DNA from: Candidatus Uhrbacteria bacterium CG10_big_fil_rev_8_21_14_0_10_50_16 | GTDB taxonomy: Bacteria; Patescibacteriota; Patescibacteriia; UBA9934; UBA11717 | Direction: 5' to 3' | Length of the DNA stretch: 64,000 bases | Assembly: GCA_002774875.1 (NCBI GenBank) | Contig: PCYM01000001.1 | Coordinates: 1,096-65,095, forward strand | Shown: positions 1 to 64,000 of the stretch, one piece after another | How the letters are laid out: each line of letters opens with the position of its first letter | Numbering within the stretch: position 1 is the first letter of the stretch | The notes under the pieces: model-generated | What the model was told of the DNA's origin: nothing | Seen by the model: the letters and a program-made list of their open reading frames with translations, nothing else | Databases searched by the model: none | Position numbers and translations under genes: made by a program

Positions 1-160
1 TTAGTGATCTATATAAATTTTTGCCCCTACATTATTCTTTCTTTGTTCCTGACTCAAATTACATATAACTGGTTATTATCTGAACTAACTGTGAATAAGT
101 GTATCGAATGCGTTGGATATGCGCAATTGACATTTTTTCATTTTCTGCCATACTCGCCCC

Positions 161-1285
161 ATGTTTACACGCATCAAACAATCCACTATCTCCAAGGCGC
201 GACGCGGGGAACTCGCGACCACACACGGCACTCTACAGACGCCGTTTTTTATGACGATAGCCACCAAGGGTGCGGTGCGTGCCATGAACGTGCGAGATCT
301 CAAACGCATTCATGTTCCCATAGTTCTTGCAAACACGTATCACTTGCTTGTGCGACCAGGTATGGACGCCTTGCGCGAACGTGGAGGATTGCACAAATGG
401 ATGCACTGGGACGGTCCCATGCTCACTGACAGTGGTGGGTACCAAGTGTTTAGTTTGGGACATCGACGCAAGGTGACAGAGGAAGGTGTGACGTTTCGAT
501 CACACATTGATGGAAGTAAAATCTCCCTCACACCCGAGGAGTCGATTGCCATGCAGCAAGCGATTGGATCGGATATGATCATGCAGCTTGATGTTGTTGA
601 ACCACCGACGGTGAGCGATAAACGTCGTGCCTATGCCATGGAGCGATCCATTCGATGGGCCAAGCGTTGCAAGGACTATTTATATGCACATCGGGATCAA
701 TCCGTTACAGCGGATCAAAAACTCTTTGGAATTGTGCAAGGTGGCGTAGATGAAGCGCTGCGCACACGATCCGTTGCGGGTCTCACGGCGTTGGATCTTG
801 ACGGGTACGCCATTGGAGGCCTCTCTGTGGGCGAATCCAAGGAAGACAATTTGCGTATTGCGGCGTTTACGGCAAGCCTCTTACCGCAAGACAAGGTGCG
901 ATATTTTATGGGTGGTGGAATGCCCGAGGAGATTGTTGCCTATGTGCGCATGGGGATCGACATGTTTGATTGCGTGATTCCAACGCGCCACGCACGGCAT
1001 GGGTCACTTTTTGTGTGGAATGGGAATCCGACACCGGAGTTAATCGCGAGCGGAGATTTTTATACAAAAATTAATATCGTGAATGCCGAGTATCGCAACA
1101 GCGATGATCCGATTGATTCATGGAATAATTGCGACGCCTCACAAGCCTACACACGTGGGTATTTGCGACACTTGTTTGGACTCAAAGAGGCACTTGGTAC
1201 GCAATTGGCGACGGAGCATAATGTGCGTTTTTACATGCAATTAATGGAGGTAATCAGACAGGGAATTGAAGAAGGGGTTTTGTAG
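161..1285 (+). CDS. tgt: queuine tRNA-ribosyltransferase
   Basis: The N-terminal region (RARRGEL...HG...TP.FM..T...V) and overall length match Tgt. The ATG at 161 is assumed as the start. Confidence 0.8.
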   Translation: MFTRIKQSTISKARRGELATTHGTLQTPFFMTIATKGAVRAMNVRDLKRIHVPIVLANTYHLLVRPGMDALRERGGLHKWMHWDGPMLTDSGGYQVFSLGHRRKVTEEGVTFRSHIDGSKISLTPEESIAMQQAIGSDMIMQLDVVEPPTVSDKRRAYAMERSIRWAKRCKDYLYAHRDQSVTADQKLFGIVQGGVDEALRTRSVAGLTALDLDGYAIGGLSVGESKEDNLRIAAFTASLLPQDKVRYFMGGGMPEEIVAYVRMGIDMFDCVIPTRHARHGSLFVWNGNPTPELIASGDFYTKINIVNAEYRNSDDPIDSWNNCDASQAYTRGYLRHLFGLKEALGTQLATEHNVRFYMQLMEVIRQGIEEGVL

Positions 1286-1357
1286 GGTGTTTCTGTGGAA
1301 AACTCTTTTTCTTTACAGGGTTGTTTTTGCTATACTGTCGGCATACTTAATCTCTCT

Positions 1358-4300
1358 ATGTTCATCATTCGATCGTTCCCGAAGTATTTAGTTGCTTGTC
1401 TCATTTTGTTATTTTTTGGATTGTTTTTTGGGGTCTTAGACGCCTCCGCCGCAAATAGATATTGGGTGGGAGCTTCTACGACTTTCAACACGACGGGCAA
1501 CTGGTCAACATCAAGCGGTGGCGCAAGCGGAGCGTCTGTTCCGGGTTCCAGCGACATTGCAATTTTTGATGGTGGAAGTGCACAGGCGGTGAGCCTGGAT
1601 GCAACAACGTTGAGCGGTTTAGATATTCAAGCCGCGTACGGTGGAACGGTTACGGCTCCTGCTGGAACACTTATCCTTATGGTGAGTTTTAGTGATGCAG
1701 CTGGTGCCTTTGTGCATAACAATGGAACCGTTCAAATTCGGACTGGCAGTGGTGCATATTTTGATTTTAATAGCAACGCAATTCTTTATAATTTAGTGAG
1801 CTTAAATGGCGCCAATTACGGAAATAGAATGAATACGTTTACCGTAAAGGTTACAGGAACATTAACGCACGGCGATGGAAGTAGCTCTGGAGGTATTTGG
1901 CAGACGGGGACATTACGGGTTGAAGGTGATTTTACTGTTGCGAAACTTGCGGATACTTACCAAATCAATAATGGAACGGGACTGATTCAATTTACGGGTT
2001 CTAATAATCAGTCATTTACTACAACAGACACCACGGACACCTTCGGGGCCCCTGTTGAGGTCAATAAAACAAGTGGAACGCTAACGCTGAATAGTGCGTT
2101 TGATTTTACTGGAGCAAGCATGACGTTCACGGTAACAGCGGGTACCGTAGACATGTCTACCTCCTCCATGACGGATGTATATAATCTTTATATTAACGGT
2201 GGAACCTTTATTCATGGATCTGGGACGTTAACAACAAAGGGGACGACGAATGCCCTGCAGGTGAATGGAGGAACGTTTACGGGAGGATCCGGTGATGTTA
2301 ATTTTGCTTCCGGTGGAGAATTGGAAATAGATAGTGGAACCTTTACGGCTCCAACGGGAAATCTAGCTCTCTCTTCAACACTGCACGTTGCGAGTGCAGG
2401 GGCGACGTTTAACCACAACAATGGAACGATTACATCAACGACATCAACTCACTTGAATATTGAGGTAGAAGGAGGGGTCGGAACGATTACAGTCTATAAC
2501 TTAACGCTTAACAAAGCTGGAGGATATAGTTTGAGTGTAAACGGGAGCTCAACGTTGGTCGTGCAAGGAACTCTTACACGAACGGCGGGACGTTTGAGTG
2601 AATCATCTTCGGCAACGTATCCTTTGCAAATAGAAGGAAATTTGGATTTTGATGCTGTTGAAACAAATGGAACCTCGACTCTTCTCGTGACAGGTTCGGG
2701 AACGCAGACACTCGATTTTGCAGATCCTGCTTCTTGGGATACGAATATCTTTGTGAACAAGTCGGGCGGGTCTGTCTCGTTGCTAACGGGGCTCACATTG
2801 AATGCGGCGAGTAACAATAACCTCACCATTCAAGAGGGGCGATTCAATGTGAATGGTCAGACCTTGTCCGTTGGGGGCACGTTGTCCGTGGAGAGTGGTG
2901 GAGACTACGCCATGACGGGAGACGAATCTGCTCCAGCACCCACGCTGGCTTCTGGCAGTATCGTAACCTATGTTGCAACTTCCGGTGCTCGAACGATTAA
3001 GGACTACGATTACAGTGCTTCAACATTGGCGTTTGATGGAGTTGGTGGGGTGTTTATTATGACCGTTGGAGGTGAAACAGTCGCTAATCTTACGATTACA
3101 AATGGATCGTTCTACCTCAATGGAGACAACCTAACGGTCACGGGAACCTTTTCTAACGACGATACCCTTATTTTGAGTGGTGATGAGACAACCGTCTCCT
3201 ATACAAACGATACAGATTCTGGAACGGTTGAATACAAGGGGGCTGTAACGGCTGCAAGCTTAAAAGGAGGGAATTCGTATTATAATCTTGCCTTTGTAAA
3301 TCCGAGTGGTAGTTGGACGGCGGCCGCTCCCGTTGATATTAATGGGTCACTTACGGTTACATCGGGAACCTTTAATACGGGAGGTTATGCAGTTACGTTG
3401 GCGGGTAATTTTACGAACGCGGCAACGTTTACACAATCGAGCGGGACACTCACCTTGGATGGGACAAATCAGACCCTATCTGGCTCCACAACGTTTTATA
3501 ATCTCACAAAGAATGTTAGCTCGGCGGCAACATTGACGTTTACTGCGGGGCAAACGTTTACCGTGTCGAATAACCTTGATCTTCAAGGAGCGTCCGGACA
3601 AGTCTTATCACTTGTTTCGAGTACGCCGACCACGGCCATTAATATGTCTGCGGCCGGCACGGTAACGGCGCAGTATCTCAACGTGTCAGACAATAACAAT
3701 ACAGGCTCCACGATTAATTGTGTGGTGGGTTGTGTGAAGGGAACCGGGAACACAGGATGGATGTTTGCTTCTTCTGCAACACCTTCCTCTGTGACGTATC
3801 AAGACACGGACGTAGACGGGGTTGTGGACCGTGTCATTATTGATTTTGGTTCGGCTGTTTCGATTGTGGGCACACTTTCTAATACACGCTTTACTTGGGT
3901 GAGTTCAACAGGAGCGAATGGTTTTGGTGGATCATTGACAGGAAACGCTTCCGTTGTTAGTGGAGACGTTGTTATTACAATCACAGGTTCAGAAACAGAT
4001 GATACGAGCCACACAACACAACCAACACTTGCTTATAGCGATAACTCAACAGATGGAACGAATTACATTGCGGATGCAAGCGGTGACCTTATTCTCACGT
4101 TTGGTGCGACAAACGCCGCGGACGGCGCATCACCTATTCTTGTATCTTCTAACCCAGCAGACGCAGACACAAGTGTCGCAAACAATGCAACGATCGCGCT
4201 TACGTTTTCTGAACCAATAAATACGGGAACGTTTGCCTATTCGTGTTGTGGAGTAGGAACAGACCCTGGACGTTCCGGAGTGTGGACAGTGTCTAATACG

Positions 4301-5266
4301 GTCTATACCGTTACCCCAACCGCTAATTGGACAGGAGGAAACACAATTACGATCGACATAACGACATCTGCAGACACAACAGGAAACGCGTTTGGCGGAG
4401 CGGGCTCTGGTGCTACGGATCCATTTACCTTTACAGTCGCACGTAACACGGGTGGGACACCAACACCGGGTGCAGGTCCGGATGCCACGGTAACAACGGC
4501 ACAACTGATAGCACCAAATGGAGGAGAGCAACTTGTGGGCGGGCAGATTGTAACTATTTCTTGGTCGGCGTCGGGTGATAAACTCACAACGATTAAACTC
4601 ACCTACACCCTAGACCAGGGTCGAACCTACAAATTAATCGCGGAGAACGAGGAGAACGATGGAGAATATCGTTGGACCGTTCCAAACATTACAGCAGCTG
4701 CCGTATATGCAAGGGTATCAGGAATCACGACAACAGGAGGGGAGTTGGTAAGCGATGGCTCAAACGCAAACTTTTCCGTCATAGCAAGTGCGGATACACC
4801 AATAGAAAATGTGGATGATATTCCAAGTGTACCAGTTGATACGTCGACACCTGTTGCAATTATGCAGCGTATTGATGGAACGTTTGTAGAATTACGTGCA
4901 GGAAACCTATTCCGCGGAGAGACGTTATCTGGTGTGTACTTGGTGCGCAACGGGAAGCGTTACGTGTTCCCATCTGAGTCCGTCTACTTCTCTTATTACG
5001 ACTCATTTAGCAACATTGTGATGGTGAAGGATAGTCAGTTAAAGGCGTTGGATATTGGTGGACGCGTAACCATGGCGCCCGGGCGGATGATCAAAATTCA
5101 ATCGGATAACCATGTGTATCAAGTGCAGGAAGACGGCACGATCCGTCACATCCCAGACGAGGCAACGGCAAGAAGCCTTTACGGGGACACGTGGAACAAA
5201 CAGATTACCGATATAAATGTGACGTTCTGGTTCGATTATCCACGTGGAGATGCACTAACAACATAA
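1358..5266 (+). CDS. large secreted Thr/Gly/Ser/Asn-rich surface protein with parallel beta-helix-like repeats and an N-terminal signal/TM
   Basis: The track ORF is 1295..5266. An internal ATG at 1358 gives MFIIRSFPKYLVACLILLFFGLFFGVLDASA, a signal-peptide-like N-terminus. There are hundreds of residues of GT.T/NGGT-type repeats, a TATACT -10-like hexamer upstream, and a C-terminal globular region. Confidence 0.55.
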   Translation: MFIIRSFPKYLVACLILLFFGLFFGVLDASAANRYWVGASTTFNTTGNWSTSSGGASGASVPGSSDIAIFDGGSAQAVSLDATTLSGLDIQAAYGGTVTAPAGTLILMVSFSDAAGAFVHNNGTVQIRTGSGAYFDFNSNAILYNLVSLNGANYGNRMNTFTVKVTGTLTHGDGSSSGGIWQTGTLRVEGDFTVAKLADTYQINNGTGLIQFTGSNNQSFTTTDTTDTFGAPVEVNKTSGTLTLNSAFDFTGASMTFTVTAGTVDMSTSSMTDVYNLYINGGTFIHGSGTLTTKGTTNALQVNGGTFTGGSGDVNFASGGELEIDSGTFTAPTGNLALSSTLHVASAGATFNHNNGTITSTTSTHLNIEVEGGVGTITVYNLTLNKAGGYSLSVNGSSTLVVQGTLTRTAGRLSESSSATYPLQIEGNLDFDAVETNGTSTLLVTGSGTQTLDFADPASWDTNIFVNKSGGSVSLLTGLTLNAASNNNLTIQEGRFNVNGQTLSVGGTLSVESGGDYAMTGDESAPAPTLASGSIVTYVATSGARTIKDYDYSASTLAFDGVGGVFIMTVGGETVANLTITNGSFYLNGDNLTVTGTFSNDDTLILSGDETTVSYTNDTDSGTVEYKGAVTAASLKGGNSYYNLAFVNPSGSWTAAAPVDINGSLTVTSGTFNTGGYAVTLAGNFTNAATFTQSSGTLTLDGTNQTLSGSTTFYNLTKNVSSAATLTFTAGQTFTVSNNLDLQGASGQVLSLVSSTPTTAINMSAAGTVTAQYLNVSDNNNTGSTINCVVGCVKGTGNTGWMFASSATPSSVTYQDTDVDGVVDRVIIDFGSAVSIVGTLSNTRFTWVSSTGANGFGGSLTGNASVVSGDVVITITGSETDDTSHTTQPTLAYSDNSTDGTNYIADASGDLILTFGATNAADGASPILVSSNPADADTSVANNATIALTFSEPINTGTFAYSCCGVGTDPGRSGVWTVSNTVYTVTPTANWTGGNTITIDITTSADTTGNAFGGAGSGATDPFTFTVARNTGGTPTPGAGPDATVTTAQLIAPNGGEQLVGGQIVTISWSASGDKLTTIKLTYTLDQGRTYKLIAENEENDGEYRWTVPNITAAAVYARVSGITTTGGELVSDGSNANFSVIASADTPIENVDDIPSVPVDTSTPVAIMQRIDGTFVELRAGNLFRGETLSGVYLVRNGKRYVFPSESVYFSYYDSFSNIVMVKDSQLKALDIGGRVTMAPGRMIKIQSDNHVYQVQEDGTIRHIPDEATARSLYGDTWNKQITDINVTFWFDYPRGDALTT

Positions 5267-5291
5267 GACTACCCACACCCCCGTTGCTGCA

Positions 5292-5714
5292 GTGTTCGGG
5301 GGTTTTGGTATACTGTACCTATTGCAAATCAATCGTATGGCGCAGCCACTGGTGGTACAAGCAGCAAAGCTTTTTTTGGTCGACCTCGTGGGCGGCGTTT
5401 TAGGGTTTCCGGTTTGGTGGTATTCCAAAGGGGTTGTGCGCTGGTCGCGTTTTATGTGGGATTGGTATGAGACCTATCGTGCAACATTGGCCGTGGATGT
5501 GTGGGTGAAGAACTGGTTTGTTCCCATGTACGGGTCTTATGATATCCCCGGTCGTTTGATTAGTTTTTTTATGCGTACCGTGATGATTGTTTTGCGCTCC
5601 CTGCTACTGCTTTTAGTGAGTTGTCTGATGATCATCATATACTGCATCTACTTCATTCTACCTCCGATCGTTGTTGTTGCAATTGTCTATAACGCTTACG
5701 GACTGTTTCTCTAG
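5292..5714 (+). CDS. hypothetical multi-pass membrane protein
   Basis: A 140 aa ORF with several hydrophobic helices, ending 2 nt before the clpC-like start, so probably co-transcribed. Confidence 0.4.
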   Translation: MFGGFGILYLLQINRMAQPLVVQAAKLFLVDLVGGVLGFPVWWYSKGVVRWSRFMWDWYETYRATLAVDVWVKNWFVPMYGSYDIPGRLISFFMRTVMIVLRSLLLLLVSCLMIIIYCIYFILPPIVVVAIVYNAYGLFL

Positions 5715-5716
5715 GT

Positions 5717-8455
5717 ATGGAAGAACAAAAAGATGTACAACCAAATGAGACGGACTTACTGGTAAATCTTCCGTTTATCTCGGCAAGTGAAGACCGCCCG
5801 CATGATTTTGGTGTCCTCGTGGACAATACGTTCTTTGTTTGGAATGATCGATTAGACATTGGCTCCAGAAAACTTCGAAAGGCAAAACGGTCCGTTGATG
5901 CGTTTATTACGTTTATAGCGATTCTTGTGACAGGCATCTGTTTTGCACTCTTTTTGGTATCAACGTTTGTTTTGTTGCCTCCAAGTGTTTGGCAGGCACT
6001 GCCGTTTTGGACGGATCCTTCCTCGGTGCAATTGTTATTGTGGCTGACGGTTGCAGGAGTTATGTATGTGGCTTATCGCCGAGCTCTGGCAAAACGTGAG
6101 CCTCAGGAATCTGGCGCACGTGTTGATGTATCGCTTCACCCACTACAAACCACTTGGGAGGCGGCAAAGGAGATGCAGGATAAACCATGGGTGGATATTG
6201 GATCTCGTTGTACACAAGAGGCATGGAAGGGGTTAGAGGACGCTGCGTTACTGGCAGAGCGTCTTAGCCATCGCTACGTGGGGCTTTTGCATGTGTTTGC
6301 AGGCCAGCTTTCGCAACCAAGCGTTGGTCATTTATTCGCACGTCTTGGAATAAACTTTGATCAAATTAAGGATTCGCTTACCCATAAACTCGCGGAGTAT
6401 CCAAAAGCACAACCTGGCGAGGCAATGGCGGATCGTTTGGATCCCTTGGGTCAGCGTGCCATCTTGGGTGCAGCCGTACACGCGGCGATGCACGGGCGGA
6501 CCGTTATTACTCCGGTGGATGTATTTGTGAGTACCTACCGTAACTCGCCATTTTTGCAGGAGTTATTCTATGGTGTGGATATCAAAGAGGAGGCGATGGA
6601 GAACGTGCTGGCGTGGTTACAAATACGAGAAAATCTTCGTGCGCGGTGGCAGATGTTTAGAAAGGCAAGTTTTCTTAAACCGACGGGGAACATGAACCGA
6701 TCCATGACGGCCGTGGCGACCCCCTTGCTTGATCGTGTCAGTACGGATCTTACGTCGCAGGCGGCGCGAGCGGGGTTACCTATGTTGATCGGTCGTGAGA
6801 CAGAGATGGAGCGTGTGTTACGAGTTTTTGAAAGTGGTGGACGGAGCGTCGTGCTGGTGGGACAACCGGGAATCGGCAAACAAGCAATCATAGACGGAAT
6901 CGCGGAACGGATGGTAAAAGAAGACGTTCCCGATTTACTAAAGGATCGACGGCTCGTAAGTATTGACGTAGGACGGCTTGTGGCGGGTGCCACGCCAGCG
7001 CAGGCGGAGGAGCGTTTATTGTTGGCGTTAAATGAAGTTGGACGTTCCGGAAACATTGCGCTTGCGATTCCCAATATCGACGATTTGGTAGGTATTACGG
7101 CGGGCAGTGCGCAAAGCCTTGATTTGTCCTCGTTGCTCGCACAGGAATTGGAGAAAGGATATTTTGTACTCATTGCCACTACGACACCAGCGGCGTACAG
7201 AGATGCCATTGAAGGTTCTGCCTTGGCCAGTAGCCTTACGAAGGTAGATTTGGACGAGCCAAATAAAAATGAGGCGATTCAGATTATTGAGGCAAAGGTT
7301 GGAAAGCCTGAGGCAGAGCAGGGGGTATTGTTCTCGTATGAGGCGGTTGAGGCGCTTGTGGATCTAACCGCGCGGTATTTGCATGACCAATTCTTGCCGG
7401 ATAAGGCCATACGCCTCATGGAGGAGACAGCCCTCATGGTAAAGCAGAGTCGAGGATTAGGTGCAACGATTACCAAGCAAGATGTTGCCCAAATTGTGTC
7501 GGTAGCTGCCAAGGTTCCATTAACCGCGGTTTCTCAGGATGAAAAAGAAAAACTCCTCGCCCTAGAGGTAAATCTACATACGCGAGTGATTGGTCAATCA
7601 GAGGCAGTGAACATGGTGTCGGCGGCGTTGCGTCGTGCGCGTGCGGAAATGCGCTCTGGCCGACGTCCAATTGCTAACTTCTTGTTTTTGGGTCCAACGG
7701 GAGTCGGTAAAACAGAGCTTTCAAAAGCCATCGCGGCAACCTACTTTGGTAATGAGGAGGCTATGGTGCGTTTGGATATGTCGGAGTATCAGGATTCATC
7801 GAGTATCCACAGACTCATTGGCGTACCAGGTTCGCGACAAGGCGGATTGTTTACCGAGGCGGTGCGCAAGCAACCGTTTGGACTCATTTTGTTAGATGAG
7901 TTGGAAAAGGCGCATCCAGAAATTTTGAATGTTTTTTTGCAGGTATTTGACGATGGACGGCTTACAGATGCAGCGGGCCGAACGGTCGATTTTACGCAAA
8001 CAATTATTGTCGCCACGTCCAATGCGGGGTCTCAGTATATTCAGGAACAGGTTAAACAAGGAACGCCGATGGATCAAATTAAGACGCACCTCATGGAAGA
8101 GGAGTTATCGCAGTATTATCGACCAGAGTTTTTGAACCGGTTTGATGGCGTGGTGGTCTTTACGCCGCTGACCATGGAGGATGTGATGGCTATTGCAGGG
8201 CTTATGCTCGGTGGCGTCCGAAAGCGATTGGATGACAAGGGGATTGTGTTTACGGTGTCTGATGCGGCACTTAAAGAGCTTGCGGTGGCCGGTTATGATC
8301 CGCAGTTTGGGGCACGTCCTCTGCGCCGTGTGATTCAAGAAAAAGTCGAAGACCCACTTGCAACCTTGTTATTGGAAGGGAAGGTAGGGAGACGCGATAC
8401 AGTGGTATTGGATGCAGGTGGGGAAATGCGTGTCGATAAAGCACCGGCGCTATGA
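5717..8455 (+). CDS. ClpC/ClpB-family AAA+ unfoldase with an N-terminal extension of about 150 aa containing two hydrophobic helices
   Basis: Clp_N repeats are present (…AALLAERLSHRYVGLLHVFAG). Two Walker A sites are present (VLVGQPGIGKQ and FLFLGPTGVGKTE), and the Clp signature region follows. The unusual part is the N-terminal TM-like extension. Confidence 0.8.
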   Translation: MEEQKDVQPNETDLLVNLPFISASEDRPHDFGVLVDNTFFVWNDRLDIGSRKLRKAKRSVDAFITFIAILVTGICFALFLVSTFVLLPPSVWQALPFWTDPSSVQLLLWLTVAGVMYVAYRRALAKREPQESGARVDVSLHPLQTTWEAAKEMQDKPWVDIGSRCTQEAWKGLEDAALLAERLSHRYVGLLHVFAGQLSQPSVGHLFARLGINFDQIKDSLTHKLAEYPKAQPGEAMADRLDPLGQRAILGAAVHAAMHGRTVITPVDVFVSTYRNSPFLQELFYGVDIKEEAMENVLAWLQIRENLRARWQMFRKASFLKPTGNMNRSMTAVATPLLDRVSTDLTSQAARAGLPMLIGRETEMERVLRVFESGGRSVVLVGQPGIGKQAIIDGIAERMVKEDVPDLLKDRRLVSIDVGRLVAGATPAQAEERLLLALNEVGRSGNIALAIPNIDDLVGITAGSAQSLDLSSLLAQELEKGYFVLIATTTPAAYRDAIEGSALASSLTKVDLDEPNKNEAIQIIEAKVGKPEAEQGVLFSYEAVEALVDLTARYLHDQFLPDKAIRLMEETALMVKQSRGLGATITKQDVAQIVSVAAKVPLTAVSQDEKEKLLALEVNLHTRVIGQSEAVNMVSAALRRARAEMRSGRRPIANFLFLGPTGVGKTELSKAIAATYFGNEEAMVRLDMSEYQDSSSIHRLIGVPGSRQGGLFTEAVRKQPFGLILLDELEKAHPEILNVFLQVFDDGRLTDAAGRTVDFTQTIIVATSNAGSQYIQEQVKQGTPMDQIKTHLMEEELSQYYRPEFLNRFDGVVVFTPLTMEDVMAIAGLMLGGVRKRLDDKGIVFTVSDAALKELAVAGYDPQFGARPLRRVIQEKVEDPLATLLLEGKVGRRDTVVLDAGGEMRVDKAPAL

Positions 8456-9528
8456 CCTGGCTCGTAGGTGGTGCGAGTTTTCTGCTTGCTGCAAGCTTAG
8501 CACCAATGGTGGGTGCTTTGGCAACGCGATGGGGGATTGTTGATCACGTCAAAGAACGAGGTCGCAAGGTGCACCGTCGTACAACGCCGCTCATGGGGGG
8601 TGTTGCCGTGCTGGTGGCTACGATTATGACCGTTCTGATTGTCCTCATACGTTCAGACCTATTAACGAGCGGCCGTGTGACAACGGCACATTACGTTGGT
8701 CTATTGCTTGCTGGATGCGTGTTGATGATCGGCGGCGTTTTGGATGATAAATATAATCTGTCGCCAAAAATTCAGCTACTGTTTCCGGTTGCGGCGGCGC
8801 TGGTGGCTATTGCAGGCGGACTTGGAATTGAGAAGATCACGAACCCCTTTGGCGGATTTGTCTGGTTTGAGACCGTTACGTGGAATCTGTTTGCGCTTGG
8901 TCCGCACATGGTAGCCGTGAGTTGGCCTGGGGATGTGTTTGTTTTTTTGTGGCTGCTTGGCATGATGTTTACCGTCAAACTACTGGATGGATTGGATGGA
9001 CTTGCAACAAGTATCGGATCGGTAGGTGTGTTGATGGTGCTCTTGCTCGCAGGTACGACGGCGTATTTTCAACCAGACGTCGTGGTGCTGTCGGCGATTA
9101 TTCTTGGTGCATTTTTGGGGTTTCTTGTTTGGAATGTGCATCCTGCGCAACTGTTTCTGGGTGAGGGTGGGGCCTTGCTCGTTGGATTTTTTCTTGGGGC
9201 ACTGGCGATTATCTCGGGTGGGAAGATTGCAACACTCTTGCTGGTCATGGGGATTCCGATACTCGATGTTGCGTGGGTGATGTTTCGTCGTCTTCGCTCG
9301 GGGAAAGACGTGAGTAAAGGGGATCGACTTCATTTGCATCACCGTCTGTACGATTTCGGATTGAGTCAGAGGCAGGTGGTAGGTCTCTACACGCTCCTTG
9401 CTCTGGGATTTGGATCGTTGACACTTGTGTTACCGAGCTTTGCAAAATTGATCGCCCTGGTTTGCCTCATGTTTTTTACATTGATTGGCGCGTACGCGCT
9501 CTTGATTGTTGAGGGGGAAAGACGGTAA
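8452..9528 (+). CDS. glycosyltransferase family 4 phospho-sugar transferase (MraY/WecA-like)
   Basis: The motifs PLMGG, LLDGLDGLATS, FLGEGGALLVGF and HLHHRL are present. The protein is polytopic. Its ATG overlaps the clpC-like stop (ATGA), indicating translational coupling. Confidence 0.7.
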   Translation: MTWLVGGASFLLAASLAPMVGALATRWGIVDHVKERGRKVHRRTTPLMGGVAVLVATIMTVLIVLIRSDLLTSGRVTTAHYVGLLLAGCVLMIGGVLDDKYNLSPKIQLLFPVAAALVAIAGGLGIEKITNPFGGFVWFETVTWNLFALGPHMVAVSWPGDVFVFLWLLGMMFTVKLLDGLDGLATSIGSVGVLMVLLLAGTTAYFQPDVVVLSAIILGAFLGFLVWNVHPAQLFLGEGGALLVGFFLGALAIISGGKIATLLLVMGIPILDVAWVMFRRLRSGKDVSKGDRLHLHHRLYDFGLSQRQVVGLYTLLALGFGSLTLVLPSFAKLIALVCLMFFTLIGAYALLIVEGERR

Positions 9529-9554
9529 GATCGGCTTAATCTATAACTATTTCT

Positions 9555-10019
9555 ATGAACATACATCAACGCATTGGAGGAATCTTTATCGCTTTAACTC
9601 TTTTGGGGGCTGGATGCTCTGGCGCGGATTCATCTGTCGCCGAAGGGAATCGGGCAATCATCCATTTGCCAAACGGAAAAACGATTCAAGTGGAAGTTGC
9701 AAGAACGCCGAGTGAGCAGGCAGAAGGTTTGTCGGAGCGCACATCGCTTAAGGGCGGGATGCTCTTTTGTATGGATATAACAAAGCAACAGAATTTTTGG
9801 ATGCTGGGGATGAAGATGCCGATCGACATGGTGTGGATTCATGGCGGAGAAGTGCGTGGTGTGTCTGCAAACGTACCTGTGCGAGAGAAGGATGACTGGG
9901 CGCGCCGTTCAAGTAATGAACCTGTGAATATGGTCTTGGAATTGCCAGCGGGCGCGGCTGAGGGGTTTGGACTAGAGCCTGGCGTGATGTTGGAGGACAC
10001 GGTGAGCGCGTGTGGATAA
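9555..10019 (+). CDS. DUF192-family secreted lipoprotein
   Basis: The N-terminus is a lipoprotein signal (LTLLGAGCSG). An FWM...MP.DMVWI core resembles DUF192. Confidence 0.5.
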   Translation: MNIHQRIGGIFIALTLLGAGCSGADSSVAEGNRAIIHLPNGKTIQVEVARTPSEQAEGLSERTSLKGGMLFCMDITKQQNFWMLGMKMPIDMVWIHGGEVRGVSANVPVREKDDWARRSSNEPVNMVLELPAGAAEGFGLEPGVMLEDTVSACG

Positions 10020-10058
10020 GAAAATCATTAAACGCGCTATACTAAACAAAACAAAACT

Positions 10059-10943
10059 ATGAAAACACTTCTACAACATTCTTACGCAAAATACACCATG
10101 ATCGCATTTGGCGCGCTTGTGAGTGTGGGGTTAGGGTTTATGATGGTATCGGCATCGAGCTTGTCTATTGAGTACAACCAAGAGACAGCAGAGCACATGG
10201 GATCCGTCGACGCGGCGGTGGTCGACACAAACCAGATCATTGCACAACGGATCCGGGTGTCTGGTTGGGCATTTGATAAAAATAATAAGCAGAACGTAAC
10301 GACCGTGCGTGCGACGAACGATTTGGCTGGATTGGACGTCATTGAGGAGTTTGTTCCAGATATTGGACGACTCGACGTGTTACAAACGTTCCCAAACGCA
10401 AGTGAGAAGCCTGGGTTCCACTGGTTTGTGCCTTCTCGTTATTACGACGGATTAGACCACACGGTGTACTTTTTTGCCGGTGATGCGCAGCAAAATGCTT
10501 GGGATTACATTGGGGCTATTGTATTGCCCGTTGTGGATTCGGGTGTTGTTGGCTCGCTTGATAGTATCGGAGCAAATAATATTGCTGGTTGGGCGATTGA
10601 TTTAGATGATCTCTGGCTGGATAGCTCAAATATCCCTGTTGCCGTATACGTGGATGGAGACTTTGTGGCGGCAGACGTTGCGGATCTTGTGCGTGTGGAT
10701 GTGGAGAATGCATACAAAGGTCGCATCGCAAACGTGGGGTCTCGTCATGGGTACAATGTTCCAATTTCTGCGGATCAATTACGATCGTACCGCGATGGGA
10801 ATGTGCACCGAGTAGAGGTGTTTGCTCTGGAGGTGTCGGAGGGCGTCATGACATCTATTGGTGTTAAATGGCCCACCATTACAGAAGCGGGAATGATGCT
10901 ATACGGAAATCCTCAAATATTTGATGAAGGCGGGCTCTACTAA
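10059..10943 (+). CDS. hypothetical secreted protein with two internal GWA(F/I)D repeats
   Basis: It has an N-terminal hydrophobic segment and a duplicated GWAFDKNN / GWAIDLDD module. I recognise no known family. Confidence 0.4.
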   Translation: MKTLLQHSYAKYTMIAFGALVSVGLGFMMVSASSLSIEYNQETAEHMGSVDAAVVDTNQIIAQRIRVSGWAFDKNNKQNVTTVRATNDLAGLDVIEEFVPDIGRLDVLQTFPNASEKPGFHWFVPSRYYDGLDHTVYFFAGDAQQNAWDYIGAIVLPVVDSGVVGSLDSIGANNIAGWAIDLDDLWLDSSNIPVAVYVDGDFVAADVADLVRVDVENAYKGRIANVGSRHGYNVPISADQLRSYRDGNVHRVEVFALEVSEGVMTSIGVKWPTITEAGMMLYGNPQIFDEGGLY

Positions 10944-10947
10944 AGGA

Positions 10948-10977
10948 TTTAAAACACCCCTTACGGGGTGTTTTGTG
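10948..10977. terminator. rho-independent terminator hairpin between convergent genes
   Basis: The sequence is AAAACACCCC-TTAC-GGGGTGTTTTGTG. It is symmetric, so it could terminate both the 10059..10943 gene and rplU. Confidence 0.5.
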
Positions 10978-11283
10978 TTACGCGATGGTATCGATCATCA
11001 CCTTGGTAAATGGCTGACGATGTCCTGTGCGGCGTCGGTAGTTGCTCTTTGGCTTGTATTTAACAATACTTACTTTCTCGGAACGACCTTGTTCCATAAT
11101 GGTACCCGTCACCTTCATTCCGGCAACGGTAGGCGTTCCCACTTTGGTTTCTCGGTCGTTAGAGACGAGCAATGGCTCAAACTCGATCTTTGACCCATCT
11201 TCCTGCTCGATCTTTTCGGTGAGGATCCATTTTCCTTCCTCAACCACCTGCTGCTTTCCTCCTGTTTTGATAATAGCGAACAT
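10978..11283 (-). CDS. rplU: 50S ribosomal protein L21
   Basis: MFAIIKTGGKQQVVEEG... matches L21. The start was chosen at the internal ATG because the track ORF extends upstream with non-L21 sequence. No rpmA lies adjacent. Confidence 0.8.
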   Translation of the reverse strand: MFAIIKTGGKQQVVEEGKWILTEKIEQEDGSKIEFEPLLVSNDRETKVGTPTVAGMKVTGTIMEQGRSEKVSIVKYKPKSNYRRRTGHRQPFTKVMIDTIA

Positions 11284-11393
11284 ACAATAGATAAACTTCT
11301 TTAGGGGCCTGTACCCAGCGTAACCGCGGGTTTGAGGCGAGTAATTACGGGCGCAATGTATCATTCGGGCTGTTTTTTGTCAACTCTTTGGGG

Positions 11394-11993
11394 TTAAATA
11401 TCCCATCGGCGGCGCAGGGCATCGCCAAGCGTCACCTCGTCGGCAAATTCAAGATCCGACCCAACTGGGAGTCCACGAGCCAGACGCGTCAGGCGCAGCG
11501 GCCGATCTTTGAGGACTTTTGAGAGATACATAATGGTTGATTCACCTTCAATATCTGGGTTAAACGCGAGCACGAGCTCTGCGACGGCGGGTTCATCGTT
11601 GAGGCGCTCAAGGAGTGAAGCAATCTCAAGCGTGTCGGGCGTAATTCCCTCAATGGGCGAAAGTGTCCCACCAAGTACGTGGTAGCGGCCGTTAAATCCT
11701 GCCGCGTCGATGGTGCCAATGTCACGCGGCTGTGCTACAACGCAGATAATTGTTTTGTCGCGTCGTGGATCCAGACACGTTTCACACATCTCGGACGTTG
11801 TGTAGGTTTTACAAATGGTACAGGATTGAATGGACGATTGGAGCTCTTGCAGCGCGCGAATCATTCCCTCGATGGTCCCCTTGGGCTGTTTGAGTAAATA
11901 AAACACAAACCGGAGTGCGGTTTTGGGCCCCACTCCGGGTAAATAGGTGAACGCGTTCACCACGGTTTGGATTGGTTTTGGGTACTCGCGCAT
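11394..11993 (-). CDS. recR: recombination protein RecR
   Basis: It has a helix-hairpin-helix N-terminus (LPGVGPKTA), a C4 zinc finger (CTICKTYTTSEMCETC), and a Toprim region. Confidence 0.9.
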   Translation of the reverse strand: MREYPKPIQTVVNAFTYLPGVGPKTALRFVFYLLKQPKGTIEGMIRALQELQSSIQSCTICKTYTTSEMCETCLDPRRDKTIICVVAQPRDIGTIDAAGFNGRYHVLGGTLSPIEGITPDTLEIASLLERLNDEPAVAELVLAFNPDIEGESTIMYLSKVLKDRPLRLTRLARGLPVGSDLEFADEVTLGDALRRRWDI

Positions 11994-12280
11994 TACAAAC
12001 CGAATTGGCTCAAATCTGGGAGTCCGCCTGTTTCTTGCATCACTTTTTGTACGAGTTTTTGGATGTCCTTTACGGCCTCTGCAAAGGCGACTTTGATGTT
12101 CTTCTCGATGTCTGATCGTTCCATATCTTCTGGGATGGAGACGTTGAGGATCTCTTGTTTGCCATTCATGGTGATTTCTAATCCGCGCGAGCTTCCTGTG
12201 GCAGATACGCCTTCGAGAGCTTTTTCTAGAACCTTGGCTTGGGAACGAACGTCTTTAAGGGCTTTAATTTTGTTGAACAT
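11993..12280 (-). CDS. ybaB: nucleoid-associated protein YbaB/EbfC
   Basis: The 95 aa protein has an N-terminus typical of YbaB (MFNKIKALKD...KALEGVSATGSSRGLEITMNGKQEI) and overlaps the recR start. Confidence 0.8.
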   Translation of the reverse strand: MFNKIKALKDVRSQAKVLEKALEGVSATGSSRGLEITMNGKQEILNVSIPEDMERSDIEKNIKVAFAEAVKDIQKLVQKVMQETGGLPDLSQFGL

Positions 12281-12450
12281 AGGGATTGGTTACAAATTGC
12301 GAATGAATGAGGGACGGTCTGAGTATACCGTATGGAGCGTGGTTTGTGGCAAACCTATGGATACGTGACGAAATTCTTTTCTCTGATTCTTTGCGTGTGT
12401 CCGCATTGCGTGTGCCATAAGACCTTCCGTCAATACTCCGCGTCGCTGCA

Positions 12451-12558
12451 GATGTGTGCCGATCGTGGCGATTCATTCTGAATCTTCGATCGGCTACACG
12501 GCTTCGCTCTACGGAAACCCTGCGTTTATGCCGGGGTCTTATTGTCGTACTCGTGATG
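12451..12558. repeat. structured repeat element, copy 1 (nested hairpins, no downstream cargo)
   Basis: By eye it is about 80% identical to 22002-22118. GCCGATCG (12459-12466) and CGATCGGC (12488-12495) flank a perfect inner hairpin GATTCA-TTC-TGAATC (12471-12485). A third segment GCCGGGG (12531-12537) can pair alternatively with the middle segment. Confidence 0.5.
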
Positions 12559-12599
12559 GACTCACGCAAAGAATCGCCGAGGAAAGAATAACCTTCATT

Positions 12600-14021
12600 T
12601 TACCCATGAGAACGGGGAAGGGGCGGCGACTCCACAGGTTTTGGTGCAGAAGCAATTGGAGGTTCCATTCTGCGTTCCAAGTTTTTGAAGTTGGCACGCG
12701 TGGCGTCAAAGAAGAGCTTTACGATACCGGTCGGCCCATTACGATGCTTGGAGATGTGGACCTCTGCGAGGTTCTTCTCCTCTGGCGACAGCTCGTCTGG
12801 CTGATAGTTCTTATCGGCTGCTTTACGGTAGATAAACATCACCACGTCGGCATCTTGTTCAATGGACCCAGATTCACGCAGGTGGGAAAGCTTTGGAATC
12901 GCCGGTTTACTCATTTCCACGGTACGCGAGAGCTGTGAGAGGGCGATAATTGGAATCTCTAGCTCGCGGGCGATTTGCTTAAGACCACGAGAGATCTCGG
13001 CCACCTCCTGCACACGGTTTTCCTTAGCACCGCGCGATTCCATGAGCTGCAAGTAGTCAATGATCACCATCCCAAGTCCGTGTTCTGACTTAAGACGGCG
13101 GCACTTAGCACGGATTTCCATGATGTTGGCCGATGCGGAGTCGTCAATATAGAGCGGCGCCTCGGACAAAACACCAAGCGCTTGCCCAATACGTGGAAAG
13201 TCGTCGTCGCGATCAGAGAGTTTGCCTGTGCGCAGTTTCCACAGGTCAATGTCTGCCTCCGCACAAATGAGTCGATCCACCAGCTGCTCCTTGCTCATTT
13301 CCAGACTAAACAGCCCCACGGGAATTTTGAGTTTTACAGATGCGTGACGTGCGAGCGAGAGGGCAAAGGCGGTCTTTCCCACAGACGGACGTGCGGCAAG
13401 AATAATAAGGTCCGCTTTTTGAAATCCGGCGAGTAGATTGTCTAACGCTACGTATCCAGACGGCACACCGCGCAATTTTCCACGTTCCTTGTGAAGGGTG
13501 TCAATGCGCTCAAACGCGTCAGCCAAAATGGAACGGATATGTGTAAACGATTGTTTGAGGTGTGTGGATGCCACGCCAAACATGGTGGACTCTGCTTGAT
13601 CCAGCACGCTGGCAATATCGTCCGTGGATTCATCAAATCCAAGTTGTGAGATTTTAGACGCCGCCGAGATAAGCCGTCGGAGCGTGGCTTTTTTTTGAAT
13701 GATGTCGCCGTAGTGCACCACGTTACTCGCCGTTGGAACGATGTTAGTGAGTTCGGCCAAGTAAGACCTGCCACCCAGGTTAGCGAGGCTTCCCATCTCA
13801 TCCAGTCGGTTACCAAGCGAGAGAAGATCAATCGGCTCATGCTTTGCGTAGAGGTCAATCATTCCACCGTAGATTTTGCGGTGCTTTTCAAAATAGAATT
13901 GCTCGGGATCCACGTGATCAGCAACCTTAATAATCGCCTCTGGATCAATCAAAAGCGCGCCCAAAAACGATTGTTCGGCTTCTTCGTTATGCGGAGGAAC
14001 TTTGTTGATCTCGCTGGCCAT
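12600..14021 (-). CDS. dnaB: replicative DNA helicase DnaB
   Basis: The N-terminal domain (EAEQSFLGALLIDPEAI), Walker A (ARPSVGKTAFAL) and other RecA-fold motifs are present. Confidence 0.9.
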   Translation of the reverse strand: MASEINKVPPHNEEAEQSFLGALLIDPEAIIKVADHVDPEQFYFEKHRKIYGGMIDLYAKHEPIDLLSLGNRLDEMGSLANLGGRSYLAELTNIVPTASNVVHYGDIIQKKATLRRLISAASKISQLGFDESTDDIASVLDQAESTMFGVASTHLKQSFTHIRSILADAFERIDTLHKERGKLRGVPSGYVALDNLLAGFQKADLIILAARPSVGKTAFALSLARHASVKLKIPVGLFSLEMSKEQLVDRLICAEADIDLWKLRTGKLSDRDDDFPRIGQALGVLSEAPLYIDDSASANIMEIRAKCRRLKSEHGLGMVIIDYLQLMESRGAKENRVQEVAEISRGLKQIARELEIPIIALSQLSRTVEMSKPAIPKLSHLRESGSIEQDADVVMFIYRKAADKNYQPDELSPEEKNLAEVHISKHRNGPTGIVKLFFDATRANFKNLERRMEPPIASAPKPVESPPLPRSHG

Positions 14022-14145
14022 GTAGCAAGATCTTACCGCATAGGCACCTTCGCGGCAATGCGCGGACTCAACAGCTTGTGCGCAGATTGTCCACAGAGGC
14101 GAGATAAGAAGAAAAGCAGGGGTAATTCTGTTATACTGAGGGCCT

Positions 14146-14367
14146 ATGCAACAATGGCTACAAGATATTGCGTTTCAAAAACTCACAACGCAGCAATTAC
14201 GCTGGGTGTTTAAAGGATTGCTGGTGGTGACGATCATTGATTGGCTGATGCCCGACGCGCTTCCGTTTGTGGATGAGCTTGGACTTGCGTGGCTCACCTA
14301 TGAGGCGTGGGTTGCACTCAAGGCGCGAAAAAATGCATCGCGTGACGTAAAGGGTGAAGAAATTTAG
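14146..14367 (+). CDS. hypothetical small protein
   Basis: A 73 aa ORF with one hydrophobic helix, lying upstream of the transporter gene. Confidence 0.3.
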   Translation: MQQWLQDIAFQKLTTQQLRWVFKGLLVVTIIDWLMPDALPFVDELGLAWLTYEAWVALKARKNASRDVKGEEI

Positions 14368-14412
14368 TTGTCGCGTGTGCTATACTGCACACATTCAGGA
14401 GTGAAAATAAAC

Positions 14413-15570
14413 ATGTTCCATTTATCCGCGGTGAGAAAGGCGCAATTAAGCGCCGGAGAGTCTCTTGTTGGCGCCATGATCGGTGTTGGTGTTTTTGGTC
14501 TGCCGTTTGCGTTTGTAAAGGCGGGTTTTTTTGTTGGCATGACGTATCTCGTCGTGCTTGGATTTGTGACCATGACGTTACAGATGATGATGGCGGAAGT
14601 CTCGTTGCAAACACCAGGACATCACCAACTTGCCGGCTACGTTAAACGATATTTTGGGAAAAAATGGGGCATGTTGTCCGCGTTTGTTATGATTGCCATG
14701 GCATGGGGAGCAATTGTCGCCTACGTGCTCGTGGGGGCAGAATTCTTACATGCACTTTTATCTCCAATAATTGGAGGGGATGTTGTGCTCTATCAAGCAG
14801 GTTTTTTAATCGCTGGTTTTTTGATTGCATTGAGGGGATTAAAACTCGTTGCACGTACAGAAATCTATCTTGTGGGTGCACTCCTTGTGGCTCTTGTGGT
14901 GATTATTGTGCGTGGCCTGTTTAGCGTGGAGGTCGCAAACCTTATGACGTTGGATGGGTTTGATATCTTTTTGCCGTATGGGGTTGTGTTGTTCTCCCTA
15001 GGTGGTATTACGATTATTCCAGAAATAAAGGGCATGCTCGGTCGTTATAAGACGTCCATGCGTGTGGTGGTTCCATGGAGTGTGATCTTGGTTGTTGTTC
15101 TCTATGGATTATTTGTGACGGCTGTAGTGGGTGTGACGGGTGAGGCGACGACGGAGGCGTCGGTTGTTGGACTTGGGGAAGCGTTGGGTCCTTGGATTCT
15201 CATCTTGGGATCGGTGTTTGGATTTTTGGCGGTGACTACAAGCTTTCTTATTCAGGCAATATCCGTCCAAGATTTACTCGAATACGACTACAAATTTACG
15301 CGGTTGTTTGCGTGGTTTGCAACCTTGAGTGTCCCGGCAATCGTTATGTTGGCCGGCGCACGCGATTTTATTGAGGTGATGAGTTTTACCGGAGGTGTTT
15401 TTGGGGGGTTGATTGGGATTATTACCGTTGCACTCTATATTCGTGTTCGTAATCGGTATTGTACAGAACCCAATAAATGTTTCGCGATTCCAACATGGTT
15501 TTGCTGGTTAATTCTTCTACTGTTTTTACTTGGTGCGATGATAGAATTAGTATTCTCCTTTACTCGGTAA
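14413..15570 (+). CDS. amino acid transporter (HAAAP/aromatic amino acid permease-like), about 11 TM
   Basis: A TATACT -10 lies at 14378-14383 and AGGAGTG lies upstream of the ATG at 14413. The N-terminal motif SAGESLVGAMIGVGVFGLPFAF is typical of this permease family. Confidence 0.5.
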   Translation: MFHLSAVRKAQLSAGESLVGAMIGVGVFGLPFAFVKAGFFVGMTYLVVLGFVTMTLQMMMAEVSLQTPGHHQLAGYVKRYFGKKWGMLSAFVMIAMAWGAIVAYVLVGAEFLHALLSPIIGGDVVLYQAGFLIAGFLIALRGLKLVARTEIYLVGALLVALVVIIVRGLFSVEVANLMTLDGFDIFLPYGVVLFSLGGITIIPEIKGMLGRYKTSMRVVVPWSVILVVVLYGLFVTAVVGVTGEATTEASVVGLGEALGPWILILGSVFGFLAVTTSFLIQAISVQDLLEYDYKFTRLFAWFATLSVPAIVMLAGARDFIEVMSFTGGVFGGLIGIITVALYIRVRNRYCTEPNKCFAIPTWFCWLILLLFLLGAMIELVFSFTR

Positions 15571-15571
15571 T

Positions 15572-15997
15572 ATGAAACCGCTACGATTCATCCTCTTCTT
15601 TGTTACACATTATCTGCTCGGACTTGCGATGGTCTATTTCTTTATATTTTCGGCGCACTATCTGCAACAGGGGAATGTGGTGTTTGGAGGATTGATCTTC
15701 TCGATTATCTTTACACTTCTATTTAGCTGGCTGTATTTTAGAGGCGTACCTGCGCTTACCTGGCGTCAGCGGTATGAGGTGATCATTGTGTGGTTTGGTC
15801 TCGTCTTTTTGTTAGATATTGCTACGTTAGTATTTATTCAAGGAGGATCCATTTCACAACTTTCGTATTTCTCTCTTTGGTCGTATTTGTTAGAAATTAT
15901 GACGCTATTTGTTGCGGCGTACCTGACGTCTGGAGGCGATCACCCGCGATTGTCGAGCCCAAACCTGGCCATGAGTCAAAACAAAGACGCCTCCTAA
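15572..15997 (+). CDS. hypothetical membrane protein
   Basis: A 141 aa protein with four hydrophobic helices, starting 2 nt after the transporter stop. Confidence 0.4.
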   Translation: MKPLRFILFFVTHYLLGLAMVYFFIFSAHYLQQGNVVFGGLIFSIIFTLLFSWLYFRGVPALTWRQRYEVIIVWFGLVFLLDIATLVFIQGGSISQLSYFSLWSYLLEIMTLFVAAYLTSGGDHPRLSSPNLAMSQNKDAS

Positions 15998-16809
15998 GAG
16001 ACGTCTTTTTGTAATGCGTAACAGGCGAGGACATTTTTGAGTAGGAGCGCAACAGTGACGGGTCCTACACCTCCCGGAACCCGCGTGCGCCAGGAAGCTA
16101 CGGCGTCGCAGGTGGGGTCGACGTCTCCTAGAATCTCATCCCCTTGTTTTGTGATGCCGATATCAATGAGGATCGCGTCTTCCTTAATATTGTCGGGGGT
16201 GAGCCAGTGCGGCCGGCCGATCGCAATAATCACAATATCGCTTGCTTTGAGTTCGGCGGACACCTCTGCGTCGTCGGGCTCTGCTGCTGCTGTCTCTACG
16301 CCGTGTTGCGAGAGGATTTGAGCGATGGGTGGTGCAAATACGTCTGGTGTATTTGCAAGGATGAGCGCGCGCTTCTCTTGCAGTGGTTCGAGCGTGGAGA
16401 GCAAGAGTGTCTCGACGACTTGCGCCATGACAGGCGTGAGCGGGCTGTGTTCTTGGAATCCGTCCGCGTCCTTGGTTGGATCGATTGCCGCAATTACGCG
16501 ATTAGTGTCAATGTGCTTGGGTAAGGGAAGTTGCACGAGGATGCCGTGGACGTGCGTGTCTGCGTTGAGTGAATCAATAAGCGTCAGGAGTTGATCTGTG
16601 GTCGTGTCTTCTGCGAGCTCATGTGTATCAAAACGCATGCCAATTTTGTCGGCGGCGTGGGCTTTGAGTTTAACGTAGGTTTGGGAGGCAGGATCGCTTC
16701 CAACGAGAATTGCGGCAAGCCCTACGTCGATTCCCTCTGAGAGAATCTTATGGCCGAGTTCATTGCGAATCTTTTTTGCTATCTTGCGACCATTGATTAT
16801 CTGTCCCAT
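15994..16809 (-). CDS. folD: bifunctional methylenetetrahydrofolate dehydrogenase/cyclohydrolase
   Basis: MGQIINGRKIAKKIR...VGSDPASQTYVKLKAHAADKIGM matches the FolD N-terminal domain. Confidence 0.85.
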   Translation of the reverse strand: MGQIINGRKIAKKIRNELGHKILSEGIDVGLAAILVGSDPASQTYVKLKAHAADKIGMRFDTHELAEDTTTDQLLTLIDSLNADTHVHGILVQLPLPKHIDTNRVIAAIDPTKDADGFQEHSPLTPVMAQVVETLLLSTLEPLQEKRALILANTPDVFAPPIAQILSQHGVETAAAEPDDAEVSAELKASDIVIIAIGRPHWLTPDNIKEDAILIDIGITKQGDEILGDVDPTCDAVASWRTRVPGGVGPVTVALLLKNVLACYALQKDVS

Positions 16810-18014
16810 AGGGGAAACGGTGTAGTGAATTGTTTAACCTCCTCGCGAATTTCGGCGAGCGTATCTGCATCATGTCGGGCGAGGATAGCGCGATCAATAA
16901 AATCGGCGACACGTTTCATCTCTTCTTCCTTCATCCCGCGTGTGGTAAGTGCTGGCGTTCCGAGGCGAATGCCGGACGGGTCCATGGGAGATCGCGGATC
17001 GTCTGGAATCACGTTTTTGTTGACGGTGATTCCGGCGGCGTCTAGGGCAAGTTGCGCGTCCTTCCCTGCAAGGCCTTTATTGGTGAGGTCAATGAGGAGG
17101 AGATGATTCTCCGTTTTGCCAAAACAGATCGTGTAGTCACGCTGTTTGAGTTCCACCTCGAGTGTCTTTGCGTTGAGAAGAATTTGCTGTGCGTAGTCCC
17201 TAAAACTTGGGTCCAATGCTTCTTCTAGGGCAACGGCGAGGCCTGCAATATTGTTCATATGCGGACCGCCCTGCAATCCTGGGAAGACAGATTTATCAAT
17301 TGCCTTTGCGTGTTTTTCCTTACAAAGGATCATGGCACCGCGCGGGCCACGGAGCGTTTTGTGTGTGGTGGTCATAACCACGTCAAATAGGGGTACCGGA
17401 TTGTTCATGAGTCCCGTTGCTACCATTGCGGCAAAGTGAGAGATGTCGGCCATGGTAAGTGCACCAACCTCGTCCGCAATTGCTTGAATCGCGGCGTAGT
17501 CAATGTCGCGTGAATAGGAGCTGTACCCCACGAGGATGAGTTTTGGTTTATGTTCGTGCGCAAGTTCTTTGAGCTGCGCGTAGTCGATCTCGCCCGTTGG
17601 GGTTGTATTATAACGTACGAAGTTCCAGATTTTTGCAGAAAACGTGACCGGGTGACCGTGGGTGAGGTGTCCACCGTGGCTCAAGTCCATCCCAAGTACG
17701 GTGTCGCCGGGTTCCAAGAGGGCGGAATAAATGGCGAGGTTGGCAGGTGCACCTGAGAGGGGCTGAACGTTGACGTGCTCGGCGCCAAAGAGTTCCTTGG
17801 CACGGTCAATGGCAAGTTGTTCAATTTGGTCCACCACGCTGCAACCGCCGTAATAACGCCTACCGGGGTAGCCTTCCGCGTACTTGTTGGTGGCCACGGA
17901 GCCTAGTGCCGCAAGCACGTCGTTGGAGACAAAGTTCTCCGAGGGAATGAGCTCTAATCCGCCGCGTTGGCGGGCTTCTTCTTGCTCAAGGAGTTGTGAG
18001 ATGGATGTTTTCAT
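16797..18014 (-). CDS. glyA: serine hydroxymethyltransferase
   Basis: LELIPSENFVS...YAEGYPGRRYYGG and the PLP-lysine region TTTHKTLRGPRG match GlyA. Confidence 0.9.
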   Translation of the reverse strand: MKTSISQLLEQEEARQRGGLELIPSENFVSNDVLAALGSVATNKYAEGYPGRRYYGGCSVVDQIEQLAIDRAKELFGAEHVNVQPLSGAPANLAIYSALLEPGDTVLGMDLSHGGHLTHGHPVTFSAKIWNFVRYNTTPTGEIDYAQLKELAHEHKPKLILVGYSSYSRDIDYAAIQAIADEVGALTMADISHFAAMVATGLMNNPVPLFDVVMTTTHKTLRGPRGAMILCKEKHAKAIDKSVFPGLQGGPHMNNIAGLAVALEEALDPSFRDYAQQILLNAKTLEVELKQRDYTICFGKTENHLLLIDLTNKGLAGKDAQLALDAAGITVNKNVIPDDPRSPMDPSGIRLGTPALTTRGMKEEEMKRVADFIDRAILARHDADTLAEIREEVKQFTTPFPLWDR

Positions 18015-18145
18015 GCAGGGAGGATAGCTGTTTTTTTGGGAAGTTTCAAGAGGATAGGAGGGTTGGTGGGAGCATTAAATGCGATGCAAATTAGTTGATC
18101 TAAACAAGCATGTGTTTCTCCTGCGTATCCTGCAACGCTTATTTC

Positions 18146-18174
18146 TTGTAGAAGGCGCGGAAATAGGCTAGAAT
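18146..18174 (+). promoter_or_regulatory. candidate sigma70 promoter for murC (TTGTAG-17nt-TAGAAT), implying a leaderless or very short-leader mRNA
   Basis: The hexamers lie at 18146-18151 and 18169-18174, and the murC ATG at 18181 is 7 nt downstream of the -10. The region is also a divergent intergenic space shared with glyA. Confidence 0.35.
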
Positions 18175-18180
18175 AGAGAC

Positions 18181-19572
18181 ATGAAAACGTACAAACGGGT
18201 CCACTTTATTGGCATTGGAGGAATTGGTATGAGCGCGATGGCCAAACTCTTAAAGGTATGCGGTACCTATGTTTCGGGTTCAGATGTCCAGGATTCGGAG
18301 ACGATCAGGGAATTACGCCATATGAGCGTGCAAATTGGCATTGGCAGCAAGCCGGAACTTATTGGAAAGGATGTTGAACTCATTGTGTATTCAAGCGCGG
18401 TTCCCTTGGATGATGAGGAACGTATTCGTGGCAGACACCTCGATATACCAGAAATCACCTACAACGCGTTTTTGGGTGAGGTGAGTCAGGGGTCAAATCT
18501 CATTGCGGTTACAGGCACACACGGGAAATCCACAACCACCGCTATGCTTGGCCATATCCTCACGGTAGCAGGATTAGACCCAACGGTTGTTGTTGGGTCA
18601 AAAGTAACGTCGTTCCCCTATGGAAATTTGCGCGTTGGAATGAGCGATGTGTTTGTCGCCGAGGCGTGTGAGCATATGGCACACATGCTACATATGGATC
18701 CGCAGATGATTGTGCTCACCAACATAGAATTTGATCACCCGGATTTTTATGGATCGGTAGAAGACGTGCGTGCGGCTATGAAGCAGTTTGTAGAAAAGTT
18801 ACCGCAAGGTGGAACGCTTGTGTGGAACGCAGATGATGCGCAATCGCAATTATTGATCAAAGAGATTGCGTTGAGTCGATCCGATATTCAGTTAATTGCT
18901 TACGGACAGGACGCGGCAGCACATGCGGAGGTAGAACGTGAGGTGGGAATCCAACGGGTTCATCTCTTTAAGGAAGATGCGGAAGTGTTTGAGGCTGATC
19001 TACGTTATCCTGGCGACTATAACGTGCACAATGCCATGATGGCGGCGCTGGCGGCATCGGCGTTGCATGTGCGAGGGGATAAGATTAAGCAAGCCTTGGA
19101 ATCATTCCCAGGGCTTTGGCGCAGATTTGAACATCTTGGTCTATGGAAAGGAGCCGATGTGTATTCCGATTACGGACATCACCCAACGGCGGTCGCGAGC
19201 TTGTTGGAAGGCGTAAAATCATTTTTGCCGGGCAAGCGAATCGTTCTGTGTTTTCAGCCACATCAACACGCACGAACACGTGGATTGTTCAATGAGTTTG
19301 TGCAGAGTATGGAGGAAGCAGACGTCGTGGTGCTCCAAGAGATTTATGATGTCGCCGGCCGTAACGAGCAGGACCATGCAACATCGAGTGCGGAGTTGGT
19401 GGAGGCGATTCATGAGTCAGACACAACGCGTGGGGTTGACCGAGATGTTATTTATGCGCAAGATGCAGAGGCGGTAAAATTTCAATTAGAAAAGATTGTT
19501 CGTCCGGGAGATGTTTTACTTATGGTGGGTGCGGGAGACATTGATCGTCTCGCACGGACATTGATTAAGTAG
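18181..19572 (+). CDS. murC: UDP-N-acetylmuramate--L-alanine ligase
   Basis: HFIGIGGIGMSAMAKLL...VSGSD and TGTHGKSTTTAM match the Mur ligase central domain. Confidence 0.85.
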   Translation: MKTYKRVHFIGIGGIGMSAMAKLLKVCGTYVSGSDVQDSETIRELRHMSVQIGIGSKPELIGKDVELIVYSSAVPLDDEERIRGRHLDIPEITYNAFLGEVSQGSNLIAVTGTHGKSTTTAMLGHILTVAGLDPTVVVGSKVTSFPYGNLRVGMSDVFVAEACEHMAHMLHMDPQMIVLTNIEFDHPDFYGSVEDVRAAMKQFVEKLPQGGTLVWNADDAQSQLLIKEIALSRSDIQLIAYGQDAAAHAEVEREVGIQRVHLFKEDAEVFEADLRYPGDYNVHNAMMAALAASALHVRGDKIKQALESFPGLWRRFEHLGLWKGADVYSDYGHHPTAVASLLEGVKSFLPGKRIVLCFQPHQHARTRGLFNEFVQSMEEADVVVLQEIYDVAGRNEQDHATSSAELVEAIHESDTTRGVDRDVIYAQDAEAVKFQLEKIVRPGDVLLMVGAGDIDRLARTLIK

Positions 19573-19573
19573 T

Positions 19574-20086
19574 ATGAAGTTCTCATTAAGAAAATTCTTT
19601 GATTCACGTTGGGGAATGTGGATGCCGCTTGTTGGGTTGGGGCTCATGGCACTCTCTTTTGCTGGTTTTCTTGTTTGGCTCATGATGTTTGCTCCCTTGT
19701 CGCCTGGTGAGACGTTTGGATTGGATCAAGTTCCAACGTTTTCGACCCTTGCAATCGTAATTCAATATTGGCTTATCTTATCGTTTCTTCTTGGATCGGT
19801 TCTATTGGTAGTGGGAACGTTCGTTGTTTGGCCGATGAGATTTATCTACCGCAAATCATCCTGGAAGGTTTGGGCGGGGTACGCCGTTGTTGTCTTGGGA
19901 TGGGTAGGGATGATAGGATTTCGGTATTGGTCACGGTCATTTACTGTGGAGGAACGAGTAAGTCAGCGAGAGTTGATTGCCGTTATTCTTAGCCTAGAAC
20001 AGCTCGCCACGATGATTATGGTGTTTGGCACGATCGTCTTTGCAGGTGTTTTACAAGTTTATGATCCAAAAAAAGGAAGAAAATAA
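19574..20086 (+). CDS. hypothetical membrane protein
   Basis: A 170 aa protein with four hydrophobic helices, starting 2 nt after the murC stop. Confidence 0.4.
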   Translation: MKFSLRKFFDSRWGMWMPLVGLGLMALSFAGFLVWLMMFAPLSPGETFGLDQVPTFSTLAIVIQYWLILSFLLGSVLLVVGTFVVWPMRFIYRKSSWKVWAGYAVVVLGWVGMIGFRYWSRSFTVEERVSQRELIAVILSLEQLATMIMVFGTIVFAGVLQVYDPKKGRK

Positions 20087-20154
20087 CATAGACGTCAATG
20101 CGATGTGTTGATATCTGGTATGATTGAACACGTAACGATCAATACGGAAAACGT

Positions 20155-21144
20155 ATGAACACACAATTTGAACAACAAGTAGAAGCGCTCTTGGGTGATC
20201 GACTCAAACGGGGTGAACCTCTGGCGGCGCATTCGCATTATGGCGTTGGAGGACCTGCCTCTTATTTTGTGTTAGCAAAGACAGCAGAGGAGGTGACGAG
20301 TCTTGTGCAATTAGCTAAAGATGAGAACGTGCCATGGGTGGTGATCGGCGGCGGCACAAATATTCTTGTGAGTGATAAGGGATTCAACGGGCTCGTAATC
20401 AAGATGGGTAACCGTTCCATTCGCATTAACCACGAGACAGGAGAGGTGGTGGCAGATGCTGGGTTGCTCTCATCAAGCCTTGCACGTCAAACGGGAGAAG
20501 CCGGACTTACAGGATTTGAATGGGGGATTGGACTACCAGGGACGATTGGTGGTGCCGTGCGCGGAAATGCGGGTTGCTTTGGCGGAGAGACAAAAGATAA
20601 GTTGGTCTCGGTCGATATCCTTAACACAGAAACGGGAGAAGTACAGACGATTGCAAAAGAAGACCTTGTTATGGGGTATCGTCACAGCAAAATAAAGGAC
20701 GTTCCGTGGATTGTGCTGCGCGCTACGTTTTTATTTGAGCCACGTGAGGTGGACCTCAACCGTGAGGCGATCAATGAGGTGCTTCGCTGTCGCATGGATT
20801 CTCAACCAAAGAACGTCAAATGCGCCGGCTGTGCGTTTAAGAATGTCGATTTTGTGGCAGACGAGGATATCGCTAAGTTAAAAGATAGGGTTCATGATAT
20901 CCCGGAAGCGTTTCTTACAAATAAGCGTATTCCCGCCGGCTGGTTGGTGGATCGTCTCGGTCTTAAGGGCACGCGCGTTGGAGGGGCGGCGATTAGTGAG
21001 CTTCACGGAAACTTTATTACAAGCGATGGCACAGCGACGGCGGATCAACTGATGCAGCTCATTGCACTGGTTAAATCCAAAGTGCGAGATGCGTACGGGA
21101 TTCAATTACACGAGGAGGTTCAATTCATTGGGTTTGATACATAA
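20155..21144 (+). CDS. murB: UDP-N-acetylenolpyruvoylglucosamine reductase
   Basis: It has an FAD-binding PCMH-type N-terminus (HYGVGGPASYFV...VIGGGTNILVSD) and a MurB C-terminal domain. Confidence 0.85.
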   Translation: MNTQFEQQVEALLGDRLKRGEPLAAHSHYGVGGPASYFVLAKTAEEVTSLVQLAKDENVPWVVIGGGTNILVSDKGFNGLVIKMGNRSIRINHETGEVVADAGLLSSSLARQTGEAGLTGFEWGIGLPGTIGGAVRGNAGCFGGETKDKLVSVDILNTETGEVQTIAKEDLVMGYRHSKIKDVPWIVLRATFLFEPREVDLNREAINEVLRCRMDSQPKNVKCAGCAFKNVDFVADEDIAKLKDRVHDIPEAFLTNKRIPAGWLVDRLGLKGTRVGGAAISELHGNFITSDGTATADQLMQLIALVKSKVRDAYGIQLHEEVQFIGFDT

Positions 21145-21147
21145 TCT

Positions 21148-21477
21148 ATGGGACCACTTTCGGAATTAGCCTTGTTTATCTCGATCAACTGGCGGGCACA
21201 CGCAAAACAGCAAACGATGGATGCATCTGCTCTGCGTGGGGAGCCGATCGAGAAGATATTGGAGGAACTTGCAGCACTGGCAGAATTGGAAAAGAAGACG
21301 GGGAGAACGGAGGTGGTGGACACAGAAGTTGCTCGAGCGCATTTGGGGGCGATGTTGCTCAATCTTATGCGTTACTGTGATCTTGCGGGTGTGGAAGGGG
21401 ACACACTCGGTGAATGGATTGCGGACTATTATCGGTCGTTGCCCACACCTGCGGACGAGGGTATACTAACGGTGTAA
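21148..21477 (+). CDS. small MazG-like nucleotide pyrophosphohydrolase-domain protein (tentative)
   Basis: A 109 aa protein with an acidic helical EExxE..E pattern (ILEELAALAELEKK...AHLGAMLLNLMRYCDLAGV). It starts 3 nt after murB. Confidence 0.35.
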   Translation: MGPLSELALFISINWRAHAKQQTMDASALRGEPIEKILEELAALAELEKKTGRTEVVDTEVARAHLGAMLLNLMRYCDLAGVEGDTLGEWIADYYRSLPTPADEGILTV

Positions 21478-21494
21478 GTCATAACCGATCTGTT

Positions 21495-21866
21495 ATGAAA
21501 ATTGAGAAAATTTTAGGCACGAATATCGATCTTACCCCCGCGATCGAAGCACATATCAACAAACGTATTGCACCACTTTCCAAGCTTGTAAAACGATTAC
21601 AGCCGGCAAGCGTGGCAGTGGAGGTGGGAAAGCCGTCGGAGCATCACAATAAAGGAAATGTGTTTTACGCGGAGTTTAACGCGGATATCCAAGGCGAGGT
21701 GTTTCATGCGACTGCCGAGGCAGAGGATTTGTATGCTGCTATCGACAAAGTGCAAAAAGAGTTCAAACGTCAGATTGTTGATTGGCGCAAGAAGCAAAAA
21801 TCTGTTGGCACCCGCGCAGGCCGATCGTTTAAGAAGTTTCTGCGATTTGGACGCGAGCAAGACTAG
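21495..21866 (+). CDS. hpf: ribosome hibernation promoting factor / RaiA family
   Basis: MKIEKILGTNIDLTPAIEAHINKRI...VEVGK...HHNKGNVFYAEFNADIQG matches the HPF/YfiA fold family. Confidence 0.75.
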   Translation: MKIEKILGTNIDLTPAIEAHINKRIAPLSKLVKRLQPASVAVEVGKPSEHHNKGNVFYAEFNADIQGEVFHATAEAEDLYAAIDKVQKEFKRQIVDWRKKQKSVGTRAGRSFKKFLRFGREQD

Positions 21867-21877
21867 GATTGATGATT

Positions 21878-21912
21878 TAAAACACCCGTCTGTGGATGGG
21901 TGTTTTTGTTTT
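21878..21912 (+). terminator. rho-independent terminator after hpf
   Basis: The sequence is AACACCCGTC-TGTGGA-TGGGTGTTTTTGTTTT. Confidence 0.55.
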
Positions 21913-22001
21913 ACAGGCTTGCCTGCAAGCTCTCCTGGTCGTCATTGCGCGTTTCACGAAGCAATCTATTTATTCTTTCTCCCTCCTTTTTGTTTCGCCA
22001 A

Positions 22002-22118
22002 AGATGTGTGCCAATTGTGGCGATTCATGTTGAATCTTCAATTGGCTACACGGCTTCGCTCTACAGAAGGGCTTCGTTTATGCCAAGGTCTGTACGGCGT
22101 ACTCGTGGGGACACGCTG
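22002..22118. repeat. structured repeat element, copy 2 (followed by a GC-rich small ORF)
   Basis: It has the same architecture as copy 1, but both 6-nt palindromes changed concordantly (CGATCG to CAATTG) and the third pairing segment co-varies (GCCGGGG to GCCAAGG). Confidence 0.5.
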
Positions 22119-22187
22119 AGGGACGACTACAACACCGGGGACCCCGATTCCGTCCGCGTGCGCTTTACGTACGCCGGACGTGCCTAT

Positions 22188-22409
22188 CGGATGTGGAGTC
22201 TCCCGGGTAGGCTCTCCGTTTGGGAGGGGAAGGGCACTTACACGGACACGGGACCTACCGGCTGCATCAACTCCGCCGTGTCCGACGTGGGTGTCATGAA
22301 GTGGCTAGATCACGAGGAGCCGGATGAAATCCCGGAGACCCAGCCGGAGTGGCAGGTTCGCTGCAAGGTGGCGATCGAGAGCCTGGCCGCCGTCCTCGGC
22401 GTCCGCTGA
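22188..22409 (+). CDS. possible small GC-rich cargo ORF downstream of repeat copy 2
   Basis: This is the C-terminal part of track ORF 21900..22409, from MWSLPGRLSVWEGKG onward. It is about 63% GC in a 50% GC background, and a terminator-like hairpin follows at about 22425-22460. The start is uncertain. Confidence 0.25.
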   Translation, partial: RMWSLPGRLSVWEGKGTYTDTGPTGCINSAVSDVGVMKWLDHEEPDEIPETQPEWQVRCKVAIESLAAVLGVR

Positions 22410-22505
22410 ACTGCCGCCTGAAGGCGCGACCGCAAAGGTCGTCTGCCTACAGGCGGCCTTTGTGTTATTGACCAAAATGCTCCTTTGACCTACAATCTCG
22501 GCATT

Positions 22506-25175
22506 ATGGCACACTTTTTAGATCGATTTTTAACGGATTCCAGTAAGAAAACACTCAAGTACTATCAACAGAGTGTGGATGCAGTCAATGCGCTTGCAGA
22601 CAGCTACCGTGGGTTATCGGATGCAGAGTTAAAGGAGAAAACCGTGAGTTTTAAAGCGCGCTTGGCGGAAGGCGTTTTGATTGACGATTTGCTCGTAGAG
22701 GCGTTTGCCACAGCCCGTGAAGCGGCACAGCGAACCTTGGGACAATATCATTACGATGTGCAGTTGTTGGGAGGGATGGCGCTGCATCATCACAACATTG
22801 CCGAGATGCGCACAGGAGAAGGAAAGACACTTACCTCAACACTCCCAGTTTATTTGAATGCATTGGAGGGAAAAGGTGTGCACGTGGCAACCGTTAACGA
22901 CTACCTGTCCATGCGAGATGCTGCATGGATGGGTGAAGTGTTTGATTTCCTGGGATTGTCCGTGGGAGTCATTTCTCACGAAGGTGGCTTTGTGTACGAC
23001 AAATCGATCGTGCAGGATGAAGTAGTGGAAGACGCCGATCGAGATGTTACGGGAAGTTTTAAAGTTCACCATGATTATTTGCGACCTGTGGCGCGTGCAG
23101 ATGCCTATGCGGCGGACATCACCTACGGCACCAACAATGAGTTCGGATTTGACTATCTGCGCGACAACATGGTGCAGAATCCGGATCAGCGCGTGCAACG
23201 TCCCCTTAACTATTGTTTGATTGACGAGGTGGACTCTATTTTGATTGACGAGGCACGCACGCCATTGATTATCTCTGCGCCGTCTCAAACGTCCAGTGCC
23301 ATGTACCAACAATTTGCACAGGTGGTGCGATTGTTAAAGTTGGACGTGGATTATAATATTGACGAGAAAATGAAAGTCTCTACACTTACGGAGGCTGGAA
23401 TTGAGAAAGTGGAGAAAGCTCTTGGTCTTGCAAACCTCTATGCCGACGGTGGTGTGCACTTGGTGCATCATTTGGAGCAGGCGCTGCGGGCGGAGGTGTT
23501 GTATAAGCGTGATAAAGAATACGTGGTACGCGAAGGAGAGATTGTGATTGTGGATGAATTTACGGGTCGTATGATGGAGGGACGTCGTTTTTCGGAAGGA
23601 CTCCATCAGGCGATCGAGGCGAAAGAAGGTGTGGAGGTACAACAAGAAAGTCAGACATTGGCCACCATTACGTTCCAAAACTATTTCCGCATGTATTCGC
23701 GATTGGCGGGCATGACGGGAACGGCCAAGACAGAGGAGGAAGAGTTTCAAAAGATTTATGATTTGAACGTGATCGTGATACCAACCAATAAGGTCATAGC
23801 CCGTAATGACCATGAAGACAAAATTTACAAGTCAGAGGCTGGTAAGATTCAGGCTATTGTAAAGGACGTTAAAACGCGGCAGGCCCTGGGGCAGCCAGTG
23901 CTCATTGGTACCATTTCTATTGAGAAGAACGAAGAGATGTCGCAGGCACTTTCCAAGGCGGGTGTGCCGCATGAGGCGTTGAACGCAAAAAACCACGAAC
24001 GAGAAGGGTCGATTGTTGCACAAGCAGGGCGCAAAGGTTCCGTGACGGTGGCCACCAACATGGCGGGTCGTGGTGTGGATATAAAGTTGGGAGGCGTTCC
24101 GGCAACAAAGCAAGAATATGAGGAAGTTCTCGCGTTAGGTGGTTTGTATGTGGTGGGAACGGAGCGTCACGAGGCACGTCGGATTGACAATCAGCTCCGT
24201 GGACGATCTGGCCGTCAGGGCGATGTTGGAGAAACGCAGTTCTTTGTATCGACCGAGGACGACCTTATGCGTGTGTTTGGATCTGATCGCATGAAGAACA
24301 TGATGGAGCGATTGGGCGTCCCTGAGGATATGCCGATTGAGAATAAAGTTATTACAAAAGCGTTGGAAGGGGCACAAAAGAAGGTGGAGGGTCACAACTT
24401 TGACATTCGCAAACGTTTGTTGGATTACGACGATATCCTCAATAAACAGCGTTCTGTGACCTATGAAATTCGTAACGAGATTGTAGACATTAATACAACG
24501 GAGGAGCCAGAGGCGGCACGTCCGATGATTTTGGATCACATTACGGAAGAGATCGAGAATGTTGTGTCGTTCCATACGGCAGACGGAACGGATTGGAATG
24601 TAAAGGAGATTTTTGAAACCATGCAGACCATTGTGCCGGTTCCGGAGGAGTTAAAGGAACGTTTTACGGCATATAATGGTATTGGTGCACCGAAGGCTGC
24701 GCAGGCCGCAGTGGTGCGCACGGAGTTGATTGAAACATTGGAGGGCCAGGCGCAGATAGCGTACAAGGATCTCGAGGGATTGTTTGCGGAGCGTTCCCAA
24801 CTTGCAACGGTGGAGAAGCAGTTGTTATTGCGATCGATCGACATGTTGTGGGTGGAACATCTAACCGCGATGCGTAAATTGCGCAGTGGTGTTGGGTTGA
24901 GTGGCTATGCACAGCGTGATCCGTTGGTGGAGTACAAGCGTGAGAGCTTTGCTATGTACCAGGTGATGCTGTCAGAGGTGCAAAAACAGGTGGTGTACTC
25001 CATTTTTAAGGTAAAGGATGCCATGCGGATTGCCCATACGCCGTCCTTGGCAGAGCGCGCAAAGATTAGCGAGGCTATAAAGGCAGGCGTGAGTAATCAT
25101 CAAAAACCAGGACGTAACGACGCGTGTCCGTGTGGATCGGGGAAGAAGTACAAAAAGTGCCATGGAATGGAATAA
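22506..25175 (+). CDS. secA: preprotein translocase ATPase SecA
   Basis: It has the DEAD-like motor motifs (MRTGEGKTLTSTLP, LIDEVDSILIDEARTPLIIS) and the C-terminal zinc finger CPCGSGKKYKKCHG. The start is taken at MAHFLDRFL. Confidence 0.9.
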   Translation: MAHFLDRFLTDSSKKTLKYYQQSVDAVNALADSYRGLSDAELKEKTVSFKARLAEGVLIDDLLVEAFATAREAAQRTLGQYHYDVQLLGGMALHHHNIAEMRTGEGKTLTSTLPVYLNALEGKGVHVATVNDYLSMRDAAWMGEVFDFLGLSVGVISHEGGFVYDKSIVQDEVVEDADRDVTGSFKVHHDYLRPVARADAYAADITYGTNNEFGFDYLRDNMVQNPDQRVQRPLNYCLIDEVDSILIDEARTPLIISAPSQTSSAMYQQFAQVVRLLKLDVDYNIDEKMKVSTLTEAGIEKVEKALGLANLYADGGVHLVHHLEQALRAEVLYKRDKEYVVREGEIVIVDEFTGRMMEGRRFSEGLHQAIEAKEGVEVQQESQTLATITFQNYFRMYSRLAGMTGTAKTEEEEFQKIYDLNVIVIPTNKVIARNDHEDKIYKSEAGKIQAIVKDVKTRQALGQPVLIGTISIEKNEEMSQALSKAGVPHEALNAKNHEREGSIVAQAGRKGSVTVATNMAGRGVDIKLGGVPATKQEYEEVLALGGLYVVGTERHEARRIDNQLRGRSGRQGDVGETQFFVSTEDDLMRVFGSDRMKNMMERLGVPEDMPIENKVITKALEGAQKKVEGHNFDIRKRLLDYDDILNKQRSVTYEIRNEIVDINTTEEPEAARPMILDHITEEIENVVSFHTADGTDWNVKEIFETMQTIVPVPEELKERFTAYNGIGAPKAAQAAVVRTELIETLEGQAQIAYKDLEGLFAERSQLATVEKQLLLRSIDMLWVEHLTAMRKLRSGVGLSGYAQRDPLVEYKRESFAMYQVMLSEVQKQVVYSIFKVKDAMRIAHTPSLAERAKISEAIKAGVSNHQKPGRNDACPCGSGKKYKKCHGME

Positions 25176-25179
25176 CCAA

Positions 25180-25207
25180 AAACCTCCCAATGCAGGGAGG
25201 TTTTTTA
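25180..25207 (+). terminator. rho-independent terminator after secA
   Basis: The sequence is AACCTCCC-AATGCA-GGGAGGTTTTTT. Confidence 0.55.
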
Positions 25208-25400
25208 ATAGGAACTAGGTGAGTTTTGGAATACTGATTTTAAGGACACCGTTTTCCACTACTGATGAGATGCCGGATGAATCATAATTATTTTCTGGAA
25301 GTTCGACAGATCATGAATTAAGAGTAGATCTATTGTAGTAGCATAGGTATAGATATTCAAACATTGCGGAGGATAACAGAAGATGATAGGTTGTGCATCT

Positions 25401-26012
25401 ATGAAGCTACTGATGTTTGATTTTGATGGGGTGATAGTGGCCTCTGCGGAGCCGTGTTTTGCGATCCACCAACAATTAGAGGGAGATCAACTGACGCGGG
25501 AAGTTTGGCGGACGTATTTTTACGGAAACGCGTTTGACTCTGAGCAGGTGAACATACATTATTCTGATGACCCGGTTGTTTCTGAGGAAAAACCCTTTTT
25601 TAAACTCTACAAACCGATTATTGAGACGATGGATCCTGTACCGGGGCTCAAGGAACTCGTCCACAACCTTGCACAGACGCACACGCTTACGATTGTCTCT
25701 TCCGGGTTTAGCGACATTATTCAGACCTTTTTAGAGCGGCATGGCCTGCGTTCGTATTTTCAGGAAGTTTGGGGCGCGGATATTCACAAAAAGAAAACGG
25801 TTAAAATACAGCGACTTCTCGATCAGTATCAAGTGACTCCTGATGAAGCGCGATTCATTACAGACACTCTTGGCGATGTAAAAGAGGCGCAAGAGGTTGG
25901 TACGGCATCTATTGGAGTTACGTGGGGCGTCCACACACGGGATATCCTCGCACTCGGGGCGCCGTTGTGTATTGTGGATACGATCGATGAACTTACCAAG
26001 ATTCTTTTGTAA
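25401..26012 (+). CDS. HAD-superfamily hydrolase (phosphatase-like)
   Basis: The motif I sequence MKLLMFDFDGVIV is present, and the size is typical of HAD phosphatases. Confidence 0.65.
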   Translation: MKLLMFDFDGVIVASAEPCFAIHQQLEGDQLTREVWRTYFYGNAFDSEQVNIHYSDDPVVSEEKPFFKLYKPIIETMDPVPGLKELVHNLAQTHTLTIVSSGFSDIIQTFLERHGLRSYFQEVWGADIHKKKTVKIQRLLDQYQVTPDEARFITDTLGDVKEAQEVGTASIGVTWGVHTRDILALGAPLCIVDTIDELTKILL

Positions 26013-26013
26013 T

Positions 26014-27288
26014 ATGGATCAATACGACGTCGTCATTGTTGGCGCGAGTTTTGCAGGTTTAACATTGGCGCATCATCTGCCAGGTCACCTGCGGGTTCTT
26101 GTTGTGGATGCAAAACCGGCGGCCGGATCTAGTGTTGAATCCACGGGGCTCATTACTTCAAAGACCTACGATTTGTTTAAAACGTTTTTCCCCATTGACG
26201 ACTACATCACCAATCCCATTTCGGCGATTTGTGTGGTAGCGCCGGATTTTAAGGATTACTTTGTGTCGCAAACGTCGGAACCTTGGATTTATCAAACCGA
26301 TACAAAGGCTCTCGTGCGTGCCATGGCCGATACCGTTCCATCAAACGTAACCGTTAAGACAAAAACGGTATTCATGAACGCGGTGGATGAGGATGATCAC
26401 GTTATTATTTCACTGCAAGCTCAAGGAGAGCCTTCTCACCAATTGAGGTGTCGAGTGCTTGTGGGCGCCGATGGTTCTCATTCCAAGGTTGCACAGGTGA
26501 CACCGGAGCTCGATCAGAACAAATCGTTTCTTTTTGGCTTTGAACGTGTGTATTTTGGAGAGGTGAATCTGGGACCGATTCCGCAGCAGACAATTTATCA
26601 CTATTGGTTTGGTGAATTTTCTTTGGGGTATGGCGGGTGGCTTTCGCCAACGGTTGTAAACGGACGCTCGGCGTATCGTATTGGCCTTGCAAAGCTGATG
26701 AGTGATCGAGGTGCGGCGAGTCAGTTGCTCAAGACGTTTACGCAGCGACTTGTCGACAACGGCACGATCACGCTCGAAGGGTCTATTGAGACGTCGGAAT
26801 ATGCGTTTGGGAGCTTGATTCCCATTGGTGGGGTTGTAAAACGTGTGACGCACAAAAATCGTGTGCTCATTGGAGATGCAGCAGGGTATTGCGGGGCGTT
26901 TGCTGCAGATGGTATTAAGGGGTCGTTGGCATCGGCAAAAATTGTTGCGCGGCTGATTCCACGATTTTTGGATGGAGAAACACAGGCACTGGTAGAACTG
27001 CCGGAGCGTATGAACACAGAATTTAATCTTATAGATTATTATCGTCGACAGATGCGTTACCGGTGGATCTGGGATCAAATGAGGCGTGACAGGTCATTTA
27101 AGGCAATGTTTGCCATTATCGCGCGGGAGCAGGAGACGTTCGTGGAACAATTCTGTGACAGTAAAGATACACACCGCAGTCTCGCCTGGACCGTGCTGAA
27201 ATTTAAATATCTTCCTCTTCTGGTGCAATATGGGTGTTTTCTGGTTTGGGACAAGTTATTTACACACAAAAAGACTGTCGTTGGTTGA
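26014..27288 (+). CDS. FAD-dependent oxidoreductase, geranylgeranyl reductase family
   Basis: YDVVIVGASFAGL (GxGxxG) is at the N-terminus, and VLIGDAAGYCGAFAADGIKGS is the GDAAG motif of this family. The start is at MDQYDV. Confidence 0.65.
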   Translation: MDQYDVVIVGASFAGLTLAHHLPGHLRVLVVDAKPAAGSSVESTGLITSKTYDLFKTFFPIDDYITNPISAICVVAPDFKDYFVSQTSEPWIYQTDTKALVRAMADTVPSNVTVKTKTVFMNAVDEDDHVIISLQAQGEPSHQLRCRVLVGADGSHSKVAQVTPELDQNKSFLFGFERVYFGEVNLGPIPQQTIYHYWFGEFSLGYGGWLSPTVVNGRSAYRIGLAKLMSDRGAASQLLKTFTQRLVDNGTITLEGSIETSEYAFGSLIPIGGVVKRVTHKNRVLIGDAAGYCGAFAADGIKGSLASAKIVARLIPRFLDGETQALVELPERMNTEFNLIDYYRRQMRYRWIWDQMRRDRSFKAMFAIIAREQETFVEQFCDSKDTHRSLAWTVLKFKYLPLLVQYGCFLVWDKLFTHKKTVVG

Positions 27289-27382
27289 TTAATCTCACCA
27301 GGGGCGTTACAATGGCGCCCGAGCTGTATTGGCGGGTAGAACCGCCTTCAATCCCCTCATTTCATTTTTTTATTCTGATTAC

Positions 27383-28867
27383 ATGGCTTACAAACAGTTT
27401 CGAAAACAGCAAAAGGAGGCTGGTAAACATAAGCAAATCAATGCTTCTGTACCATCAAAATGGCGATTACCTGTGGGTGTCATTGGGATCATTCTCCTTT
27501 CCGTTATTGGACTTGGGTACATGTTCCCAGCACAGTGGAATGCGACCGTTGGGAAGACTGGTTTGGAATTTAAGGGAACGCCGTTCCATCTAGGTCTTGA
27601 TTTGTTGGGGGGTGCGCATCTTGTGTATGAGGCAGATTTGTCTCAGGTGGGCGAGTCGGAACGTGCAGATGCATTGCGTGGTGTACGAGACGTTATTGAA
27701 CGTCGTGTCAATGCCTTTGGTGTTGCCGAGCCGGTTGTTCAATTAACGGGGGATACACGTATTATTGTTGAGCTCGCTGGAATTCAGGACGTGAATGAAG
27801 CGATTAACCAAATTGGAGAGACACCGATTTTGGAATTCAAACGGCCAGCTGCCGTGGACCCAGATGCACCAGATCCAATGGAGGGAATTACGGTATCAAC
27901 AGATGCAGACGGGAATGCGACGCTGGTGGGCACCGACGGCGAGCCTGTCGAGCTGACAAGTGAAATATTCGCTGCATTGCAAGGGAATAATCAGTGGGAA
28001 AATACGGAGTTAAGCGGTGCACATCTTAAACACGCATCCGTGGAGTTTGATTCAAACACAGGCACACCGTTGGTATCGCTCACGTTCGATTCCGAGGGCG
28101 GAGAAATGTTTGGGAAGTTGACAGAAGAATTGATTGGACAAAAGATCGCCATTTTCTTGGACGGTTCGGTTATTTCTGCGCCGGTTGTTCAGGATGCTAT
28201 TTACGGCGGTCAGGCGCAGATTACGGGAAGTGATTCTATCGAGGAGGCGCGAACACTCGCGCAACGGCTTAATGCAGGTGCGTTGCCGGTACCTATCGAA
28301 TTGATCTCTCAACAAACGGTAGGTCCAACACTAGGTGCTATCTCATTGGAGCGTAGCCTCATGGCGGGCGCCATTGGACTTGTCTTGATCGCTCTCTTTA
28401 TGCTGCTCTACTATCGGTTACCGGGGCTTCTTGCGATCGCCGCACTTGTTGTTTATGGAGTTCTTGTTCTGTCTGTCTTTAAAATGGGATCTGTGACATT
28501 AACACTTGCAGGAATCGCTGGTCTTATCCTTTCGATTGGAATGGCGGTGGATGCAAACGTACTCATTTTTGAGCGATTAAAAGAAGAATTAGCGTCTGGT
28601 CGGCCGCTTGATCGATCGATCGACGAAGCAGTAAAACGTGCCTGGTCTTCTATCCGCGACGGAAATATTACGACCCTTATTGCGTGTGTGATCCTTTTTG
28701 GCTTCAGTTCGAGTTTTATTAAGGGATTTGCGTTGACCTTGGGGATTGGAGTTGTGGCAAGTATGTTGACAGCCGTGGTGGTGACACGCGCATTTTTGGC
28801 GCTGGCAGCACGTTGGCCACTCCTCAATAAACCGTTTTTGTACGGGGTAAAAAAGATGCGAGAATAA
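27383..28867 (+). CDS. secD: protein-export membrane protein SecD
   Basis: It has LGLDLLGGAHLVYEAD, a periplasmic domain, and a C-terminal 6-TM region. The alternative upstream ATG at 27329 is also possible. Confidence 0.8.
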   Translation: MAYKQFRKQQKEAGKHKQINASVPSKWRLPVGVIGIILLSVIGLGYMFPAQWNATVGKTGLEFKGTPFHLGLDLLGGAHLVYEADLSQVGESERADALRGVRDVIERRVNAFGVAEPVVQLTGDTRIIVELAGIQDVNEAINQIGETPILEFKRPAAVDPDAPDPMEGITVSTDADGNATLVGTDGEPVELTSEIFAALQGNNQWENTELSGAHLKHASVEFDSNTGTPLVSLTFDSEGGEMFGKLTEELIGQKIAIFLDGSVISAPVVQDAIYGGQAQITGSDSIEEARTLAQRLNAGALPVPIELISQQTVGPTLGAISLERSLMAGAIGLVLIALFMLLYYRLPGLLAIAALVVYGVLVLSVFKMGSVTLTLAGIAGLILSIGMAVDANVLIFERLKEELASGRPLDRSIDEAVKRAWSSIRDGNITTLIACVILFGFSSSFIKGFALTLGIGVVASMLTAVVVTRAFLALAARWPLLNKPFLYGVKKMRE

Positions 28868-28870
28868 CCT

Positions 28871-29761
28871 ATGAAGATCATTCAACAACGAACCGTTTGG
28901 TTCAGTATTAGCGGAGGATTGATTCTTGCCAGTATCGCGTTCCTCGTGATATTTGGGCTTAATCTTGGAATCGATTTTACAGGAGGAAGCCTACTGGAAG
29001 TGGAATATGCACAGGATCGGGCAGATATTACGGATATTCGTACAGCTGTCGAAACTGCTGGTTTTACAAGCGGCCAGGTACAGCCAAGTAATGAACGCGG
29101 ATTACTTGTGCGTCAACCTCCGCTCACGGAAGATCAACATCAGGTACTCATGGGGACATTGTTGACATTTGGAGAATTGGATGAATTGCGATTTGACTCT
29201 ATTGGCCCTGTTATTGGACAGGAGTTGAAGCAAAAATCCCTGTGGGCACTCGTTCTCATTTTCGTGGCGATTGTGGCCTATGTGGCTTGGTCATTCCGTA
29301 AGGTGGGAAGCAAAGTAAAAAGTTGGAAGTATGGATTTTTGACGATTGTTGCAGCACTCCATGATGTGCTTATCGCATTGGGTGTCGCGGCGCTTCTTGG
29401 TCATTTTATGGATTTCTCGATTGGGACGGCGTTTGTGGCGGCGTTGTTGACGATTCTTGGATACTCGGTAAACGATACAATTGTGGTATTTGATCGAATC
29501 CGCGAGAACCTCATGAAAGATCATCACACGTTCGAAGCCGTTGTGGATCAGTCTGTGAATGAGACGATCGCCCGTTCGATCAATACAAGCTTAACCACCC
29601 TACTCGCGTTGTTCGCGGTGTACCTATTTGGTGGGGAAACAACAAAAGATTTTGCCTTAATTCTCATGGTGGGAATCTTTGTGGGAGCCTATTCGTCGAT
29701 CTTCATTGCGTCACCGTTACTGGTAACGTGGCAAAAGTGGATGGATAGAAAGCGTTCTTAG
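28871..29761 (+). CDS. secF: protein-export membrane protein SecF
   Basis: GIDFTGGSLLEVEY and the C-terminal TM bundle match SecF. It starts 3 nt after secD. Confidence 0.85.
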   Translation: MKIIQQRTVWFSISGGLILASIAFLVIFGLNLGIDFTGGSLLEVEYAQDRADITDIRTAVETAGFTSGQVQPSNERGLLVRQPPLTEDQHQVLMGTLLTFGELDELRFDSIGPVIGQELKQKSLWALVLIFVAIVAYVAWSFRKVGSKVKSWKYGFLTIVAALHDVLIALGVAALLGHFMDFSIGTAFVAALLTILGYSVNDTIVVFDRIRENLMKDHHTFEAVVDQSVNETIARSINTSLTTLLALFAVYLFGGETTKDFALILMVGIFVGAYSSIFIASPLLVTWQKWMDRKRS

Positions 29762-29774
29762 TGCGTGTGTAGAT

Positions 29775-29805
29775 GAACGAGGTCGCAGAGACCTCGTTTT
29801 GTTTT
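29775..29805 (+). terminator. rho-independent terminator after secF
   Basis: The sequence is AACGAGGTC-GCAGA-GACCTCGTTTTGTTTT. Confidence 0.55.
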
Positions 29806-29872
29806 GTGGTGTGTGTAAGTAGGATTAGAAGCAGCAGACAGGGAAAGACAACGTGGTATACTGGTCTCATCT

Positions 29873-31414
29873 ATGTTTGAAATTGTGACTGATTTTTCGT
29901 CTTTGCAACGCATGGCGGTGACGCGGCCCGACGTGCTACTTTTGTATATCCTGATGCCAATTGGCGCGTTACTTATTTTAACGACGATTGTATGGGTGAT
30001 TAAGCAATTGTATTTGGATAAAAAAGGAGGAGAATACGCCGCCGGACTTAAGTGGTCTGTTTTGGCAATCGACATTCCAATGAACATGCAGTCGCCAAAA
30101 GCGGTGGAAAACATCTTTGCGATTGTTAAGGGAACAAAGTCCGTGGTTACAAAGAAAGAGGAGTGGCTGCATGGGAAATTTCTCACGGCGACAAGTTTTG
30201 AAATCGTGAGTATCGATGGCTATACACAATTCTTTTTGCGCACGCAGGCGCGGTTCCGTGATCATTTGGAAGCCGGAATTTACTCGCAATATCCGGAGGC
30301 GGAGATTTCCGAGGTGGAGGATTATACAAAGAATATTCCAGGTGATTTTCCAAACGAGACACATGAAATGTTTGGAGGGGAGATTATTTTGGAGGAGCCG
30401 AGCTATTTGCCGATTCGTACTTACGAAGATTTTGAGCACATGGCGAGCAAGGATGAAAAACTCAAGGATCCACTCAATCAAATGTTTGAGTTCATGGGAA
30501 AGTTGCGACCAGGAGAGCAGTTCTGGGTTCATCTGATTGTGCACCCAGGTGGCGACGGCGGGTGGTCTAAAAAGGGAGAAGATTTTATTTTAAAAACCTA
30601 TGGACGAGATAAGCCGGAAGCGGTCTCCACGGGCTCTGTATTGTTAAAGTTGTTGTTCTCGCCATTTGGTTGGATCATCAAAGAAGCGGCAACACAACTA
30701 GGCGCAGGCGTTTTTGAAGCGGGAGAGGCTGCAAAGCCTGAACGTCCAATGTTTTTTGTGCCGACGAACACAGAAAAAACCCAGCTTGATGGTGTGACCA
30801 AAAAACTCGCAAAACCAGGGTATGAATGTAAGATTCGTTGGGCCTATGTGTCACGGCACGAGACGTACAATAAGGGTGGTCGTAACACGCTTTGGAAAGG
30901 GTACCTCGCATTGTTTACGCATCCAGCGATGAATAAGTTTAAATACGATGCAGACACCATGCCACGTGACGATTATTTTTGGATGATTTGGGAGTATCGA
31001 CGTAAGCAACGAGAACTCATGGAAGCCCTAAAGGGTCGTAGCTGGGGTCATGGAAGTACGCCAATGTATTTGAATGTGGAGGAATTAGCGACCCTGTGGC
31101 ACTTCCCAACAATCGAATCACATGCACCTCTTATGGCGCGTACGGAGTCTAAACGATCCGAGGCGCCAACCTATTTGCCAAAACCTGGCGTTGGGGAATC
31201 GGAAGATTTGCCATCTGAGGAGTTGATCGAGGTTGATGAGCAAGGAAGACCCGTTGCAAGACCTGTTGATGTCGGCGCAATTTACAATAACGATCTTGCG
31301 GATATTTTGCCCACCGAGCCCATGATTGAACCTGGAGATGAGAATCAACCTCGCGACACGGATGAGACCTATGGAGAGGAGCAACCGTTTATCCCGCCCA
31401 ACCTTCCTGTGTAA
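29873..31414 (+). CDS. hypothetical protein with a single N-terminal TM anchor and a large soluble domain of unknown function
   Basis: The hydrophobic segment is LLLYILMPIGALLILTTIVWVI. The roughly 470 aa soluble part carries no motif I recognise, and its C-terminus is acidic. The gene lies 33 nt upstream of the T4CP-like ATPase on the same strand. Confidence 0.5.
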   Translation: MFEIVTDFSSLQRMAVTRPDVLLLYILMPIGALLILTTIVWVIKQLYLDKKGGEYAAGLKWSVLAIDIPMNMQSPKAVENIFAIVKGTKSVVTKKEEWLHGKFLTATSFEIVSIDGYTQFFLRTQARFRDHLEAGIYSQYPEAEISEVEDYTKNIPGDFPNETHEMFGGEIILEEPSYLPIRTYEDFEHMASKDEKLKDPLNQMFEFMGKLRPGEQFWVHLIVHPGGDGGWSKKGEDFILKTYGRDKPEAVSTGSVLLKLLFSPFGWIIKEAATQLGAGVFEAGEAAKPERPMFFVPTNTEKTQLDGVTKKLAKPGYECKIRWAYVSRHETYNKGGRNTLWKGYLALFTHPAMNKFKYDADTMPRDDYFWMIWEYRRKQRELMEALKGRSWGHGSTPMYLNVEELATLWHFPTIESHAPLMARTESKRSEAPTYLPKPGVGESEDLPSEELIEVDEQGRPVARPVDVGAIYNNDLADILPTEPMIEPGDENQPRDTDETYGEEQPFIPPNLPV

Positions 31415-31447
31415 TTATTGACCGCACGTCCTTAACCGTCTACCTCT

Positions 31448-33535
31448 ATGGCTCGTATCCACGACCATGAAAATGAAATCACCTACTTCGCTAAAACCAA
31501 CTTTCGACAAGGTGGTCAGAAGTTTGGGATTAAAACGGACGATCGACGCCGGCACATGTATATTGTTGGAAAAACCGGTGCTGGTAAAACAACACTTTTG
31601 GAGAACATGGTGTTGCAAGACATTTATAACGGGCACGGGATTTGCTATGTGGATCCGCATGGAGATACGGTGGAGCGTATTCTTGATTTTATTCCAAGCT
31701 GGCGTTTGAATGATGTTGTGTACTTTAACCCGGCGGATTTGGATTTTCCGGTTGGGTTTAACGTGTTAGATGAAGTGTCTGGAAGCCACAAACATCTTGT
31801 CGCCTCTGGTTTGATGAGTGTGTTTAAGAAGATTTGGGAGAACATGTGGTCGGCTCGTATGGAGTATATTCTGGGCAATACGATTTTAGCCTTGTTGGAT
31901 ACCCCAGGCTCTACGTTGTTGGGTATTAACCGTATGTATTCCGATCCGGACTATCGAAGGTCCATTATTGAAAATATCAAGGACCCTGTGGTCAAACAGT
32001 TCTGGGTCATGGAGTATGCGGCATATTCAGAGAAATTTGCAACAGAGGCGGTGGCGGCCGTGCAAAACAAGGTAGGTCAGTTTTTGTCGTCCGACGTGAT
32101 TCGCAATATCGTTGCACAGGTTAAATCGACGATTGACGTGCGAGAAATCATGGATTCGCAGAAAATTTTGCTGGTCAACTTGTCTAAGGGGCGTATTGGA
32201 GAGGATAATTCGCGTTTGCTTGGCGGAATGTTGATCAATAAGGTACAGCTAGCGGCCATGGAACGTGTGGACATGCCAGAGAAAGATCGAAAAGATTTCT
32301 ATTTGTACGTAGATGAGTTTCAAAACTTTGCAACGGAATCATTCGCCGGAATTTTGTCCGAGGCGCGTAAATATCGACTCAATCTAATCGTCGCACACCA
32401 ATATATTGCACAGTTAACGGAGGAGGTACGAGATGCCGTGTTGGGTAACGTTGGCACGATGACGGTGTTTCGTGTGGGTGCACCAGACGCGCAGGAGCTA
32501 GAGACAGAATTCATGCCACGATTTACGCCGGAGGATATTATTAACCTGCCAAAATACCAAGTGTATTTAAAATTGATGATCGACGGAATGGCGTCTCCTC
32601 CATTCTCTGCGACCACGCTTCCGCCGATCGCACAGAATACGGGATCAGAAGCAAAAGTTATACGGATGAGTCGTGAGCGTTATTCGGCTGATCGGTCTGA
32701 GGTGGAGGCTGGTGTGATTAAATGGACTGGTTTGGAGGATGCAGATATTGATCAACTCATGGACCAGGCAAAGGCAAAAGGGTCCGGAAATCAGGCGAAG
32801 GTCAAACATAAATACAAATGTTCTTGGACAGGAAAAGAGTTTTCGATTCCAGTGAAGTTGGATCGCGGACGGCCAATTTACAGTGAGGAAGGAAAAGAGA
32901 TGGTGCGAGCGGCCAAGAAGGACGGTACATACGATCCTCGCAAGGATATTATTTACAGTGATACTCTGGAGCCCATCGGATCGGTTGCAGAATTGGGAAC
33001 GGATGGTTTGTGGGCGGTACGCAATGAGGAAGGGGACATTATTGGTCGCAAAGATGAGGATAGTACAAAACGCGATCGTAGGGCGGCTAAGGAGACCGAA
33101 AAACAGGAGTTAGAAGTAAAACTTGCTAAGGCGCGTGAGGAAATGAAGGAGTCTGGAGCACCAGCGGCGAGTGTAGAGGTAGCACCGACTCCAAAACCTG
33201 CAAACGTAGAGTCTCCAAAAGTGGAGCGTCCTGCACCGCGCCTACAGGAAGAGGTAAAGTCTGTCGTTGGGGCCTCGTTGAATGTTCTCAAGCAAGAAGG
33301 TGAGCGGCGTGAGGGCGAGAAGCGTAAACGCAGAAGGAAAAAGCCAACACAAGATGGAGGAGGCGATCGTGGAGGTTCTCGATCACGTTCCAATCCATCG
33401 AGGTCGACAGACACACCCAGAGATCAGCAACCCGTCATACGACAGCCGGCTGCAGATGTTCAACCAAAAACAGAGCCAGATACAAAGGCAAGGCCTATTA
33501 AACCTGGTGAGATGATCACGTTTGGGGAGGAATAA
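31448..33535 (+). CDS. type IV coupling protein (VirD4/TraG/TraD)-like P-loop ATPase, lacking a TM anchor, with a long KE/RGG-rich low-complexity tail
   Basis: It has Walker A (YIVGKTGAGKTT), a DEF-type Walker B (FYLYVDEFQNFAT), and a conserved LIVAHQYIAQL block as in T4CP NTP-binding domains. The C-terminal 260 aa are Lys/Glu/Arg/Gly-rich. Confidence 0.6.
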   Translation: MARIHDHENEITYFAKTNFRQGGQKFGIKTDDRRRHMYIVGKTGAGKTTLLENMVLQDIYNGHGICYVDPHGDTVERILDFIPSWRLNDVVYFNPADLDFPVGFNVLDEVSGSHKHLVASGLMSVFKKIWENMWSARMEYILGNTILALLDTPGSTLLGINRMYSDPDYRRSIIENIKDPVVKQFWVMEYAAYSEKFATEAVAAVQNKVGQFLSSDVIRNIVAQVKSTIDVREIMDSQKILLVNLSKGRIGEDNSRLLGGMLINKVQLAAMERVDMPEKDRKDFYLYVDEFQNFATESFAGILSEARKYRLNLIVAHQYIAQLTEEVRDAVLGNVGTMTVFRVGAPDAQELETEFMPRFTPEDIINLPKYQVYLKLMIDGMASPPFSATTLPPIAQNTGSEAKVIRMSRERYSADRSEVEAGVIKWTGLEDADIDQLMDQAKAKGSGNQAKVKHKYKCSWTGKEFSIPVKLDRGRPIYSEEGKEMVRAAKKDGTYDPRKDIIYSDTLEPIGSVAELGTDGLWAVRNEEGDIIGRKDEDSTKRDRRAAKETEKQELEVKLAKAREEMKESGAPAASVEVAPTPKPANVESPKVERPAPRLQEEVKSVVGASLNVLKQEGERREGEKRKRRRKKPTQDGGGDRGGSRSRSNPSRSTDTPRDQQPVIRQPAADVQPKTEPDTKARPIKPGEMITFGEE

Positions 33536-33588
33536 CTCGTCGGTTGCACCTTGATTCATAAGGGTAACCGTGCTAGGTTGGCAACGAT

Positions 33589-34671
33589 ATGCAGGACTCC
33601 CCCAGGAAAATCTTAGTGGCAATGAGCGGTGGCGTCGATTCGTCGGTGGCCGCTGCGTTGCTTTTGGAACAGGGGCATGAGGTGGTGGGGGCGTTTATGA
33701 AAAATTGGAGCGGATGTGATTGGGAGACGGACAAACGAGATGCACAGCGTGTGGCGGCAGGTCTGGGAATTGATTTTTATGTCTACGACTTTGAGAAAGA
33801 ATACCGGGAGCGTGTGTATGAATACATGATTGCCGAGTATGCGGCAGGCCGCACACCAAATCCGGATGTGATGTGTAACCGTGAGGTAAAGTTTGACTTA
33901 CTTATGAATGTGGCAGACGCGTTGGGATGTAGTCAGCTGGCAACTGGCCATTATGCACGCATTCGCACGGAGGGGGAGACTATTGAATTATTAAAGGGTG
34001 TTGATTCCAATAAAGATCAATCGTATTTTTTATGTCGGTTGGGTCAGAAGGAATTGCGTCGAGCCGTATTCCCTGTGGGCGAGCTCACCAAATCGGAGGT
34101 GCGCCGCATTGCGCAGAAATATCACCTTGCAACTGCGGAGAAAAAAGATAGCCAGGGGCTTTGTTTTGTTGGGATGGTGGATATGCAAACGTTTTTAAAG
34201 GAGCGAATCCCTACGCAGACGGGACCGATTGTGACCACAGACGGAGAGGTGATTGGAGAACATGAAGGGATTCAATACTATACGATTGGGCAGCGACATG
34301 GATTGGGTGTTGGTGGCGGTGAGCCGTGGTATGTGGTGGATCGACGATTGGAGACGAATGAATTGGTAGTGGGACATGAGGACGATCCGGCGTTGCTCGC
34401 ACGAGAGATTCATGCGATGGATGTCCATTGGGTTTCTGGGGCAGAGCCGGTGTTTCCAGTTATCTGCCAGGCAAAAATTCGCTATCGGCAAGAGGATCAG
34501 TTGTGCACGGTTACGCCGATACAAGGAGATTACGTAGATGAGAAGGGGAATGTGGATCGGCAGGCGACGTTAAACATTCAATTTGATCAAGCACAGCGGG
34601 CTGTGGCACCGGGGCAGTTTGTTGTTTTTTACCACCAAGACGTCCTCATTGGCAGCGCGGTGGCTGTGTAA
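33589..34671 (+). CDS. mnmA: tRNA-specific 2-thiouridylase
   Basis: The PP-loop (KILVAMSGGVDSSVAA) and the rest of the MnmA architecture are present. Confidence 0.85.
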   Translation: MQDSPRKILVAMSGGVDSSVAAALLLEQGHEVVGAFMKNWSGCDWETDKRDAQRVAAGLGIDFYVYDFEKEYRERVYEYMIAEYAAGRTPNPDVMCNREVKFDLLMNVADALGCSQLATGHYARIRTEGETIELLKGVDSNKDQSYFLCRLGQKELRRAVFPVGELTKSEVRRIAQKYHLATAEKKDSQGLCFVGMVDMQTFLKERIPTQTGPIVTTDGEVIGEHEGIQYYTIGQRHGLGVGGGEPWYVVDRRLETNELVVGHEDDPALLAREIHAMDVHWVSGAEPVFPVICQAKIRYRQEDQLCTVTPIQGDYVDEKGNVDRQATLNIQFDQAQRAVAPGQFVVFYHQDVLIGSAVAV

Positions 34672-35090
34672 TAACAGTACAATTACACGAGATAGGAAAT
34701 AAAAACACCAAGAGCGGCACCCGAAGGCCCGCTCAAGAGGAGGTGTGGAACGCTCGTCACCTGCTAAACTATCACCAAAAAAGCACTTATCCCGGTATAT
34801 TGGGCCGGGTACCCTATGTGATTTTGTCAATTTATATGTCCGTCTCTCGCTGGCCCCTTGGGGACATGGAGACAATTGCCGAGCGGGCACAAACGCGCCA
34901 AAGCTCGGGAAGACAGGTGCGAGGGTGGTTGTTCCAAGACCACCACGAGCGTTCCACGAAGAAAGACTATCAAAAAGTCCTCATATTGTCAATAGTTTGC
35001 CTCTTTGGAGGAAATTGGAAAAGGAAGAGAATGAAGTACAGGGTAAATACTCGACAAATAGGGGAAATAGCGCTAGTATCGGGTTATTCT

Positions 35091-36884
35091 ATGGATCAAT
35101 CACACATCCGCAACTTTTGCATTATCGCCCATATTGACCACGGAAAGTCGACCCTCGCGGATCGGCTTTTAGAGTTAACGGGCACATTGGACAAACGACA
35201 GCTCAAAGAACAGACCCTGGACACCATGGACTTGGAGCGAGAGCGGGGGATTACCATTAAGTTACAACCGGCTCGGATGAAGCACACCAAAGATGGTGTG
35301 GAGTACACGTTGAATCTCATTGACACACCGGGGCATGTGGATTTTGCTTACGAGGTTTCTCGATCGCTTGCCGCTGTGGAGGGATGTATTTTGTTGGTCG
35401 ATGCCACACAGGGTGTGCAGGCGCAAACACTTGCAAACTTATATATGGCAATTGAGGCGGGGTTGGAGGTGATTCCGGTGCTCAATAAAATCGACTTGCC
35501 GGCGGCAGACGTGGCAAGTCGTAGCGAGGAACTGAAACAACTCATTGGCTGCACACGAGAAGATATTTTGACAGTCTCCGGAAAAACAGGTGAGGGCGTT
35601 GCAGCGCTGTTGGATCGCCTGGTGGAGAAGGTGCCTATGCCCAAAGGTGACACAAACGCCGAACCACGCGCGATGATTTTTGATTCGTTCTACGACGATT
35701 ATCAAGGCGTGGTGGCCTACGTGCGTGTGGTGGATGGCGCCTTTAAAAAAGGACAGCAAATGAAGATGGTTGCCACAGAAGTTGTGACGCCGATTGCAGA
35801 GCTTGGACACATTTCTCCACAACGTATCCCTGACGCCGACCTCACGACGGGGCAAATTGGCTATATAGTAACTGGGTTAAAAGATATTGTGAGCTGTCGC
35901 GTTGGAGATACGATCACCTTGCCGGGTACGCACGTAACGCCGTTGCCGGGTTACAAAGAGGTGCGACCAATGGTGTTTGCTGGTATTTTTCCGCGCGATG
36001 GAGGTGATGTTACGGAATTGCGTGAGGGTATGGAAAAGTTGCAGTTGTCCGATGCGTCTCTTACAGTGGAGCCGGAGCAATCTGGGGCGCTTGGTGTTGG
36101 ATTCCGTTGTGGTTTGCTTGGCATGTTGCATTTGGAAATTGTGCAGGAACGCCTCATGCGGGAGTCGGATGTGGACGTGGTGGTTACAACGCCGAGTGTG
36201 CGATACCGTGTGCAAAAATCCAATGGTGAGGAACTGATTATTAAGAGTCCGCTCGATCTTCCGGATCCAAGTCAGATTGCACAGGTTTTTGAGCCTTGGG
36301 CGCGTGTGGATATTGTGGTGCCAACGGAGCGCATTGGAGCCGTCATGGCGCTTGTGCAGGACAGACGTGGAATTTACAAAACCACGGAATACCTGGATCA
36401 GCACCGAGCGCTTTTGCATTACGAAATGGCGTTGTCGGCGGTGATTGTAGATTTTTATGATGCGCTTAAAACGGCAACGAGTGGCTACGGATCCATGAGC
36501 TACGAGGCGTTTGACGAGCGTCCGGCAGATGTGGTGCGTATGGATATTTTTGTGGCGGAAGACCCTGTGGAGGCGCTTTCCACACTAGTGTATCGAGATC
36601 AAGCGCATGAGGTTGGAAAGAAAATTATTCATACACTTAAAAATGAGATACCACGTCAGCAGTTTGTGATAAAATTGCAGGCGATGATAGGAGGTGCCAT
36701 TATTGCAGGGGATCGTATTTCGGCCATGCGTAAAGACGTGACGGCCAAGCTTTATGGCGGAGACGTCACGCGAAAACGTAAATTGCTCGAGAAACAAAAA
36801 AAGGGAAAGAAGAAAATGGCTGCCTTGGGACATGGAAAAGTGGAAATCCCCGCCAGTGCCTATTTAAAAGTATTAAAGCGATAA
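35091..36884 (+). CDS. lepA: elongation factor 4 (LepA)
   Basis: IRNFCIIAHIDHGKSTLADRL is the G1 motif, and the DTPGHVDF and LepA-specific C-terminal domains follow. The start is at MDQSHIRNF. The track ORF extends in-frame upstream to 34743, and I judge that part to be non-coding leader. Confidence 0.85.
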   Translation: MDQSHIRNFCIIAHIDHGKSTLADRLLELTGTLDKRQLKEQTLDTMDLERERGITIKLQPARMKHTKDGVEYTLNLIDTPGHVDFAYEVSRSLAAVEGCILLVDATQGVQAQTLANLYMAIEAGLEVIPVLNKIDLPAADVASRSEELKQLIGCTREDILTVSGKTGEGVAALLDRLVEKVPMPKGDTNAEPRAMIFDSFYDDYQGVVAYVRVVDGAFKKGQQMKMVATEVVTPIAELGHISPQRIPDADLTTGQIGYIVTGLKDIVSCRVGDTITLPGTHVTPLPGYKEVRPMVFAGIFPRDGGDVTELREGMEKLQLSDASLTVEPEQSGALGVGFRCGLLGMLHLEIVQERLMRESDVDVVVTTPSVRYRVQKSNGEELIIKSPLDLPDPSQIAQVFEPWARVDIVVPTERIGAVMALVQDRRGIYKTTEYLDQHRALLHYEMALSAVIVDFYDALKTATSGYGSMSYEAFDERPADVVRMDIFVAEDPVEALSTLVYRDQAHEVGKKIIHTLKNEIPRQQFVIKLQAMIGGAIIAGDRISAMRKDVTAKLYGGDVTRKRKLLEKQKKGKKKMAALGHGKVEIPASAYLKVLKR

Positions 36885-36886
36885 GT

Positions 36887-37396
36887 ATGTCTTATTGGAT
36901 AAGTCGATCATTTCTATATTCGATCGTTATTTTGCTTGTCGTGCTGGGTATTGGTTGTGTGTTCCAAGTTGTGGATACGGGCAATGATCTCACGGATCTA
37001 TCGGTGATTACGGATCCCCCTCTACAAGGAACTTCTGATCAAATAACGGGTGTTCTGGTGAACATTGGCTTTAGTGGAACAGAAATTGGATGTGATCTTG
37101 CAGAGTCGGACCCAGTGGGAACACGCCGTTCTTGCAATACGGGTGTTGTGCATCTTGGGTTAGAGGAGTCTACGGGTCGCGTGGTTGATTTGGACGGAGT
37201 GAGTTGCTCTGGACAGGAAGTATTGGTACGTACAGAAGAAGGTGTACAAATGGAGTATGAGACTACAAATTGCGCCTATCAAATTGGTGACCGCTATCAG
37301 GTTGAGGGTAAAATGGGTCAATTATTGGATCAATGGGACCACGGAACGCAAGTAGAAGAATACATTATGTATAATCCTATAATAACCTCATTGTAA
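36887..37396 (+). CDS. hypothetical lipoprotein
   Basis: The signal peptide has a lipobox (VVLGIGC), and the mature domain is Cys-containing. Confidence 0.4.
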   Translation: MSYWISRSFLYSIVILLVVLGIGCVFQVVDTGNDLTDLSVITDPPLQGTSDQITGVLVNIGFSGTEIGCDLAESDPVGTRRSCNTGVVHLGLEESTGRVVDLDGVSCSGQEVLVRTEEGVQMEYETTNCAYQIGDRYQVEGKMGQLLDQWDHGTQVEEYIMYNPIITSL

Positions 37397-37528
37397 TATG
37401 TACAAAAGCAAGTGGCTTAAGCGCGTGTTTGCTATCATCTCTTTTGTTGTGATTTTAAGCATGGTTGGATTTACCATCGCGATTGGATTTTAGTAGGGTG
37501 GGTGTGGCTTAGTTGTGAATGATTTTGT

Positions 37529-39271
37529 ATGAAGAAACAAACAGCGACGTGGAATCTTCATACGCCGGTGGAGGAAGATGCCTTGCGACAATTTCCAGAA
37601 TTGGATCCCGTGTTGATGCAATTATTGTGGAATCGTGGTATCCGATCACAAGAGGAAATTTATGCGTTTTTTAATCCTGATTATGGAACCGATCTCCATG
37701 ATCCGTTTTTGTTTCGACAAATGAAGAGTGTCGTAAAGCGTATTTACCAGGCGTTGGAGAAAGGGGAAACGATTGTGATTCACGGAGATTATGATGCAGA
37801 CGGGATCTGTGGAACGGCCGTACTCGTGACAGCCATTAAAGAAATTTGTCGTCGTACGGGTATAAAGGCATTTGAGGAGGAGCGGGTACGTTGGTATCTA
37901 CCATCGCGAGAAGGAGATGGGTACGGAATGAGCTACGCAGCGGTAGAGACGTTTAAGGAGATGGAGGTGAACCTTATTATTACGGTTGATTGCGGGATTG
38001 CAAACGTGGATGAGATTGCGCTTGCGTATGCCTTTGGAATGGAGGTGATTGTGGTGGATCATCACCAGTTACCGCAAACCTGTTCTGAGCTTGCGCTCAC
38101 GGTGCACCCGTTGGTGCCAGGAGAAACTTATCCATTCAAGAAACTCGCGGCGGTGGGCGTGGCCTTTAAGGTTGCCTGCGCACTTTATGCGCACGGAAGA
38201 TCCAGGAAGGCGCCAATTCCTTTGGGGTTAGAAAAATGGTTGCTGGATCTTGTGTCCATCGCAACGGTCACAGATATGGTTCCATTGACGGGCGAAAATC
38301 GTTTATTGGAGACGTATGGATTAATGGTGCTAAATAAAAGTAAACGTGTTGGATTGCTTGCGCTCATGAACGCCGCAGGGCTGACACAGGGGAAGCTTAC
38401 GACCACGGATATTGGATTTAGAATTGGGCCAAGACTTAATGCAGCTGGCAGAATTGCAAAGGCAGACGTGGCATTGGAACTTATGCTCGAGGAAGACGAG
38501 TCGCGTGCAGACGCATTGGCAGAACAGCTGAATCAAATCAATACCGAGCGACAAAAGCTTACAGAACAGTCCACAAAGCGTGCCTTGGAGATGGTGGACA
38601 CCGAGGCCGCATTTATTGCGGTTGTGGATCATGAAACACGCGTAGGCGTTGCAGGACTTGTCGCTGGAAAGCTTGCGCAACAGCTTGGAAAGCCGTCGGT
38701 GGTCATGACACGCGTAGGTGTGCATGTGGTGGGATCGGGTCGTGCGCCCTCGGGGTTCCAATTTGTGCAGGCGATGGATACGTGTCGAGAACTCATGGTA
38801 GGGGGTGGAGGACATCCGGAGGCGTGTGGATTTACGCTTTTGGAACCGCAGATTTCCGCGTGGGTGAAGGCGATGAACATATTTGCAGCCGAACATGCAA
38901 CGGACGACGCAGGGAAAACAATCTTGGACGTGGACGCAGAGTTGGAGCTATCGGATGTTACCTGGGAACTTGTTGAGCGTGTGTCTGCCATGGAACCACA
39001 CGGTATGGGCAATCCAACGCCAACGTTTTTGGCTTCTGGTGTGCAGGTGATCGCGGCAGAAACGGTCGGTAAAACACAATCACATTTACGATTAAGTGTC
39101 GCCACAAGCACTCGCAGTATTAGGTCCTGTATTGGGTTTGGATGGGGATGGTTGGCGGAAGACCTGACGATGGGTGATACAATAGACTTGGTTTATGAGA
39201 TTGGCGTCAATGAATGGAATGGGAATCGAGAGATTCAACTACAGATCGTGGACATTCAAAAGGTGTCATGA
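37529..39271 (+). CDS. recJ: single-stranded-DNA-specific exonuclease RecJ
   Basis: DHH motifs are present (VIHGDYDADGICG, DHHQ), along with a DHHA1 region and an OB-fold C-terminus. Confidence 0.85.
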   Translation: MKKQTATWNLHTPVEEDALRQFPELDPVLMQLLWNRGIRSQEEIYAFFNPDYGTDLHDPFLFRQMKSVVKRIYQALEKGETIVIHGDYDADGICGTAVLVTAIKEICRRTGIKAFEEERVRWYLPSREGDGYGMSYAAVETFKEMEVNLIITVDCGIANVDEIALAYAFGMEVIVVDHHQLPQTCSELALTVHPLVPGETYPFKKLAAVGVAFKVACALYAHGRSRKAPIPLGLEKWLLDLVSIATVTDMVPLTGENRLLETYGLMVLNKSKRVGLLALMNAAGLTQGKLTTTDIGFRIGPRLNAAGRIAKADVALELMLEEDESRADALAEQLNQINTERQKLTEQSTKRALEMVDTEAAFIAVVDHETRVGVAGLVAGKLAQQLGKPSVVMTRVGVHVVGSGRAPSGFQFVQAMDTCRELMVGGGGHPEACGFTLLEPQISAWVKAMNIFAAEHATDDAGKTILDVDAELELSDVTWELVERVSAMEPHGMGNPTPTFLASGVQVIAAETVGKTQSHLRLSVATSTRSIRSCIGFGWGWLAEDLTMGDTIDLVYEIGVNEWNGNREIQLQIVDIQKVS

Positions 39272-39312
39272 GGTTGTTGATCCAATAATTTTGATCATTG
39301 GTAAACGTTTGT

Positions 39313-39717
39313 ATGCATGCATTATTGTTCACTGATGGAGGATCACGTGGAAACCCAGGACCAGCTGGGTCTGGTGCTGTTTTGTTTGATGAGAACAAAG
39401 AGGTGATAGACGAGGCGATGTTGTATTTAGGAACGGAGACCAATAACGTTGCAGAATACACGGCGATTATTATTGGATTAGAGTTGGCACTCGCGCACGG
39501 CGTAACGACGCTCGATTCCTATATGGACTCAGAGCTTGCCGTCAAACAATTAAATGGTCAGTATCGCGTCAAAAATCCAGGTCTTGCAAAATTGTGGATT
39601 CAGGTACGCGAGTTGGCGTCTAAGTTTGAACGCGTTCGATTTACCCATGTGCGGCGCGAGCAGAATACGCACGCCGATGCACTTGTCAACAAGGTCCTAG
39701 ACCAACACACGCGATAA
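39313..39717 (+). CDS. rnhA: ribonuclease HI
   Basis: FTDGGSRGNPGPAG and the TNNVAEY / HADAL catalytic residue pattern match RNase H type 1. Confidence 0.8.
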   Translation: MHALLFTDGGSRGNPGPAGSGAVLFDENKEVIDEAMLYLGTETNNVAEYTAIIIGLELALAHGVTTLDSYMDSELAVKQLNGQYRVKNPGLAKLWIQVRELASKFERVRFTHVRREQNTHADALVNKVLDQHTR

Positions 39718-39792
39718 TTTGATAGAATGAGAGGGTTACATAGGCGACGTGTAAGGAAATGTTGACGTTCGTATCCTCAGTGAATATCAAAC

Positions 39793-40953
39793 GTGTGTAT
39801 GAGTTTGTTTGCAAAAAAAGAAGAACGATTTGTAGGAATCGATATTGGAGCGGGCGGGATTAAGCTCGTTGAATTGTTGTATGAACATGGTGCCTATAAA
39901 TTGATGACGTATGGTTCTACTTCGCGAATGGCAGATGTCGTCGACACGGCACTTACGGATGTTCCAAAGGAGGCGGTGGATCATATTAAAGAACTCATTA
40001 AACAGGCAGGTGTTGAATCGACGCACGTGATTGCGTCGTTGCCGGTTCACTCGGTGTTTAGCTCTATTATTGCCATTCCAGATGTCAAAAATCCCGTGGA
40101 GACGCGGGCACTCGTGGAACGTCAGGCGGGTAAGTTAATGCCATTGCCGGTGGATCAAATGGTGATCGATTTTCAAATACTGGATCGTGTTGGGCGAGAG
40201 AATACTTCTATTCTCGATGCAGACGTCGCGGCGTCTAAACAGGCAAAGATCACCACATCATCCATTGCTGATAAAAATGTGCGTGTCCTTATTACGGGTG
40301 CCGAGAAAAAAATGGTGCAGACCTATACACAGATTTTCCAAGATGCAGGATTAGATTTGGCTAGTTTAGAGACAGAACCGTTTGCGCTTATCCGCTCATT
40401 GATCGGTAATGACAAGAGTCCTATTATGGTCTTGGATGTGGGGGCGTTTAGAACAAATATGACGATCGTAGAGGAAGGGATTCCCTTTTTGAATCGTAGT
40501 ATTAAAGTAGGTGGCGCCATGGTCACACGCGAGATTGCCAAACAAATGGGGATTGCCGTGGAGGAGGCCGAGCAGATGAAGCAAGACCTACATACAGAGA
40601 ACGGCGATGTTCCAAAGGCGGTGGTGGATTTATTTCAGCCAATCGTGAATGAGATTTCCTATGCCATGGAGTTGTTTGCAAAATCTAAGTTGTCGGATAA
40701 AGATCGCGTGGAAAAGGTGATTCTCACAGGTGGGTCTGCGTTGTTGTTGGGATTGGATACATTTTTGACGGAGAAATTGAACGTGCGAACGTTTGTAGGA
40801 GACCCATGGGCGCGCGTACAGATCAATGAGGCGATGCGGCCAATGCTCGAGGAGATTGGTCCGCGATTCTCTGTGGCGCTTGGGTTGGCGATGCATGCGG
40901 CAAAGGGCGCTCCGGTAGAGGTCAAGAAGGATTCCAAATCAAAGAAACAGTAG
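39793..40953 (+). CDS. pilM: type IV pilus assembly ATPase-like protein PilM (actin-like fold)
   Basis: FVGIDIGAGGIKLVEL is at the N-terminus and the length is about 380 aa. The gene sits in a pilin/prepilin-peptidase neighbourhood. An FtsA-like alternative cannot be excluded. Confidence 0.65.
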   Translation: MCMSLFAKKEERFVGIDIGAGGIKLVELLYEHGAYKLMTYGSTSRMADVVDTALTDVPKEAVDHIKELIKQAGVESTHVIASLPVHSVFSSIIAIPDVKNPVETRALVERQAGKLMPLPVDQMVIDFQILDRVGRENTSILDADVAASKQAKITTSSIADKNVRVLITGAEKKMVQTYTQIFQDAGLDLASLETEPFALIRSLIGNDKSPIMVLDVGAFRTNMTIVEEGIPFLNRSIKVGGAMVTREIAKQMGIAVEEAEQMKQDLHTENGDVPKAVVDLFQPIVNEISYAMELFAKSKLSDKDRVEKVILTGGSALLLGLDTFLTEKLNVRTFVGDPWARVQINEAMRPMLEEIGPRFSVALGLAMHAAKGAPVEVKKDSKSKKQ

Positions 40954-40954
40954 T

Positions 40955-41299
40955 ATGATCGAGGCGTGGCAACAACGATCCGAGCCGATCGGCCTTTTTG
41001 TTGGGGCGCCGGAGTTTCCGTTGTTGCATACGGTAATTGGAGATCGCGCGCATCGATTTGTTGTGCGTGGGCAGGGAATGCCACTTGTGGTCCAAATGCA
41101 TCCAAACATACCCGTTCGGACACTCGTAAGTTGTTTGGTTATTGGTAGACGCGTGGGATGTTATTTGAATGATGAAGATGACATTATGCATACGGCACAT
41201 CGACTCTTACGGGCGGCGCCAGGGCACATTGCACGATTACCGGTTGCTGTGTGGGATGGTGGTGCTTGGTCTCAACATCTTTTGTACGAGTTGGCATGA
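40955..41299 (+). CDS. hypothetical Arg/His/Gly-rich protein without a TM segment
   Basis: It is translationally coupled on both sides: it starts 1 nt after the pilM stop, and its stop overlaps the receiver gene's ATG (ATGA). It occupies the position where pilN/pilO usually sit, but has no TM helix. Confidence 0.35.
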   Translation: MIEAWQQRSEPIGLFVGAPEFPLLHTVIGDRAHRFVVRGQGMPLVVQMHPNIPVRTLVSCLVIGRRVGCYLNDEDDIMHTAHRLLRAAPGHIARLPVAVWDGGAWSQHLLYELA

Positions 41300-41685
41300 G
41301 CGCAAAACAACATATTTGTATCTTGGAGAACGATCCATTTTTTGCGGGCCTGTACGCGCGTAAGTTTGAGTCGCGTGGATGGAAAACAACCGTCATTGAG
41401 CATGCGGACGATTTGTCTAAATGCTTGGAGGACGAGGGTGTGGACCTGTTTATTATCGATATTGAGGGAGATGATTACTCTGCAAAGGACCTCGTGGAGC
41501 GGTTGAAGGCGCCCGCGAGTGCGTATCGGTCACTCCCGATTGTTATATTAACAAAGGTAAAGGACCGAGAGACCGTACAGAAGATGATGAAAATCGGTGT
41601 GGACGCTTATTTATTTAAAGGTCACTTTGTACCCAACGAGGTTGTGGAGAAGGTACAGCGCATTTTAGACAGCGGAGTGGTATAA
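41296..41685 (+). CDS. stand-alone response regulator receiver (CheY/PilH-like)
   Basis: It has a receiver fold with the phospho-acceptor Asp in DLFIIDIEGDD, then the conserved T (ILTKV) and K (YLFKGH). The N-terminal acidic pair is atypical (END). Confidence 0.65.
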   Translation: MSAKQHICILENDPFFAGLYARKFESRGWKTTVIEHADDLSKCLEDEGVDLFIIDIEGDDYSAKDLVERLKAPASAYRSLPIVILTKVKDRETVQKMMKIGVDAYLFKGHFVPNEVVEKVQRILDSGVV

Positions 41686-41708
41686 TCAATGCATTCAAGC
41701 AACCGTCT

Positions 41709-42200
41709 ATGGAAAAACCATCAGGAATCACATTAGTGGAGGGCCTCATTATTGGAGGGATCTTCTGTATTTTGTTGTTTGCAACAGGAATCTCGTTGTC
41801 GGCGGCGCGTGAGCGTGTGCGTGATTATAAGCGTATTTCCGATGTTTCGCGCGTACAGGCGGCATTGGAGCTGTACTACAATGAACAAAATCAGTATCCA
41901 AAGACGGAAGGGAAGATTGCTCTTGGAAACGGTGGGGCGCTCTGTTTGAGTAGCTCTGGGTTCCAGCCAACGTGCTCGTCTACGGGTCGTGTGTTTTTAA
42001 ATCCTGTGCCAAGTCAGACGGGCATCGGGTTGGGGGGATCGGACTTGCAGGTCTATGCGTATGAGAGTGATGGAGAGAATTACGTGATTTCTTTGGTGAT
42101 CGAGCGGGCGATTCCTCAGGTGGCTATTGAGAAAGGGTTGGTGTGCGCGCGTCCTGGGTCGCCTATTCAGGCGTCGGCAAGCGGCGTGTGCGCGCTTTAG
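41709..42200 (+). CDS. type IV pilin / pseudopilin (prepilin-type N-terminal methylation domain)
   Basis: It has a class III signal (MEKPSG-ITLVEGLIIGGIF) with Glu at +5, and two Cys near the C-terminus. Confidence 0.7.
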   Translation: MEKPSGITLVEGLIIGGIFCILLFATGISLSAARERVRDYKRISDVSRVQAALELYYNEQNQYPKTEGKIALGNGGALCLSSSGFQPTCSSTGRVFLNPVPSQTGIGLGGSDLQVYAYESDGENYVISLVIERAIPQVAIEKGLVCARPGSPIQASASGVCAL

Positions 42201-42204
42201 GCAA

Positions 42205-42232
42205 TTTGTGCTCAACTGATCGTAAGAGACAG
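42205..42232 (+). terminator. rho-independent terminator after the pilin gene
   Basis: The sequence is ACAGGC-TTGAC-AGGCCTGTTTTTTT. Confidence 0.5.
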
Positions 42233-42428
42233 GCTTGACAGGCCTGTTTTTTTGTTGTATGTTTGGTGGGCGACAATCCGTTGCACGAGGAGACTGGCAT
42301 GGCCCTGAACCCCTACACGCCGCCCCCCAAGGTGGACGGCCCCGAGTCGCGCGCGAGCGTGCGCGACTACCCTCGTCCTCGTCACGGGCAGGTCCTCGAC
42401 CTGCCCGTGGAGGTTCCCTCCAACGGGG

Positions 42429-43721
42429 GTGAGCTCAAGCCGGCGACGGCCTGAGCTCGCTCTACCCCCCCACGCGGTCTTCGGGCTGCACTTCTACGAC
42501 CGGCGCCTGGAACCTCAGGACGCCGGCCTCGTACGTTCATGCGCAACGCAGAAAGAGCGGAAGATGAAGTCGGACATTGCAGATGTAAACTTGCAGAAGT
42601 TGTATGAGGCACTGGAAGCAGCGCTGAGAAACGCGGGTGTTGCAGACAAGATTTCCGTGGCAACGTCGTTGAGGGCGTTTGTGGATACTGTGGACGAATT
42701 GGCGGTCGAGCGTGGCCAGTTACTTGCTGCGCTGGAGCACGCCACCACCGATTCGGTTACGGGACTGCTGAGATCTGACCAATGGCGTCAGCAACTCGCC
42801 ATGGCGCTCAGGCAGGCATTGGGAGAAGCGGCGATCGTGCCCATCCTCGATGGTATGTTCCCGCTTGCGGCGGCCCGGATGGTGGGGTTAAAGGATGTGG
42901 TCAGAAGTGTCGTCCTTGCGACGTTTGACGTTCGTGCGTTGGACTATACCAACGCGCTGCTAGGCTATGCCGCGGGCAGCGAGATGCTGACGCTGTGTGC
43001 ACAGACGGCGGCGACGGTGTTGGACGAGTTCCTCTCCTCCTACGGGATGCAGCGGAGAACCAGTGTTCGCGACCCTCTGTGGCTGTGTTCACTCACACGG
43101 ACCGGCGGCGATGAATTCCGTGCGGTCTTGGTTGGTCAGGCGGCCACGCGTTGGCGCGACGTGCGCGACGGACTGTTCATGCGTCTGAGCGAGGAAGAAG
43201 TGCCGGGGCTCGACATCCCGCCCGCGATGGCATCCGGTGCCATGTCCATGCACGTCTTGCTCTGGTACGTGGGCGCGTTCTATCGGTGGCGGGGCCTGTC
43301 TCTGCCCACCGACAGGGAGGAGATCATCACGCTCGCCATTCAACTGTGGTGTGCCTTCACGGAGGCGCGCGCAGATGCACAGCGGGTGGTGGAATACGGT
43401 CTCCTGTTTGCCGATGCGTGGGACGATGACCCTGTAAAGCGCGAGCGGTTCGATCGGTGGATGTCCACCAAGTTGATGGCCTCGGCCTTCAATGGACGAA
43501 CTCTGGATGAGGTGCACAACCTGTGCCGAAGCGCGTCCATGTGTCTGAAGGCAGACGACACCAAGGGTGCCAAGGCGGTGTTCGTGCACGATCACGATGA
43601 TCGTATGCGTGTTCACTTCAACATCCTCCTGGCCAAGGCGCGGGCGCTGCAAGAAGAAAACATCCGTCTCCGGCTCGAGATCTTCGTGATCTCCAATGAG
43701 TTCGAGTTTCCTATCCCCTAA
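42429..43721 (+). CDS. GGDEF-domain protein (putative diguanylate cyclase) with an uncharacterised C-terminal extension of about 180 aa, on a GC-rich segment
   Basis: D-SVTGLLRSDQWRQQL matches the D.LTGL.NR entry motif of GGDEF domains. FDVRALDYTNALLGYAAGSEML corresponds to the D.D.FK..ND..GH..GD block, and LTRTGGDEFRAVLVG is an intact GGDEF active site. The segment 42230-43720 is about 60-70% GC against a local background of about 50%. The start is uncertain; ATG 42564 (MKSDIADV) is an alternative. Confidence 0.6.
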   Translation: MSSSRRRPELALPPHAVFGLHFYDRRLEPQDAGLVRSCATQKERKMKSDIADVNLQKLYEALEAALRNAGVADKISVATSLRAFVDTVDELAVERGQLLAALEHATTDSVTGLLRSDQWRQQLAMALRQALGEAAIVPILDGMFPLAAARMVGLKDVVRSVVLATFDVRALDYTNALLGYAAGSEMLTLCAQTAATVLDEFLSSYGMQRRTSVRDPLWLCSLTRTGGDEFRAVLVGQAATRWRDVRDGLFMRLSEEEVPGLDIPPAMASGAMSMHVLLWYVGAFYRWRGLSLPTDREEIITLAIQLWCAFTEARADAQRVVEYGLLFADAWDDDPVKRERFDRWMSTKLMASAFNGRTLDEVHNLCRSASMCLKADDTKGAKAVFVHDHDDRMRVHFNILLAKARALQEENIRLRLEIFVISNEFEFPIP

Positions 43722-43810
43722 GGGGAATCAACGTCGAGGGGCTCCGGCCCCTCATTCATTTTGTTAAAAAGCGTCTATCCTAACCGCTCAAACTTTGCTA
43801 AACTACCCCT

Positions 43811-46614
<2,804 letters not shown>

Positions 46615-46622
46615 TTACAGCT

Positions 46623-46916
46623 ATGGATACCAAACAGTTTGACACACTTTTACAACTCGCCTCGCTCCACGTGGATGCAAGTGAACGCGAGAGATTGCAG
46701 GACGATATTGGGAGCATTCTATCCTATGTCGACAAGCTCCAAGGATTAAAATTGGATTCTGTTGAGTTTGCGCGCACTGTGGTTGCCGCAGAATCGTACA
46801 GGGAGGATATAATCATTCCTGCAGCGCCTGCAGAGAGAAAAATGGTGATAGAAAATTTCCCAAGCACCACGTCCGATAACTTACTCGAGGCACACGCCGT
46901 GATTGATCGCACTTAG
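46623..46916 (+). CDS. gatC: Asp/Glu-tRNA amidotransferase subunit C
   Basis: This 97 aa protein has an N-terminus typical of GatC (LAS.L.....E..RL..D...IL.YV..L) and lies immediately upstream of gatA. Confidence 0.75.
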   Translation: MDTKQFDTLLQLASLHVDASERERLQDDIGSILSYVDKLQGLKLDSVEFARTVVAAESYREDIIIPAAPAERKMVIENFPSTTSDNLLEAHAVIDRT

Positions 46917-48324
46917 TATGACCATTGCAGAATTGAGATTAAACATGGAGCAGGGGACCATGACGGCGCGACAGGTGGTAGACAGCTATTTGGAGCGTAT
47001 TGAGGCGCAGGATCACAACGTTGGTGCGTTTTTAGAAGTGTTTGGTGCGGATGCACGGTTGCAAGCGGATGAGATTGACGCACGTCGTGCACGCGGGGAG
47101 TCGCTAGGGTCCCTTGCAGGGATTCCGATTGCCGTTAAGGACAATATTCTTATGCAGGGCAAAACGGCCACAGGAGGATCTGCTATTTTGGAATCCTACA
47201 CAGCGGCCTATGACGCAACGGCGATTGCACGGCTCAAGGCCGCGGATGCCATTTTGATGGGGCGTACCAATTGTGATGAGTTTGGGTGCGGATCGTCTAC
47301 GGAATCAAGTGCGTATGGAGTGACTAAGAATCCGATTGACCTTACGCGTATCGCAGGTGGTTCCTCCGGTGGGTCAGCTGCTGCTGTTAAGGCCGAGTTT
47401 GTGCCAGCGGCTCTTGGAAGCGAGACAGGTGGGTCTACACGACAACCGGCGGCAATGTGCGGTGTGGTCGGGTTTAAGCCAACGTATGGGTACATCTCTC
47501 GCTATGGGTTGATGGCCTATGCCTCGAGTCTTGATCATATTGGAACGTTTGCAAACAACGTGGAGGATGTTGCGGAGGTTATGCGCGTAATTGCCGGTAA
47601 GGATGATAAGGACGCTACGACCGTGGAGGGAGAGATTGCCTTTCCGGAGTTTTCTGATGGCGTCAAGGGTAAACGTATTGGCGTTCCAAAGCAGTTTTTT
47701 GATGAAAATTTAGATCCGGCGCTTGTAAAACGTGTGCGAGAGGCGATTGCGGTGTTTGAGGAGGGTGGGGCGACGATTGTGGAGCTCAACCTTCCAATTT
47801 TGGAGTACGCACTTGCCATGTATTACATCATTGCCACAGCAGAGTTATCCAGCAATCTCAATCGATACGATGGATTGCAATATGGATCTGTGGTTGCGGG
47901 AGAGACAATCGAGGAGCAAGTCGCCACAACACGTACGGCGGGATTTGGAACAGAGGTTAAACGTCGCATTCTGCTTGGAACGTATGTGCTCTCAGCGGGT
48001 CATGTGGACGCCTATTACAAAAAAGCCATTGCGGCACGGCAGACGCTGTGTGACGCGATGGACAATGCCTGGGAGGAGGTAGATGTGATTATGGGGCCAA
48101 CGAGTCCGGTGGTTGCCTGGCCGCTAGGGGAGAAGATGGACGACCCGGTGACCATGTACCTGGCGGACATTTACACAGTTGTCGCCAATTTGGCGGGCAT
48201 CCCTGGATTATCTGTCCCCTGCGGTAACGTGGATGATCTGCCGGTTGGATTGCAGATCATGGGTCCTAGAAACGCAGACGCCACCGTGTTGGACATGGGC
48301 TATTGGTATCAAAACAACGTCTAA
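46903..48324 (+). CDS. gatA: Asp/Glu-tRNA amidotransferase subunit A (amidase)
   Basis: The amidase signature GIPIAVKDNI...GGSSGGSAAAV is present. An alternative start at ATG 46918 is possible. Confidence 0.9.
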   Translation: MIALSMTIAELRLNMEQGTMTARQVVDSYLERIEAQDHNVGAFLEVFGADARLQADEIDARRARGESLGSLAGIPIAVKDNILMQGKTATGGSAILESYTAAYDATAIARLKAADAILMGRTNCDEFGCGSSTESSAYGVTKNPIDLTRIAGGSSGGSAAAVKAEFVPAALGSETGGSTRQPAAMCGVVGFKPTYGYISRYGLMAYASSLDHIGTFANNVEDVAEVMRVIAGKDDKDATTVEGEIAFPEFSDGVKGKRIGVPKQFFDENLDPALVKRVREAIAVFEEGGATIVELNLPILEYALAMYYIIATAELSSNLNRYDGLQYGSVVAGETIEEQVATTRTAGFGTEVKRRILLGTYVLSAGHVDAYYKKAIAARQTLCDAMDNAWEEVDVIMGPTSPVVAWPLGEKMDDPVTMYLADIYTVVANLAGIPGLSVPCGNVDDLPVGLQIMGPRNADATVLDMGYWYQNNV

Positions 48325-48756
48325 ATGCTTCTTATCGCCGCAATCGTATTGCTTGCCATGATCCTCATTGTTATTGGGGTGGCGATTGGGTTTCAGTCAC
48401 ATCTGCAAGGCATGGATGATCAATTGCGATTAGATGCGGTGGATTGCGAGGCGGTCAAAAAGAAACTGCACGAGGTGGATCGTATGCTTGCGAGTGATCA
48501 ATTACGATTTGCGGTGATTGAGGCAGATAAGCTTTTGCATTTTGTGGTGAAAGAAATGTTGTACGAGGGACAGCCAATTGAGGATCATTTGGAAAGCGTG
48601 CGGGAGTATGAAACGCGTTTTGAAGGGATTCCCGAGGCCTCGAGTTTTGCGCAACGACTGCAGGAGCAACCCTCGACCCCGATTGATGCACAAACGGCCG
48701 GACGCACCGTGGAAACCTATCATCGAGCTCTCAAACGACTGGGTGTGTTGAATTGA
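48325..48756 (+). CDS. hypothetical membrane-anchored protein
   Basis: It has an N-terminal TM (LLIAAIVLLAMILIVIGVAIGF) followed by a soluble helical domain, and starts directly after gatA. Confidence 0.35.
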   Translation: MLLIAAIVLLAMILIVIGVAIGFQSHLQGMDDQLRLDAVDCEAVKKKLHEVDRMLASDQLRFAVIEADKLLHFVVKEMLYEGQPIEDHLESVREYETRFEGIPEASSFAQRLQEQPSTPIDAQTAGRTVETYHRALKRLGVLN

Positions 48757-48791
48757 TACGTGACGATCCGATTAAGACAGTAAGAAACACT

Positions 48792-49550
48792 ATGATTCCA
48801 TATTTTACACAAACTGTGATTCACCTGGGTCCGCTCCCAATCCAAGTTTGGGGCACCATGGTTGCACTGGGTATTGCTGTGGGACTTTGGGTGTCGGGAA
48901 AGCGCGCCGAGAAGCTCGGGCTTAACAAAAAAATTGTCTACGATCTTGGAACCTATGCCGTAATTGCTGCCATGGTGGGCGCGCGTGTAGTGCATTCGTT
49001 TGTGTATGAGATTGGGGCGACGCTGCAGGATCCGTTGGAATTTTTCCGTGTGTGGCATGGAGGGTTTTCTGTCATGGGTGGATTTATTGGCGCCTGTTTA
49101 ATGAGTTACTGGTATTTGCGTAAGCATCATGTGGACGTGTGGCGCTATGCAGATGCCACGATTTTTGGCCTGCCTATTGGGTTAGGAATTGGGCGTATTG
49201 GATGCTTTTTGATCCATGACCATCCCGGGACGGCGTCGGATTTTATTCTTGCTGTGCAATATCCCGACGGCGTGGCGCGGCACGATCACGGTCTGTATCT
49301 CTCGTTGAATGGATTTGCGATGGCGCTCGTGTTTTGGTGGATGAGTCGACGCAGGCTACCGGTGGGCGCGTACTTGGCCGTGTTTGGGGTCTGGTATGGA
49401 GCAGTGCGATTTTGGCTGGATTTTTATCGGACTATCGACACACGCTATTTTGGTCTCACGCCAGCGCAATATGTGTCCGTTGCCATGTTTGGACTTGGAC
49501 TGTGGGGGATCTGGAAATGTGTGCAATCAACGCGTAAAAAAAGTGGATAA
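48792..49550 (+). CDS. lgt: prolipoprotein diacylglyceryl transferase
   Basis: GPLPIQVWGTMVALGIAVG is at the N-terminus, and the Lgt signature region G.GRIGCF is present. Confidence 0.8.
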   Translation: MIPYFTQTVIHLGPLPIQVWGTMVALGIAVGLWVSGKRAEKLGLNKKIVYDLGTYAVIAAMVGARVVHSFVYEIGATLQDPLEFFRVWHGGFSVMGGFIGACLMSYWYLRKHHVDVWRYADATIFGLPIGLGIGRIGCFLIHDHPGTASDFILAVQYPDGVARHDHGLYLSLNGFAMALVFWWMSRRRLPVGAYLAVFGVWYGAVRFWLDFYRTIDTRYFGLTPAQYVSVAMFGLGLWGIWKCVQSTRKKSG

Positions 49551-49636
49551 CTTTGAGAATTGCGCGTCTCCCATGTCTTGAGTCAACGGCGTGCGCGTGA
49601 TAAGATACACCCGTAACTGAATAAATAAACATCCCT

Positions 49637-50386
49637 ATGGAAGAAAACACCCCACGAGAACAAGGATTTCTGGATGGTCCTCCAAAAACCATGTTCGCAT
49701 TTGGTATCGCTTGCGGTATCGCTGTCTCGGCATTTATCTTTGTTCTCGCCGGAGGCACGGGCGGAGCGGGGTTGCTCGCAGCATCTGGAAGCGGACGTGC
49801 TGCAGACGCCGCACCTCTTGTAGCACAGCCAACCAATAACGGAGCCGCGCCTGCAGGTGCACCTGTTCCTGATATTACCAAGGACGATTACGTTCGCGGT
49901 GATTTGAGCAAGGCGAAGGTCGTGATGATTGAGTACTCGGACTACGAGTGTCCATTCTGCAGCCGTCACCACCCAACGCTCAAAGCGATGATGGATGAGT
50001 TTGGCGACGATGTTGCATGGGTCTACCGACAGTTCCCACTCACAAGTATTCACCAACAAGCGATGCCTGCGGCGACGGCAGCGTTGTGTGCGGGGGATCT
50101 TGGTGGAAACGAGGCGTTTTGGGATATGACCGATGCGTTATTTGAGAATCAGTCCACGCTTGGACAGGCTACATACGAGAAGTTGGCAGCCGACATTGGC
50201 CTTAATGCTAAGAAGTTTTCCACGTGTCTTGTGTCGGGAGAGTTTAACGATCGCATTAACAACGAACAAAGCGGGGGAGCGGCGTCTGGCGTAACCGGAA
50301 CACCGGGAACGTTTATCAACGGACAGCTCATTCCAGGAGCGGTTCCAGAAGATCAGATCCGATCCATTATTCAAGGATTGCTTTAA
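49637..50386 (+). CDS. membrane-anchored DsbA-like thiol:disulfide oxidoreductase
   Basis: An N-terminal TM is followed by a thioredoxin fold with the CPFC active site (YSDYECPFCSRHH). Confidence 0.75.
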   Translation: MEENTPREQGFLDGPPKTMFAFGIACGIAVSAFIFVLAGGTGGAGLLAASGSGRAADAAPLVAQPTNNGAAPAGAPVPDITKDDYVRGDLSKAKVVMIEYSDYECPFCSRHHPTLKAMMDEFGDDVAWVYRQFPLTSIHQQAMPAATAALCAGDLGGNEAFWDMTDALFENQSTLGQATYEKLAADIGLNAKKFSTCLVSGEFNDRINNEQSGGAASGVTGTPGTFINGQLIPGAVPEDQIRSIIQGLL

Positions 50387-50395
50387 GAGTTCTAA

Positions 50396-50430
50396 AAACC
50401 CTGCGTTTAGGCGCAGGGTTTTGGTTTTAT
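50396..50430 (+). terminator. rho-independent terminator after the dsbA-like gene
   Basis: The sequence is AAAACCCTGCG-TTTAG-GCGCAGGGTTTTGGTTTT. Confidence 0.55.
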
Positions 50431-50470
50431 GGACAAGAGCGTGGAAATACGCTATAGTCGCCACGCATTT

Positions 50471-50558
50471 GGAGAGGTCGCATAGTGGCCTAGTGCGCCA
50501 TCTTGGAAAGGTGGTATACCGCAAGGTATCGGGGGTTCGAATCCCCCCCTCTCCGCCA
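50471..50558 (+). tRNA. tRNA-Ser (anticodon GGA)
   Basis: The cloverleaf folds by hand. The acceptor is GGAGAGG/CCTCTCC, the anticodon stem CCATC/GGTGG with loop TTGGAAA, and the long variable arm ATACC-GCAA-GGTAT. The T arm is GGGGG-TTCGAAT-CCCCC, and CCA is encoded. Confidence 0.85.
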
Positions 50559-50567
50559 ACCAAAAGA

Positions 50568-50592
50568 ACGAGCTTGCCTCGTTTTTTTGGTT
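50568..50592 (+). terminator. rho-independent terminator after tRNA-Ser
   Basis: The sequence is ACGAG-CTTGC-CTCGTTTTTTTGG. Confidence 0.5.
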
Positions 50593-50944
50593 GGTGAGGG
50601 GTAAGAGCGTATGCCCTGCGGCATGCGCGACGGGTTCAGACGGTCAAAGACAATCGCCGCTTGTTGACGGACATATTGGCTAACGTTCAAAACTTGTAAG
50701 AATAAACGGAACAAAGTGAAGTGAGTGAACCTCATAGTCCTTGTTGTACGATGTATATTTTTTTCTTTTTTCTGCGATAGCAAAACTGCTTTTCAATAAT
50801 AAATGCAAATTGGATTTGTTTTGGCGAGCACACGAGGAGAACTAAAGAGGTGAATTGTGCGAGTCAAAACTCCTTATAAAGAACGGATGGTGAAAAGCTT
50901 GATTGGTTTGGTTCTTTGTGTTTATATTGCATCTAATCTGCAAT

Positions 50945-51901
50945 ATGAAGATTGATTTAACATATCACCCTGATTATGCTGAATTGACGAGTGGTTTTAA
51001 AGCTCTTCGAGAGATTTTTTCTGATCACTATCGGGTTGATTCCGGTTTAGTTATTCCTACAAATGGTGCAACAGGAGCATTGGACGCCGTGTTTTCGTGT
51101 ACATTGGCTCATGCTGATGGAAAACCAACTGATGCATTGGTTTCTTCCATGGAATATTTCGATGCTGTGAGGATGTTGAAGTTATATGGTTTTGGATTGA
51201 GATCCGTTCCTTCTGATGGCATAAATTACCCGACTGATAAAGTTGTCGAAGCGTTAAGAAGAAATGCACCGAGTTTATTTTATTTATCTGTGCCCAATAA
51301 TCCTTCAGGCCGAGTATTATCTGAGGCTGATTTAGGCCAAATATTGGAGGCTGTGTCAGATAAAACCAGAGTTCTTATAGATATCACTTTAATTGGTACC
51401 CCTTCTCACTGTTTACCGAGAGAACTATTAAATAAACATGATGATAGAATAGATATAGTTGTTGTTGATTCTTTGTCAAAAAAGCGAGGACTGGTAAGAG
51501 ATCGTGGCTGGGCTATTGTAGCTCTGAGAAAAAGTACTGCTGATCGAATACATCCATTTGCTCATGCCACAAACCTACATGGTATGCAAACAGCAATAGC
51601 TCGCATGAATGATGTGACCGCTGAAAGCGAGACGCATGAAAAAATTAGAACATCGCAAAAAATTTTAGATGCCTGGAGCAATGATTTTGCAGTTTATCAT
51701 CCATCTAATTCCAATTTTGCTTGTATAGAGCTTCTGACAACAACAGGTTCTGACTGCAAGCAACGATTAGAGCAAAGAGGTATTAAATTGCGGGCAGGGG
51801 CAGATCTTTATATTGATGATAAATATATTAGGATCGATATGGAACAGCCGAAAGTTCTGCAAGATTTTTTGTCTGCTTTAGATAATATTTTGGTTCAGTA
51901 G
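50945..51901 (+). CDS. class I/II aminotransferase-like PLP enzyme (HisC-like fold), on an AT-rich segment
   Basis: VPNNPSGRV and the Lys-containing DSLSKKRGL motif match fold-type I aminotransferases. It is about 40% GC, well below the local background. Confidence 0.55.
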   Translation: MKIDLTYHPDYAELTSGFKALREIFSDHYRVDSGLVIPTNGATGALDAVFSCTLAHADGKPTDALVSSMEYFDAVRMLKLYGFGLRSVPSDGINYPTDKVVEALRRNAPSLFYLSVPNNPSGRVLSEADLGQILEAVSDKTRVLIDITLIGTPSHCLPRELLNKHDDRIDIVVVDSLSKKRGLVRDRGWAIVALRKSTADRIHPFAHATNLHGMQTAIARMNDVTAESETHEKIRTSQKILDAWSNDFAVYHPSNSNFACIELLTTTGSDCKQRLEQRGIKLRAGADLYIDDKYIRIDMEQPKVLQDFLSALDNILVQ

Positions 51902-52081
51902 TTTTCCCCTCTATCAAAAAAGAAAATGCAATTTGCATTTTATTGTAAAACAAAGGACTTTGCCCGTAAAAGGAAAAGTATACTTCATTTACCGTGTGCG
52001 AGTATACGATGTTTGCGTAGCAAATATTGGTGAAGCGTAGCGGAACTGCATACACGCAATTGTGTGATGGCGCGGAAATTT

Positions 52082-52345
52082 TTATCCATTTTTTTCGTAT
52101 TTTATTTTTACTACCAACTGAGCAAGTGTCACTAAAAAATTAAACCCATCCCCAAGTAGCACCGGGAGGCTATTTATCATATAACCATAAATTGCCCAAA
52201 GGCCGGTAGCAAAAAAATAGATAACAATCATGAAGAACGAAACATCCTTTACGCTTTTTGTTGTAATGGACTTGATAAATTGAGGAACCATGTGAATGGC
52301 TCCAAGCAGCGCTGCCGAGAATCCTACTATTTCTATTGTTGACAT
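52082..52345 (-). CDS. SemiSWEET / PQ-loop family sugar transporter (3-TM)
   Basis: This 87 aa protein has three hydrophobic helices and a PQ motif in helix 1 (HMVPQFIKSITTKS). It is colinear with known bacterial SemiSWEETs. Confidence 0.65.
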   Translation of the reverse strand: MSTIEIVGFSAALLGAIHMVPQFIKSITTKSVKDVSFFMIVIYFFATGLWAIYGYMINSLPVLLGDGFNFLVTLAQLVVKIKYEKNG

Positions 52346-52585
52346 AGTTTTACATTCTTGAAACCAAGAACCAAAAATTAAAATTAATTTGGCGATATTT
52401 TGCTACCGCAAAATTAAAAAACTTTTCATTACATCGCACAACGTGCCGCGGCACGTTAGCCAACGAGCAAAGCGATGTTGGCTAACATTCCAACATATAC
52501 AATATCTAAACAGGGTAAAATGTACACGAAGTGCTTACCACTGGCAAACATGGGTGGAGGCATGCGGAGGTACGGAGCAAGCCGT

Positions 52586-52640
52586 AACCGCATACGCAGT
52601 GTTAGTTGATGTATTCCTTTTCTTTTGTTCCGCCATCGGT
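52586..52640. repeat. copy of the terminator/promoter module repeat (family also at 60936-61006 and 62350-62472)
   Basis: A shared core ...CAGTGTTAG(T/C)TGATGTATTCCTTTTCTTTTGTTCCGCCATCGG... is present, containing a short GC hairpin. Confidence 0.5.
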
Positions 52641-52831
52641 ATCGCAACCGTGGCAATCGATGCGAACAACTGTTTCTGACATCTCTTCCTCCTTCGATCC
52701 CACTATTTTGGGGGATTCAGAGCTTGTTTGGCGTGCTAATTTTTTCAAGAATATAGCCTTTTGTCAATGCATGAGCTTTGTGACCGGAGCTTCATTGTTT
52801 CTTCATCAATTCTCCGCTACACTCACACGGT

Positions 52832-53506
52832 ATGAAACTCTTAGTGGTGGAAGACGAACCAAAACTCAATAAAGGCCTAGTAACGGGTCTGCAGGCGCGG
52901 GGATATACCGTAGAATCGGCGATGGACGGCGTGGAGGGCGAGCAACTCGCGCGTGTGGAGGGGTATGATCTTATTGTGTTAGACGTCATGCTGCCCGGTC
53001 GCGATGGGTTAGAGGTGTGCAGAAATCTCCGCGGGTACGGCATCCAAACGCCTATTTTATTCCTTACGGCACGTGACACAGTACCAGATAAGGTGGCGGG
53101 ATTGGATTTGGGAGGAGACGACTACTTAGCAAAACCTTTTGCGTTTGAAGAGTTACTGGCGCGTGTTCGCACCTTGCTACGTCGACCCAAGCAAGCCACA
53201 CAGGACGTGCTTGTGTTGGAAGATTTACAGGTCGACACACGATCACAAAAAGTGCGCATTAAAGACAAGGAGATCGACCTTACGCTGCGCGAGTACGGTG
53301 TGTTGGAATATCTCCTGCGTAATAAGGGGTTGGTGGTCACGCGTGAAGACATTTTGTCGCATGTGTGGGATCGTTTCTTCGATTCATTTAGTAACGTGGT
53401 AGACGTCCATGTTAAAAACCTTCGCAAAAAATTACCAAAAGCGTATGCAAAACGGATTGAAACCGTTTGGGGAAAGGGGTATCGGATTGCTGAGCCCGCT
53501 GTTTAG
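52832..53506 (+). CDS. OmpR-family two-component response regulator
   Basis: The receiver domain (KLLVVEDEPKL...DLIVLDVMLPGRDG) is followed by a winged-helix trans_reg_C domain (VW...). Confidence 0.85.
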   Translation: MKLLVVEDEPKLNKGLVTGLQARGYTVESAMDGVEGEQLARVEGYDLIVLDVMLPGRDGLEVCRNLRGYGIQTPILFLTARDTVPDKVAGLDLGGDDYLAKPFAFEELLARVRTLLRRPKQATQDVLVLEDLQVDTRSQKVRIKDKEIDLTLREYGVLEYLLRNKGLVVTREDILSHVWDRFFDSFSNVVDVHVKNLRKKLPKAYAKRIETVWGKGYRIAEPAV

Positions 53507-54494
53507 CCGCGCGCGGTTTGCGCTCACGGCGGTCTACGTCCTTATTTTGGCGGTGATTCTGTTGATCTCCGGTGGGCTGAGCCGGTCTATTTTTTCTGGT
53601 CGCCTGCAACAGCGGTTTGCCATAGAGGGAGAACAAGTAGAAGTGGTTGTGCAACGTCGCCTACCACCTACGCCTAATTACCGGATGATTCAATCGGATT
53701 TTCAGGACACGATTGTGCTGGTCAACGGCATTTTACTGTTGTTAGCGGGCTTGTTGAGTTACGGGTTAGCAGGGATCACACTCCGACCAATCCAAGAGGC
53801 ATATGACAAACAAAAACAGTTTGTGAGTGATGCGTCGCATGAGCTGCGTACACCGCTGGCGATTCTCAAGGTTGAGTTGGAGAATCAACGAACACAAAAG
53901 CACTCGACGGATGTATACGCTGTTATTGACAGCCACTTGGAGGAGGTGGATCGCATGACACGCCTTGTGGATGATCTTCTCCGACTTTCAAAGATGCAAG
54001 AGATGGATACAGAATCGCTCAAACAGGAAGAGGTTGCGCTTGCACCGTTGCTCGCTAAGGCTGTATCGCGCCTTTTGCCACTTGCGCGCGAAAAATCCAT
54101 CCAGCTAGCGTTTGATGAGGGCGCCGATACGTCGCTCGTTGTGTTGGGAGACGAGGCGGGACTCATGCAGGTGTTCACAAATATTATCAAAAATGCGATT
54201 GCCTATAATGCAAACGAGGGAAGTGTGACGGTGCGACTCGTGCAAGAGAAACAATCCTGCGTGGTAGAAGTGTGTGACACGGGATTGGGAATGAACAAGC
54301 GAGAGGTAGCGCATGTGTTTGATCGATTTTATCGAACTGAGAAGAGTCGATCGCGTAAAACGGGCGGAAGCGGCCTTGGGATGGCTATTGCACGTGGAAC
54401 GATTTTAGCTCATGGCGGGCGGATAGAAGTACAAAGTAAACCTCAAATAGGAACCACGGTTCGCGTGTCTCTACCTATCCACAGGACTTCATAA
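53487..54494 (+). CDS. sensor histidine kinase
   Basis: There are two N-terminal TM segments, an H-box (SDASHELRTPLAI), and N/G boxes (NAIAYN..., DTGLGM, GGSGLGMAIARG). The track ORF starts at 53409 and overlaps the regulator. A TTG start near 53487 is assumed. Confidence 0.75.
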   Translation: MLSPLFSRARFALTAVYVLILAVILLISGGLSRSIFSGRLQQRFAIEGEQVEVVVQRRLPPTPNYRMIQSDFQDTIVLVNGILLLLAGLLSYGLAGITLRPIQEAYDKQKQFVSDASHELRTPLAILKVELENQRTQKHSTDVYAVIDSHLEEVDRMTRLVDDLLRLSKMQEMDTESLKQEEVALAPLLAKAVSRLLPLAREKSIQLAFDEGADTSLVVLGDEAGLMQVFTNIIKNAIAYNANEGSVTVRLVQEKQSCVVEVCDTGLGMNKREVAHVFDRFYRTEKSRSRKTGGSGLGMAIARGTILAHGGRIEVQSKPQIGTTVRVSLPIHRTS

Positions 54495-54662
54495 TTTCTT
54501 CATGGGAGATTGGATAGAGTTGTAAGTGAGGAATACGTCGACAGTGTGCAGAACACGGACGGTGCACGGATTGGTTTTTGCGGAGAACGTACGCTCTGCT
54601 TCTCACCCTGCTTGTGCACACCTCTGCAGATGACATGTCACCCTAATTCTTGATCATCGATT

Positions 54663-55169
54663 ATGAAGCAAAAAAATGCGTTATTTATGGCAGCGGCGTT
54701 GGTGGCAGTCATGGGTATGGGCACCATTGGTGTCGCATCTACGTTCGCTGCTGCGCCTCTGGATTCGGCAAATCGGTTTGCCGGACTTCAAGAGGCAATC
54801 GCACAACGGTTTCACGTAGATGTAGCCGACGTGCAGCAAGTGTTCCAAGAACAGCATGCCAGGATGCAAGATGAGATGCGCGCACAGTCGCAGGAACGTC
54901 TAGATGCGCTTGTCGCAGATGGCAAACTCACACAGGAGCAAGTTGACGCGCTGCAGGCAAAACATCAGGAGATGGAAGCACTCCAAAAGAGTCTTAAAGA
55001 TGCAACGCCGCAAGAGAGAAAGGATGCTATAGAGAGTCACCGAGAAGATATGAAGGCCTTTGCCGATGAGCTTGGTCTTCCAAACATTCCGTTAGAGGGA
55101 ATGCGAGCCCGTGAAGGACGCGGCGGTATGGGACGTCCGCATCAATTCAAGGCTCCGATCAACAACTAA
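54663..55169 (+). CDS. secreted coiled-coil protein with an LTXXQ motif (CpxP/Spy-like, tentative)
   Basis: It has a signal peptide, is helical and rich in Q/E/K/A, and carries the motif KLTQEQVDALQ. It lies directly downstream of the two-component pair. Confidence 0.35.
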   Translation: MKQKNALFMAAALVAVMGMGTIGVASTFAAAPLDSANRFAGLQEAIAQRFHVDVADVQQVFQEQHARMQDEMRAQSQERLDALVADGKLTQEQVDALQAKHQEMEALQKSLKDATPQERKDAIESHREDMKAFADELGLPNIPLEGMRAREGRGGMGRPHQFKAPINN

Positions 55170-55187
55170 TCAATCATTTATGTATCG

Positions 55188-55225
55188 CACACAAGAGCCA
55201 CGAGGTTCTTGTGTGTTTGTTTTTC
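55188..55225 (+). terminator. rho-independent terminator
   Basis: The sequence is ACACAAGA-GCCACGAGGT-TCTTGTGTGTTTGTTTTT. Confidence 0.5.
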
Positions 55226-55299
55226 GTGCACAGGTTTGTCTTTACCGGACACGTTGAAGTTGATAGCATGAGCTTATAGAAATATTGTAATGAGAGTCT

Positions 55300-55740
55300 A
55301 TGCATATTCGATTCCAAAATGGGCTTACATTACTCGAAATTTTTCTCGTTGTTGTAGCAATAGGCATTATAGTTGGAATTGTGATTCTGGCCATTAACCC
55401 GGAAAAACAATTAAGTGATACACGAAATACTCAACGCCGCACCGATGTGAGCACGATTGCTAACGCAGTGTATCAGTATTCCCTTGAACACGAAGGTTCA
55501 TTGCCAAAAAACATTACAACTACAGCAACAGAGATTTGTGCAAAAGGCCGAGATTGTACGGATTTGATAGATTTAAGTGCGTTGACTTTACGAGAGGAAT
55601 ATCTAATCTCTATACCTGAGGAGCCGCAGAAGACGAATCCTAATGGAGCGGGATATATGATGAGTAAGATTGATACTGGGAGAATCACCGTCGAAGCACA
55701 ATTTACAGAGCAGGATGCAGTGATCAGTGTCACGCGATAG
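55300..55740 (+). CDS. type IV pilin-like protein (prepilin N-terminal domain)
   Basis: The class III signal is MHIRFQNG-LTLLEIFLVVVAIGII, with Glu at +5. Confidence 0.65.
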   Translation: MHIRFQNGLTLLEIFLVVVAIGIIVGIVILAINPEKQLSDTRNTQRRTDVSTIANAVYQYSLEHEGSLPKNITTTATEICAKGRDCTDLIDLSALTLREEYLISIPEEPQKTNPNGAGYMMSKIDTGRITVEAQFTEQDAVISVTR

Positions 55741-56032
55741 CCTGTACGTCTCTTGAGTCATCGCCTTCGCAAGAGGGGATACAAAAACAAGAAAAACGAT
55801 CCGAGTTTTACAGGCAAGCTGAGGACTCGGTCAATTTGCTTTGTTCGGTATCGGAGGACGTAGCACAGATTGTTCCGACAGCGCTCGCAGCAATAGAGAA
55901 GACGGCTGATAGGATTGACCGAGAGATTTTACCTAAGTCGGTTATTGAGGAAACAAAACAGGCGATGCAGGCCTGCGGGACCATCCAAGATCGTGAGGAG
56001 CTGGCACGGGCGCCTATGTTTTTAATCGTCTC

Positions 56033-56344
56033 ATGACCTACGGGCGGAGCGGACCAGAAATTCATCTACATGCATCTCAAGGTAAAACCGTAGAGAATAA
56101 GCTTTCTCTCTATCGGGATGAGATGCGAAAGCTTGCTCAAATTGTTGATAAAGACCCGGAGGTACGGATCGTTTCGGCGACCTCTGCATTAGTAGCAGAA
56201 CATCCTGGGCTCTTTGTCCGCGCAGGGTTTACGTTGGAAGATGTTTTGAAGGAAATACGAACTGCCTATTTTGACGATCAGACACGAGCCATAAAACGCG
56301 CCGTGATTGATCGAAAAACGTTATTAGATAAATGGCTACAATAA
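56033..56344 (+). CDS. hypothetical protein
   Basis: This 103 aa ORF lies upstream of dnaG. I recognise no motifs. Confidence 0.3.
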   Translation: MTYGRSGPEIHLHASQGKTVENKLSLYRDEMRKLAQIVDKDPEVRIVSATSALVAEHPGLFVRAGFTLEDVLKEIRTAYFDDQTRAIKRAVIDRKTLLDKWLQ

Positions 56345-56395
56345 TAATCGCATGCAGAAGCGTTTCTTTTTTGTTTGGTGTGATAAGATAGGGGC

Positions 56396-58231
56396 ATGGA
56401 ACCCAAAGAAGAAATTCGAGAACGGTTGGACGTGGTGGACGTGGTAGGGGAGTATCTCACGCTCAAAGGCGCCGGACAGGGCAGTTTTAAGGCGTGCTGC
56501 CCGTTCCATGGAGAAAAGACCCCGTCGTTTTATGTGAATCGTCAAAAGCAAATTTGGCATTGTTTTGGGTGTGACAAAGGAGGCGACAGTTTTGCGTTTA
56601 TTATGGAAATGGAGGGCGTGGAATTTCCTGAGGCGTTGCGCATCTTGGCACAAAAAGCGGGTGTAGAACTGCCGGTGTATGAGCGTAAAGACGCAGACAA
56701 GACCACACGGTTGCAATCTATTAACCTCTTTGCACAAAGAGTGTTTCAAAAATATTTGACGTCTGAGAGTGGGGAAGAGACACGAGCGTATTTGCAGAAT
56801 CGAGGAATTAATACGGGGTTAGTGGAAAAATTTGGATTGGGATATGCTCCAAAAAGTTGGGATGCATTAGTGTCGCTTGCCGGGCAAAAAGATATTGGTG
56901 TGGATGAGTTGATCGACGCGGGCGTGGCGTTGCGGTCTAAGGGCGGGACGGGGAATGTGATTGATCGATTTAGAAATCGTCTCATGATTCCCTTACGTGA
57001 TCATCACGGTAACACGGTCGGATTTACGGGGCGCGTGTTGGATCTTGCGGACTCGCCCAAGTACATGAACTCGCCACAGACGCCGATTTATGACAAAAGC
57101 GCCCTGATGTTTGGATTGGATGTTGCAAAGACGGCAATTAAGGTGGAACGGGCGGTCGTGATTGTAGAAGGCAACCTGGACGTGGTTGCTTCGCACAAAG
57201 CGGGGGTGGAGAACGTGGTTGCAAGTTCTGGTACAGCGCTCACGGAACGACATATTGGATTGCTCAAACGCTATACAACGACGCTTATTTTTTCCTTTGA
57301 CGCAGACGCGGCAGGATTTGAGGCAGCACGACGGGGGATGCGTCTGGCGAGCTCACTTGGGTGTGACGTGCGTGTGGCTATGATCCCGGAGGGCATGGGC
57401 AAGGATCCGGATGATTTGGTGCAAAAAGATCCCGCCCAATGGCAGCAGGTGGTGCAGAACCATATCGACAAGATGCAATTTTTGTTTCAACGACTCGTGG
57501 CCAATATCGATCTTCACTCTGTGCAGGCTAAAAAGGACGCAGGAAAAGCGTTCTTGCCAGAGATTGCTGCAATTGCCGATCGAATTGAACGGGAACATTG
57601 GATGAAGCGATTTGCAGAAACAGTAGATGTTCCGCTTGCCACAGTACGGGAAATGGTTGCCTCGCAAAGTCAAAAAAAAGTAGAAACAGGTGCCGTGCGC
57701 ACAATCAGTATTCCTGTAAGTAAACCTGCTTCACGTCATCGTGAGCAAGCCTACCCTGTGATAGAGGGCGTGGCTGCAACCAGTATCTCAGATAAAACCA
57801 TGGAACTCCTGTTTTCCTTGGCATTAGCGGACCGAGAGAGCCTCAAACAGCTTGTAGAAGGCCTTTCGGAGGACACGTTGAGCCTTTCCCCTTATAAGGC
57901 TCTTTACGTGCAGCTCGTTTTAGTCTATACTACGGGCAATCTGTCGCCTGAGAAATCACTCTTTGAAGTGATCCGTGCACGATTGGCTACGCAAGAACCC
58001 GACCTGATTCCCTTTGTGGACAGGATTGCCCTTGCCTACGACCACTACGTTGGAACGGAATCCTCCTCACAAAGCGACATGGCAACCTTGCAAGACCTGA
58101 TCTCCCAGGTAAAAGACCGCTCAAAACGTGAACAACGAGCCTCTGTTTTGGCAGAGCTCAAGCGTGCCGAGCACGCACAAGATCCTGCGCAGATTCAAGA
58201 ATTAACGCGCCGGTATCAATCTTTGTTGTAA
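56396..58231 (+). CDS. dnaG: DNA primase
   Basis: The CHC2 zinc finger ([11 protein letters not shown]...[10 protein letters not shown]) and a Toprim domain ([14 protein letters not shown]) are present. Confidence 0.9.
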
Positions 58232-58245
58232 TTGACTCCCCCCAC

Positions 58246-59571
58246 ATGCCCGCAAAGAAACCACCAGCCAAGGCTGGCAAACCTGTGGTACGCCCTAAAA
58301 AGGCTGCTACGGCAAAATCGACGGCAAAAAAGCCTGTCAAAAAACCTGTTGTAAAGAAGACCGTTGCTAGAAGGGTCACTTCGGCTGCCAAAAAACCGGT
58401 TGCAAAAAAATCCGCTTCTAAAGCGTCTCCCAAGACAATAGTGCGAAAAGCTCCTGTTAAGCGCGAGCGCTATGTGCGATCAGAACCTCCTCTCCCGGAG
58501 AAACTTTTGCATTTGCTTAAAAAAGGTCAGACACGTGGTTTTATTACGGAGACAGAGATTCTCTACACCTTCCCAGACGTTGAGGATTACGTGGAAATGT
58601 ACGAAAACTTTTTAGATGAAATGGACACATGGGGATTGACCCTTGTGGAGGTGAAGGAGGGATTGTTGGGAAAGACGTCCGCACACTCAGACGCCATGGA
58701 GAAATTGCGCGTCAACGTGGACAAAAAACAACCAAGTTACGCCGAGCTCACACAAGACAATATTCAAATGTACTTGCGCGAGATCGGGAAAATTCCGTTA
58801 CTCACGGCTGAGGAAGAGGTAGCGCTGGCAAAACGTAAGGAGCGCAACGACAAAGAGGCAGAGCGACGATTGATTGAGGCAAACTTGCGTTTGGTGGTGA
58901 GTATCGCGAAGAAATTCGCAGGCAAGAGTCTAACGTTGTTGGACCTCATTCAAGAGGGGAATATTGGATTGTTCCGTGCGGTGAAAAAGTTTGAATATCG
59001 TAAGGGGTACAAGTTCTCCACGTACGCCACGTGGTGGATTCGACAAGCCATTACGCGTGCGCTTGCGGACCAGTCACGAACCATCCGTATTCCGGTGCAC
59101 ATGGTGGAGACCATTAACCGGTTCCAGCAGATTTCTCGTCGACTTTTGCAGGATTTGGGACGTGATCCCTTGCCGGAGGAGCTGGCTGCCGAGATGGATC
59201 AACCGTTGGACAAGGTGCGTCACATCATGAAGATCTCGCAGGAGACGGTTTCCTTGGAAACGTCCGTGGGAGATGATGATGAGGATTCCACGTTGGAAGA
59301 CTTTATTGAAGATAAAAAGAATATTTCGCCTCAAAAGGCTGCAGCACGGGAGATGTTGCGCATGTATGTGGCCGAGGCCATGGCGGGTCTGACACCACGC
59401 GAGCACAAGATTTTGGAGATGCGATTTGGACTGGGCGATGGCGTGAGTCACACGTTGGAGGAGGTGGGAAAAGAGTTCGACGTGACGCGTGAGCGTATTC
59501 GTCAGATTGAGGCAAAGGCGCTGGATAAAATCCAATCGCAGCAGATTATTGAACGGTTGCGAGACTACTAA
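58246..59571 (+). CDS. rpoD: RNA polymerase sigma-70 factor with a Lys/Ala/Pro-rich N-terminal tail
   Basis: Region 2 ([15 protein letters not shown]), region 3, and the region 4 helix-turn-helix ([20 protein letters not shown]) are present, in the classic dnaG-rpoD arrangement. Confidence 0.9.
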
Positions 59572-59572
59572 A

Positions 59573-59606
59573 GACAAAGACCGCCCGGTTAAGGGTGGTC
59601 TTTGGT
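59573..59606 (+). terminator. rho-independent terminator after rpoD
   Basis: The sequence is AGACCGCCC-GGTTAA-GGGTGGTCTTTGGTTTT. Confidence 0.55.
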
Positions 59607-59931
59607 TTTGAGCCTCCACCTGGTTATTTGGCGTAGGGAAGTCGGATAGTGTCTAAAAGACGGTGATGTGCGTCGGACCGGCGAGCGAGAAGTGTCACGT
59701 TTAAGACTCTACCCAGTCGGCAAATACGGCACAACACCTATCGCGGAGCTCACTTGCGGATACCACGGTATCACGCGGCTCTAAGCTCTACGCCACAATG
59801 TCCAAATAATGACAAATGGAGGCACTGGGAGTATACCTGAGGCTGGCCTGGACTGTCATATTTGGCGGGTTTGTGGGGTGTGAGAGAGACTTGTCGAACA
59901 AATCCAAACATGTTATAGTCTCGCTGTTCCA

Positions 59932-59995
59932 ACAACATTCCGAGCTCGCTTCCGCCAATGTTCCTTTTGGGCGGACAGGCAGTGGTAGAGCAGTT
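59932..59995 (+). other. partial duplicate or pseudogene of the tRNA-Asn 5' portion (candidate att-type scar)
   Basis: ACAACATTCCGAG (59932-59944) and CAGTGGTAGAGCAGTT (59980-59995) are identical to 60288-60300 and 60306-60321 of tRNA-Asn with its 5' flank. A hairpin-containing 35-nt segment separates them. Confidence 0.45.
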
Positions 59996-60057
59996 TCAGC
60001 CGTAGGCTGACCCGCCTATCAAGTTTTATTCAGTGGCGGGGACTGTACGGATACCGT

Positions 60058-60303
60058 ATGTACACTGTGTATGTTTTGCGAAGTCTTACATCCGGGAAAC
60101 GATATATTGGTTATACGGCAAAGGCTGTTCAAGAAAGACTCTTGGACCACCATAGCGGTACGAATCAATGGACAAGGGCTCACAGACCCTTTGAAATAAT
60201 TCATTGCGAAACGTACCAGGACAAGAAATTCGCCATACAACGTGAACGCTTTTTAAAAAGTGGAAGCGGAAGGCGGTGGTTGGACGACAACATTCCGAGG
60301 TAG
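60058..60303 (+). CDS. GIY-YIG nuclease-domain protein (small stand-alone URI-domain type)
   Basis: YTVYVLRSLTSGKRYIGYT...RLLDHHSG...W.R...PFEIIHCETY...A...ER.LK matches the GIY-YIG fold. Its stop overlaps the first nucleotides of tRNA-Asn. Confidence 0.65.
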   Translation: MYTVYVLRSLTSGKRYIGYTAKAVQERLLDHHSGTNQWTRAHRPFEIIHCETYQDKKFAIQRERFLKSGSGRRWLDDNIPR

Positions 60304-60368
60304 CTCAGTGGTAGAGCAGTTGACTGTTAATCAATTGGTCGTGGGTTCGAGCCCCACCCTCGGAGCCA
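60294..60368 (+). tRNA. tRNA-Asn (anticodon GTT)
   Basis: The cloverleaf folds by hand. The acceptor is TCCGAGG/CCTCGGA, the D stem GCTC/GAGC, the anticodon loop CTGTTAA, and the T arm GTGGG-TTCGAGC-CCCAC. CCA is encoded. Confidence 0.85.
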
Positions 60369-60465
60369 ACAAAAAGCCTCAGTTTTACTGAGGTTTTTTG
60401 TTTGACGCAACTGGGCTTCAGAACCCGTATGTGATAAAATATTCACGAACCTTTTAATTACTACT

Positions 60466-61056
60466 ATGTCTGAACACCCTGAAAGAGCTCCTGACATTGT
60501 TCGGGAACAAAGTAAGAAGGAACGGTACGAACTCACTTCGGCCAACGGTGAAGTTATCGGATCTGTGGAAGCAGAATATGGGACTATATTGGGTGATGAT
60601 ATCGATTTGACTTATAATGCCCACGCTTTTGACGATCCATCAAATATTGTGAGGTTGCAGCGCCTGACAGTTGAGTCCGCTGATGGAGACAAGGTGGATA
60701 TTTTTGACCTCCTTAAAGCTGATACGAGCAAGGTTTTAATAATCAATGACTATAAATATGTCGAATGTTCTCACGAGGGAGTTGTGTATATAGTCAAGCC
60801 GAGCTCATTATTGCGACTATTGACAACTCTTCATGAACTTGGTCATTTGGAGCAAATAGTTGATGAGAAAACCGCTTCCGCAATAGAGATGCGAAAACTA
60901 AATGCGACGCAAGTAGGGTTGGTGGAGAAGAACGAGTTAGCTGATGTATTCCTTTTCTTTTTTGGGCTATCGCCCAATTGTTTTAAAAAATTTTCAAATT
61001 TCTTTTCGCAGCACATCCCGATAAAAAGAAGAGCCGCCCACCAGATGAGCCAGTAG
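60466..61056 (+). CDS. hypothetical protein with an HExxH (HELGH) motif, possibly an ImmA/IrrE-like metallopeptidase
   Basis: It is AT-rich and contains LTTLHELGHLEQ. The last 40 or so codons are encoded by repeat sequences (60936-61073), so the true C-terminus is doubtful. Confidence 0.35.
   Translation: MSEHPERAPDIVREQSKKERYELTSANGEVIGSVEAEYGTILGDDIDLTYNAHAFDDPSNIVRLQRLTVESADGDKVDIFDLLKADTSKVLIINDYKYVECSHEGVVYIVKPSSLLRLLTTLHELGHLEQIVDEKTASAIEMRKLNATQVGLVEKNELADVFLFFFGLSPNCFKKFSNFFSQHIPIKRRAAHQMSQ
60936..61006. repeat. terminator/promoter module repeat, copy A
   Basis: The sequence is GTTAGCTGATGTATTCCTTTTCTTTTTTGGGCTATCGCCCAATTGTTTTAAAAAATTTTCAAATTTCTTT. It matches 62392-62472 in inverted orientation and 52595-52640. 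Confidence 0.5.
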
Positions 61057-61073
61057 GCGGCTCGTGGTGGACG
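61028..61073 (-). terminator. conserved 46-nt hairpin terminator (minus strand), copy 1
   Basis: GCCGCCCACCA...TGGTGGACGG forms a hairpin, followed on the minus strand by TCTTCTTTTTAT. It is nearly identical to 61782-61827. Confidence 0.5.
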
Positions 61074-61084
61074 GCTAGGTTGGA

Positions 61085-61597
61085 TTAGTCGTCATCCTCG
61101 TTGTATGTGTTGCTCACCGGCATCAACATGAAGCTCTCGAGCCGCGAGAGCTCTTCGTAGGAAGCCTCATCGGTGGGCCACTCCGGATCTTCCTTGCCGG
61201 TACGCAGCCACCGGCTGAGAGTGTGTTCAAGATGGTACAGCATCATGCGCTCACCATCGCCCTTGCAGTTGTACAGGTACCACCGCCAGCCGGTGCTAAA
61301 GACGGACAGAAGCTCCTGCATCTCCAGCAGCCAGTTCATCAGCCGGGTGATGGCCAGGTGGCGCGAAGCGATGTTGTCGTCCAGATCCTGCGCGAGCGAC
61401 TCGACGATGAAATCCGGGGCGTTGCCCTCGCCGGTGATCGTGGGGGTGAAGTCCCACGTGCCCTCGGCGAGCTCGCGCCTCGGGTTGAGAGGCGTGAGCC
61501 GAACGTAGAGATGACTCTCACCTTCCACCAGACCGGCGAAGGCGCTCTTGTCGGGATTGCCGAGCGTGATGACTCGACCACTTTCGATGGCGCTCAT
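61085..61597 (-). CDS. hypothetical acidic protein (GC-rich cargo gene)
   Basis: This 170 aa ORF is about 60% GC. GGAGGTG lies 4 nt upstream of the ATG, and a conserved terminator sits 10 nt after the stop. Plus-strand ORFs over the same DNA look like low-complexity antisense frames. Confidence 0.4.
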   Translation of the reverse strand: MSAIESGRVITLGNPDKSAFAGLVEGESHLYVRLTPLNPRRELAEGTWDFTPTITGEGNAPDFIVESLAQDLDDNIASRHLAITRLMNWLLEMQELLSVFSTGWRWYLYNCKGDGERMMLYHLEHTLSRWLRTGKEDPEWPTDEASYEELSRLESFMLMPVSNTYNEDDD

Positions 61598-61781
61598 TTA
61601 CACCTCCATGAGGAGACGTGAGTGTTCGGCTGTACCCGCCGTGGGTTGCGTTCCGTAAAAGGAAACGACGCTAAAATATAGTCCATTTTATAAAAGTAGT
61701 CAATAGAAGCTCGCCAAAAAAGGCATTTTTTGCGAATTTATGTACACTTGACGCACGGCGGCGGCGCGACGAAAAGAAATT

Positions 61782-61827
61782 AAGAGCCGCCCACCAGATG
61801 AGCCGGTAGACGACTCGTGGTGGGCGG
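61782..61827 (-). terminator. conserved 46-nt hairpin terminator (minus strand), copy 2
   Basis: CCGCCCACCA-N21-TGGTGGGCGG is a perfect 10-bp stem, followed on the minus strand by TCTTAATTTCTTTTCG. Confidence 0.5.
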
Positions 61828-61842
61828 TACAGATGGAGTGCT

Positions 61843-62262
61843 TCACTCCGCGAGTTCGACACTCCGAACCATGAAGGGACGGGATCCGGTGTAATGCTGT
61901 TCTGCGAGACTCGCCACCTGGCACAGCACGTTGACCCTCGTACCCTCCTGGAGCATCGCACTGGAGGGATCGCTGCCCAGATGCTTCTCGAACCGCGGAG
62001 GGTAGATCGGAGCAGGATCTCGCCAGTAAGTGAGTGCTGCCAGCGAGTCTGGATGATGCGGATGGTGTCGTCTGATGACCGCCTTGACGGTCTCCAGATC
62101 GAGCTCGACGATGATCGTGTATGTCTCCGGAATGGGTTCGAAGATCTGGAAGCCGAAGACCGAGAACCCGGATCTTGCCGGATATGTCTTCACACCGATG
62201 ATCTTCCCAGGGATGGTGACCTTCGAGCCGCTGGCCTGAGGCGCGAATCTTGGGGTCTGCAT
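61843..62262 (-). CDS. hypothetical protein (GC-rich cargo gene)
   Basis: The start is at MQTPRFAPQ, with AGGAGG 6 nt upstream. A sigma70-like promoter, TTGACT-16-TATATT, lies on the minus strand at 62323-62350. The conserved terminator follows the stop. Confidence 0.4.
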   Translation of the reverse strand: MQTPRFAPQASGSKVTIPGKIIGVKTYPARSGFSVFGFQIFEPIPETYTIIVELDLETVKAVIRRHHPHHPDSLAALTYWRDPAPIYPPRFEKHLGSDPSSAMLQEGTRVNVLCQVASLAEQHYTGSRPFMVRSVELAE

Positions 62263-62322
62263 ACGACCTCCTGTTCTGAATGTCACGGCTGTCCCTGCCG
62301 TAGGGGTCGAAAGCGACATTAA

Positions 62323-62350
62323 AATATACTCTATTCAGAAAAAAAGTCAA
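62323..62350 (-). promoter_or_regulatory. sigma70-like promoter (TTGACT-N16-TATATT) inside repeat copy B, driving the 61843..62262 gene
   Basis: On the minus strand the sequence reads TTGACTTTTTTTCTGAATAGAGTATATTTTA. Confidence 0.45.
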
Positions 62351-62472
62351 TGGTCGCCCAATATCTCGGACATATGTATAATGAAAGAAATTTGAAAATT
62401 TTTCAAAACAAGTCCCGCCGATGGCGGAACAAAAGAAAAGGAATACATCAGCTAACACTGGCTATGCGGTTC
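62350..62472. repeat. terminator/promoter module repeat, copy B (inverted relative to copy A)
   Basis: On the minus strand the sequence reads ...CGCATAGCCAGTGTTAGCTGATGTATTCCTTTTCTTTTGTTCCGCCATCGGCGGGACTTGTTTTGAAAAATTTTCAAATTTCTTTC..., followed by the promoter. Confidence 0.5.
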
Positions 62473-62567
62473 CGTTTCACTACACCCATATTTGCTTTCA
62501 CTTCGCTACAGCAAACATCGCATAGCCAGAAACGTTTTCAGAAGTTTCAAGACTTCAACGTCGTTAC

Positions 62568-62834
62568 GTGAATATAAGTGAAAGAAACGCCGTTGCACGC
62601 TCACTGCAGTGGATGAGGGAGCTGAAGCGACACAATATTAATTGCATGCAACCATTAGCAATCGATGATGATATTCGCATGCTGCTTGAGGGAGCCATAC
62701 AGGAGCTTGGCGACGAAGAGTTGGTCGCAGAAGCAAAAAGGATTTTAGAAAGCGATAGCATTACTTTTCAGGAATTCTCCCATTTCGCATTAAGGGTACA
62801 TCGTGCCGATCAGTCTGTCGTTAGTAATCCCTAA
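62568..62834 (+). CDS. hypothetical small protein
   Basis: This 88 aa ORF is AT-rich and helical. It is followed by a conserved box and terminator at 62904-62964. Confidence 0.35.
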   Translation: MNISERNAVARSLQWMRELKRHNINCMQPLAIDDDIRMLLEGAIQELGDEELVAEAKRILESDSITFQEFSHFALRVHRADQSVVSNP

Positions 62835-62903
62835 TACAATCATTGAACAAGTTTATTTAATTGGATGGCTATCAATTCAACTTTATTTCATTCAACAGTT
62901 CTG

Positions 62904-62964
62904 ACCCGTTCAGTATTCGGAACCAATGGGACTCGAACTAGCAATGGTTCGAGTTTTGTTTTAG
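62904..62964 (+). terminator. conserved box (ACCCGTTCAGTATTCGGAACCAA) plus rho-independent terminator
   Basis: The box lies at 62904-62926. The hairpin is ACTCGAAC-TAGCAATG-GTTCGAGTTTTGTTTT. Confidence 0.45.
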
Positions 62965-62990
62965 ACTATAGAAGAAATTAGCTCTGATTT

Positions 62991-63413
62991 ATGGAAAAAC
63001 CCGACCGTCTTTATCATGGCAGCACAAAACTTATAGAGGGGTATATCGAGCCAAGAAAAGCACTTGATGAAATGAGTGAAAATAACTCTCAGCTAGCCGT
63101 TTATGCCACAGATAGATTTGAGGTTGCCACCGGTATGTCTTTAACGGGGGATAATTGGTCATTCGCTGATTTTGATGAACCAGACTTCAAGGTGCTTTTT
63201 GCGGAGGAACCGCCTGAATCAGATCAGATGAGATATGTTTATGAATTGTCTTCAGAAACATTTGAGCGCGATCCTGAGAATAAATCTCAATGGATCTCAT
63301 TTGAAAAAGTGAAAATTTTGGAGATGCACAAATTCAGGACCCAAGATTTAAGTCACCTATGGAGAATGGCAACGAAAGAGGAGGTGGATGCTCATACGCC
63401 AAAGAATCGGTAA
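62991..63413 (+). CDS. hypothetical protein
   Basis: This 140 aa ORF is AT-rich and belongs to no family I recognise. It is followed by the second copy of the conserved box and terminator. Confidence 0.4.
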   Translation: MEKPDRLYHGSTKLIEGYIEPRKALDEMSENNSQLAVYATDRFEVATGMSLTGDNWSFADFDEPDFKVLFAEEPPESDQMRYVYELSSETFERDPENKSQWISFEKVKILEMHKFRTQDLSHLWRMATKEEVDAHTPKNR

Positions 63414-63473
63414 TTGTCATTTTACATACCTTAGTACCGCTGATTCAAAGTCAGACCATCTCACCAATCTGAA

Positions 63474-63540
63474 ACCCGTCCAGTATTCGGAGCCAAGAGA
63501 AAACCCGATCGCAAACACGGTCGGTTTTCTTTTTGTTGTG
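63474..63540 (+). terminator. conserved box (ACCCGTCCAGTATTCGGAGCCAA) plus rho-independent terminator
   Basis: The box lies at 63474-63496. The hairpin is AAACCCGATCG-CAAACA-CGGTCGGTTTTCTTTTTGTTG. Confidence 0.45.
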
Positions 63541-63707
63541 GTAAACTGGGGATGTTGAAATACAAGACTTGACCCTTGGCTTATAATAGGGATTATGAAC
63601 CAGATCCTTTGTGACGTGCGGGATGGCGCCTCTTACAAAATGAACGAGCGAGTCAATGCCTATTTCAAAGGTGACTGGCTTGAAAAGTATTTGCTTGGTA
63701 ACGAAGT

Positions 63708-64000
63708 ATGAGGGTTTTTCGAGTTGAGGTTCCAAATCGACCAATCATCAAAATCCGAGACTCGTTACGGCCAAAAGAATACACCATGATGGCAAGTGGA
63801 TTTGTTGCAAATCAAGCAAAGCGAGATCATGAACAACTTTTTGAGCAAGTAAGGATTGAGGGATTTTCACAAAAGCCAGACCGCCTTACCTCGATCTTTG
63901 CTTTTGAAGATCTTGAAACTGCTCGATGGTTTCAACAAAGCGGACGAATGGAATCAGGTGGCGTATTGACCGAACATGAAGTGACGAGGCTGGATGTACT
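63708..64000 (+). CDS. partial ORF running off the window end (hypothetical)
   Basis: ATG at 63708 opens MRVFRVEVPNRPIIKIRDSLRPKEYTMMASGF..., which stays open to the window end. A 38-codon ORF (63585..63701) lies just upstream. This conflicts with minus-strand track ORF 63451..63744. Confidence 0.3.
   Translation, partial: MRVFRVEVPNRPIIKIRDSLRPKEYTMMASGFVANQAKRDHEQLFEQVRIEGFSQKPDRLTSIFAFEDLETARWFQQSGRMESGGVLTEHEVTRLDV

Follow-up and report, generated by a model that had tools for sequence, protein, structure and literature searches.

The question raised by this locus is what kind of element underlies a short sequence module that recurs near 52.6, 60.9 and 62.4 kb of the window (the entire 64-kb stretch of DNA that was analysed), and which the sequence-only reading took for a portable terminator-promoter unit of cassette-like regions. 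CPR bacteria have tiny genomes and account for much of the diversity of bacteria; to our knowledge, the ways in which they acquire and shuffle defence and accessory genes are poorly understood. We argue below that the repeat is probably an arm of a gene-cassette border family of CPR/Patescibacteria that is organised in integron-like arrays, and that the terminator/promoter reading of the module is partly supported, being only partly right.

The recurrence itself is real: the 26-nt core, AAAAGAAAAGGAATACATCA(G/A)CTAAC, was found at 52601-52626 (minus strand), 60936-60961 (minus strand) and 62431-62456 (plus strand), i.e., three matches in the 64-kb window compared with 0.01 expected from shuffled sequences. 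An A/T-rich 28-nt box (A-box), AAAGAAATTTGAAAATTTTT(C/T)AAAACAA, occurs in the window only at 60978-61005 (minus strand) and 62384-62411 (plus strand). The resulting arm comprises the A-box, a variable hairpin, and a B-box ending GCTAAC, and is the commonest and best conserved arm type. The three modules had been regarded as alike, which holds for the two complete copies at 60.9 kb (c2) and 62.4 kb (c3) and not for that at 52.6 kb (c1), where unrelated sequence with a 26-codon ORF (52683-52603) stands in place of the A-box and the 5' half of the hairpin; c1 is unable to form the hairpin because only the 3' half is present and there is no A-box. As the sequence-only reading proposed, the hairpin arms differ between copies and remain complementary (CCGCC GAT GGCGG at 62.4 kb versus TTGGGC GATA GCCCAA at 60.9 kb), and such compensatory change is general across the family. 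The c2 hairpin is the variant typical of "type 2" arms, and c2 is 92-98% identical over 71-76 nt to the type-2 arms of loci in other genomes (L005, L072, L021, L102, and L029). A fourth, degenerate copy (arm and site together spanning 51902-52062, plus strand) was also identified; by blastn, its arm matches type-2 promoter/arm regions of L072, L095, and L001, as well as L115.

In the 52.6 and 62.4 kb copies, the likeness runs outward for another ~100 nt (52480-52604, minus strand; 62453-62540, plus strand) into a palindromic site, M2, a three-way junction of ~100 nt that follows the arm and ends AAC|GTT. The M2 beside c3 is laid out as TAAC-A, an 11-bp stem P1 (CTGGCTATGCG/CGCATAGCCAG), an inner junction (CACCCATATTTGC...GCAAACATC), and then GAAAC|GTT. 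A covariance model of M2 (R1) was applied to the window and to the family loci (Table 1). In the M2 of c1, the 5' half shares 94-95% identity with copies from L026, L061, and L097, the 3' half has decayed via C->T changes, and the site folds no better than shuffled sequence. The remnant outside c2 sits within a mechanical ORF (60466-61056), and R1 gives no match to it. The copies in the window fall in different hairpin and M2 subtypes.

Table 1. Arms, M2 sites and cassettes identified in the window, with M2 scores under the R1 model and z-scores for DNA folding.
Feature	Position	Strand	Description
Degenerate type-2 arm (fourth copy)	51902..51986	+	CCCCTCTATC, decayed A-box, hairpin, B'; reads towards the 51987-52062 site
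Decayed M2 after SemiSWEET cassette	51987..52062	-	R1 40.5 bits; fold z-score +0.15
Single-gene cassette, SemiSWEET/PQ-loop protein	52059..52442	-	Gene 52345-52082; 5' bound GTTGTGCGATG..., 3' bound ...CATCACACAAT
"Empty cassette", arms only	52443..52486	-	GTTAGCCAAC...GTTGGCTAAC (52486-52455), then minimal 12-nt palindrome GTGCCGCGGCAC (52454-52443); read from sequence
M2 of c1, long-P3 type	52480..52604	-	R1 48.1 bits; fold z-score -0.49
c1, truncated arm	52601..52639	-	B-box 52626-52601 and 3' half of hairpin (to 52639)
Decayed M2 remnant outside c2	60850..60935	-	Read from sequence (GCTAAC|TCGTTCTT CTCCACCAACCCTACTTGC GTC GCA...); limits approximate
c2, complete inverted arm	60936..61005	-	A-box 61005-60978, hairpin 60977-60962 (TTGGGCGATAGCCCAA), B-box 60961-60936
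Cargo between inverted arms	61006..62383	-	GC-rich genes 61085-61597 (170 aa) and 61843-62262 (139 aa); mutually unrelated
c3, complete arm	62384..62456	+	A-box 62384-62411, hairpin 62412-62430 (GTCCCGCCGATGGCGGAAC), B-box 62431-62456 ending GCTAAC
Intact M2	62453..62540	+	R1 81.8 bits, E 4.6e-22; fold z-score -4.26

These features form two loci. Locus A (51.9-52.7 kb, minus strand) comprises a truncated arm, M2, an empty cassette, a SemiSWEET cassette, M2, and a degenerate arm; in locus B (60.9-62.55 kb), a GC-rich cargo of two genes lies between inverted arms, and a single intact M2 is present at the right. The cargo has a GC content of 0.566 versus 0.489 for the window, and the SemiSWEET cassette of 0.367. 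Each cargo gene has its own promoter (TTGACT-16/17-TATATT; 62350->62323 and 61703->61675), and a separate terminator hairpin for each gene is present at 61816->61784 and 61063->61031. Both the TTGACT-16-TATATT promoter and the AGGAGG ribosome-binding site previously assigned to the 62.4 kb module are genuine; they lie outside the repeated sequence and belong to the GC-rich cargo. Neither of the two cargo proteins has a Pfam domain, and paralogy between them was rejected, there being no similarity found. The arm at the 5' end of the SemiSWEET cassette shares 98% identity with that of another cassette, carrying radical-SAM cargo, in L086, and empty units comparable to that of locus A are present in L026, L039, and L101. 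Co-orientation is seen in the window only in miniature, as two M2 sites around the SemiSWEET gene, and no recombinase is encoded in the window (1-64000) or the next 9.4 kb. The best reading of the window is that of two recombinase-less, partly decayed loci of the cassette-array kind. Structural variants of the locus were sought in other samples and none were found, the five independent assemblies being identical; no event of recombination was seen.

An A-rich 20-mer scan of species-representative genomes gave at least 120 loci (8 kb each, labelled L001 etc.), the distribution of which may be biased; 18 of these lack the strict 26-nt extended-core pattern, most of them being chance matches and a few being variant cores that hold the element (e.g., L020, L045, and L088). 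The extended core is present in at least 102 loci, with at least 121 complete arms, nearly all in Patescibacteria/CPR MAGs; the border element is highly conserved in >90 uncultured CPR genomes, and the full architecture of arm and M2 is conserved across the family. Among the matches listed, each complete chromosome (L017, L026, L045, L063, and L106) has a single 8-kb block. A phage or plasmid origin was rejected, with 0 matches among 2.9 million viral contigs and none in the PLSDB and INPHARED collections. Cassettes contain one to four accessory genes, with arms that end ...ACATC-NNNN-AAC on one side and begin GTT-NNNN-GAAAT... on the other, and the cargo across the family consists of accessory or defence-related genes with mixed GC. 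In other genomes, at least 100 different gene units are flanked by these arms, which bears out the earlier view of a portable module beside small accessory genes in cassette-like regions.

The arrangement of the M2 sites is consistent with arrays. R1 identified at least 190 M2 sites in at least 100 of the scanned family loci; all M2 lie on one strand in 51 of the 53 multi-site loci, with a median spacing of 1201 nt and intervening ORFs co-oriented by 137:6. Locus L114, for example, contains a row of single-gene cassettes (SnoaL-like, GNAT) with the recombinase pointing away. When the two 24-nt ends of an inter-M2 segment are compared, a median of 17.5 of 24 positions are complementary (at least 19 in 28 of 54 pairs), and these terminal inverted repeats are specific to each inter-site segment; for 24-nt ends across one M2, complementarity is at the random level (10.9 versus 11.3 for random). 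ORF clustering of the family loci revealed no conserved neighbour gene apart from a recombinase. This XerA/IntI-like tyrosine recombinase (270-286 aa) is encoded in at least 13 of ~100 8-kb loci, an enrichment set against an assumed background rate and not a measured one, and in 9 of 13 recombinase loci the gene is preceded on its own strand by an arm, at a distance of 78-282 nt. The protein scores above cut-off for NF040815; its match to TIGR02249 is split in two and falls below cut-off. Among PDB entries, XerA is the best relative and VchIntIA the next, the latter aligned over 4-179 and 252-317 with the insert 180-251 skipped; the C-terminal IKSPL(D) is shared with VchIntIA, and the IntI-specific additional domain (around patch III) is absent from the linked recombinases.

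The structure of M2 is also informative with respect to function. Of 24 pairs in the stems, 21 show compensatory double changes and one-sided changes are nearly absent; on the sense strand, G·T is as frequent as A·C; there is no G·U excess and pairing is purely Watson-Crick. The pattern points to a structure conserved at the DNA and not the RNA level, as does the presence of M2 in either orientation. P1 is a perfect 10-11-bp stem with zero extrahelical bases, the asymmetry being that of a 1-nt versus a 4-nt spacer, and the strict integron boundary consensus is rare among M2 sites (RYYYAAC in 17/192, GTTRRRY in 26/192). The M2 interior, A-box and B-box are conserved in sequence, unlike integron attC, which points to an extra function.

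The strongest signals are the co-orientation of the arrays, the inverted repeats specific to each cassette, the strict Watson-Crick pairing of the palindromes, and the linkage to a tyrosine recombinase; they point to a DNA recombination site, and not a transcription signal, as the primary role. Of the proposed terminator/promoter unit, the role at cassette borders is supported and transcription as its primary function is not. We infer that M2 and the flanking AAC/GTT half-sites would fold out of single-stranded or supercoiled DNA, and that the recombinase from the array head would recombine the folded sites, such that cassettes could be inserted, excised, inverted, and exchanged by analogy with an integron. 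The arm hairpin and T-run, with TATAAT before many A-boxes, may also provide an insulator and an outward promoter for the unit. Indirect signs of recombination include one unit joined to differing M2 sites, different cargo between like arms, and inverted M2 sites (relative to the arm, M2 can point either way). Where a shared unit meets differing M2 sites, the breakpoints fall on the 5' (GCTAAC) side, just where the invariant B-box ends. This crossover side differs from that of classical attC, and homologous exchange in the invariant B-box could also yield such breakpoints.

Alternatively, the arms and palindromes could be an expression chassis only, consisting of a portable insulating terminator, a bidirectional promoter, and mRNA-end hairpins, and spread along with accessory genes by ordinary horizontal transfer and by homologous exchange at the invariant boxes, with no dedicated site-specific recombination. 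Sequence scans predicted an intrinsic terminator (a G+C-rich hairpin followed by a T-run) on the plus strand of c2 (60962-60977 and TTGTTTTAAA) and on the minus strand of c3 (62430-62412 and TTGTTTTGAA), in both cases directed into the flanked unit; none was found in the opposite directions of c2 and c3 or for the half-hairpin of c1, and the bidirectional terminator of the sequence-only reading is thereby reduced to one direction. TATAAT precedes the A-box in c3 (62378-62383, directly upstream) and in 16 related type-2 copies, being conserved at 5-7 nt before the A-box, and is absent before c2 and c1; sigma-70 -35/-10 hexamers are not part of the repeat across the window copies. The predicted terminators directed into the unit and the conserved TATAAT would suit a chassis, as would the junction of one unit with different M2 exactly at the B-box end, which homologous exchange would give, and the lack of rearrangement among assemblies. 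However, a chassis leaves unexplained the one-strand M2 arrays at ~1-kb spacing, the cassette-specific 24-nt inverted ends, the conserved AAC|GTT flanks with their asymmetric 1-nt/4-nt spacer, and the linkage of the arm to a tyrosine recombinase gene; furthermore, M2 lacks a T-run and is found in either orientation, and c1 retains its B-box and M2 with no hairpin. We consider this explanation unlikely.

It is quite unlikely that the units are non-autonomous inverted-repeat transposons with cargo that insert beside M2, served by a transposase elsewhere or by the tyrosine recombinase acting as transposase. Inverted arms do enclose units of one to four genes, arms-only "empty" units exist, and one M2 contains a MITE-like insertion; yet neither target-site duplications nor transposase genes were seen in the loci, and the flanks are always M2 in direct orientation, as site-specific recombination between M2 sites gives. 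The difference between such transposons and recombining cassettes lies mainly in the enzyme.

A structured non-coding RNA is very improbable. The arm and M2 would in this case be a small RNA or a cis-regulatory element of a leader or 3'UTR, with transcription either starting at the TATAAT promoter or running on as the tail of the upstream operon; the arm is always in a transcribed position (behind co-oriented genes or TATAAT) and precedes the recombinase gene as a leader in nine loci, and covariation is very strong. Nevertheless, hardly any G·U intermediates occur, M2 is found in either orientation relative to the arm, small ORFs are not conserved, hairpin length changes are not multiples of three, and a search of Rfam 15 returned only tRNAs at gathering score and nothing credible at E<=10 on full-length copies. 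Riboswitches, T-boxes, hammerhead or other ribozymes, tRNA-like ends, HEARO/omega RNA, bridge RNA, retrons, and DGR template or spacer were all rejected: Rfam gives no match, the neighbouring genes do not include a reverse transcriptase, TnpB, or IS110, and the copies do not differ in an A-to-N pattern. A small conserved peptide (MAEQKKRNTS..., ...KEKEYIS*) was likewise rejected: it is frameshifted or stopped in c2, and hairpin lengths across the family are not multiples of three. Finally, chance similarity or a single local duplication within this genome has a negligible probability, since only three to four copies in 64 kb, two of them within 1.5 kb, are set against 0.01 expected matches, different hairpin and M2 subtypes in the window, and the same architecture in at least 102 loci (>100 copies) of other genomes.

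Returning to cassette borders subject to site-specific recombination, the border element looks, from sequence comparison, like an undescribed relative of integrons. In the literature searched (full text), there is no report of integrons in CPR bacteria, and no description of the core sequence or the cassette borders. We would propose, tentatively and at somewhat less than an even chance, that CPR bacteria have their own integron-type capture system, with chromosomal arrays of long-inverted-repeat cassettes, a conserved three-way-junction palindrome, an XerA/IntI-like recombinase without the integrase domain, and an almost invariant 70-nt arm that doubles as leader of the recombinase gene, insulator, and promoter; this would be the first such platform for the superphylum and a new class of folded-DNA site, and the window would hold two decayed outposts of it. 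The conserved border, being easy to recognise, would make the CPR accessory gene pool mappable in metagenomes, using the 26-nt core AAAAGAAAAGGAATACATCAGCTAAC and the M2 model as signatures, and would offer a candidate recombinase/site pair for in vitro test. Assemblies of other samples end inside c2 and c3, and the element may explain why CPR assemblies are interrupted at these positions. Should the mechanism hold, cassette recombination through folded DNA would reach past classical integrons and include a recombinase that lacks the IntI domain, with a bearing on the origin of integrons from Xer-type recombinases.

Among known systems, intrinsic terminators resemble the arm hairpin, in which TTGTTTT(A/G)AAAAATTTT comes after a short stem rich in G+C on one of the strands, as flagged in c2 and c3; in contrast to terminators, the signal here points in one direction only and is missing from c1, the boxes are far more conserved than needed, and the cargo has separate terminators (61031-61063 and 61784-61816). 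REP/REPIN (RAYT) elements and MITEs are similarly many-copy intergenic palindromes situated just behind genes, with compensated hairpin changes. However, REPs are species-specific, dispersed, and associated with HUH (Y1) transposases, whereas the present element is superphylum-wide, clustered, and linked to a tyrosine recombinase, and the sequences flanking an M2 do not form inverted repeats with one another, as they would around a REP/MITE element.

Xer modules (Acinetobacter pdif, IMEX) are gene modules between inverted recombination sites that Xer-type recombinases move, as is proposed for the family, and the recombinase here is nearest to XerA. If M2 were extruded, the flanks CATCAGCTAAC / A+RAAC / GTTAGCTGATG would form a dif-like core of 11 / 5-6 / 11. 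Unlike dif, which is a simple 28-bp duplex, ~100 nt of M2 separate the arms CATCAGCTAAC and GTTAGCTGATG, and unlike pdif, in which sites alternate in orientation and are located on plasmids, M2 are co-oriented on chromosomes and have no plasmid match.

The closest comparison is with integrons, above all the sedentary chromosomal kind, and with CALINs, which are attC clusters that have no recombinase. The present system differs from integrons in that the recombinase lacks the IntI-specific domain, boundary motifs are seldom RYYYAAC/GTTRRRY, the palindrome forms a three-way junction whose interior is conserved and whose 10-11-bp stem is perfectly paired, with no extrahelical bases, the cassette inverted repeats are 24-100 nt with half of a long palindrome 5' of the cargo, many cassettes are multi-gene with their own promoters, and the hosts are CPR bacteria. 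As in integrons and CALINs, however, short co-oriented accessory-gene cassettes lie between structured, imperfectly conserved palindromes with ...AAC and GTT... at their flanks; each cassette is complementary, at its 5' end, to the beginning of its own 3' site and not to the neighbouring cassette; a tyrosine recombinase of the Xer/IntI lineage is situated at the array head and divergently transcribed; the cargo includes GNAT, SnoaL-like, restriction-modification, and toxin-type genes; and recombinase-less arrays also occur, as in the window.

The 20-nt core AAAAGAAAAGGAATACATCA occurs at exactly three sites in the window (searched with up to three mismatches allowed, with direct reading of the three sites) against 0.01 expected by chance from shuffles, so that the three-copy repeat described by the sequence-only reading is real. 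The core can be extended to 26 nt, ending in GCTAAC, and c3, the copy at 62.4 kb, defines element orientation here by its + strand. Each arm consists of an A-box, a hairpin and a B-box; the proposal that the hairpin arms differ between copies but stay complementary holds for c2, with a self-complementary sequence unlike that of c3, and for c3 itself, and fails for the truncated c1. In a repeat-finder comparison the similarity of c1 and c3 continues outward beyond the B-box, and the c3 tail matches a second place; the repeat is thus longer and more modular than had been reported. A 26-codon ORF over the c1 truncation junction is probably fortuitous.

Table. Features of the window associated with the repeat.
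Feature	Position	Strand	Observation
Core, c1 (52.6 kb)	52607-52626	-	Inverted; B-box and 3' half of c3-type hairpin only; unrelated sequence upstream
Core, c2 (60.9 kb)	60942-60961	-	Inverted; c3 A-box with one mismatch, hairpin TTGGGC GATA GCCCAA, identical B-box
Core, c3 (62.4 kb)	62431-62450	+
A-box, c3	62384-62411	+	Followed by hairpin GTCCCGCC GAT GGCGGAAC
B-box, c3	62431-62456	+
Match to c3 tail	52019-52052
M2	62453-62540	+	R1 81.8 bits; fold z = -4.26
M2	52480-52604	-	R1 48.1 bits; folding not better than shuffled sequence
M2	51987-52062	-	R1 40.5 bits; folding not better than shuffled sequence
Locus A, 1: truncated arm c1		-	Overlapped by 26-codon ORF
Locus A, 2: M2 of c1		-
Locus A, 3: arms-only "empty cassette"	52486-52455	-	With 12-nt palindrome
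Locus A, 4: SemiSWEET cassette	52442-52059	-	Pfam match; GC 0.367
Locus A, 5: M2 after SemiSWEET cassette		-
Locus A, 6: degenerate type-2 arm	51986-51902		Adjoins aminotransferase gene end
26-codon ORF MSETVVRIDCHGCDTDGGTKEKEYIN	52603-52683	-	Strong GGAGG site; spans c1 arm-truncation junction; last 12 codons are B-box sequence
81-codon GIY-YIG ORF	60058-60303		Overlaps first bases of tRNA-Asn
tRNA-Asn	60294-60368		Locus B begins ~100 nt past it
196-codon ORF	60466-61056	+	Called as gene in public assemblies
Cargo terminator hairpin	61031-61063	-	At end of a GC-rich cargo gene
Cargo terminator hairpin	61784-61816	-	At end of a GC-rich cargo gene
GC-rich 2-kb stretch	42001-44000		GC 0.586 vs 0.489 in window

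The second window locus (locus B) follows tRNA-Asn and a 196-codon ORF that enters c2, and comprises the inverted arms c2 and c3 around 1.38 kb of cargo (GC 0.566 vs 0.489 in the window). The cargo is two unrelated minus-strand genes, each preceded by its own TTGACT-16/17-TATATT promoter and ending in a terminator (hairpin GAGCCGCC...GGCGGCTC plus T-run). The promoter noted at the 62.4 kb copy is cargo-specific; c3, like type-2 copies at other loci, has a different, conserved TATAAT ahead of its A-box. As for the suggested bidirectional terminator, c2 on the + strand and c3 on the - strand score as terminators reading into the unit, whereas the opposite directions do not, and c1 has no hairpin. 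From sequence, the arm hairpins could shield the unit against transcription entering from outside, and they are not the terminators of the cargo genes. Left of c2, the adjoining palindromic site (M2) survives only as a relic; the 196-codon ORF crosses this relic, all of c2 and 50 nt more, and since it reads through both, the ~60 codons at its C-terminal end are unlikely to be truly coding. Assemblies of the window from several ENA, JGI and Logan samples of this uncultured organism are identical, and contigs from other samples stop at 60948, 60974, 62359 and 62428, within c2 and c3.

Scanning species-representative genomes with the A-rich 20-mer core matched at least 120 loci, a lower bound on its distribution; so A-rich a word was expected to give noise, yet the extended core is present in at least 102 loci among the matches listed. 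These copies clearly exceed a single local duplication. The extended-core loci have one architecture in common: a co-oriented gene upstream, with a long G+C-rich hairpin (M0) immediately after its stop codon, the A-box GGAAAAAGAAATTTGAAAATTTTTTAAAACAA, a hairpin of freely variable sequence in which pairing is always kept, the B-box AAAAGAAAAGGAATACATCAGCTAACA, the ~100-nt palindromic M2 (10-11-bp stem P1, GGTTACGG-hairpin-CCTCCACCCATATTTGC-loop-GCAAACATC, P1', RAAC/GTTRYRYGAAAT) and a co-oriented downstream gene. Among the matches listed, the great majority of source records are MAGs of Patescibacteria/CPR (Peregrini-, Magasanik-, Uhr-, Falkow-, Moran-, Sacchari-, Parcubacteria and others), with complete ~1-Mb chromosomes among them; the few archaeal or proteobacterial labels are on short contigs or automatically labelled assemblies. 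The archaeal-MAG contigs with the element (L003 and L090, Woesearchaeota; L019, Altarchaeum; L072/L113, Methanoregula; L100, Methanosarcinales) are 5-26 kb long, resemble CPR arrays, represent either mis-binning or real cross-domain transfer, and bear on published reports of archaeal integrons from MAGs.

No Rfam 15 family reached its gathering score in the window or in twelve related loci, and nothing credible was found for full-length copies at E<=10. The core had 0 matches in 2.9 million viral contigs, a full-length copy had none in plasmid or phage collections, and no single protein family accompanies the element among ORFs at related loci. A conserved small peptide through the core was rejected, as the readable small ORFs lack conservation across copies and family. 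This is apparently an undescribed, conserved cassette-border element of CPR bacteria.

Arms occur in two contexts. "Type 1" arms come after co-oriented genes. "Type 2" arms, located on the other strand and to the 5' side of a unit, come after a small hairpin and CACCTTATTCCCCTCTATAAT, with the TATAAT 5-7 nt ahead of the A-box; most have the hairpin TTGGGCGATAGCCCAA, and the M2 that follows them is reversed. A typical unit, in gene orientation, accordingly reads M2, GTTAGCTGAAATATTCC...(arm, reversed)...promoter region, 1-4 genes, M0, arm ...CAGCTAAC, M2. The layout of locus B is repeated with different cargo in L034 (type-2 arm, terminator, reverse-oriented GC-rich gene, type-1 arm, M2), and L035 and L087 have its left-hand part only, the type-2 arm and the same terminator hairpin. 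That hairpin lies at L034 1249-1294, L087 159-204 and L035 ~3075-3100, by different, again GC-rich cargo, which is reverse-oriented in L034 and L087 (e.g., an M23-peptidase-like ORF in L087). The A-box/hairpin/B-box arm is the commonest and most conserved type, and other families exist: in the window, the SemiSWEET cassette has an arm with 98% identity to the arm of an L086 radical-SAM cassette.

In an alignment of 26 M2 sites, RNAalifold predicted 24 pairs; compensatory double changes are present in 21 of them, and there are next to no one-sided changes. The covariance model built from it (R1) detected three M2 sites in the window and 190 in 100 related loci (684 kb; E<1e-3). Two or more sites occur in 53 of the 100 loci, all on the same strand in 51 of these, with a median spacing of 1201 nt (range 188-5866); 137 between-site ORFs (>=100 aa) are co-oriented with the sites vs 6 that are not. 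In L114, a recombinase gene points away from the first gene, at whose end lie a full arm and M2; a row of single-gene cassettes comes next (SnoaL-like, GNAT, SnoaL-like), each starting with GTTRYRCGAAAT, ending with ACATCGNNYAAC and preceding an M2-type site. In the arrays as a whole, the two 24-nt ends of an inter-M2 segment complement each other (median 17.5/24; >=19 in 28 of 54 pairs), whereas ends flanking one M2 are at random level (10.9 vs 11.3); the cargo segment is thus the inverted-repeat-bounded entity and M2 the joint. A long-loop M2 variant (window 52480-52604 (-); L026, L039, L097, L110 etc.) contains a promoter-like TTGCCA-17 nt-..ATTATAC directed at the downstream cassette, possibly an outward promoter inside the site. 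In L086 (~6700-6830), an M2 site is interrupted by a MITE-like insertion of ~130 nt, which has the terminal repeats GGCTGTCTAA.../...TTAGACAGCC and ACGGCA duplicated at both ends. "Empty cassettes" of paired arms only (GTT..GAA - short loop - TTC..AAC; L026 ~4130-4410 (-), L039 ~1265-1450, L101 ~300-380, window 52443-52486) could be traces left where cargo was lost; some of them are nested among further palindromes.

Five locus pairs have long near-identical segments in common. In three (L017/L065, L029/L058, L043/L071), the common unit passes the arm and ends directly after GCTAACAC, beyond which the M2 sites differ; L089 and L111 share a transporter gene that has a type-2 arm in only one of the two genomes, its 5' end being plain in the other. 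Common units with differing borders show modular reassortment at the element, compatible alike with site-specific exchange and with homologous exchange within the invariant boxes. M2, or just the part inside its P1 arms, also occurs both ways round between the same flanks (L051 4207-4309; type-2 arms in many loci), which would be the expected product of recombination between inverted AAC/GTT half-sites or P1 arms. Cargo at related loci includes HpaII-type and other restriction-modification genes, GmrSD, AbiEii-like ATPase, Fic, Na/Ca exchanger, GNAT and SnoaL-like proteins; the earlier view of a portable unit in a cassette-like accessory region was right in spirit.

Pairs are preserved by double changes with G·U intermediates nearly missing: arm hairpins have 331 Watson-Crick, 10 G·T and 12 A·C pairs, and P1 has 652, 3 and 10, respectively. 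Together with orientation independence, this pairing is as expected if selection acts on palindromic DNA, as a hairpin or cruciform, and not on sense-strand RNA.

A gene for a 270-286-aa tyrosine recombinase was identified in 13 of ~100 element-bearing 8-kb loci, roughly 5-8 times the frequency from 1-2 such genes per Mb, a background rate that is assumed, not measured. In 9 of the 13, a complete same-strand arm has its GCTAAC end 78-282 nt before the recombinase start codon, placing the arm between recombinase and divergent first unit, the position of attI and promoters in integrons. The protein passes NCBIfam NF040815 ("XerA/integron integrase"), and matches the integron-integrase model TIGR02249 in two pieces only. 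Among solved structures it is closest to archaeal XerA (4A8E, 5HXY), then to Vibrio IntIA (2A3V), with which it aligns over residues 4-179 and 252-317 and has the C-terminal ...IKSPL(D) in common; the skipped region, 180-251, indicates that the integron-specific insert is missing. No such recombinase is encoded in the window or the next 9.4 kb of the contig, and the window copies are small, recombinase-less, partly decayed loci.

The sequence comparisons show the family with its anatomy, the arrays, the Watson-Crick stems and the link to a recombinase; we infer a recombination mechanism whose overall logic is that of integrons, and we lean towards an integron-like explanation of the cassette borders, with the window comparable to a recombinase-less attC cluster. 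Like integrons, the arrays have co-oriented sites, ends that pair within their own cassette, a divergent recombinase of the Xer/IntI lineage and typical cargo. Integron membership is not established. The CPR recombinase lacks the IntI domain, and strict consensus RYYYAAC is present in 17 and GTTRRRY in 26 of 192 M2 sites. M2 differs from attC in being a three-way junction whose interior is conserved and which lacks extrahelical bases; its asymmetry is instead a 1-nt vs 4-nt spacer. CPR arrays also differ in their far longer cassette inverted repeats, in many multi-gene units with their own promoters, and in apparent breakpoints that fall 5' of M2. The next closest analogue is the Xer-dependent dif module. 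With M2 extruded, its flanks would make up a dif-like core of 11/5-6/11. REP/REPIN elements and MITEs are a poor fit.

Follow-up and report, generated by a model that had tools for sequence, protein, structure and literature searches.

A tRNA-Asn-anchored region with the appearance of a gene-capture site in an uncultured Uhrbacteria bacterium

What is the patchwork of small genes located behind tRNA-Asn in Candidatus Uhrbacteria CG10_big_fil_rev_8_21_14_0_10_50_16, an uncultured candidate-phyla-radiation bacterium, and how was it put together? The window that we analyzed, a stretch of 64,000 nucleotides, ends within this region. Extension of the contig gave an array 6.57 kb (~6.6 kb) in length, with tRNA-Asn at its left end and the right end beyond the window. 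Specifically, bases 60343-60373 at the tRNA 3′ end recur 6570 bp downstream as a 31-nt direct repeat (30/31 identical), so that a terminal copy of the tRNA 3′ end, 27-31 nt long and outside the window, closes the array. The sequence was identical in at least four independent assemblies and therefore is not an assembly artefact. The same arrangement was present in all of the ~13 contigs of this population, none of which showed an empty site, an excised circle, or the cassettes in another order. The left end comprises:

59932-59995, plus strand: decayed partial copy of the tRNA-Asn 5′ part (direct repeats D4 and D7)
60058-60303, plus strand: stand-alone GIY-YIG nuclease-domain gene, 81 aa (PF01541, E=6.4e-13)
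60294-60368, plus strand: tRNA-Asn(GTT), the array anchor (ARAGORN; Rfam, 74 bits)
60369-60465, plus strand: right-of-CCA module R1, with a terminator hairpin (60375-60399) and the leader of a 256-aa gene

The first-pass annotation had reported a GIY-YIG gene fused onto tRNA-Asn, along with an incomplete copy of the 5′ part of the tRNA, both of which were present at, or near, the positions it gave. The GIY-YIG stop codon falls inside tRNA-Asn, and the final codons overlap the first 10 nt of the tRNA; the relative L129 likewise has a C-terminal GIY-YIG remnant fused to its tRNA-Asn. The partial copy consists of 7 nt of upstream flank and approximately tRNA positions 1-29, is broken by a 29-nt hairpin insert (59951-59979), and forms the left repeat flanking the GIY-YIG segment. 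Rfam searches of 59932-59995 returned neither an intron signal nor a tRNA signal.

The first genes to the right of tRNA-Asn belong to two different layers, as follows:

60466-60935, plus strand: N-terminal ~156 codons of the disrupted 256-aa gene, with a HELGH motif (intact homologues P0024 and P0025, 63-64% identity)
60936-61005, no strand assigned: left terminal inverted repeat, composed of X (26 nt), a hairpin, and Y (28 nt)
61024-61074, minus strand: intrinsic terminator of GC-rich gene 1, a 14-bp stem then TTCTTTTT
61085-61597, minus strand: GC-rich orphan gene 1, 170 aa, acidic, GC 0.61, GC3 0.81, RBS GGAGGTG
61675-61703, minus strand: promoter-like site of gene 1, TTGACT-N17-TATATT, 10/12 matches
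61777-61827, minus strand: intrinsic terminator of GC-rich gene 2, a 14-bp stem and T run
61843-62262, minus strand: GC-rich orphan gene 2, 139 aa from the ATG after AGGAGG, GC 0.59, GC3 0.71
62323-62350, minus strand: promoter-like site of gene 2, TTGACT-N16-TATATT
62384-62456, no strand assigned: right inverted repeat, Y-hairpin-X, in which the hairpin sequence differs from the left copy and pairing is kept
62457-62530, plus strand: right-end extension of the insertion, with an 18-nt segment W (common with 52583-52639) and a hairpin with a 13-bp stem (fold z = -2.7)
62531-62834, plus strand: C-terminal part of the disrupted gene, listed as an 88-aa ORF from GTG 62568, aligning to residues ~160-256 of P0024/P0025

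The supposed HExxH protein and the 88-aa ORF derive from a single 256-aa gene that a 1.6-kb insertion has split in two. Intact homologues cover both ORFs, and in DNA alignments homology to the intact gene ended at 60935-60943, where the inverted repeat starts, and resumed at ~62531, just 3′ of the right-end extension. The HELGH motif was present as first described and was invariant in 4/4 homologues, but the proposed ImmA/IrrE membership had no Pfam, PADLOC, or PDB match in support, and the ORF bearing the motif is only the N-terminal fragment. A 196-aa plus-strand ORF that appeared to end in a conserved terminator is likewise apparent only, resulting from out-of-native-frame readthrough of the inverted repeat into the terminator.

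The insertion lacks a transposase and is bounded by 70-nt inverted repeats (60936-61005 and 62384-62456) that are 96-100% complementary, with a third, partial copy at 52583-52639. This repeat bracketing the GC-rich pair had previously been overlooked. On the plus strand the left repeat forms a terminator-like hairpin and T run that would halt transcription into the element. Its end is 97% identical to an end that interrupts, and truncates, a HAD-like gene on an unrelated contig (L114), and contigs of other assemblies fork at the left repeat. The right end of the element reaches 74 nt past the inverted repeat, and no clean target-site duplication was seen (AGAACGAGTT vs AGAAACGTT).

The GC-rich pair belongs to this nested insertion, not to the array. 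A sharp composition contrast, noted in the first-pass annotation, was evident between the minus-strand ORFs (GC 0.61 and 0.59) and the region's plus-strand ORFs (0.41-0.45), the long ORFs of the window having a GC3 of 0.51 ± 0.07. No homologue of gene 1 was found among 5.8 billion clusters, its residues 9-81 giving a weak match (E=7e-9) to CARDB repeat junctions of giant proteins; for gene 2 we found neither a homologue nor similarity to gene 1. The promoter and 5′UTR of gene 1 are nevertheless paralogous to those of gene 2 (repeat D2), and their terminator hairpins (61024-61074 and 61777-61827) are 88% identical over 51 nt, a two-match result reached in no shuffle. The hairpins and boxes that had been thought to end each ORF are real and above chance, but the hairpins belong to the two minus-strand genes.

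The remaining features are those of the array proper:

62895-62925, plus strand: box 1 (23-nt form 62904-62926), ..GTTCTGACCCGTTCAGTATTCGGAACCA, box HMM E=4.5e-8, closing cassette 1
62926-62990, plus strand: right-of-CCA module R5, with a terminator hairpin (62931-62963) and the leader of the 140-aa gene
62991-63413, plus strand: cassette 2 cargo, a 140-aa protein
63469-63495, plus strand: box 2 (23-nt form 63474-63496), ..CTGAAACCCGTCCAGTATTCGGAGCCA, found by the box HMM, closing cassette 2
63496-63594, plus strand: right-of-CCA module R3, with a terminator (63505-63524) and a promoter-like site
63595-64000, plus strand: start of cassette 3, with a 38-aa ORF (63595-63711) and a DUF2441-like gene from 63708 that runs off the window
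65572-65594 (window-equivalent), just outside the window: box 3, more diverged

Beyond the window, cassette 3 continues with an ASCH-pyrophosphatase-GrpB fusion followed by box 3, and cassette 4 encodes 232 aa, followed by the terminal tRNA 3′ repeat. The 140-aa protein had no Pfam, PADLOC, PHROG, or PDB match, and its structure model was poor (pLDDT 45).

Both copies of the 23-nt box described initially were recovered, but the element is actually ~30-45 nt long and has a third copy outside the window. It terminates in GGAGCCA, the tRNA's own terminus, and shares only 7-10 nt with the tRNA end. The shuffle expectation for the 23-nt form was zero. The array has three copies of the box; the remainder of the window had no others, and a search of 1.28 Mb of control loci gave just two hits, the first weak (E=4e-4) and the second non-significant (E=0.27). 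Scanning metagenomes for the exact pattern exposed 22 loci, 15 of them further distinct contexts, and L113, where a homologous box also follows the intact 256-aa gene, was one more. The box was invariably 19-224 nt 3′ of a co-oriented ORF from unrelated families, with a terminator next, and in one to three copies per locus. Elsewhere it closes islands with type I and type III restriction-modification systems, PIN, NUDIX, DUF2779, and other genes.

Comparison across genomes placed a mosaic breakpoint exactly at the CCA, since the same right-of-CCA sequence trails either a genuine tRNA 3′ end or a box, and one same box precedes unrelated right-hand sequences. Pairs sharing the right-hand module were 69-85% identical on the right and 47-67% on the left (tRNA end vs box), while for pairs sharing the box, identity was 88-94% to the left and 53-55% to the right; shuffling gave 48 ± 3, with a maximum of 58. 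In the window, the first such junction has the tRNA 3′ end, ..CTCGGAGCCA, as its left partner. Its right partner, R1, which travels together with the 256-aa gene, was 76-83% identical to the sequence 3′ of a tRNA-Gln 3′ fragment (L113), a box-like end (L115), and a canonical box (L134). R5 was 88% identical over 97 nt to the post-box spacer of L117 and L118, which leads into a different gene there, and the module behind box 3 matched R3 at 77-85% identity. The tRNA-Asn of L128 contains an intron, and the 35 nt behind this tRNA are identical to those that come after the box in L119.

Three further lineages also have arrays at tRNA-Asn (L129/L123, L128/L126, and L115). Of these, L129 shares synteny with the window (dnaG-rpoD-(GIY-YIG remnant)-tRNA-Asn; RpoD 68% identical), has the same box punctuation, and carries wholly different cargo. 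The proposal of a variable, cassette-like hot spot at tRNA-Asn is upheld by this relative, in which the genes are not conserved one for one. The window's cassettes were also found singly: the 256-aa gene, spacer, and box lie beside tRNA-Gln in L113, and in L115 the 256-aa gene cassette sits behind a NUDIX cassette.

On balance, we favor the view that four separately acquired cassettes, the first of which bears a nested mobile insertion, form an array anchored at tRNA-Asn and built by site-specific recombination in trans. Each cassette consists of a terminator-promoter spacer, one to three genes, and a 3′UTR box ending in GGAGCCA, with the first beginning directly after the tRNA-Asn CCA. A recombinase encoded elsewhere would act on two junctions: the box|spacer of an incoming cassette, which is probably circular, and either the tRNA-3′-end|spacer or a resident box|spacer. 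Crossover would fall inside the common GAGCCA or immediately 3′ of it. The tRNA would thereby remain intact and older cassettes would be displaced outward. The box would serve as the recognition arm on the element side, which would account for its sequence conservation among unrelated cargo. In a later event, a 1.6-kb non-autonomous element entered the 256-aa HELGH gene of the first cassette, splitting it and delivering two GC3-rich orphan genes, each with a sigma-70-like promoter and a strong terminator. The repeats, the split gene, the breakpoint at the CCA, and the different genes of the syntenic relative were observed directly; site-specific recombination as the cause, the circular intermediate, and a recombinase in trans are inferred. 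Points against this reading are the uniform arrangement in all contigs of the population, the short sequence common to the box and the tRNA end, the lack of a recombinase in or near the array and, for the nested element, the extended right end and the missing target-site duplication.

An alternative that we regard as conceivable, if rather improbable, is that the box is a 3′UTR RNA element (for stability, processing, or protein binding, or as an NCCA tRNA-end mimic) upstream of the terminator of many accessory genes, and that the mosaicism arose by ordinary homologous recombination within conserved box-terminator-promoter spacers, for example after DNA uptake, with no dedicated recombinase. 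The invariable placement of the box, 3′ of a co-oriented ORF and 5′ of a terminator, agrees with such a role, as does the resemblance of its GAGCCA terminus to encoded tRNA 3′ ends. Moreover, some exchanges between conserved flanks were ORF-precise, not box-to-box: the DUF2441 gene is 91.6% identical (DNA) in L011-L015, where an unrelated 421-aa gene trails it before the box-3 3′UTR reappears, and a further case involved GC1 vs GC2. These exchanges suggest that homologous recombination in conserved spacers operates as well, or instead. Neither an integrase nor any other recombinase was found in the array itself, in the 10 kb upstream of it, or in the 12 kb downstream, in keeping with the integrase-less state first proposed; a crude motif scan of related loci found no recombinase either, but was uninformative, since even the large serine recombinase known from L011 escaped it. 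However, no predicted pair of the box had compensatory changes among 20 copies, and the box matched neither Rfam nor tRNA models, which fits a sequence-specific protein site over a folded RNA. Its restriction to one to three copies in islands, rather than a spread over many genomic 3′UTRs, also argues against an RNA element, as does its positional interchangeability, at a single-position breakpoint, with genuine partial tRNA 3′ ends. Partial tRNA 3′ ends are classical footprints of site-specific integration.

It seems unlikely that the region is a single decayed integrative element (prophage or ICE) that entered once at tRNA-Asn and lost its integrase, the internal boxes being local spacer duplications. 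One pair of tRNA 3′-end repeats does enclose the entire 6.57 kb, the integrase is absent, and the post-box-2 and post-box-3 modules are paralogous over 134 nt. Yet the box is conserved in at least 15 unrelated contexts from many metagenomes, and individual cassettes occur apart (L113 and L115; the DUF2441 module in L011-L015). Further, Pfam, PADLOC, and PHROG searches identified no phage or conjugation genes, and viral, phage, and plasmid collections gave no matches.

That the small genes together constitute a single undescribed system for defence, anti-defence, or toxin immunity, punctuated by regulatory repeats, as initially suggested, is very improbable: although most proteins here are without known function and box-closed islands elsewhere carry restriction-modification systems, the genes did not co-occur elsewhere and each has different neighbors, one is a pseudogene disrupted by insertion, two belong to the nested element, and PADLOC gave no hit, such that they are better described as unrelated cargo of separate cassettes.

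Returning to the favored reading of serial cassette acquisition, the earlier comparison to an integron holds in that this is a cassette array, but the box is not attC-like, being conserved in sequence and without a covarying hairpin; the array is anchored at a tRNA, its cassettes have their own promoters and terminators, and the GC-rich pair lies outside the array proper. The box-linked ORFs are all co-oriented with the box, which would therefore be transcribed as 3′UTR and may have a role at the RNA level as well. No defence model was matched in the window itself; the islands with type I/III restriction-modification, DUF2779, and PIN genes fit a defence and accessory hot spot. Overall, the region behind tRNA-Asn in this bacterium looks like a gene-capture site.

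The tRNA-Asn gene, the GIY-YIG gene overlapping it, the partial copy of the tRNA 5' part, the contrast in base composition, the hairpin repeat and the 23-nt box described in the first-pass annotation were all present in the window, and the hairpin repeat and box occurred far above shuffle expectation. Two metagenomic loci (L001 and L105) carried the sequence a further 5.5-12 kb beyond the window (window coordinate = L001 + 48245 = L105 + 56152), and the following features framed the region:

59932-59995, decayed copy of the 5' part of tRNA-Asn
60058-60303, 81-aa GIY-YIG gene (PF01541), overlapping the start of tRNA-Asn
60294-60368, tRNA-Asn, the anchor of the array
60343-60373, 3' end of tRNA-Asn, GGGTTCGAGCCCCACCCTCGGAGCCAA(C/G)AAA
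60936-61005 and 62384-62456, the two copies of a 70-nt inverted repeat
62895-62925, box
63469-63495, box
65563-65593 (window-equivalent), diverged copy of the box
66913-66943 (window-equivalent), second copy of the tRNA-Asn 3' end, just past the window edge, 6570 bp downstream of the first and identical to it at 30/31 positions

The array consisted of four plus-strand units with unrelated products, all in the same orientation and mostly single-gene, each 0.5-2.7 kb long with one to three genes. In order, it encoded a 196-aa 'HExxH' ORF, two GC-rich genes, 88-aa and 140-aa ORFs, a 38-aa ORF, a DUF2441-like gene, an ASCH-pyrophosphatase-GrpB fusion and a 232-aa protein. The plus-strand ORFs were mildly AT-rich (GC 0.41-0.45), and each spacer held a terminator hairpin, several of them together with promoter-like sites (consensus matches only). 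As the earlier description of an array without a recognisable integrase had it, no recombinase or integrase Pfam family was detected among the genes called in the array, 10 kb upstream and 12 kb downstream. The last 5 kb of the window matched base for base in independent ENA and JGI assemblies and the NCBI record, so the unusual composition is not an assembly chimera.

The 196-aa ORF had only four relatives in a search of 5.8 billion clusters, two of which were 256 aa long and aligned to both the 196-aa ORF and the 88-aa ORF (62568). Homology at the DNA level to the intact gene, present in locus L113, ended at 60935-60943 and restarted at ~62531, and position 60936 is the first base of the inverted repeat. 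Because homology to the intact gene is broken at the repeat, we conclude that ~1.6 kb has been inserted into the 256-aa gene. The 196-aa and 88-aa ORFs, both annotated as 'hypothetical proteins', are the halves of one disrupted gene, and the final ~40 residues of the '196-aa protein' arise where its reading frame runs on into the repeat and the GC gene 1 terminator. The insertion opened with the left repeat and closed with the right repeat and a 74-nt extension containing a hairpin with a 13-bp stem. Between the repeats lay first GC gene 1 and then GC gene 2, each with a promoter and a terminator; those of gene 2, like its 5'UTR, are paralogous to those of gene 1. Complementarity of the repeat arms was 100% over 26 nt and 96% over 28 nt, and the hairpin between them differed from copy to copy with pairing kept. 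Both repeats held a hairpin and T run, in the orientation that would block transcription from outside the element.

The nested insertion is, or was, mobile. The same repeat end, 97% identical, cut short a HAD-like ORF in the unrelated contig L114, and a solo partial copy of the repeat lay at 52583-52639. No transposase was present inside the insertion, which held only the two orphan ORFs, without Pfam, PHROG or PADLOC matches. The two flanks, AGAACGAGTT and AGAAACGTT, aligned with one and the same ~10-nt stretch of the intact gene but differed from each other, and no clean target-site duplication was seen. Mobile insertion cassettes and MITE-like elements, such as MIC231 of Bacillus cereus, are non-autonomous, with terminal inverted repeats and passenger genes. 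The insertion resembles them in its 70-nt inverted repeats at or near the ends, its passengers, its lack of a transposase and its interruption of this ORF and of another elsewhere. It is set apart from them by the additional 74-nt hairpin segment beyond the right repeat, by a target duplication that is less than clear, and by passengers that are GC3-rich orphans within duplicated promoter and terminator modules. We know of no cognate IS or transposase for it. In L115, a locus from another sample, the same gene was broken ~25 nt upstream of the insertion point in the window by a different GC-rich sequence (1625-1722), shortly after which the contig stops; this region of the gene may be a recurrent target.

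Several independent assemblies had contig ends at 59806-60039 (near the pseudo-tRNA and GIY-YIG gene) and, exactly at both inverted repeats, at 60948-61006 and 62359-62431, and another contig (L145) began with a join to the 52640-52660 region. These ends are most likely graph forks at the three-copy repeat, which would explain the contig breaks; no inversion or presence/absence variant of the GC-rich segment was seen. All contigs of the source population (about 13) had one and the same order, with no empty site or excised form among them, although many ended at the repeats, where other arrangements would escape notice. Separately, a 26-aa ORF (MSETVVRIDCHGCDTDGGTKEKEYIN) with a strong RBS was found at 52583-52679 on the minus strand, its last 11 codons and 3' flank forming the third copy of the X-W part of the inverted repeat (93% over 57 nt). 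Since the end of this ORF is a repeat copy, the repeat may have arisen from the 3'-terminal part of a small gene for a CxxC peptide.

The first-pass annotation had regarded the HExxH ORF as ImmA/IrrE-like. Its motif, HELGH, was indeed invariant in the four homologues, but the family assignment found no support: no Pfam family, ImmA/IrrE (Peptidase_M78) included, matched the fragment at E<=0.1 or an intact homologue (P0024) at E<=0.05, and a PDB search with the family profile gave no match at E<=10. A structure model of the 256-aa protein (pLDDT 51) was too poor for fold comparison, as was that of the 140-aa protein (pLDDT 45) for a fold search, and Pfam, PADLOC and PHROG scans and PDB sequence searches were uninformative for most of the array cargo.

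The two GC-rich orphan genes belong to the nested insertion. Both are minus-strand ORFs with a GC3 of 0.81 and 0.71, against 0.51 +/- 0.07 in the long ORFs of the window, and when checked for coding signal both followed the GC3>GC1>GC2 pattern of real coding frames. Each had a Shine-Dalgarno sequence, a promoter-like TTGACT-N16/17-TATATT and a terminator with a 14-bp stem. Their proteins were not similar to each other and had no homologues among the 5.8 billion clusters; residues 9-81 of the GC gene 1 product weakly resembled the point at which CARDB repeats meet in giant surface proteins (E=7e-9), the sole result of a full HMMER scan of 1.8 billion representatives. A third minus-strand orphan (157 aa, GC3 0.84) lay directly beyond the terminal tRNA repeat, at L001 18815-19288 (window-equivalent 67060-67533), and contained an 18-nt in-frame tandem repeat (DNFEDE) whose copy number varied by assembly, giving 157 or 150 aa. 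Elsewhere, a GC-rich orphan ORF at 22080-22409 (109 aa, no Pfam match) lay between an hpf-like gene and secA with its own terminator (region 21995-22465), and its 113-nt leader recurred at 12443-12555 with 81% identity. A further example of foreign composition was a 430-aa ORF without a Pfam match at 42429-43721, in a segment with GC up to 0.67 in a genome of 49% GC. Given these further GC-rich ORFs, GC3-rich orphans with AT-rich, native-looking signals are a property of the source genome.

The suggestion that the region holds an undescribed system of small proteins is therefore not supported, since the split gene and nested insertion account for several of the ORFs. Defence models likewise returned only three PADLOC matches, all at noise level: PDC-S14 was matched by the GIY-YIG gene (E=0.0028), and Csx1 and a CARF protein by the 38-aa ORF (E~0.01).

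The element that recurs at the unit ends is the box. We scanned metagenome contigs with the exact pattern ACCCGTYCAGTATWCGGARCCA, for which less than one chance match was expected (a rough estimate from an assumed collection size), and recovered 22 loci representing 15 further distinct contexts, with L113 providing one more; the consensus was (YCCARTT.AC)GGTTCTGAACCCGTYCAGTATTCGGAGCCA. In every context the box lay 19-224 nt downstream of a co-oriented ORF and was followed by a hairpin and T terminator and then by the next co-oriented gene. The ORFs linked to it were mutually unrelated (NUDIX, PIN, DUF7689, DUF2441-like, membrane proteins and many unknowns), and there were one to three boxes per locus. 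In other genomes, islands that end in a box carried restriction-modification: defence genes directly preceded the box in the longer loci, comprising restriction-modification systems of type I (L137) and type III (L136/L133) and a ResIII helicase (L124), each of these loci also encoding a DUF2779 protein. Besides the array copies the window held no further boxes; 1.28 Mb of control loci yielded one weak match (E=4e-4) and one that was not significant. Viral, phage and plasmid collections gave chance matches only or none to the box, hairpin and inverted repeat, and the box was absent from them.

GGAGCCA, with which the box terminates, also closes tRNA-Asn, and GAGCCA closes tRNA-Gln; the box has just the terminal 7-10 nt in common with the tRNA end. 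Descent of the box from a decayed tRNA 3' half was rejected, as no tRNA model matched even at E<=10. Across loci, sequences to the left and right of CCA assorted independently. In the window, tRNA-Asn is followed by a module of terminator, leader and 256-aa gene. The module came after a canonical box in L134, after a NUDIX cassette with a box-like end in L115 and, in L113, after 21 nt from the 3' end of tRNA-Gln. Similarly, the 35 nt after an intron-containing tRNA-Asn in L128 were identical to the 35 nt after the L119 box, the terminator after tRNA-Asn in L129 resembled the post-box terminators of L121 and the window, and that after the terminal tRNA repeat of the window resembled post-box terminators of L122 and L126. 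Identity was scored on either side of CCA, in 32 nt on the left and 70 nt on the right. Pairs with the same right-hand module were 47-67% identical on the left and 69-85% on the right, whereas pairs with the same box were 88-94% and 53-55% identical, respectively; a shuffled control, computed for the right side only, gave 48 +/- 3 (maximum 58). This contrast places the mosaic breakpoint at one position, the CCA end, to the left of which a genuine tRNA 3' end and a box can stand in for each other. In L113, a ~190-nt insert without ORFs and rich in GC hairpins (2070-2262) lay between tRNA-Gln and the 21-nt 3'-end repeat, directly upstream of the cassette with the intact 256-aa gene.

Gene-for-gene conservation was sought in relatives and was not the pattern found. 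In the syntenic L129/L123 (RpoD 68% identical to that of the window), dnaG-rpoD was followed by a C-terminal GIY-YIG remnant, joined to tRNA-Asn in just the way seen in the window, and then by 179-aa and 123-aa genes, a box, a 248-aa gene and a box at the contig end, none of the array genes being related to those of the window. Box-terminated genes also followed tRNA-Asn in L128/L126 and L115. With the same backbone and different genes in relatives, the locus is a conserved insertion hot spot of variable content. In a search by RpoD among GTDB representatives, a set that does not include the source genome, the best match was 66% identical, and tRNA-Asn lay downstream of rpoD in other CPR bacteria too. 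The tRNA-Asn of L128 (11014-11341, minus strand) contained a group I intron (RF00028, 86.7 bits) and was missed by ARAGORN, in agreement with a recent report of introns at position 35/36 of patescibacterial tRNA-Asn (PMC13011429). As the window gave no intron signal, we rejected the idea that a group I intron gave rise to the pseudo-tRNA and GIY-YIG arrangement. The GIY-YIG segment (59932-60303) was flanked by the decayed tRNA-Asn 5' repeat, which points to an ancient insertion 5' of this tRNA-Asn. A separate GIY-YIG ORF followed a box in L124.

The simplest account of these observations would be a classical tRNA-seeded island, in which small elements integrate repeatedly at the tRNA 3' end. 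Such elements would recombine site-specifically, again and again, at the 3' end of tRNA-Asn, each new unit displacing older ones outward; the box would provide the element-side recognition arm and crossover core, on which a recombinase would act in trans. Tycheposon arrays of Prochlorococcus are tRNA-seeded islands that arise from repeated site-specific integration, with partial tRNAs separating neighboring elements (bioRxiv 10.1101/2020.12.28.424599). The array shares with them the tRNA 3' end as anchor, partial tRNA copies that bound it and elsewhere punctuate such arrays, frequent integrase-less remnants, cargo of defence and niche genes, and newcomers that would displace older units outward. 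It departs from them in its dedicated, sequence-conserved ~30-nt junction box in place of partial tRNAs at internal junctions, in its very small, self-expressed units (0.5-2.7 kb), in having no linked recombinase or hallmark replication and integration genes, and in its CPR host.

Integrons are recognized by IntI with adjacent attI and Pc, and their cassettes generally lack promoters. Their attC sites are imperfect palindromes, conserved in structure rather than sequence, and CALINs are clusters of attC sites without an integrase. The array is integron- or CALIN-like in look, with co-oriented, unrelated and mostly single-gene cassettes, a recurring end site, a proposed fixed insertion site at its head and, as in CALINs, no nearby integrase, but it fails the defining features of integrons. 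Its box keeps its primary sequence, unlike the palindromes of attC, a tRNA 3' end takes the place of attI at the head, terminators and promoter-like sites come with the cassettes themselves, and there is no IntI within 10-12 kb. The earlier reading, of a variable cassette region or an integron-like array without an integrase, is right in part. We tentatively propose, as a possibility short of even odds, an integron-like capture platform of CPR bacteria in which the 3' end of tRNA-Asn (sometimes tRNA-Gln) would serve as attI and the ~30-nt GGAGCCA box as attC, an unlinked recombinase shuttling very small self-expressed cassettes, including restriction-modification and defence genes, between genomes.

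The main rival, in which the box acts at the RNA level and exchange proceeds by homologous recombination in conserved spacers, we consider unlikely. An RNA-level role would fit the co-orientation of all cargo with the box. Spacer recombination would fit replacements that are ORF-precise, such as that of the gene after DUF2441: the window and L011-L015 were 91.6% identical, then carried unrelated 425-aa and 421-aa genes, and then returned to 84% identity. Against it may be set the mosaic breakpoint at CCA. The box was nearly invariant in sequence over 20 copies, and a structured RNA was rejected, the only predicted stem showing no compensatory change in any pair across these copies; no Rfam family matched even at E<=10.

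A lead only, as regards the recombinase of the proposed capture platform, comes from L011 (2949-4543) and L012, where the end of a gene encoding a 527-aa large serine recombinase abuts tRNA-Gln(CTG). The island there contains the DUF2441 gene (91.6% DNA identity to the window), the unrelated 421-aa gene and, 6.9 kb away, a site like the third box; a longer contig also has a T4SS coupling protein nearby. In the box, the motif GGTTC..CCC sits 5 nt farther from the junction than it does in the T-arm of the tRNA, an offset that may recall the attP versus attB half-site geometry of large serine recombinases. No large serine recombinase was found near the array of the window, and no inverted second half-site was recognized to the right of the junction.

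CPR bacteria (Patescibacteria) have tiny genomes from which few classical mobile elements have been described, and there is little understanding of the routes by which they gain accessory and defence genes. New here is a variant of a tRNA-anchored integrative array in a CPR bacterium, with a searchable junction motif and a nested, non-autonomous insertion that splits a gene. For annotation, it is a warning that two 'hypothetical proteins' may be one disrupted gene and GC-rich orphans a nested insertion. A searchable 30-nt box at cassette boundaries next to tRNA-Asn would help to catalogue the flexible gene pool of these bacteria and to find the recombinase, and would allow a test of whether a tRNA end serves as the acceptor site of an integron-like array.

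Follow-up and report, generated by a model that had tools for sequence, protein, structure and literature searches.

The window, by which we mean the whole 64-kb stretch of DNA analysed, contains an intact tRNA-Asn gene preceded by a dead partial copy of its own 5′ part, with a small GIY-YIG nuclease gene located between the two (Table 1). The nuclease gene had already been placed there by a sequence-only reading of this DNA, with its stop codon inside the tRNA, and indeed the TAG (60301-60303) corresponds to tRNA nt 8-10. The 3′ end of the ORF, consisting of its last codons and this TAG, is supplied by the tRNA flank and tRNA nt 1-10, and its start is found 11 nt past the third block of the dead copy. 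The whole insert measures 355 nt, and the nuclease gene is the sole ORF between the repeats that has a family match. Behind the tRNA, a terminator-like hairpin would close the unit; the terminator scan flagged this stem on the minus strand only, and its plus-strand assignment comes from direct reading of the T-run.

Table 1. Features of the tRNA-Asn locus, with positions in the 64-kb window.
Feature	Position	Strand	Basis
Probable native tRNA-Asn promoter (TTGTCG, 17-nt spacer, TG-n-TATAGT)	59891..59919	+	Promoter scan
Dead copy, block 1: 5′ flank ACAACAT (7 nt) and tRNA nt 1-12, TCCGAGCTCGCT	59932..59950	+	Repeat D1
Palindrome 1: TCCGCC, 13-nt loop, GGCGGA; at D-stem/D-loop position	59951..59975	+	
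Dead copy, block 2: tRNA nt 13-28, CAGTGGTAGAGCAGTT	59980..59995	+	Exact 16-nt repeat of 60306-60321
Palindrome 2: TCAGCC GTA GGCTGA; canonical family hairpin, 6-bp stem, 3-nt loop	59996..60010	+	
Palindrome 3: CCCGCC, 18-nt loop, GGCGGG	60011..60040	+	
Dead copy, block 3: GACTGT, tRNA nt 29-34	60041..60046	+	Direct reading of sequence
GIY-YIG nuclease gene, 81 aa, catalytic domain only	60058..60303	+	Pfam PF01541
tRNA-Asn(GTT), intact, functional-looking	60294..60368	+	ARAGORN; Rfam 74 bits
Terminator-like hairpin, AACAAAAAGCCTCAGT / ACTGAGGTTTTTTGTT	60368..60402	+	Inverted repeat I1

Two repeats of 13 nt (ACAACATTCCGAG, at 59932-59944 and 60287-60299) and 16 nt (CAGTGGTAGAGCAGTT, at 59980-59995 and 60306-60321) had been noticed earlier, and both are present at these positions. 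Each occurs twice in the 64-kb window against 0.05-0.06 occurrences expected, and two matches were obtained in 0 of 100 shuffles, which excludes chance. The duplication is thus genuine, but its extent had been underestimated: with the palindromes excised, the dead copy (59939-60046) matches tRNA-Asn nt 1-34 at 32 of 34 positions and reaches the second anticodon base. Its tRNA sequence is split into three blocks by GC palindromes. The 13-mer, which is confined to its two places, forms part of a longer direct repeat, D1 (59932-59950 versus 60287-60305, 17/19 identical), in which CTCGCT (59945-59950) aligns with GTAGCT at tRNA nt 7-12; block 1 differs from the live tRNA-Asn at nt 7 and 9. Because 59945-59950 belongs to the tRNA copy, the insert after block 1 comprises 29 nt (59951-59979) and not 35 nt, as had been proposed; the hairpin described there does exist, but it is one of three palindromes. 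The dead copy stops past the second anticodon base, at the very point where group I introns split the tRNA-Asn genes of two other loci (L005 and L008). As a pseudo-tRNA it does not score, with no tRNA (RF00005) match at E≤10 and none found there by ARAGORN. Over the region, Rfam at E≤10 returned the live tRNA and terminator-like noise only, and no intron, known leader or tRNA-like match to the stub. Disruption by palindromes is confined to the dead copy, and the live tRNA-Asn is indistinguishable from those of related loci that lack the nuclease gene (empty sites, see below).

We compared the palindromes to those of other loci carrying family members. Hairpins are found at the position of palindrome 1 in copy (i) of L005 and in L011, and the TCAGCC stem of palindrome 2 is the second commonest of the family. 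Within the dead copy, the GCC-N3-GGC palindromes occupy positions in the D-loop, the anticodon arm and the T-loop, and their type goes with the protein clade. Their density is 2.93/kb in the nuclease flanks; the remainder of these loci has 0.17/kb, loci lacking a nuclease gene have 0.12/kb, and the surroundings of other tRNAs 0.38/kb. CCGCC..GGCGG sites number five in the 64-kb window, two of which are located in the nuclease leader. The window does contain a terminator/promoter repeat (52583-52650, 60936-61005 and 62384-62474, minus strand), to which the hairpin had initially been likened. We rejected palindrome 1 as a copy of this repeat, as the two have just a T-rich stretch and a GC stem in common. 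A sense-strand RNA element was likewise dropped as a reading, because the stub and its hairpins folded as a single RNA are not unusually stable (z = -0.97) and hairpins with one mismatch show no sense-strand G.U excess (5 G.T, 13 A.C, 9 other).

The 81-aa protein belongs to the GIY-YIG superfamily, as concluded from a Pfam match over residues 1-70 (PF01541, 49.2 bits with a cut-off of 22.6, E 6.4e-13). The catalytic residues, namely the two motif tyrosines (Y5 and Y16), R27 and E63, do not vary among 24 homologues, and H31 hardly does. In the predicted structure (pLDDT 94), strands at residues 2-9, 15-20 and 45-53 plus helices generate the superfamily fold of a three-stranded sheet with flanking helices, and the top PDB fold matches of this model are BH0048, Slx1, EF2693 (UPF0213) and the I-TevI catalytic domain. 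Unlike I-TevI and the Seg proteins, the 81-aa protein has no separate DNA-binding domain. A dN/dS of 0.16 for L002-L005, together with pN ~0.22 and pS ~0.9 for the window versus L141 and L001, indicates that the protein is under purifying selection. The family profile counts 23,032 cluster representatives, roughly 6,500 of them at E≤1e-10. Searches of NCBIfam, PHROGs and PADLOC turned up nothing meaningful, and we discarded a defence system or a phage as readings; only two weak homologues exist in viral contigs, neither of them adjoining a tRNA.

We next turn to the relatives with and without the nuclease gene. In 13 of them, rpoD is followed 16-101 nt on by an intact tRNA-Asn without a GIY-YIG gene, and no nuclease remnant could be detected at these empty sites, even with tblastn at E≤10. 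At eight loci (the window, L141, L086, L153, L001, L007, L009 and L010), a GIY-YIG gene is located between rpoD and tRNA-Asn. The 13 empty and 8 occupied loci represent a presence/absence polymorphism at one conserved site, with close relatives (RpoD 82%) cleanly lacking the gene. In the window, L141, L086 and L001, what precedes the partial copy aligns with the promoter and 5′ flank of an empty site (L087), and the upstream stub thus represents the start of the original gene. The original tRNA-Asn gene has been broken past the second anticodon base, with its promoter, 5′ flank and nt 1-34 left upstream; a complete tRNA-Asn is found downstream because the flank and the 5′ part have been duplicated. 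By the measure of these alignments, a GIY-YIG gene has inserted into the tRNA-Asn gene that usually comes next after rpoD in the lineage. The comparison of empty and occupied relatives hence supports the earlier suggestion that the locus is an insertion scar with a rebuilt tRNA 5′ end and the GIY-YIG gene as its mobile passenger. Neither of the two ORFs downstream in the window has a homologue in any fetched locus, and synteny is therefore usable on the rpoD side only. Between the rpoD terminator and the promoter lie 360 nt, which have in common with L086 only a 66-nt, 76% match. No intron-split tRNA was found in 20 rpoD loci that have no detectable tRNA.

The same site in L086 holds a GIY-YIG gene of a different clade. 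L141 contains a second, probably deleted copy, with two stubs and a probable ORF remnant (14/15-nt match, as high in 1 of 1000 shuffles), and L005 has three exon-1 copies. The block and junction layouts are unlike among the window, L141, L001 and L010. Taken together, L086, L141, L005 and the differing layouts point to repeated, independent events at the rpoD - tRNA-Asn site, and the tandem arrays in L005 and L141 suggest re-invasion. Tandem, deleted or stop-containing copies are seen in L141, L069, L034 and L009. The order rpoD - GIY-YIG - tRNA-Asn is common to Saccharibacteria, Falkowbacteria and the window's lineage, and nuclease identity (52-71%) roughly follows RpoD identity (54-86%). Given this order in distant CPR lineages and the parallel divergence, long vertical inheritance, in which the gene was now and then precisely lost, could account for much of the patchy distribution.

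A nuclease gene nested in a tRNA gene is not peculiar to tRNA-Asn: unrelated bacteria show the same arrangement at many different tRNA genes. In the clade of the window's protein, 28 of 31 genes are located within 150 nt of a same-strand tRNA, with the duplicated tRNA piece on the far side of the nuclease gene; the adjoining tRNAs are of about a dozen types, including Asn, Val, Met, Pro, Ser, Gln and Thr. In a sister clade, 19 of 21 ORFs again map within 150 nt of a same-strand tRNA, mostly in the order tRNA, ORF, dead 3′ part. The dead copy can be found either before or after the ORF, depending on the locus, with the junction falling into the D-arm or T-loop at other tRNAs. Flanking direct repeats, which are pieces of the tRNA, exceed the 99th percentile of cross-locus controls in 32 of 88 loci. 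In a permissive alignment without a control, all 34 loci with a tRNA no more than 60 nt downstream have a local match to this tRNA upstream of the ORF, which begins at tRNA nt 1 in 28 of the 34. The dead copy in each lineage resembles the tRNA of its own lineage, and in-situ duplication or gene conversion thus fits better than an imported foreign arm. Literature searches returned no account of a bacterial tRNA gene with a GIY-YIG gene nested in it.

We consider it fairly probable that the locus represents a minimal endonuclease cassette of the free-standing homing type, which colonises tRNA genes and restores them through a partial duplication instead of splicing. In this model, the nuclease would cut tRNA genes, and an occupied allele would serve as the template from which repair copies the cassette. 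Homology arms usable in any genome could be provided by the tRNA sequence flanking the ORF, comparable to intronless homing. We infer that mobility is driven by the nuclease and that the palindromes play a role: the nuclease most likely has its cognate sites, at the DNA level, in the GCC-N3-GGC palindromes, and these may also interrupt direct repeats that might otherwise delete the cassette. The partial duplication would stand in for intron splicing and keep the essential tRNA alive. As the old tRNA promoter is the only promoter-like site on this strand, the stub, the nuclease mRNA and the tRNA would be made as one transcript; RNase P cleavage at the tRNA 5′ end would then cost the mRNA its stop codon, possibly resulting in a low nuclease level. 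Since the live tRNA-Asn is like those of empty sites, there is no visible immunity. Further points against such a cassette are its short left homology arm (12-34 nt), the near absence of the family from viral contigs (two matches) and a protein that is a catalytic domain alone, its 81 aa including no DNA-binding domain. The parallel divergence of nuclease and RpoD and the resemblance of each dead copy to the tRNA of its own lineage also count against it.

It is unlikely, in our view, that the gene has instead been domesticated. The small GIY-YIG protein would in this case be a stable, vertically inherited component of tRNA operons and serve the cell, for instance in RNA or DNA metabolism at highly transcribed tRNA genes. 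The hairpin stub would then be a functional 5′ leader, such as an mRNA stabiliser or autoregulatory site, and absences would represent losses. The rpoD - GIY-YIG - tRNA-Asn synteny across Saccharibacteria, Falkowbacteria and the window's lineage, with a divergence that tracks RpoD, would fit such a role, as would the strong purifying selection and the shared succession of hairpins after nt 12 and after nt 28-29, then GRCTGT, in the window, L005 copy (i) and L011. In addition, a fusion between an Slx1-cluster GIY-YIG domain and a TrmH-like tRNA methylase has been recorded (PMC1564403). Against domestication, the gene is cleanly absent from close relatives (RpoD 82%), shares its site with an unrelated nuclease clade, occurs in tandem, deleted and stop-containing copies (L141, L069, L034, L009), uses about a dozen tRNA identities and can have its dead copy on either side of the ORF. 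The lack of a G.U excess (5 G.T, 13 A.C, 9 other) and the leader z of -0.97 also argue against a functional leader.

Less probable still is a wrecked mobile group I intron. The ORF would once have been the endonuclease of an intron residing in the anticodon loop of tRNA-Asn, with later decay of the ribozyme and rescue of function by a duplicate tRNA. In its favour, the end of the dead copy coincides with the group I intron site in the tRNA-Asn genes of L005 (89.5 bits) and L008 (63.7 bits), whose introns lie directly downstream of a homologous GIY-YIG gene, in a collaborative-homing layout (PMC3984707). Yet there is no RF00028 match in 59500-60500 at E≤10, and the 11-nt gap between stub and ATG and the direct entry of the ORF into the tRNA leave no room for a ribozyme. 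The downstream tRNA-Asn is uninterrupted, and the junctions in the D-arm or T-loop of other tRNAs represent sites without known introns. Three simpler origins, as an att-type scar of an integrase island, by plain tandem duplication or through a match by chance, are for practical purposes refuted: tRNA genes are classic integration sites with flanking tRNA-sequence direct repeats, and prokaryotic genomes commonly contain fragments of tRNA genes (PMC9897764), but there is no recombinase, the insert is 355 nt with the nuclease as sole family-matched ORF, the duplicated part is the tRNA 5′ and not its 3′ part, chance is excluded by the repeat statistics and cross-locus controls, and an identical design is seen in dozens of loci.

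The homing-type cassette at tRNA-Asn may have a wider meaning. We can envision, though short of calling it probable, a very large undescribed class of selfish ~80-aa GIY-YIG nucleases that consist of the catalytic domain only, work jointly with their own GCC-N3-GGC palindromes, reside at loop positions (D-loop, anticodon arm, T-loop) of tRNAs of any identity and keep the host alive by partial tRNA duplication, which would replace the intron state by a solution at the DNA level. Such nucleases would perhaps find tRNA genes via DNA structure rather than sequence, may plant palindromes in the redundant tRNA copies and may also be behind the GIY-YIG insertions of CPR rRNA genes that are not introns. 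Among small bacterial proteins that lack an explanation, stand-alone GIY-YIG proteins of ~80-100 aa (UPF0213 type) belong to the most frequent. If many of them were tRNA-gene parasites, the family would have a function, and many orphan tRNA fragments and tRNA-like pseudogenes in annotation would be explained. In-situ partial duplication would then be a third way of occupying an essential RNA gene without killing the host, besides self-splicing and integrase-driven elements that carry the displaced tRNA end. A nuclease this small, associated with tRNA genes of many identities, could be of interest as a structure-guided DNA cutter, and its co-occurrence with group I introns that have no ORF and share the anticodon position is directly relevant to how mobile introns are assembled.

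We compared the locus to known systems. T4 SegB is a GIY-YIG endonuclease in a tRNA gene cluster (PMC2330249), which cuts the DNA of tRNA genes and is passed on through gene conversion (PMC2330249, PMC2988022). As in the window, the free-standing GIY-YIG homing endonucleases, SegB among them, are encoded amid or adjoining tRNA genes and are patchy in relatives. However, Seg proteins are >200 aa and contain DNA-binding domains, whereas the window protein is an 81-aa catalytic domain alone. The segB gene is intergenic, while the window ORF splits a tRNA gene that a partial duplication restores. In contrast to SegB, the window's family has palindromes, here proposed to be cognate, and is chromosomal, with two viral-contig matches only. 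Intronless and collaborative homing provide a precedent (PMC3984707). In collaborative homing with a group I intron, the insertion site of the intron corresponds to the end of the dead copy (PMC3984707, PMC2790892), but the window tRNA-Asn has no intron, and the endonuclease gene itself is located inside the target copy. In the same bacterial group, Tsurumaki et al. 2024 reported GIY-YIG ORFs in non-intron insertions of CPR rRNA genes, at the tops or bases of stem-loops, and placed them outside homing (PMC11270868). These ORFs again lie within a structured-RNA gene, but that study concerns rRNA genes, does not mention tRNA and describes no target duplication or palindrome family (PMC11270868).

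Integrative elements that target tRNA genes, with a tRNA segment in attP, also replace the displaced part by a duplicate and are flanked by tRNA-sequence direct repeats. They use an integrase, affect the 3′ end and span kilobases, whereas the window insert has no integrase, affects the 5′ part and is 355 nt long. The best sequence and fold matches of the window protein are UPF0213 (YhbQ / EF2693 / BH0048), itself a stand-alone minimal GIY-YIG protein, and the Slx1 domain. Slx1 is a structure-specific nuclease for branched DNA that requires its partner Slx4. To our knowledge, neither tRNA-gene nesting nor palindromes have been reported for UPF0213 or Slx1. The REP/RAYT systems again feature a small nuclease gene amid short GC-rich palindromes whose type goes with the protein clade. 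RAYTs, however, are HUH/Y1 enzymes with REPs in hundreds of copies genome-wide, whereas the nuclease described here is of the GIY-YIG type and its palindromes stay beside the gene.

We analyzed the tRNA-Asn locus downstream of rpoD, where two short pieces of the tRNA 5' region recur upstream of a small GIY-YIG gene. The sequence-only reading had taken this as the scar of an insertion that rebuilt the tRNA 5' end, with the GIY-YIG gene as the mobile passenger. Both repeats are exact and unique. ACAACATTCCGAG is present at positions 59932 and 60287 only, and CAGTGGTAGAGCAGTT at 59980 and 60306 only; chance would give about 0.05 occurrences of each, and no shuffle contained two. The copy is longer than had been described and reaches tRNA nucleotide 34, with CTCGCT (59945-59950) as the counterpart of nucleotides 7-12 and GACTGT (60041-60046) as that of nucleotides 29-34. 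Three GC palindromes stand between the blocks of this partial copy, hereafter the stub; without them it corresponds to tRNA nucleotides 1-34 with 32 matches, its last base lying 11 nt ahead of the nuclease ATG. Neither ARAGORN nor Rfam gave the stub a tRNA score. Seven flanking nucleotides of the native gene (ACAACAT) are part of the duplicated segment and now encode the C-terminal end of the nuclease, and the stop codon of the gene does overlap the tRNA: the TAG at 60301-60303 is formed by the conserved tRNA nucleotides 8-10, read as UAG.

Coordinates of the features at the rpoD/tRNA-Asn locus in the window
Feature	Position	Details
rpoD	58246-59571	five sigma-70 Pfam domains
Terminator-like hairpin after rpoD	59570-59609	
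Probable tRNA promoter	59891-59919	ahead of the stub
Palindrome 1	59951-59975	TCCGCC, 13-nt loop, GGCGGA
Palindrome 2	59996-60010	TCAGCC GTA GGCTGA
Palindrome 3	60011-60040	CCCGCC, 18-nt loop, GGCGGG
GIY-YIG ORF, 81 aa	60058-60303	PF01541, E 6.4e-13
tRNA-Asn(GTT)	60294-60368	ARAGORN and Rfam, 74 bits

We compared the window to 80 metagenomic loci, fetched by querying with the N-terminal, lineage-specific portion of RpoD. This protein starts with an ~80-aa Lys/Ala/Pro-rich extension ahead of region 1.1 (window 58246-58500). An intact tRNA-Asn lies 16-101 nt past rpoD in 13 of the 80 loci, with the GIY-YIG gene absent and no remnant of it detected by tblastn at E<=10. Eight sites are occupied, with the gene lying between rpoD and tRNA-Asn (the window, L141, L086, L001, L153, L010, L009 and L007). 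RpoD identity is 86% in L141, 84% in L086 and 82% in L001, and 82% in L087, one of the empty loci. In L087, the promoter elements (-35 and extended -10) and the 5' flank ahead of the intact tRNA align with the sequence preceding the stub in the window, L141, L086 and L001. As judged from these alignments, the stub is thus the original start of the tRNA-Asn gene, promoter included, and the 5' part of the complete downstream tRNA derives from the duplication. Comparing relatives with and without the gene therefore supports the insertion-scar interpretation: the cassette entered the tRNA gene, and the flank and nucleotides 1-34 were duplicated. About 320 nt without assignment separate the terminator-like hairpin after rpoD from the feature; the sole conservation found in the 360-nt spacer from the rpoD terminator to the tRNA promoter is a 66-nt stretch, 76% identical between window 59742-59807 and L086 1757-1822.

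Occurrence of the cassette is patchy, and the events are repeated and independent. In L086, the same site holds a nuclease from another clade, with a hairpin pair again in the D-loop of the stub. L141 carries two stubs. A 14/15-nt match after the first one (as high in 1 of 1000 shuffles) is probably the remnant of a deleted ORF; the second contains TCCGCCagaGGCGGA CCAGCCtccGGCTGG within its D-loop. L005 has three copies of exon 1, and the L009 ORF has an internal stop. Junction positions and block layouts are unlike one another in the window, L141, L001 and L010, and in each lineage the stub sequence tracks the tRNA of that lineage.

The arrangement is a family trait rather than a local accident. 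A family scan by protein alignment against one genome per species, in which at least 514 homologous stretches were confirmed, yielded 80 loci from CPR groups, Ignavibacteria, Chlorobi, Bacteroidota, Acidobacteriota, Verrucomicrobia, Chloroflexi and others. Clustering by protein sequence placed 31 ORFs in the clade of the window, 28 of which have a same-strand tRNA within 150 nt; 26 of these tRNAs lie downstream, a count that includes two interrupted by group I introns and others truncated at contig ends. In a sister clade, the same holds for 19 of 21 ORFs, and in 12 of the 19 the intact tRNA precedes the ORF and a dead 3' part follows it. The tRNAs used include those for Asn, Val, Met, Pro, Arg, Ser, Gln, Cys, Leu, His, Thr and Lys. 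For 32 of 88 ORFs, a direct repeat shared by the upstream 300 nt and the ORF end or downstream sequence exceeds the 99th percentile of cross-locus controls; these repeats are fragments of the adjoining tRNA. A permissive alignment run without control found a local match to the tRNA just 5' of the ORF in 34 of 34 loci with a tRNA at most 60 nt downstream; 28 of these uncontrolled matches begin at tRNA nucleotide 1. The matches vary in where they end, for the most part no more than 25 nt from the ATG. Thirteen ORFs terminate inside the tRNA. Protein cluster 2 (e.g. L048, L030, L077, L026, L024 and L063), a further sister clade whose GIY-YIG genes are small, is mostly found away from tRNAs. The L002 cassette has hairpin-bearing tRNA-Asn stubs on both sides with no complete tRNA nearby, and a 6S RNA gene (967-1152, 81.8 bits) lies ~120 nt 3' of it. 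L004 contains a long inverted repeat extending to the contig end (2530-2660 and 3570-3714), which may be an assembly fold-back.

Palindromes are clade-specific and confined to the dead tRNA copy without exception, be this copy 5' or 3' of the ORF. Defined by a GCC-N3-4-GGC core and a stem of 5 bp or more, family hairpins occur at 2.93/kb in nuclease flanks versus 0.17/kb in the remainder of these loci, 0.12/kb in loci that lack the gene and 0.38/kb around tRNAs without a nearby nuclease gene. They are mostly paired and are located in the D-loop region (13), at nucleotides 25-29, often in place of the anticodon arm (11), in the T-loop (4), in the anticodon loop (3) and in the 3' acceptor strand (1). 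Co-variation is seen at the three outer pairs of the stem (TCCGCC, TCAGCC, CCCGCC, CCAGCC, TGCGCC, CTCGCC, GTCGCC), with 92 perfect 6-bp examples. Of the three palindromes in the window, palindrome 2 alone shows the canonical 3-nt loop; the stems of palindromes 1 and 3 are canonical and their loops enlarged, a pattern shared with L011. Palindrome type goes with protein clade: cluster 2 has no GCC/GGC palindromes and instead shows a TTACG[TC]G / C[AG]CGTAA motif, present in 17 of 25 loci at 3.2/kb in the flanks versus a background of 0.22/kb. One-mismatch hairpins show no sense-strand G.U excess (5 G.T, 13 A.C, 9 other), and the whole window leader folds no better than shuffles; we thus favor the palindromes as putative DNA-level cognate sites. 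In a single case (L153, 2073-2088), the anticodon arm of the stub is replaced by the hairpin TCCCGC GGCC GCGGGA; within this hairpin lies CCGCGG, the site recognized by Cfr42I, a GIY-YIG restriction enzyme (PMC2241918).

The earlier reading had likened a stub hairpin to a repeat that looks like a terminator/promoter module. This repeat has three copies, at 52583-52650 (+), 60936-61005 (+) and 62384-62474 (-), in the order GTTAGCTGATGTATTCCTTTTCTTTT, GC hairpin, TTGTTTTGAAAAATTTTCAAATTTCTTT, with varying stems (TTCCGCC/GGCGGGA versus TTGGGC/GCCCAA). Just 3' of the feature lies a 51-nt direct repeat, 88% identical (61024-61074 and 61777-61827), which together with the inverted copies of the three-copy repeat suggests that the segment at 60.9-62.5 kb has been rearranged or duplicated. 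Two ORFs, at 60466-61056 and 61700-62458 (-), have end sequences in common. A 113-nt direct repeat, 81% identical, is found 9.5 kb apart at 12443-12555 and 21995-22107.

ORF-less group I introns split tRNA-Asn in CPR relatives (L005 2842-3073, L008 2773-3100), after CTGT, whose last base is the second anticodon base, and these split tRNAs lie directly 3' of a homologous GIY-YIG gene. L001 probably has the same arrangement from position 2284, and L015 may have it in another tRNA. The stubs of the window, L005, L010, L011 and L002 all end exactly where these introns split the tRNA. The window has neither a group I intron signal nor room for one. At other tRNAs, junctions fall in the D-arm or T-loop.

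The nuclease gene is intact and under selection. Residues Y5, Y16, R27 and E63 are invariant, dN/dS is 0.16 for L002-L005, and divergence of the window from L141 and L001 is ~0.22 at non-synonymous sites and saturated (~0.9) at synonymous sites. The AlphaFold model (pLDDT 94) is a bare GIY-YIG core, best matched by UPF0213 proteins BH0048 and EF2693, Slx1 nuclease domains (rmsd 2.2-3.6 Å) and the I-TevI catalytic domain. A profile search at E<=1e-3 found 23,032 representatives, a number that falls to 6,523 at E<=1e-10, with lengths mostly of 80-125 aa among the best 150 representatives listed. The family is nearly absent from viral contigs and gave no NCBIfam, PHROG or credible PADLOC match.

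The cassette may be expressed as a single transcript running from the old tRNA promoter to a terminator at 60368-60402, and RNase P processing would strip the stop codon off the nuclease mRNA. It would spread when the nuclease breaks tRNA genes that are then repaired by recombinational copying, with the tRNA sequences that flank the ORF on either side acting as portable homology arms. The palindromes could serve as nuclease sites and could interrupt deletion-prone direct repeats. Weak points of this homing model are that the nuclease has no DNA-binding domain, that the homology arms are short, that no immunity of the live tRNA is visible and that the divergence pattern is compatible with long vertical inheritance.

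We assign the feature to the free-standing homing-type endonuclease cassettes; the probability is considerable that it exemplifies a large and hitherto unrecognised class of parasites of tRNA genes. Our literature search, of limited coverage and thus no proof of absence, found no description of such GIY-YIG/tRNA cassettes, and a 2006 survey of the GIY-YIG superfamily reported no association with tRNA genes. Among the closest precedents are T4 SegB (PMC2330249) and intronless and collaborative homing (PMC3984707, PMC2988022, PMC2790892); a stub ending at the intron site is the geometry of collaborative homing (PMC3984707). Non-intron GIY-YIG insertions at stem-loops of CPR rRNA genes, reported without mention of tRNA (PMC11270868), and integrase-driven elements that rebuild tRNA ends are likewise close. 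None of these precedents combines a catalytic-domain-only nuclease with a split tRNA restored by partial duplication and with cognate palindromes.
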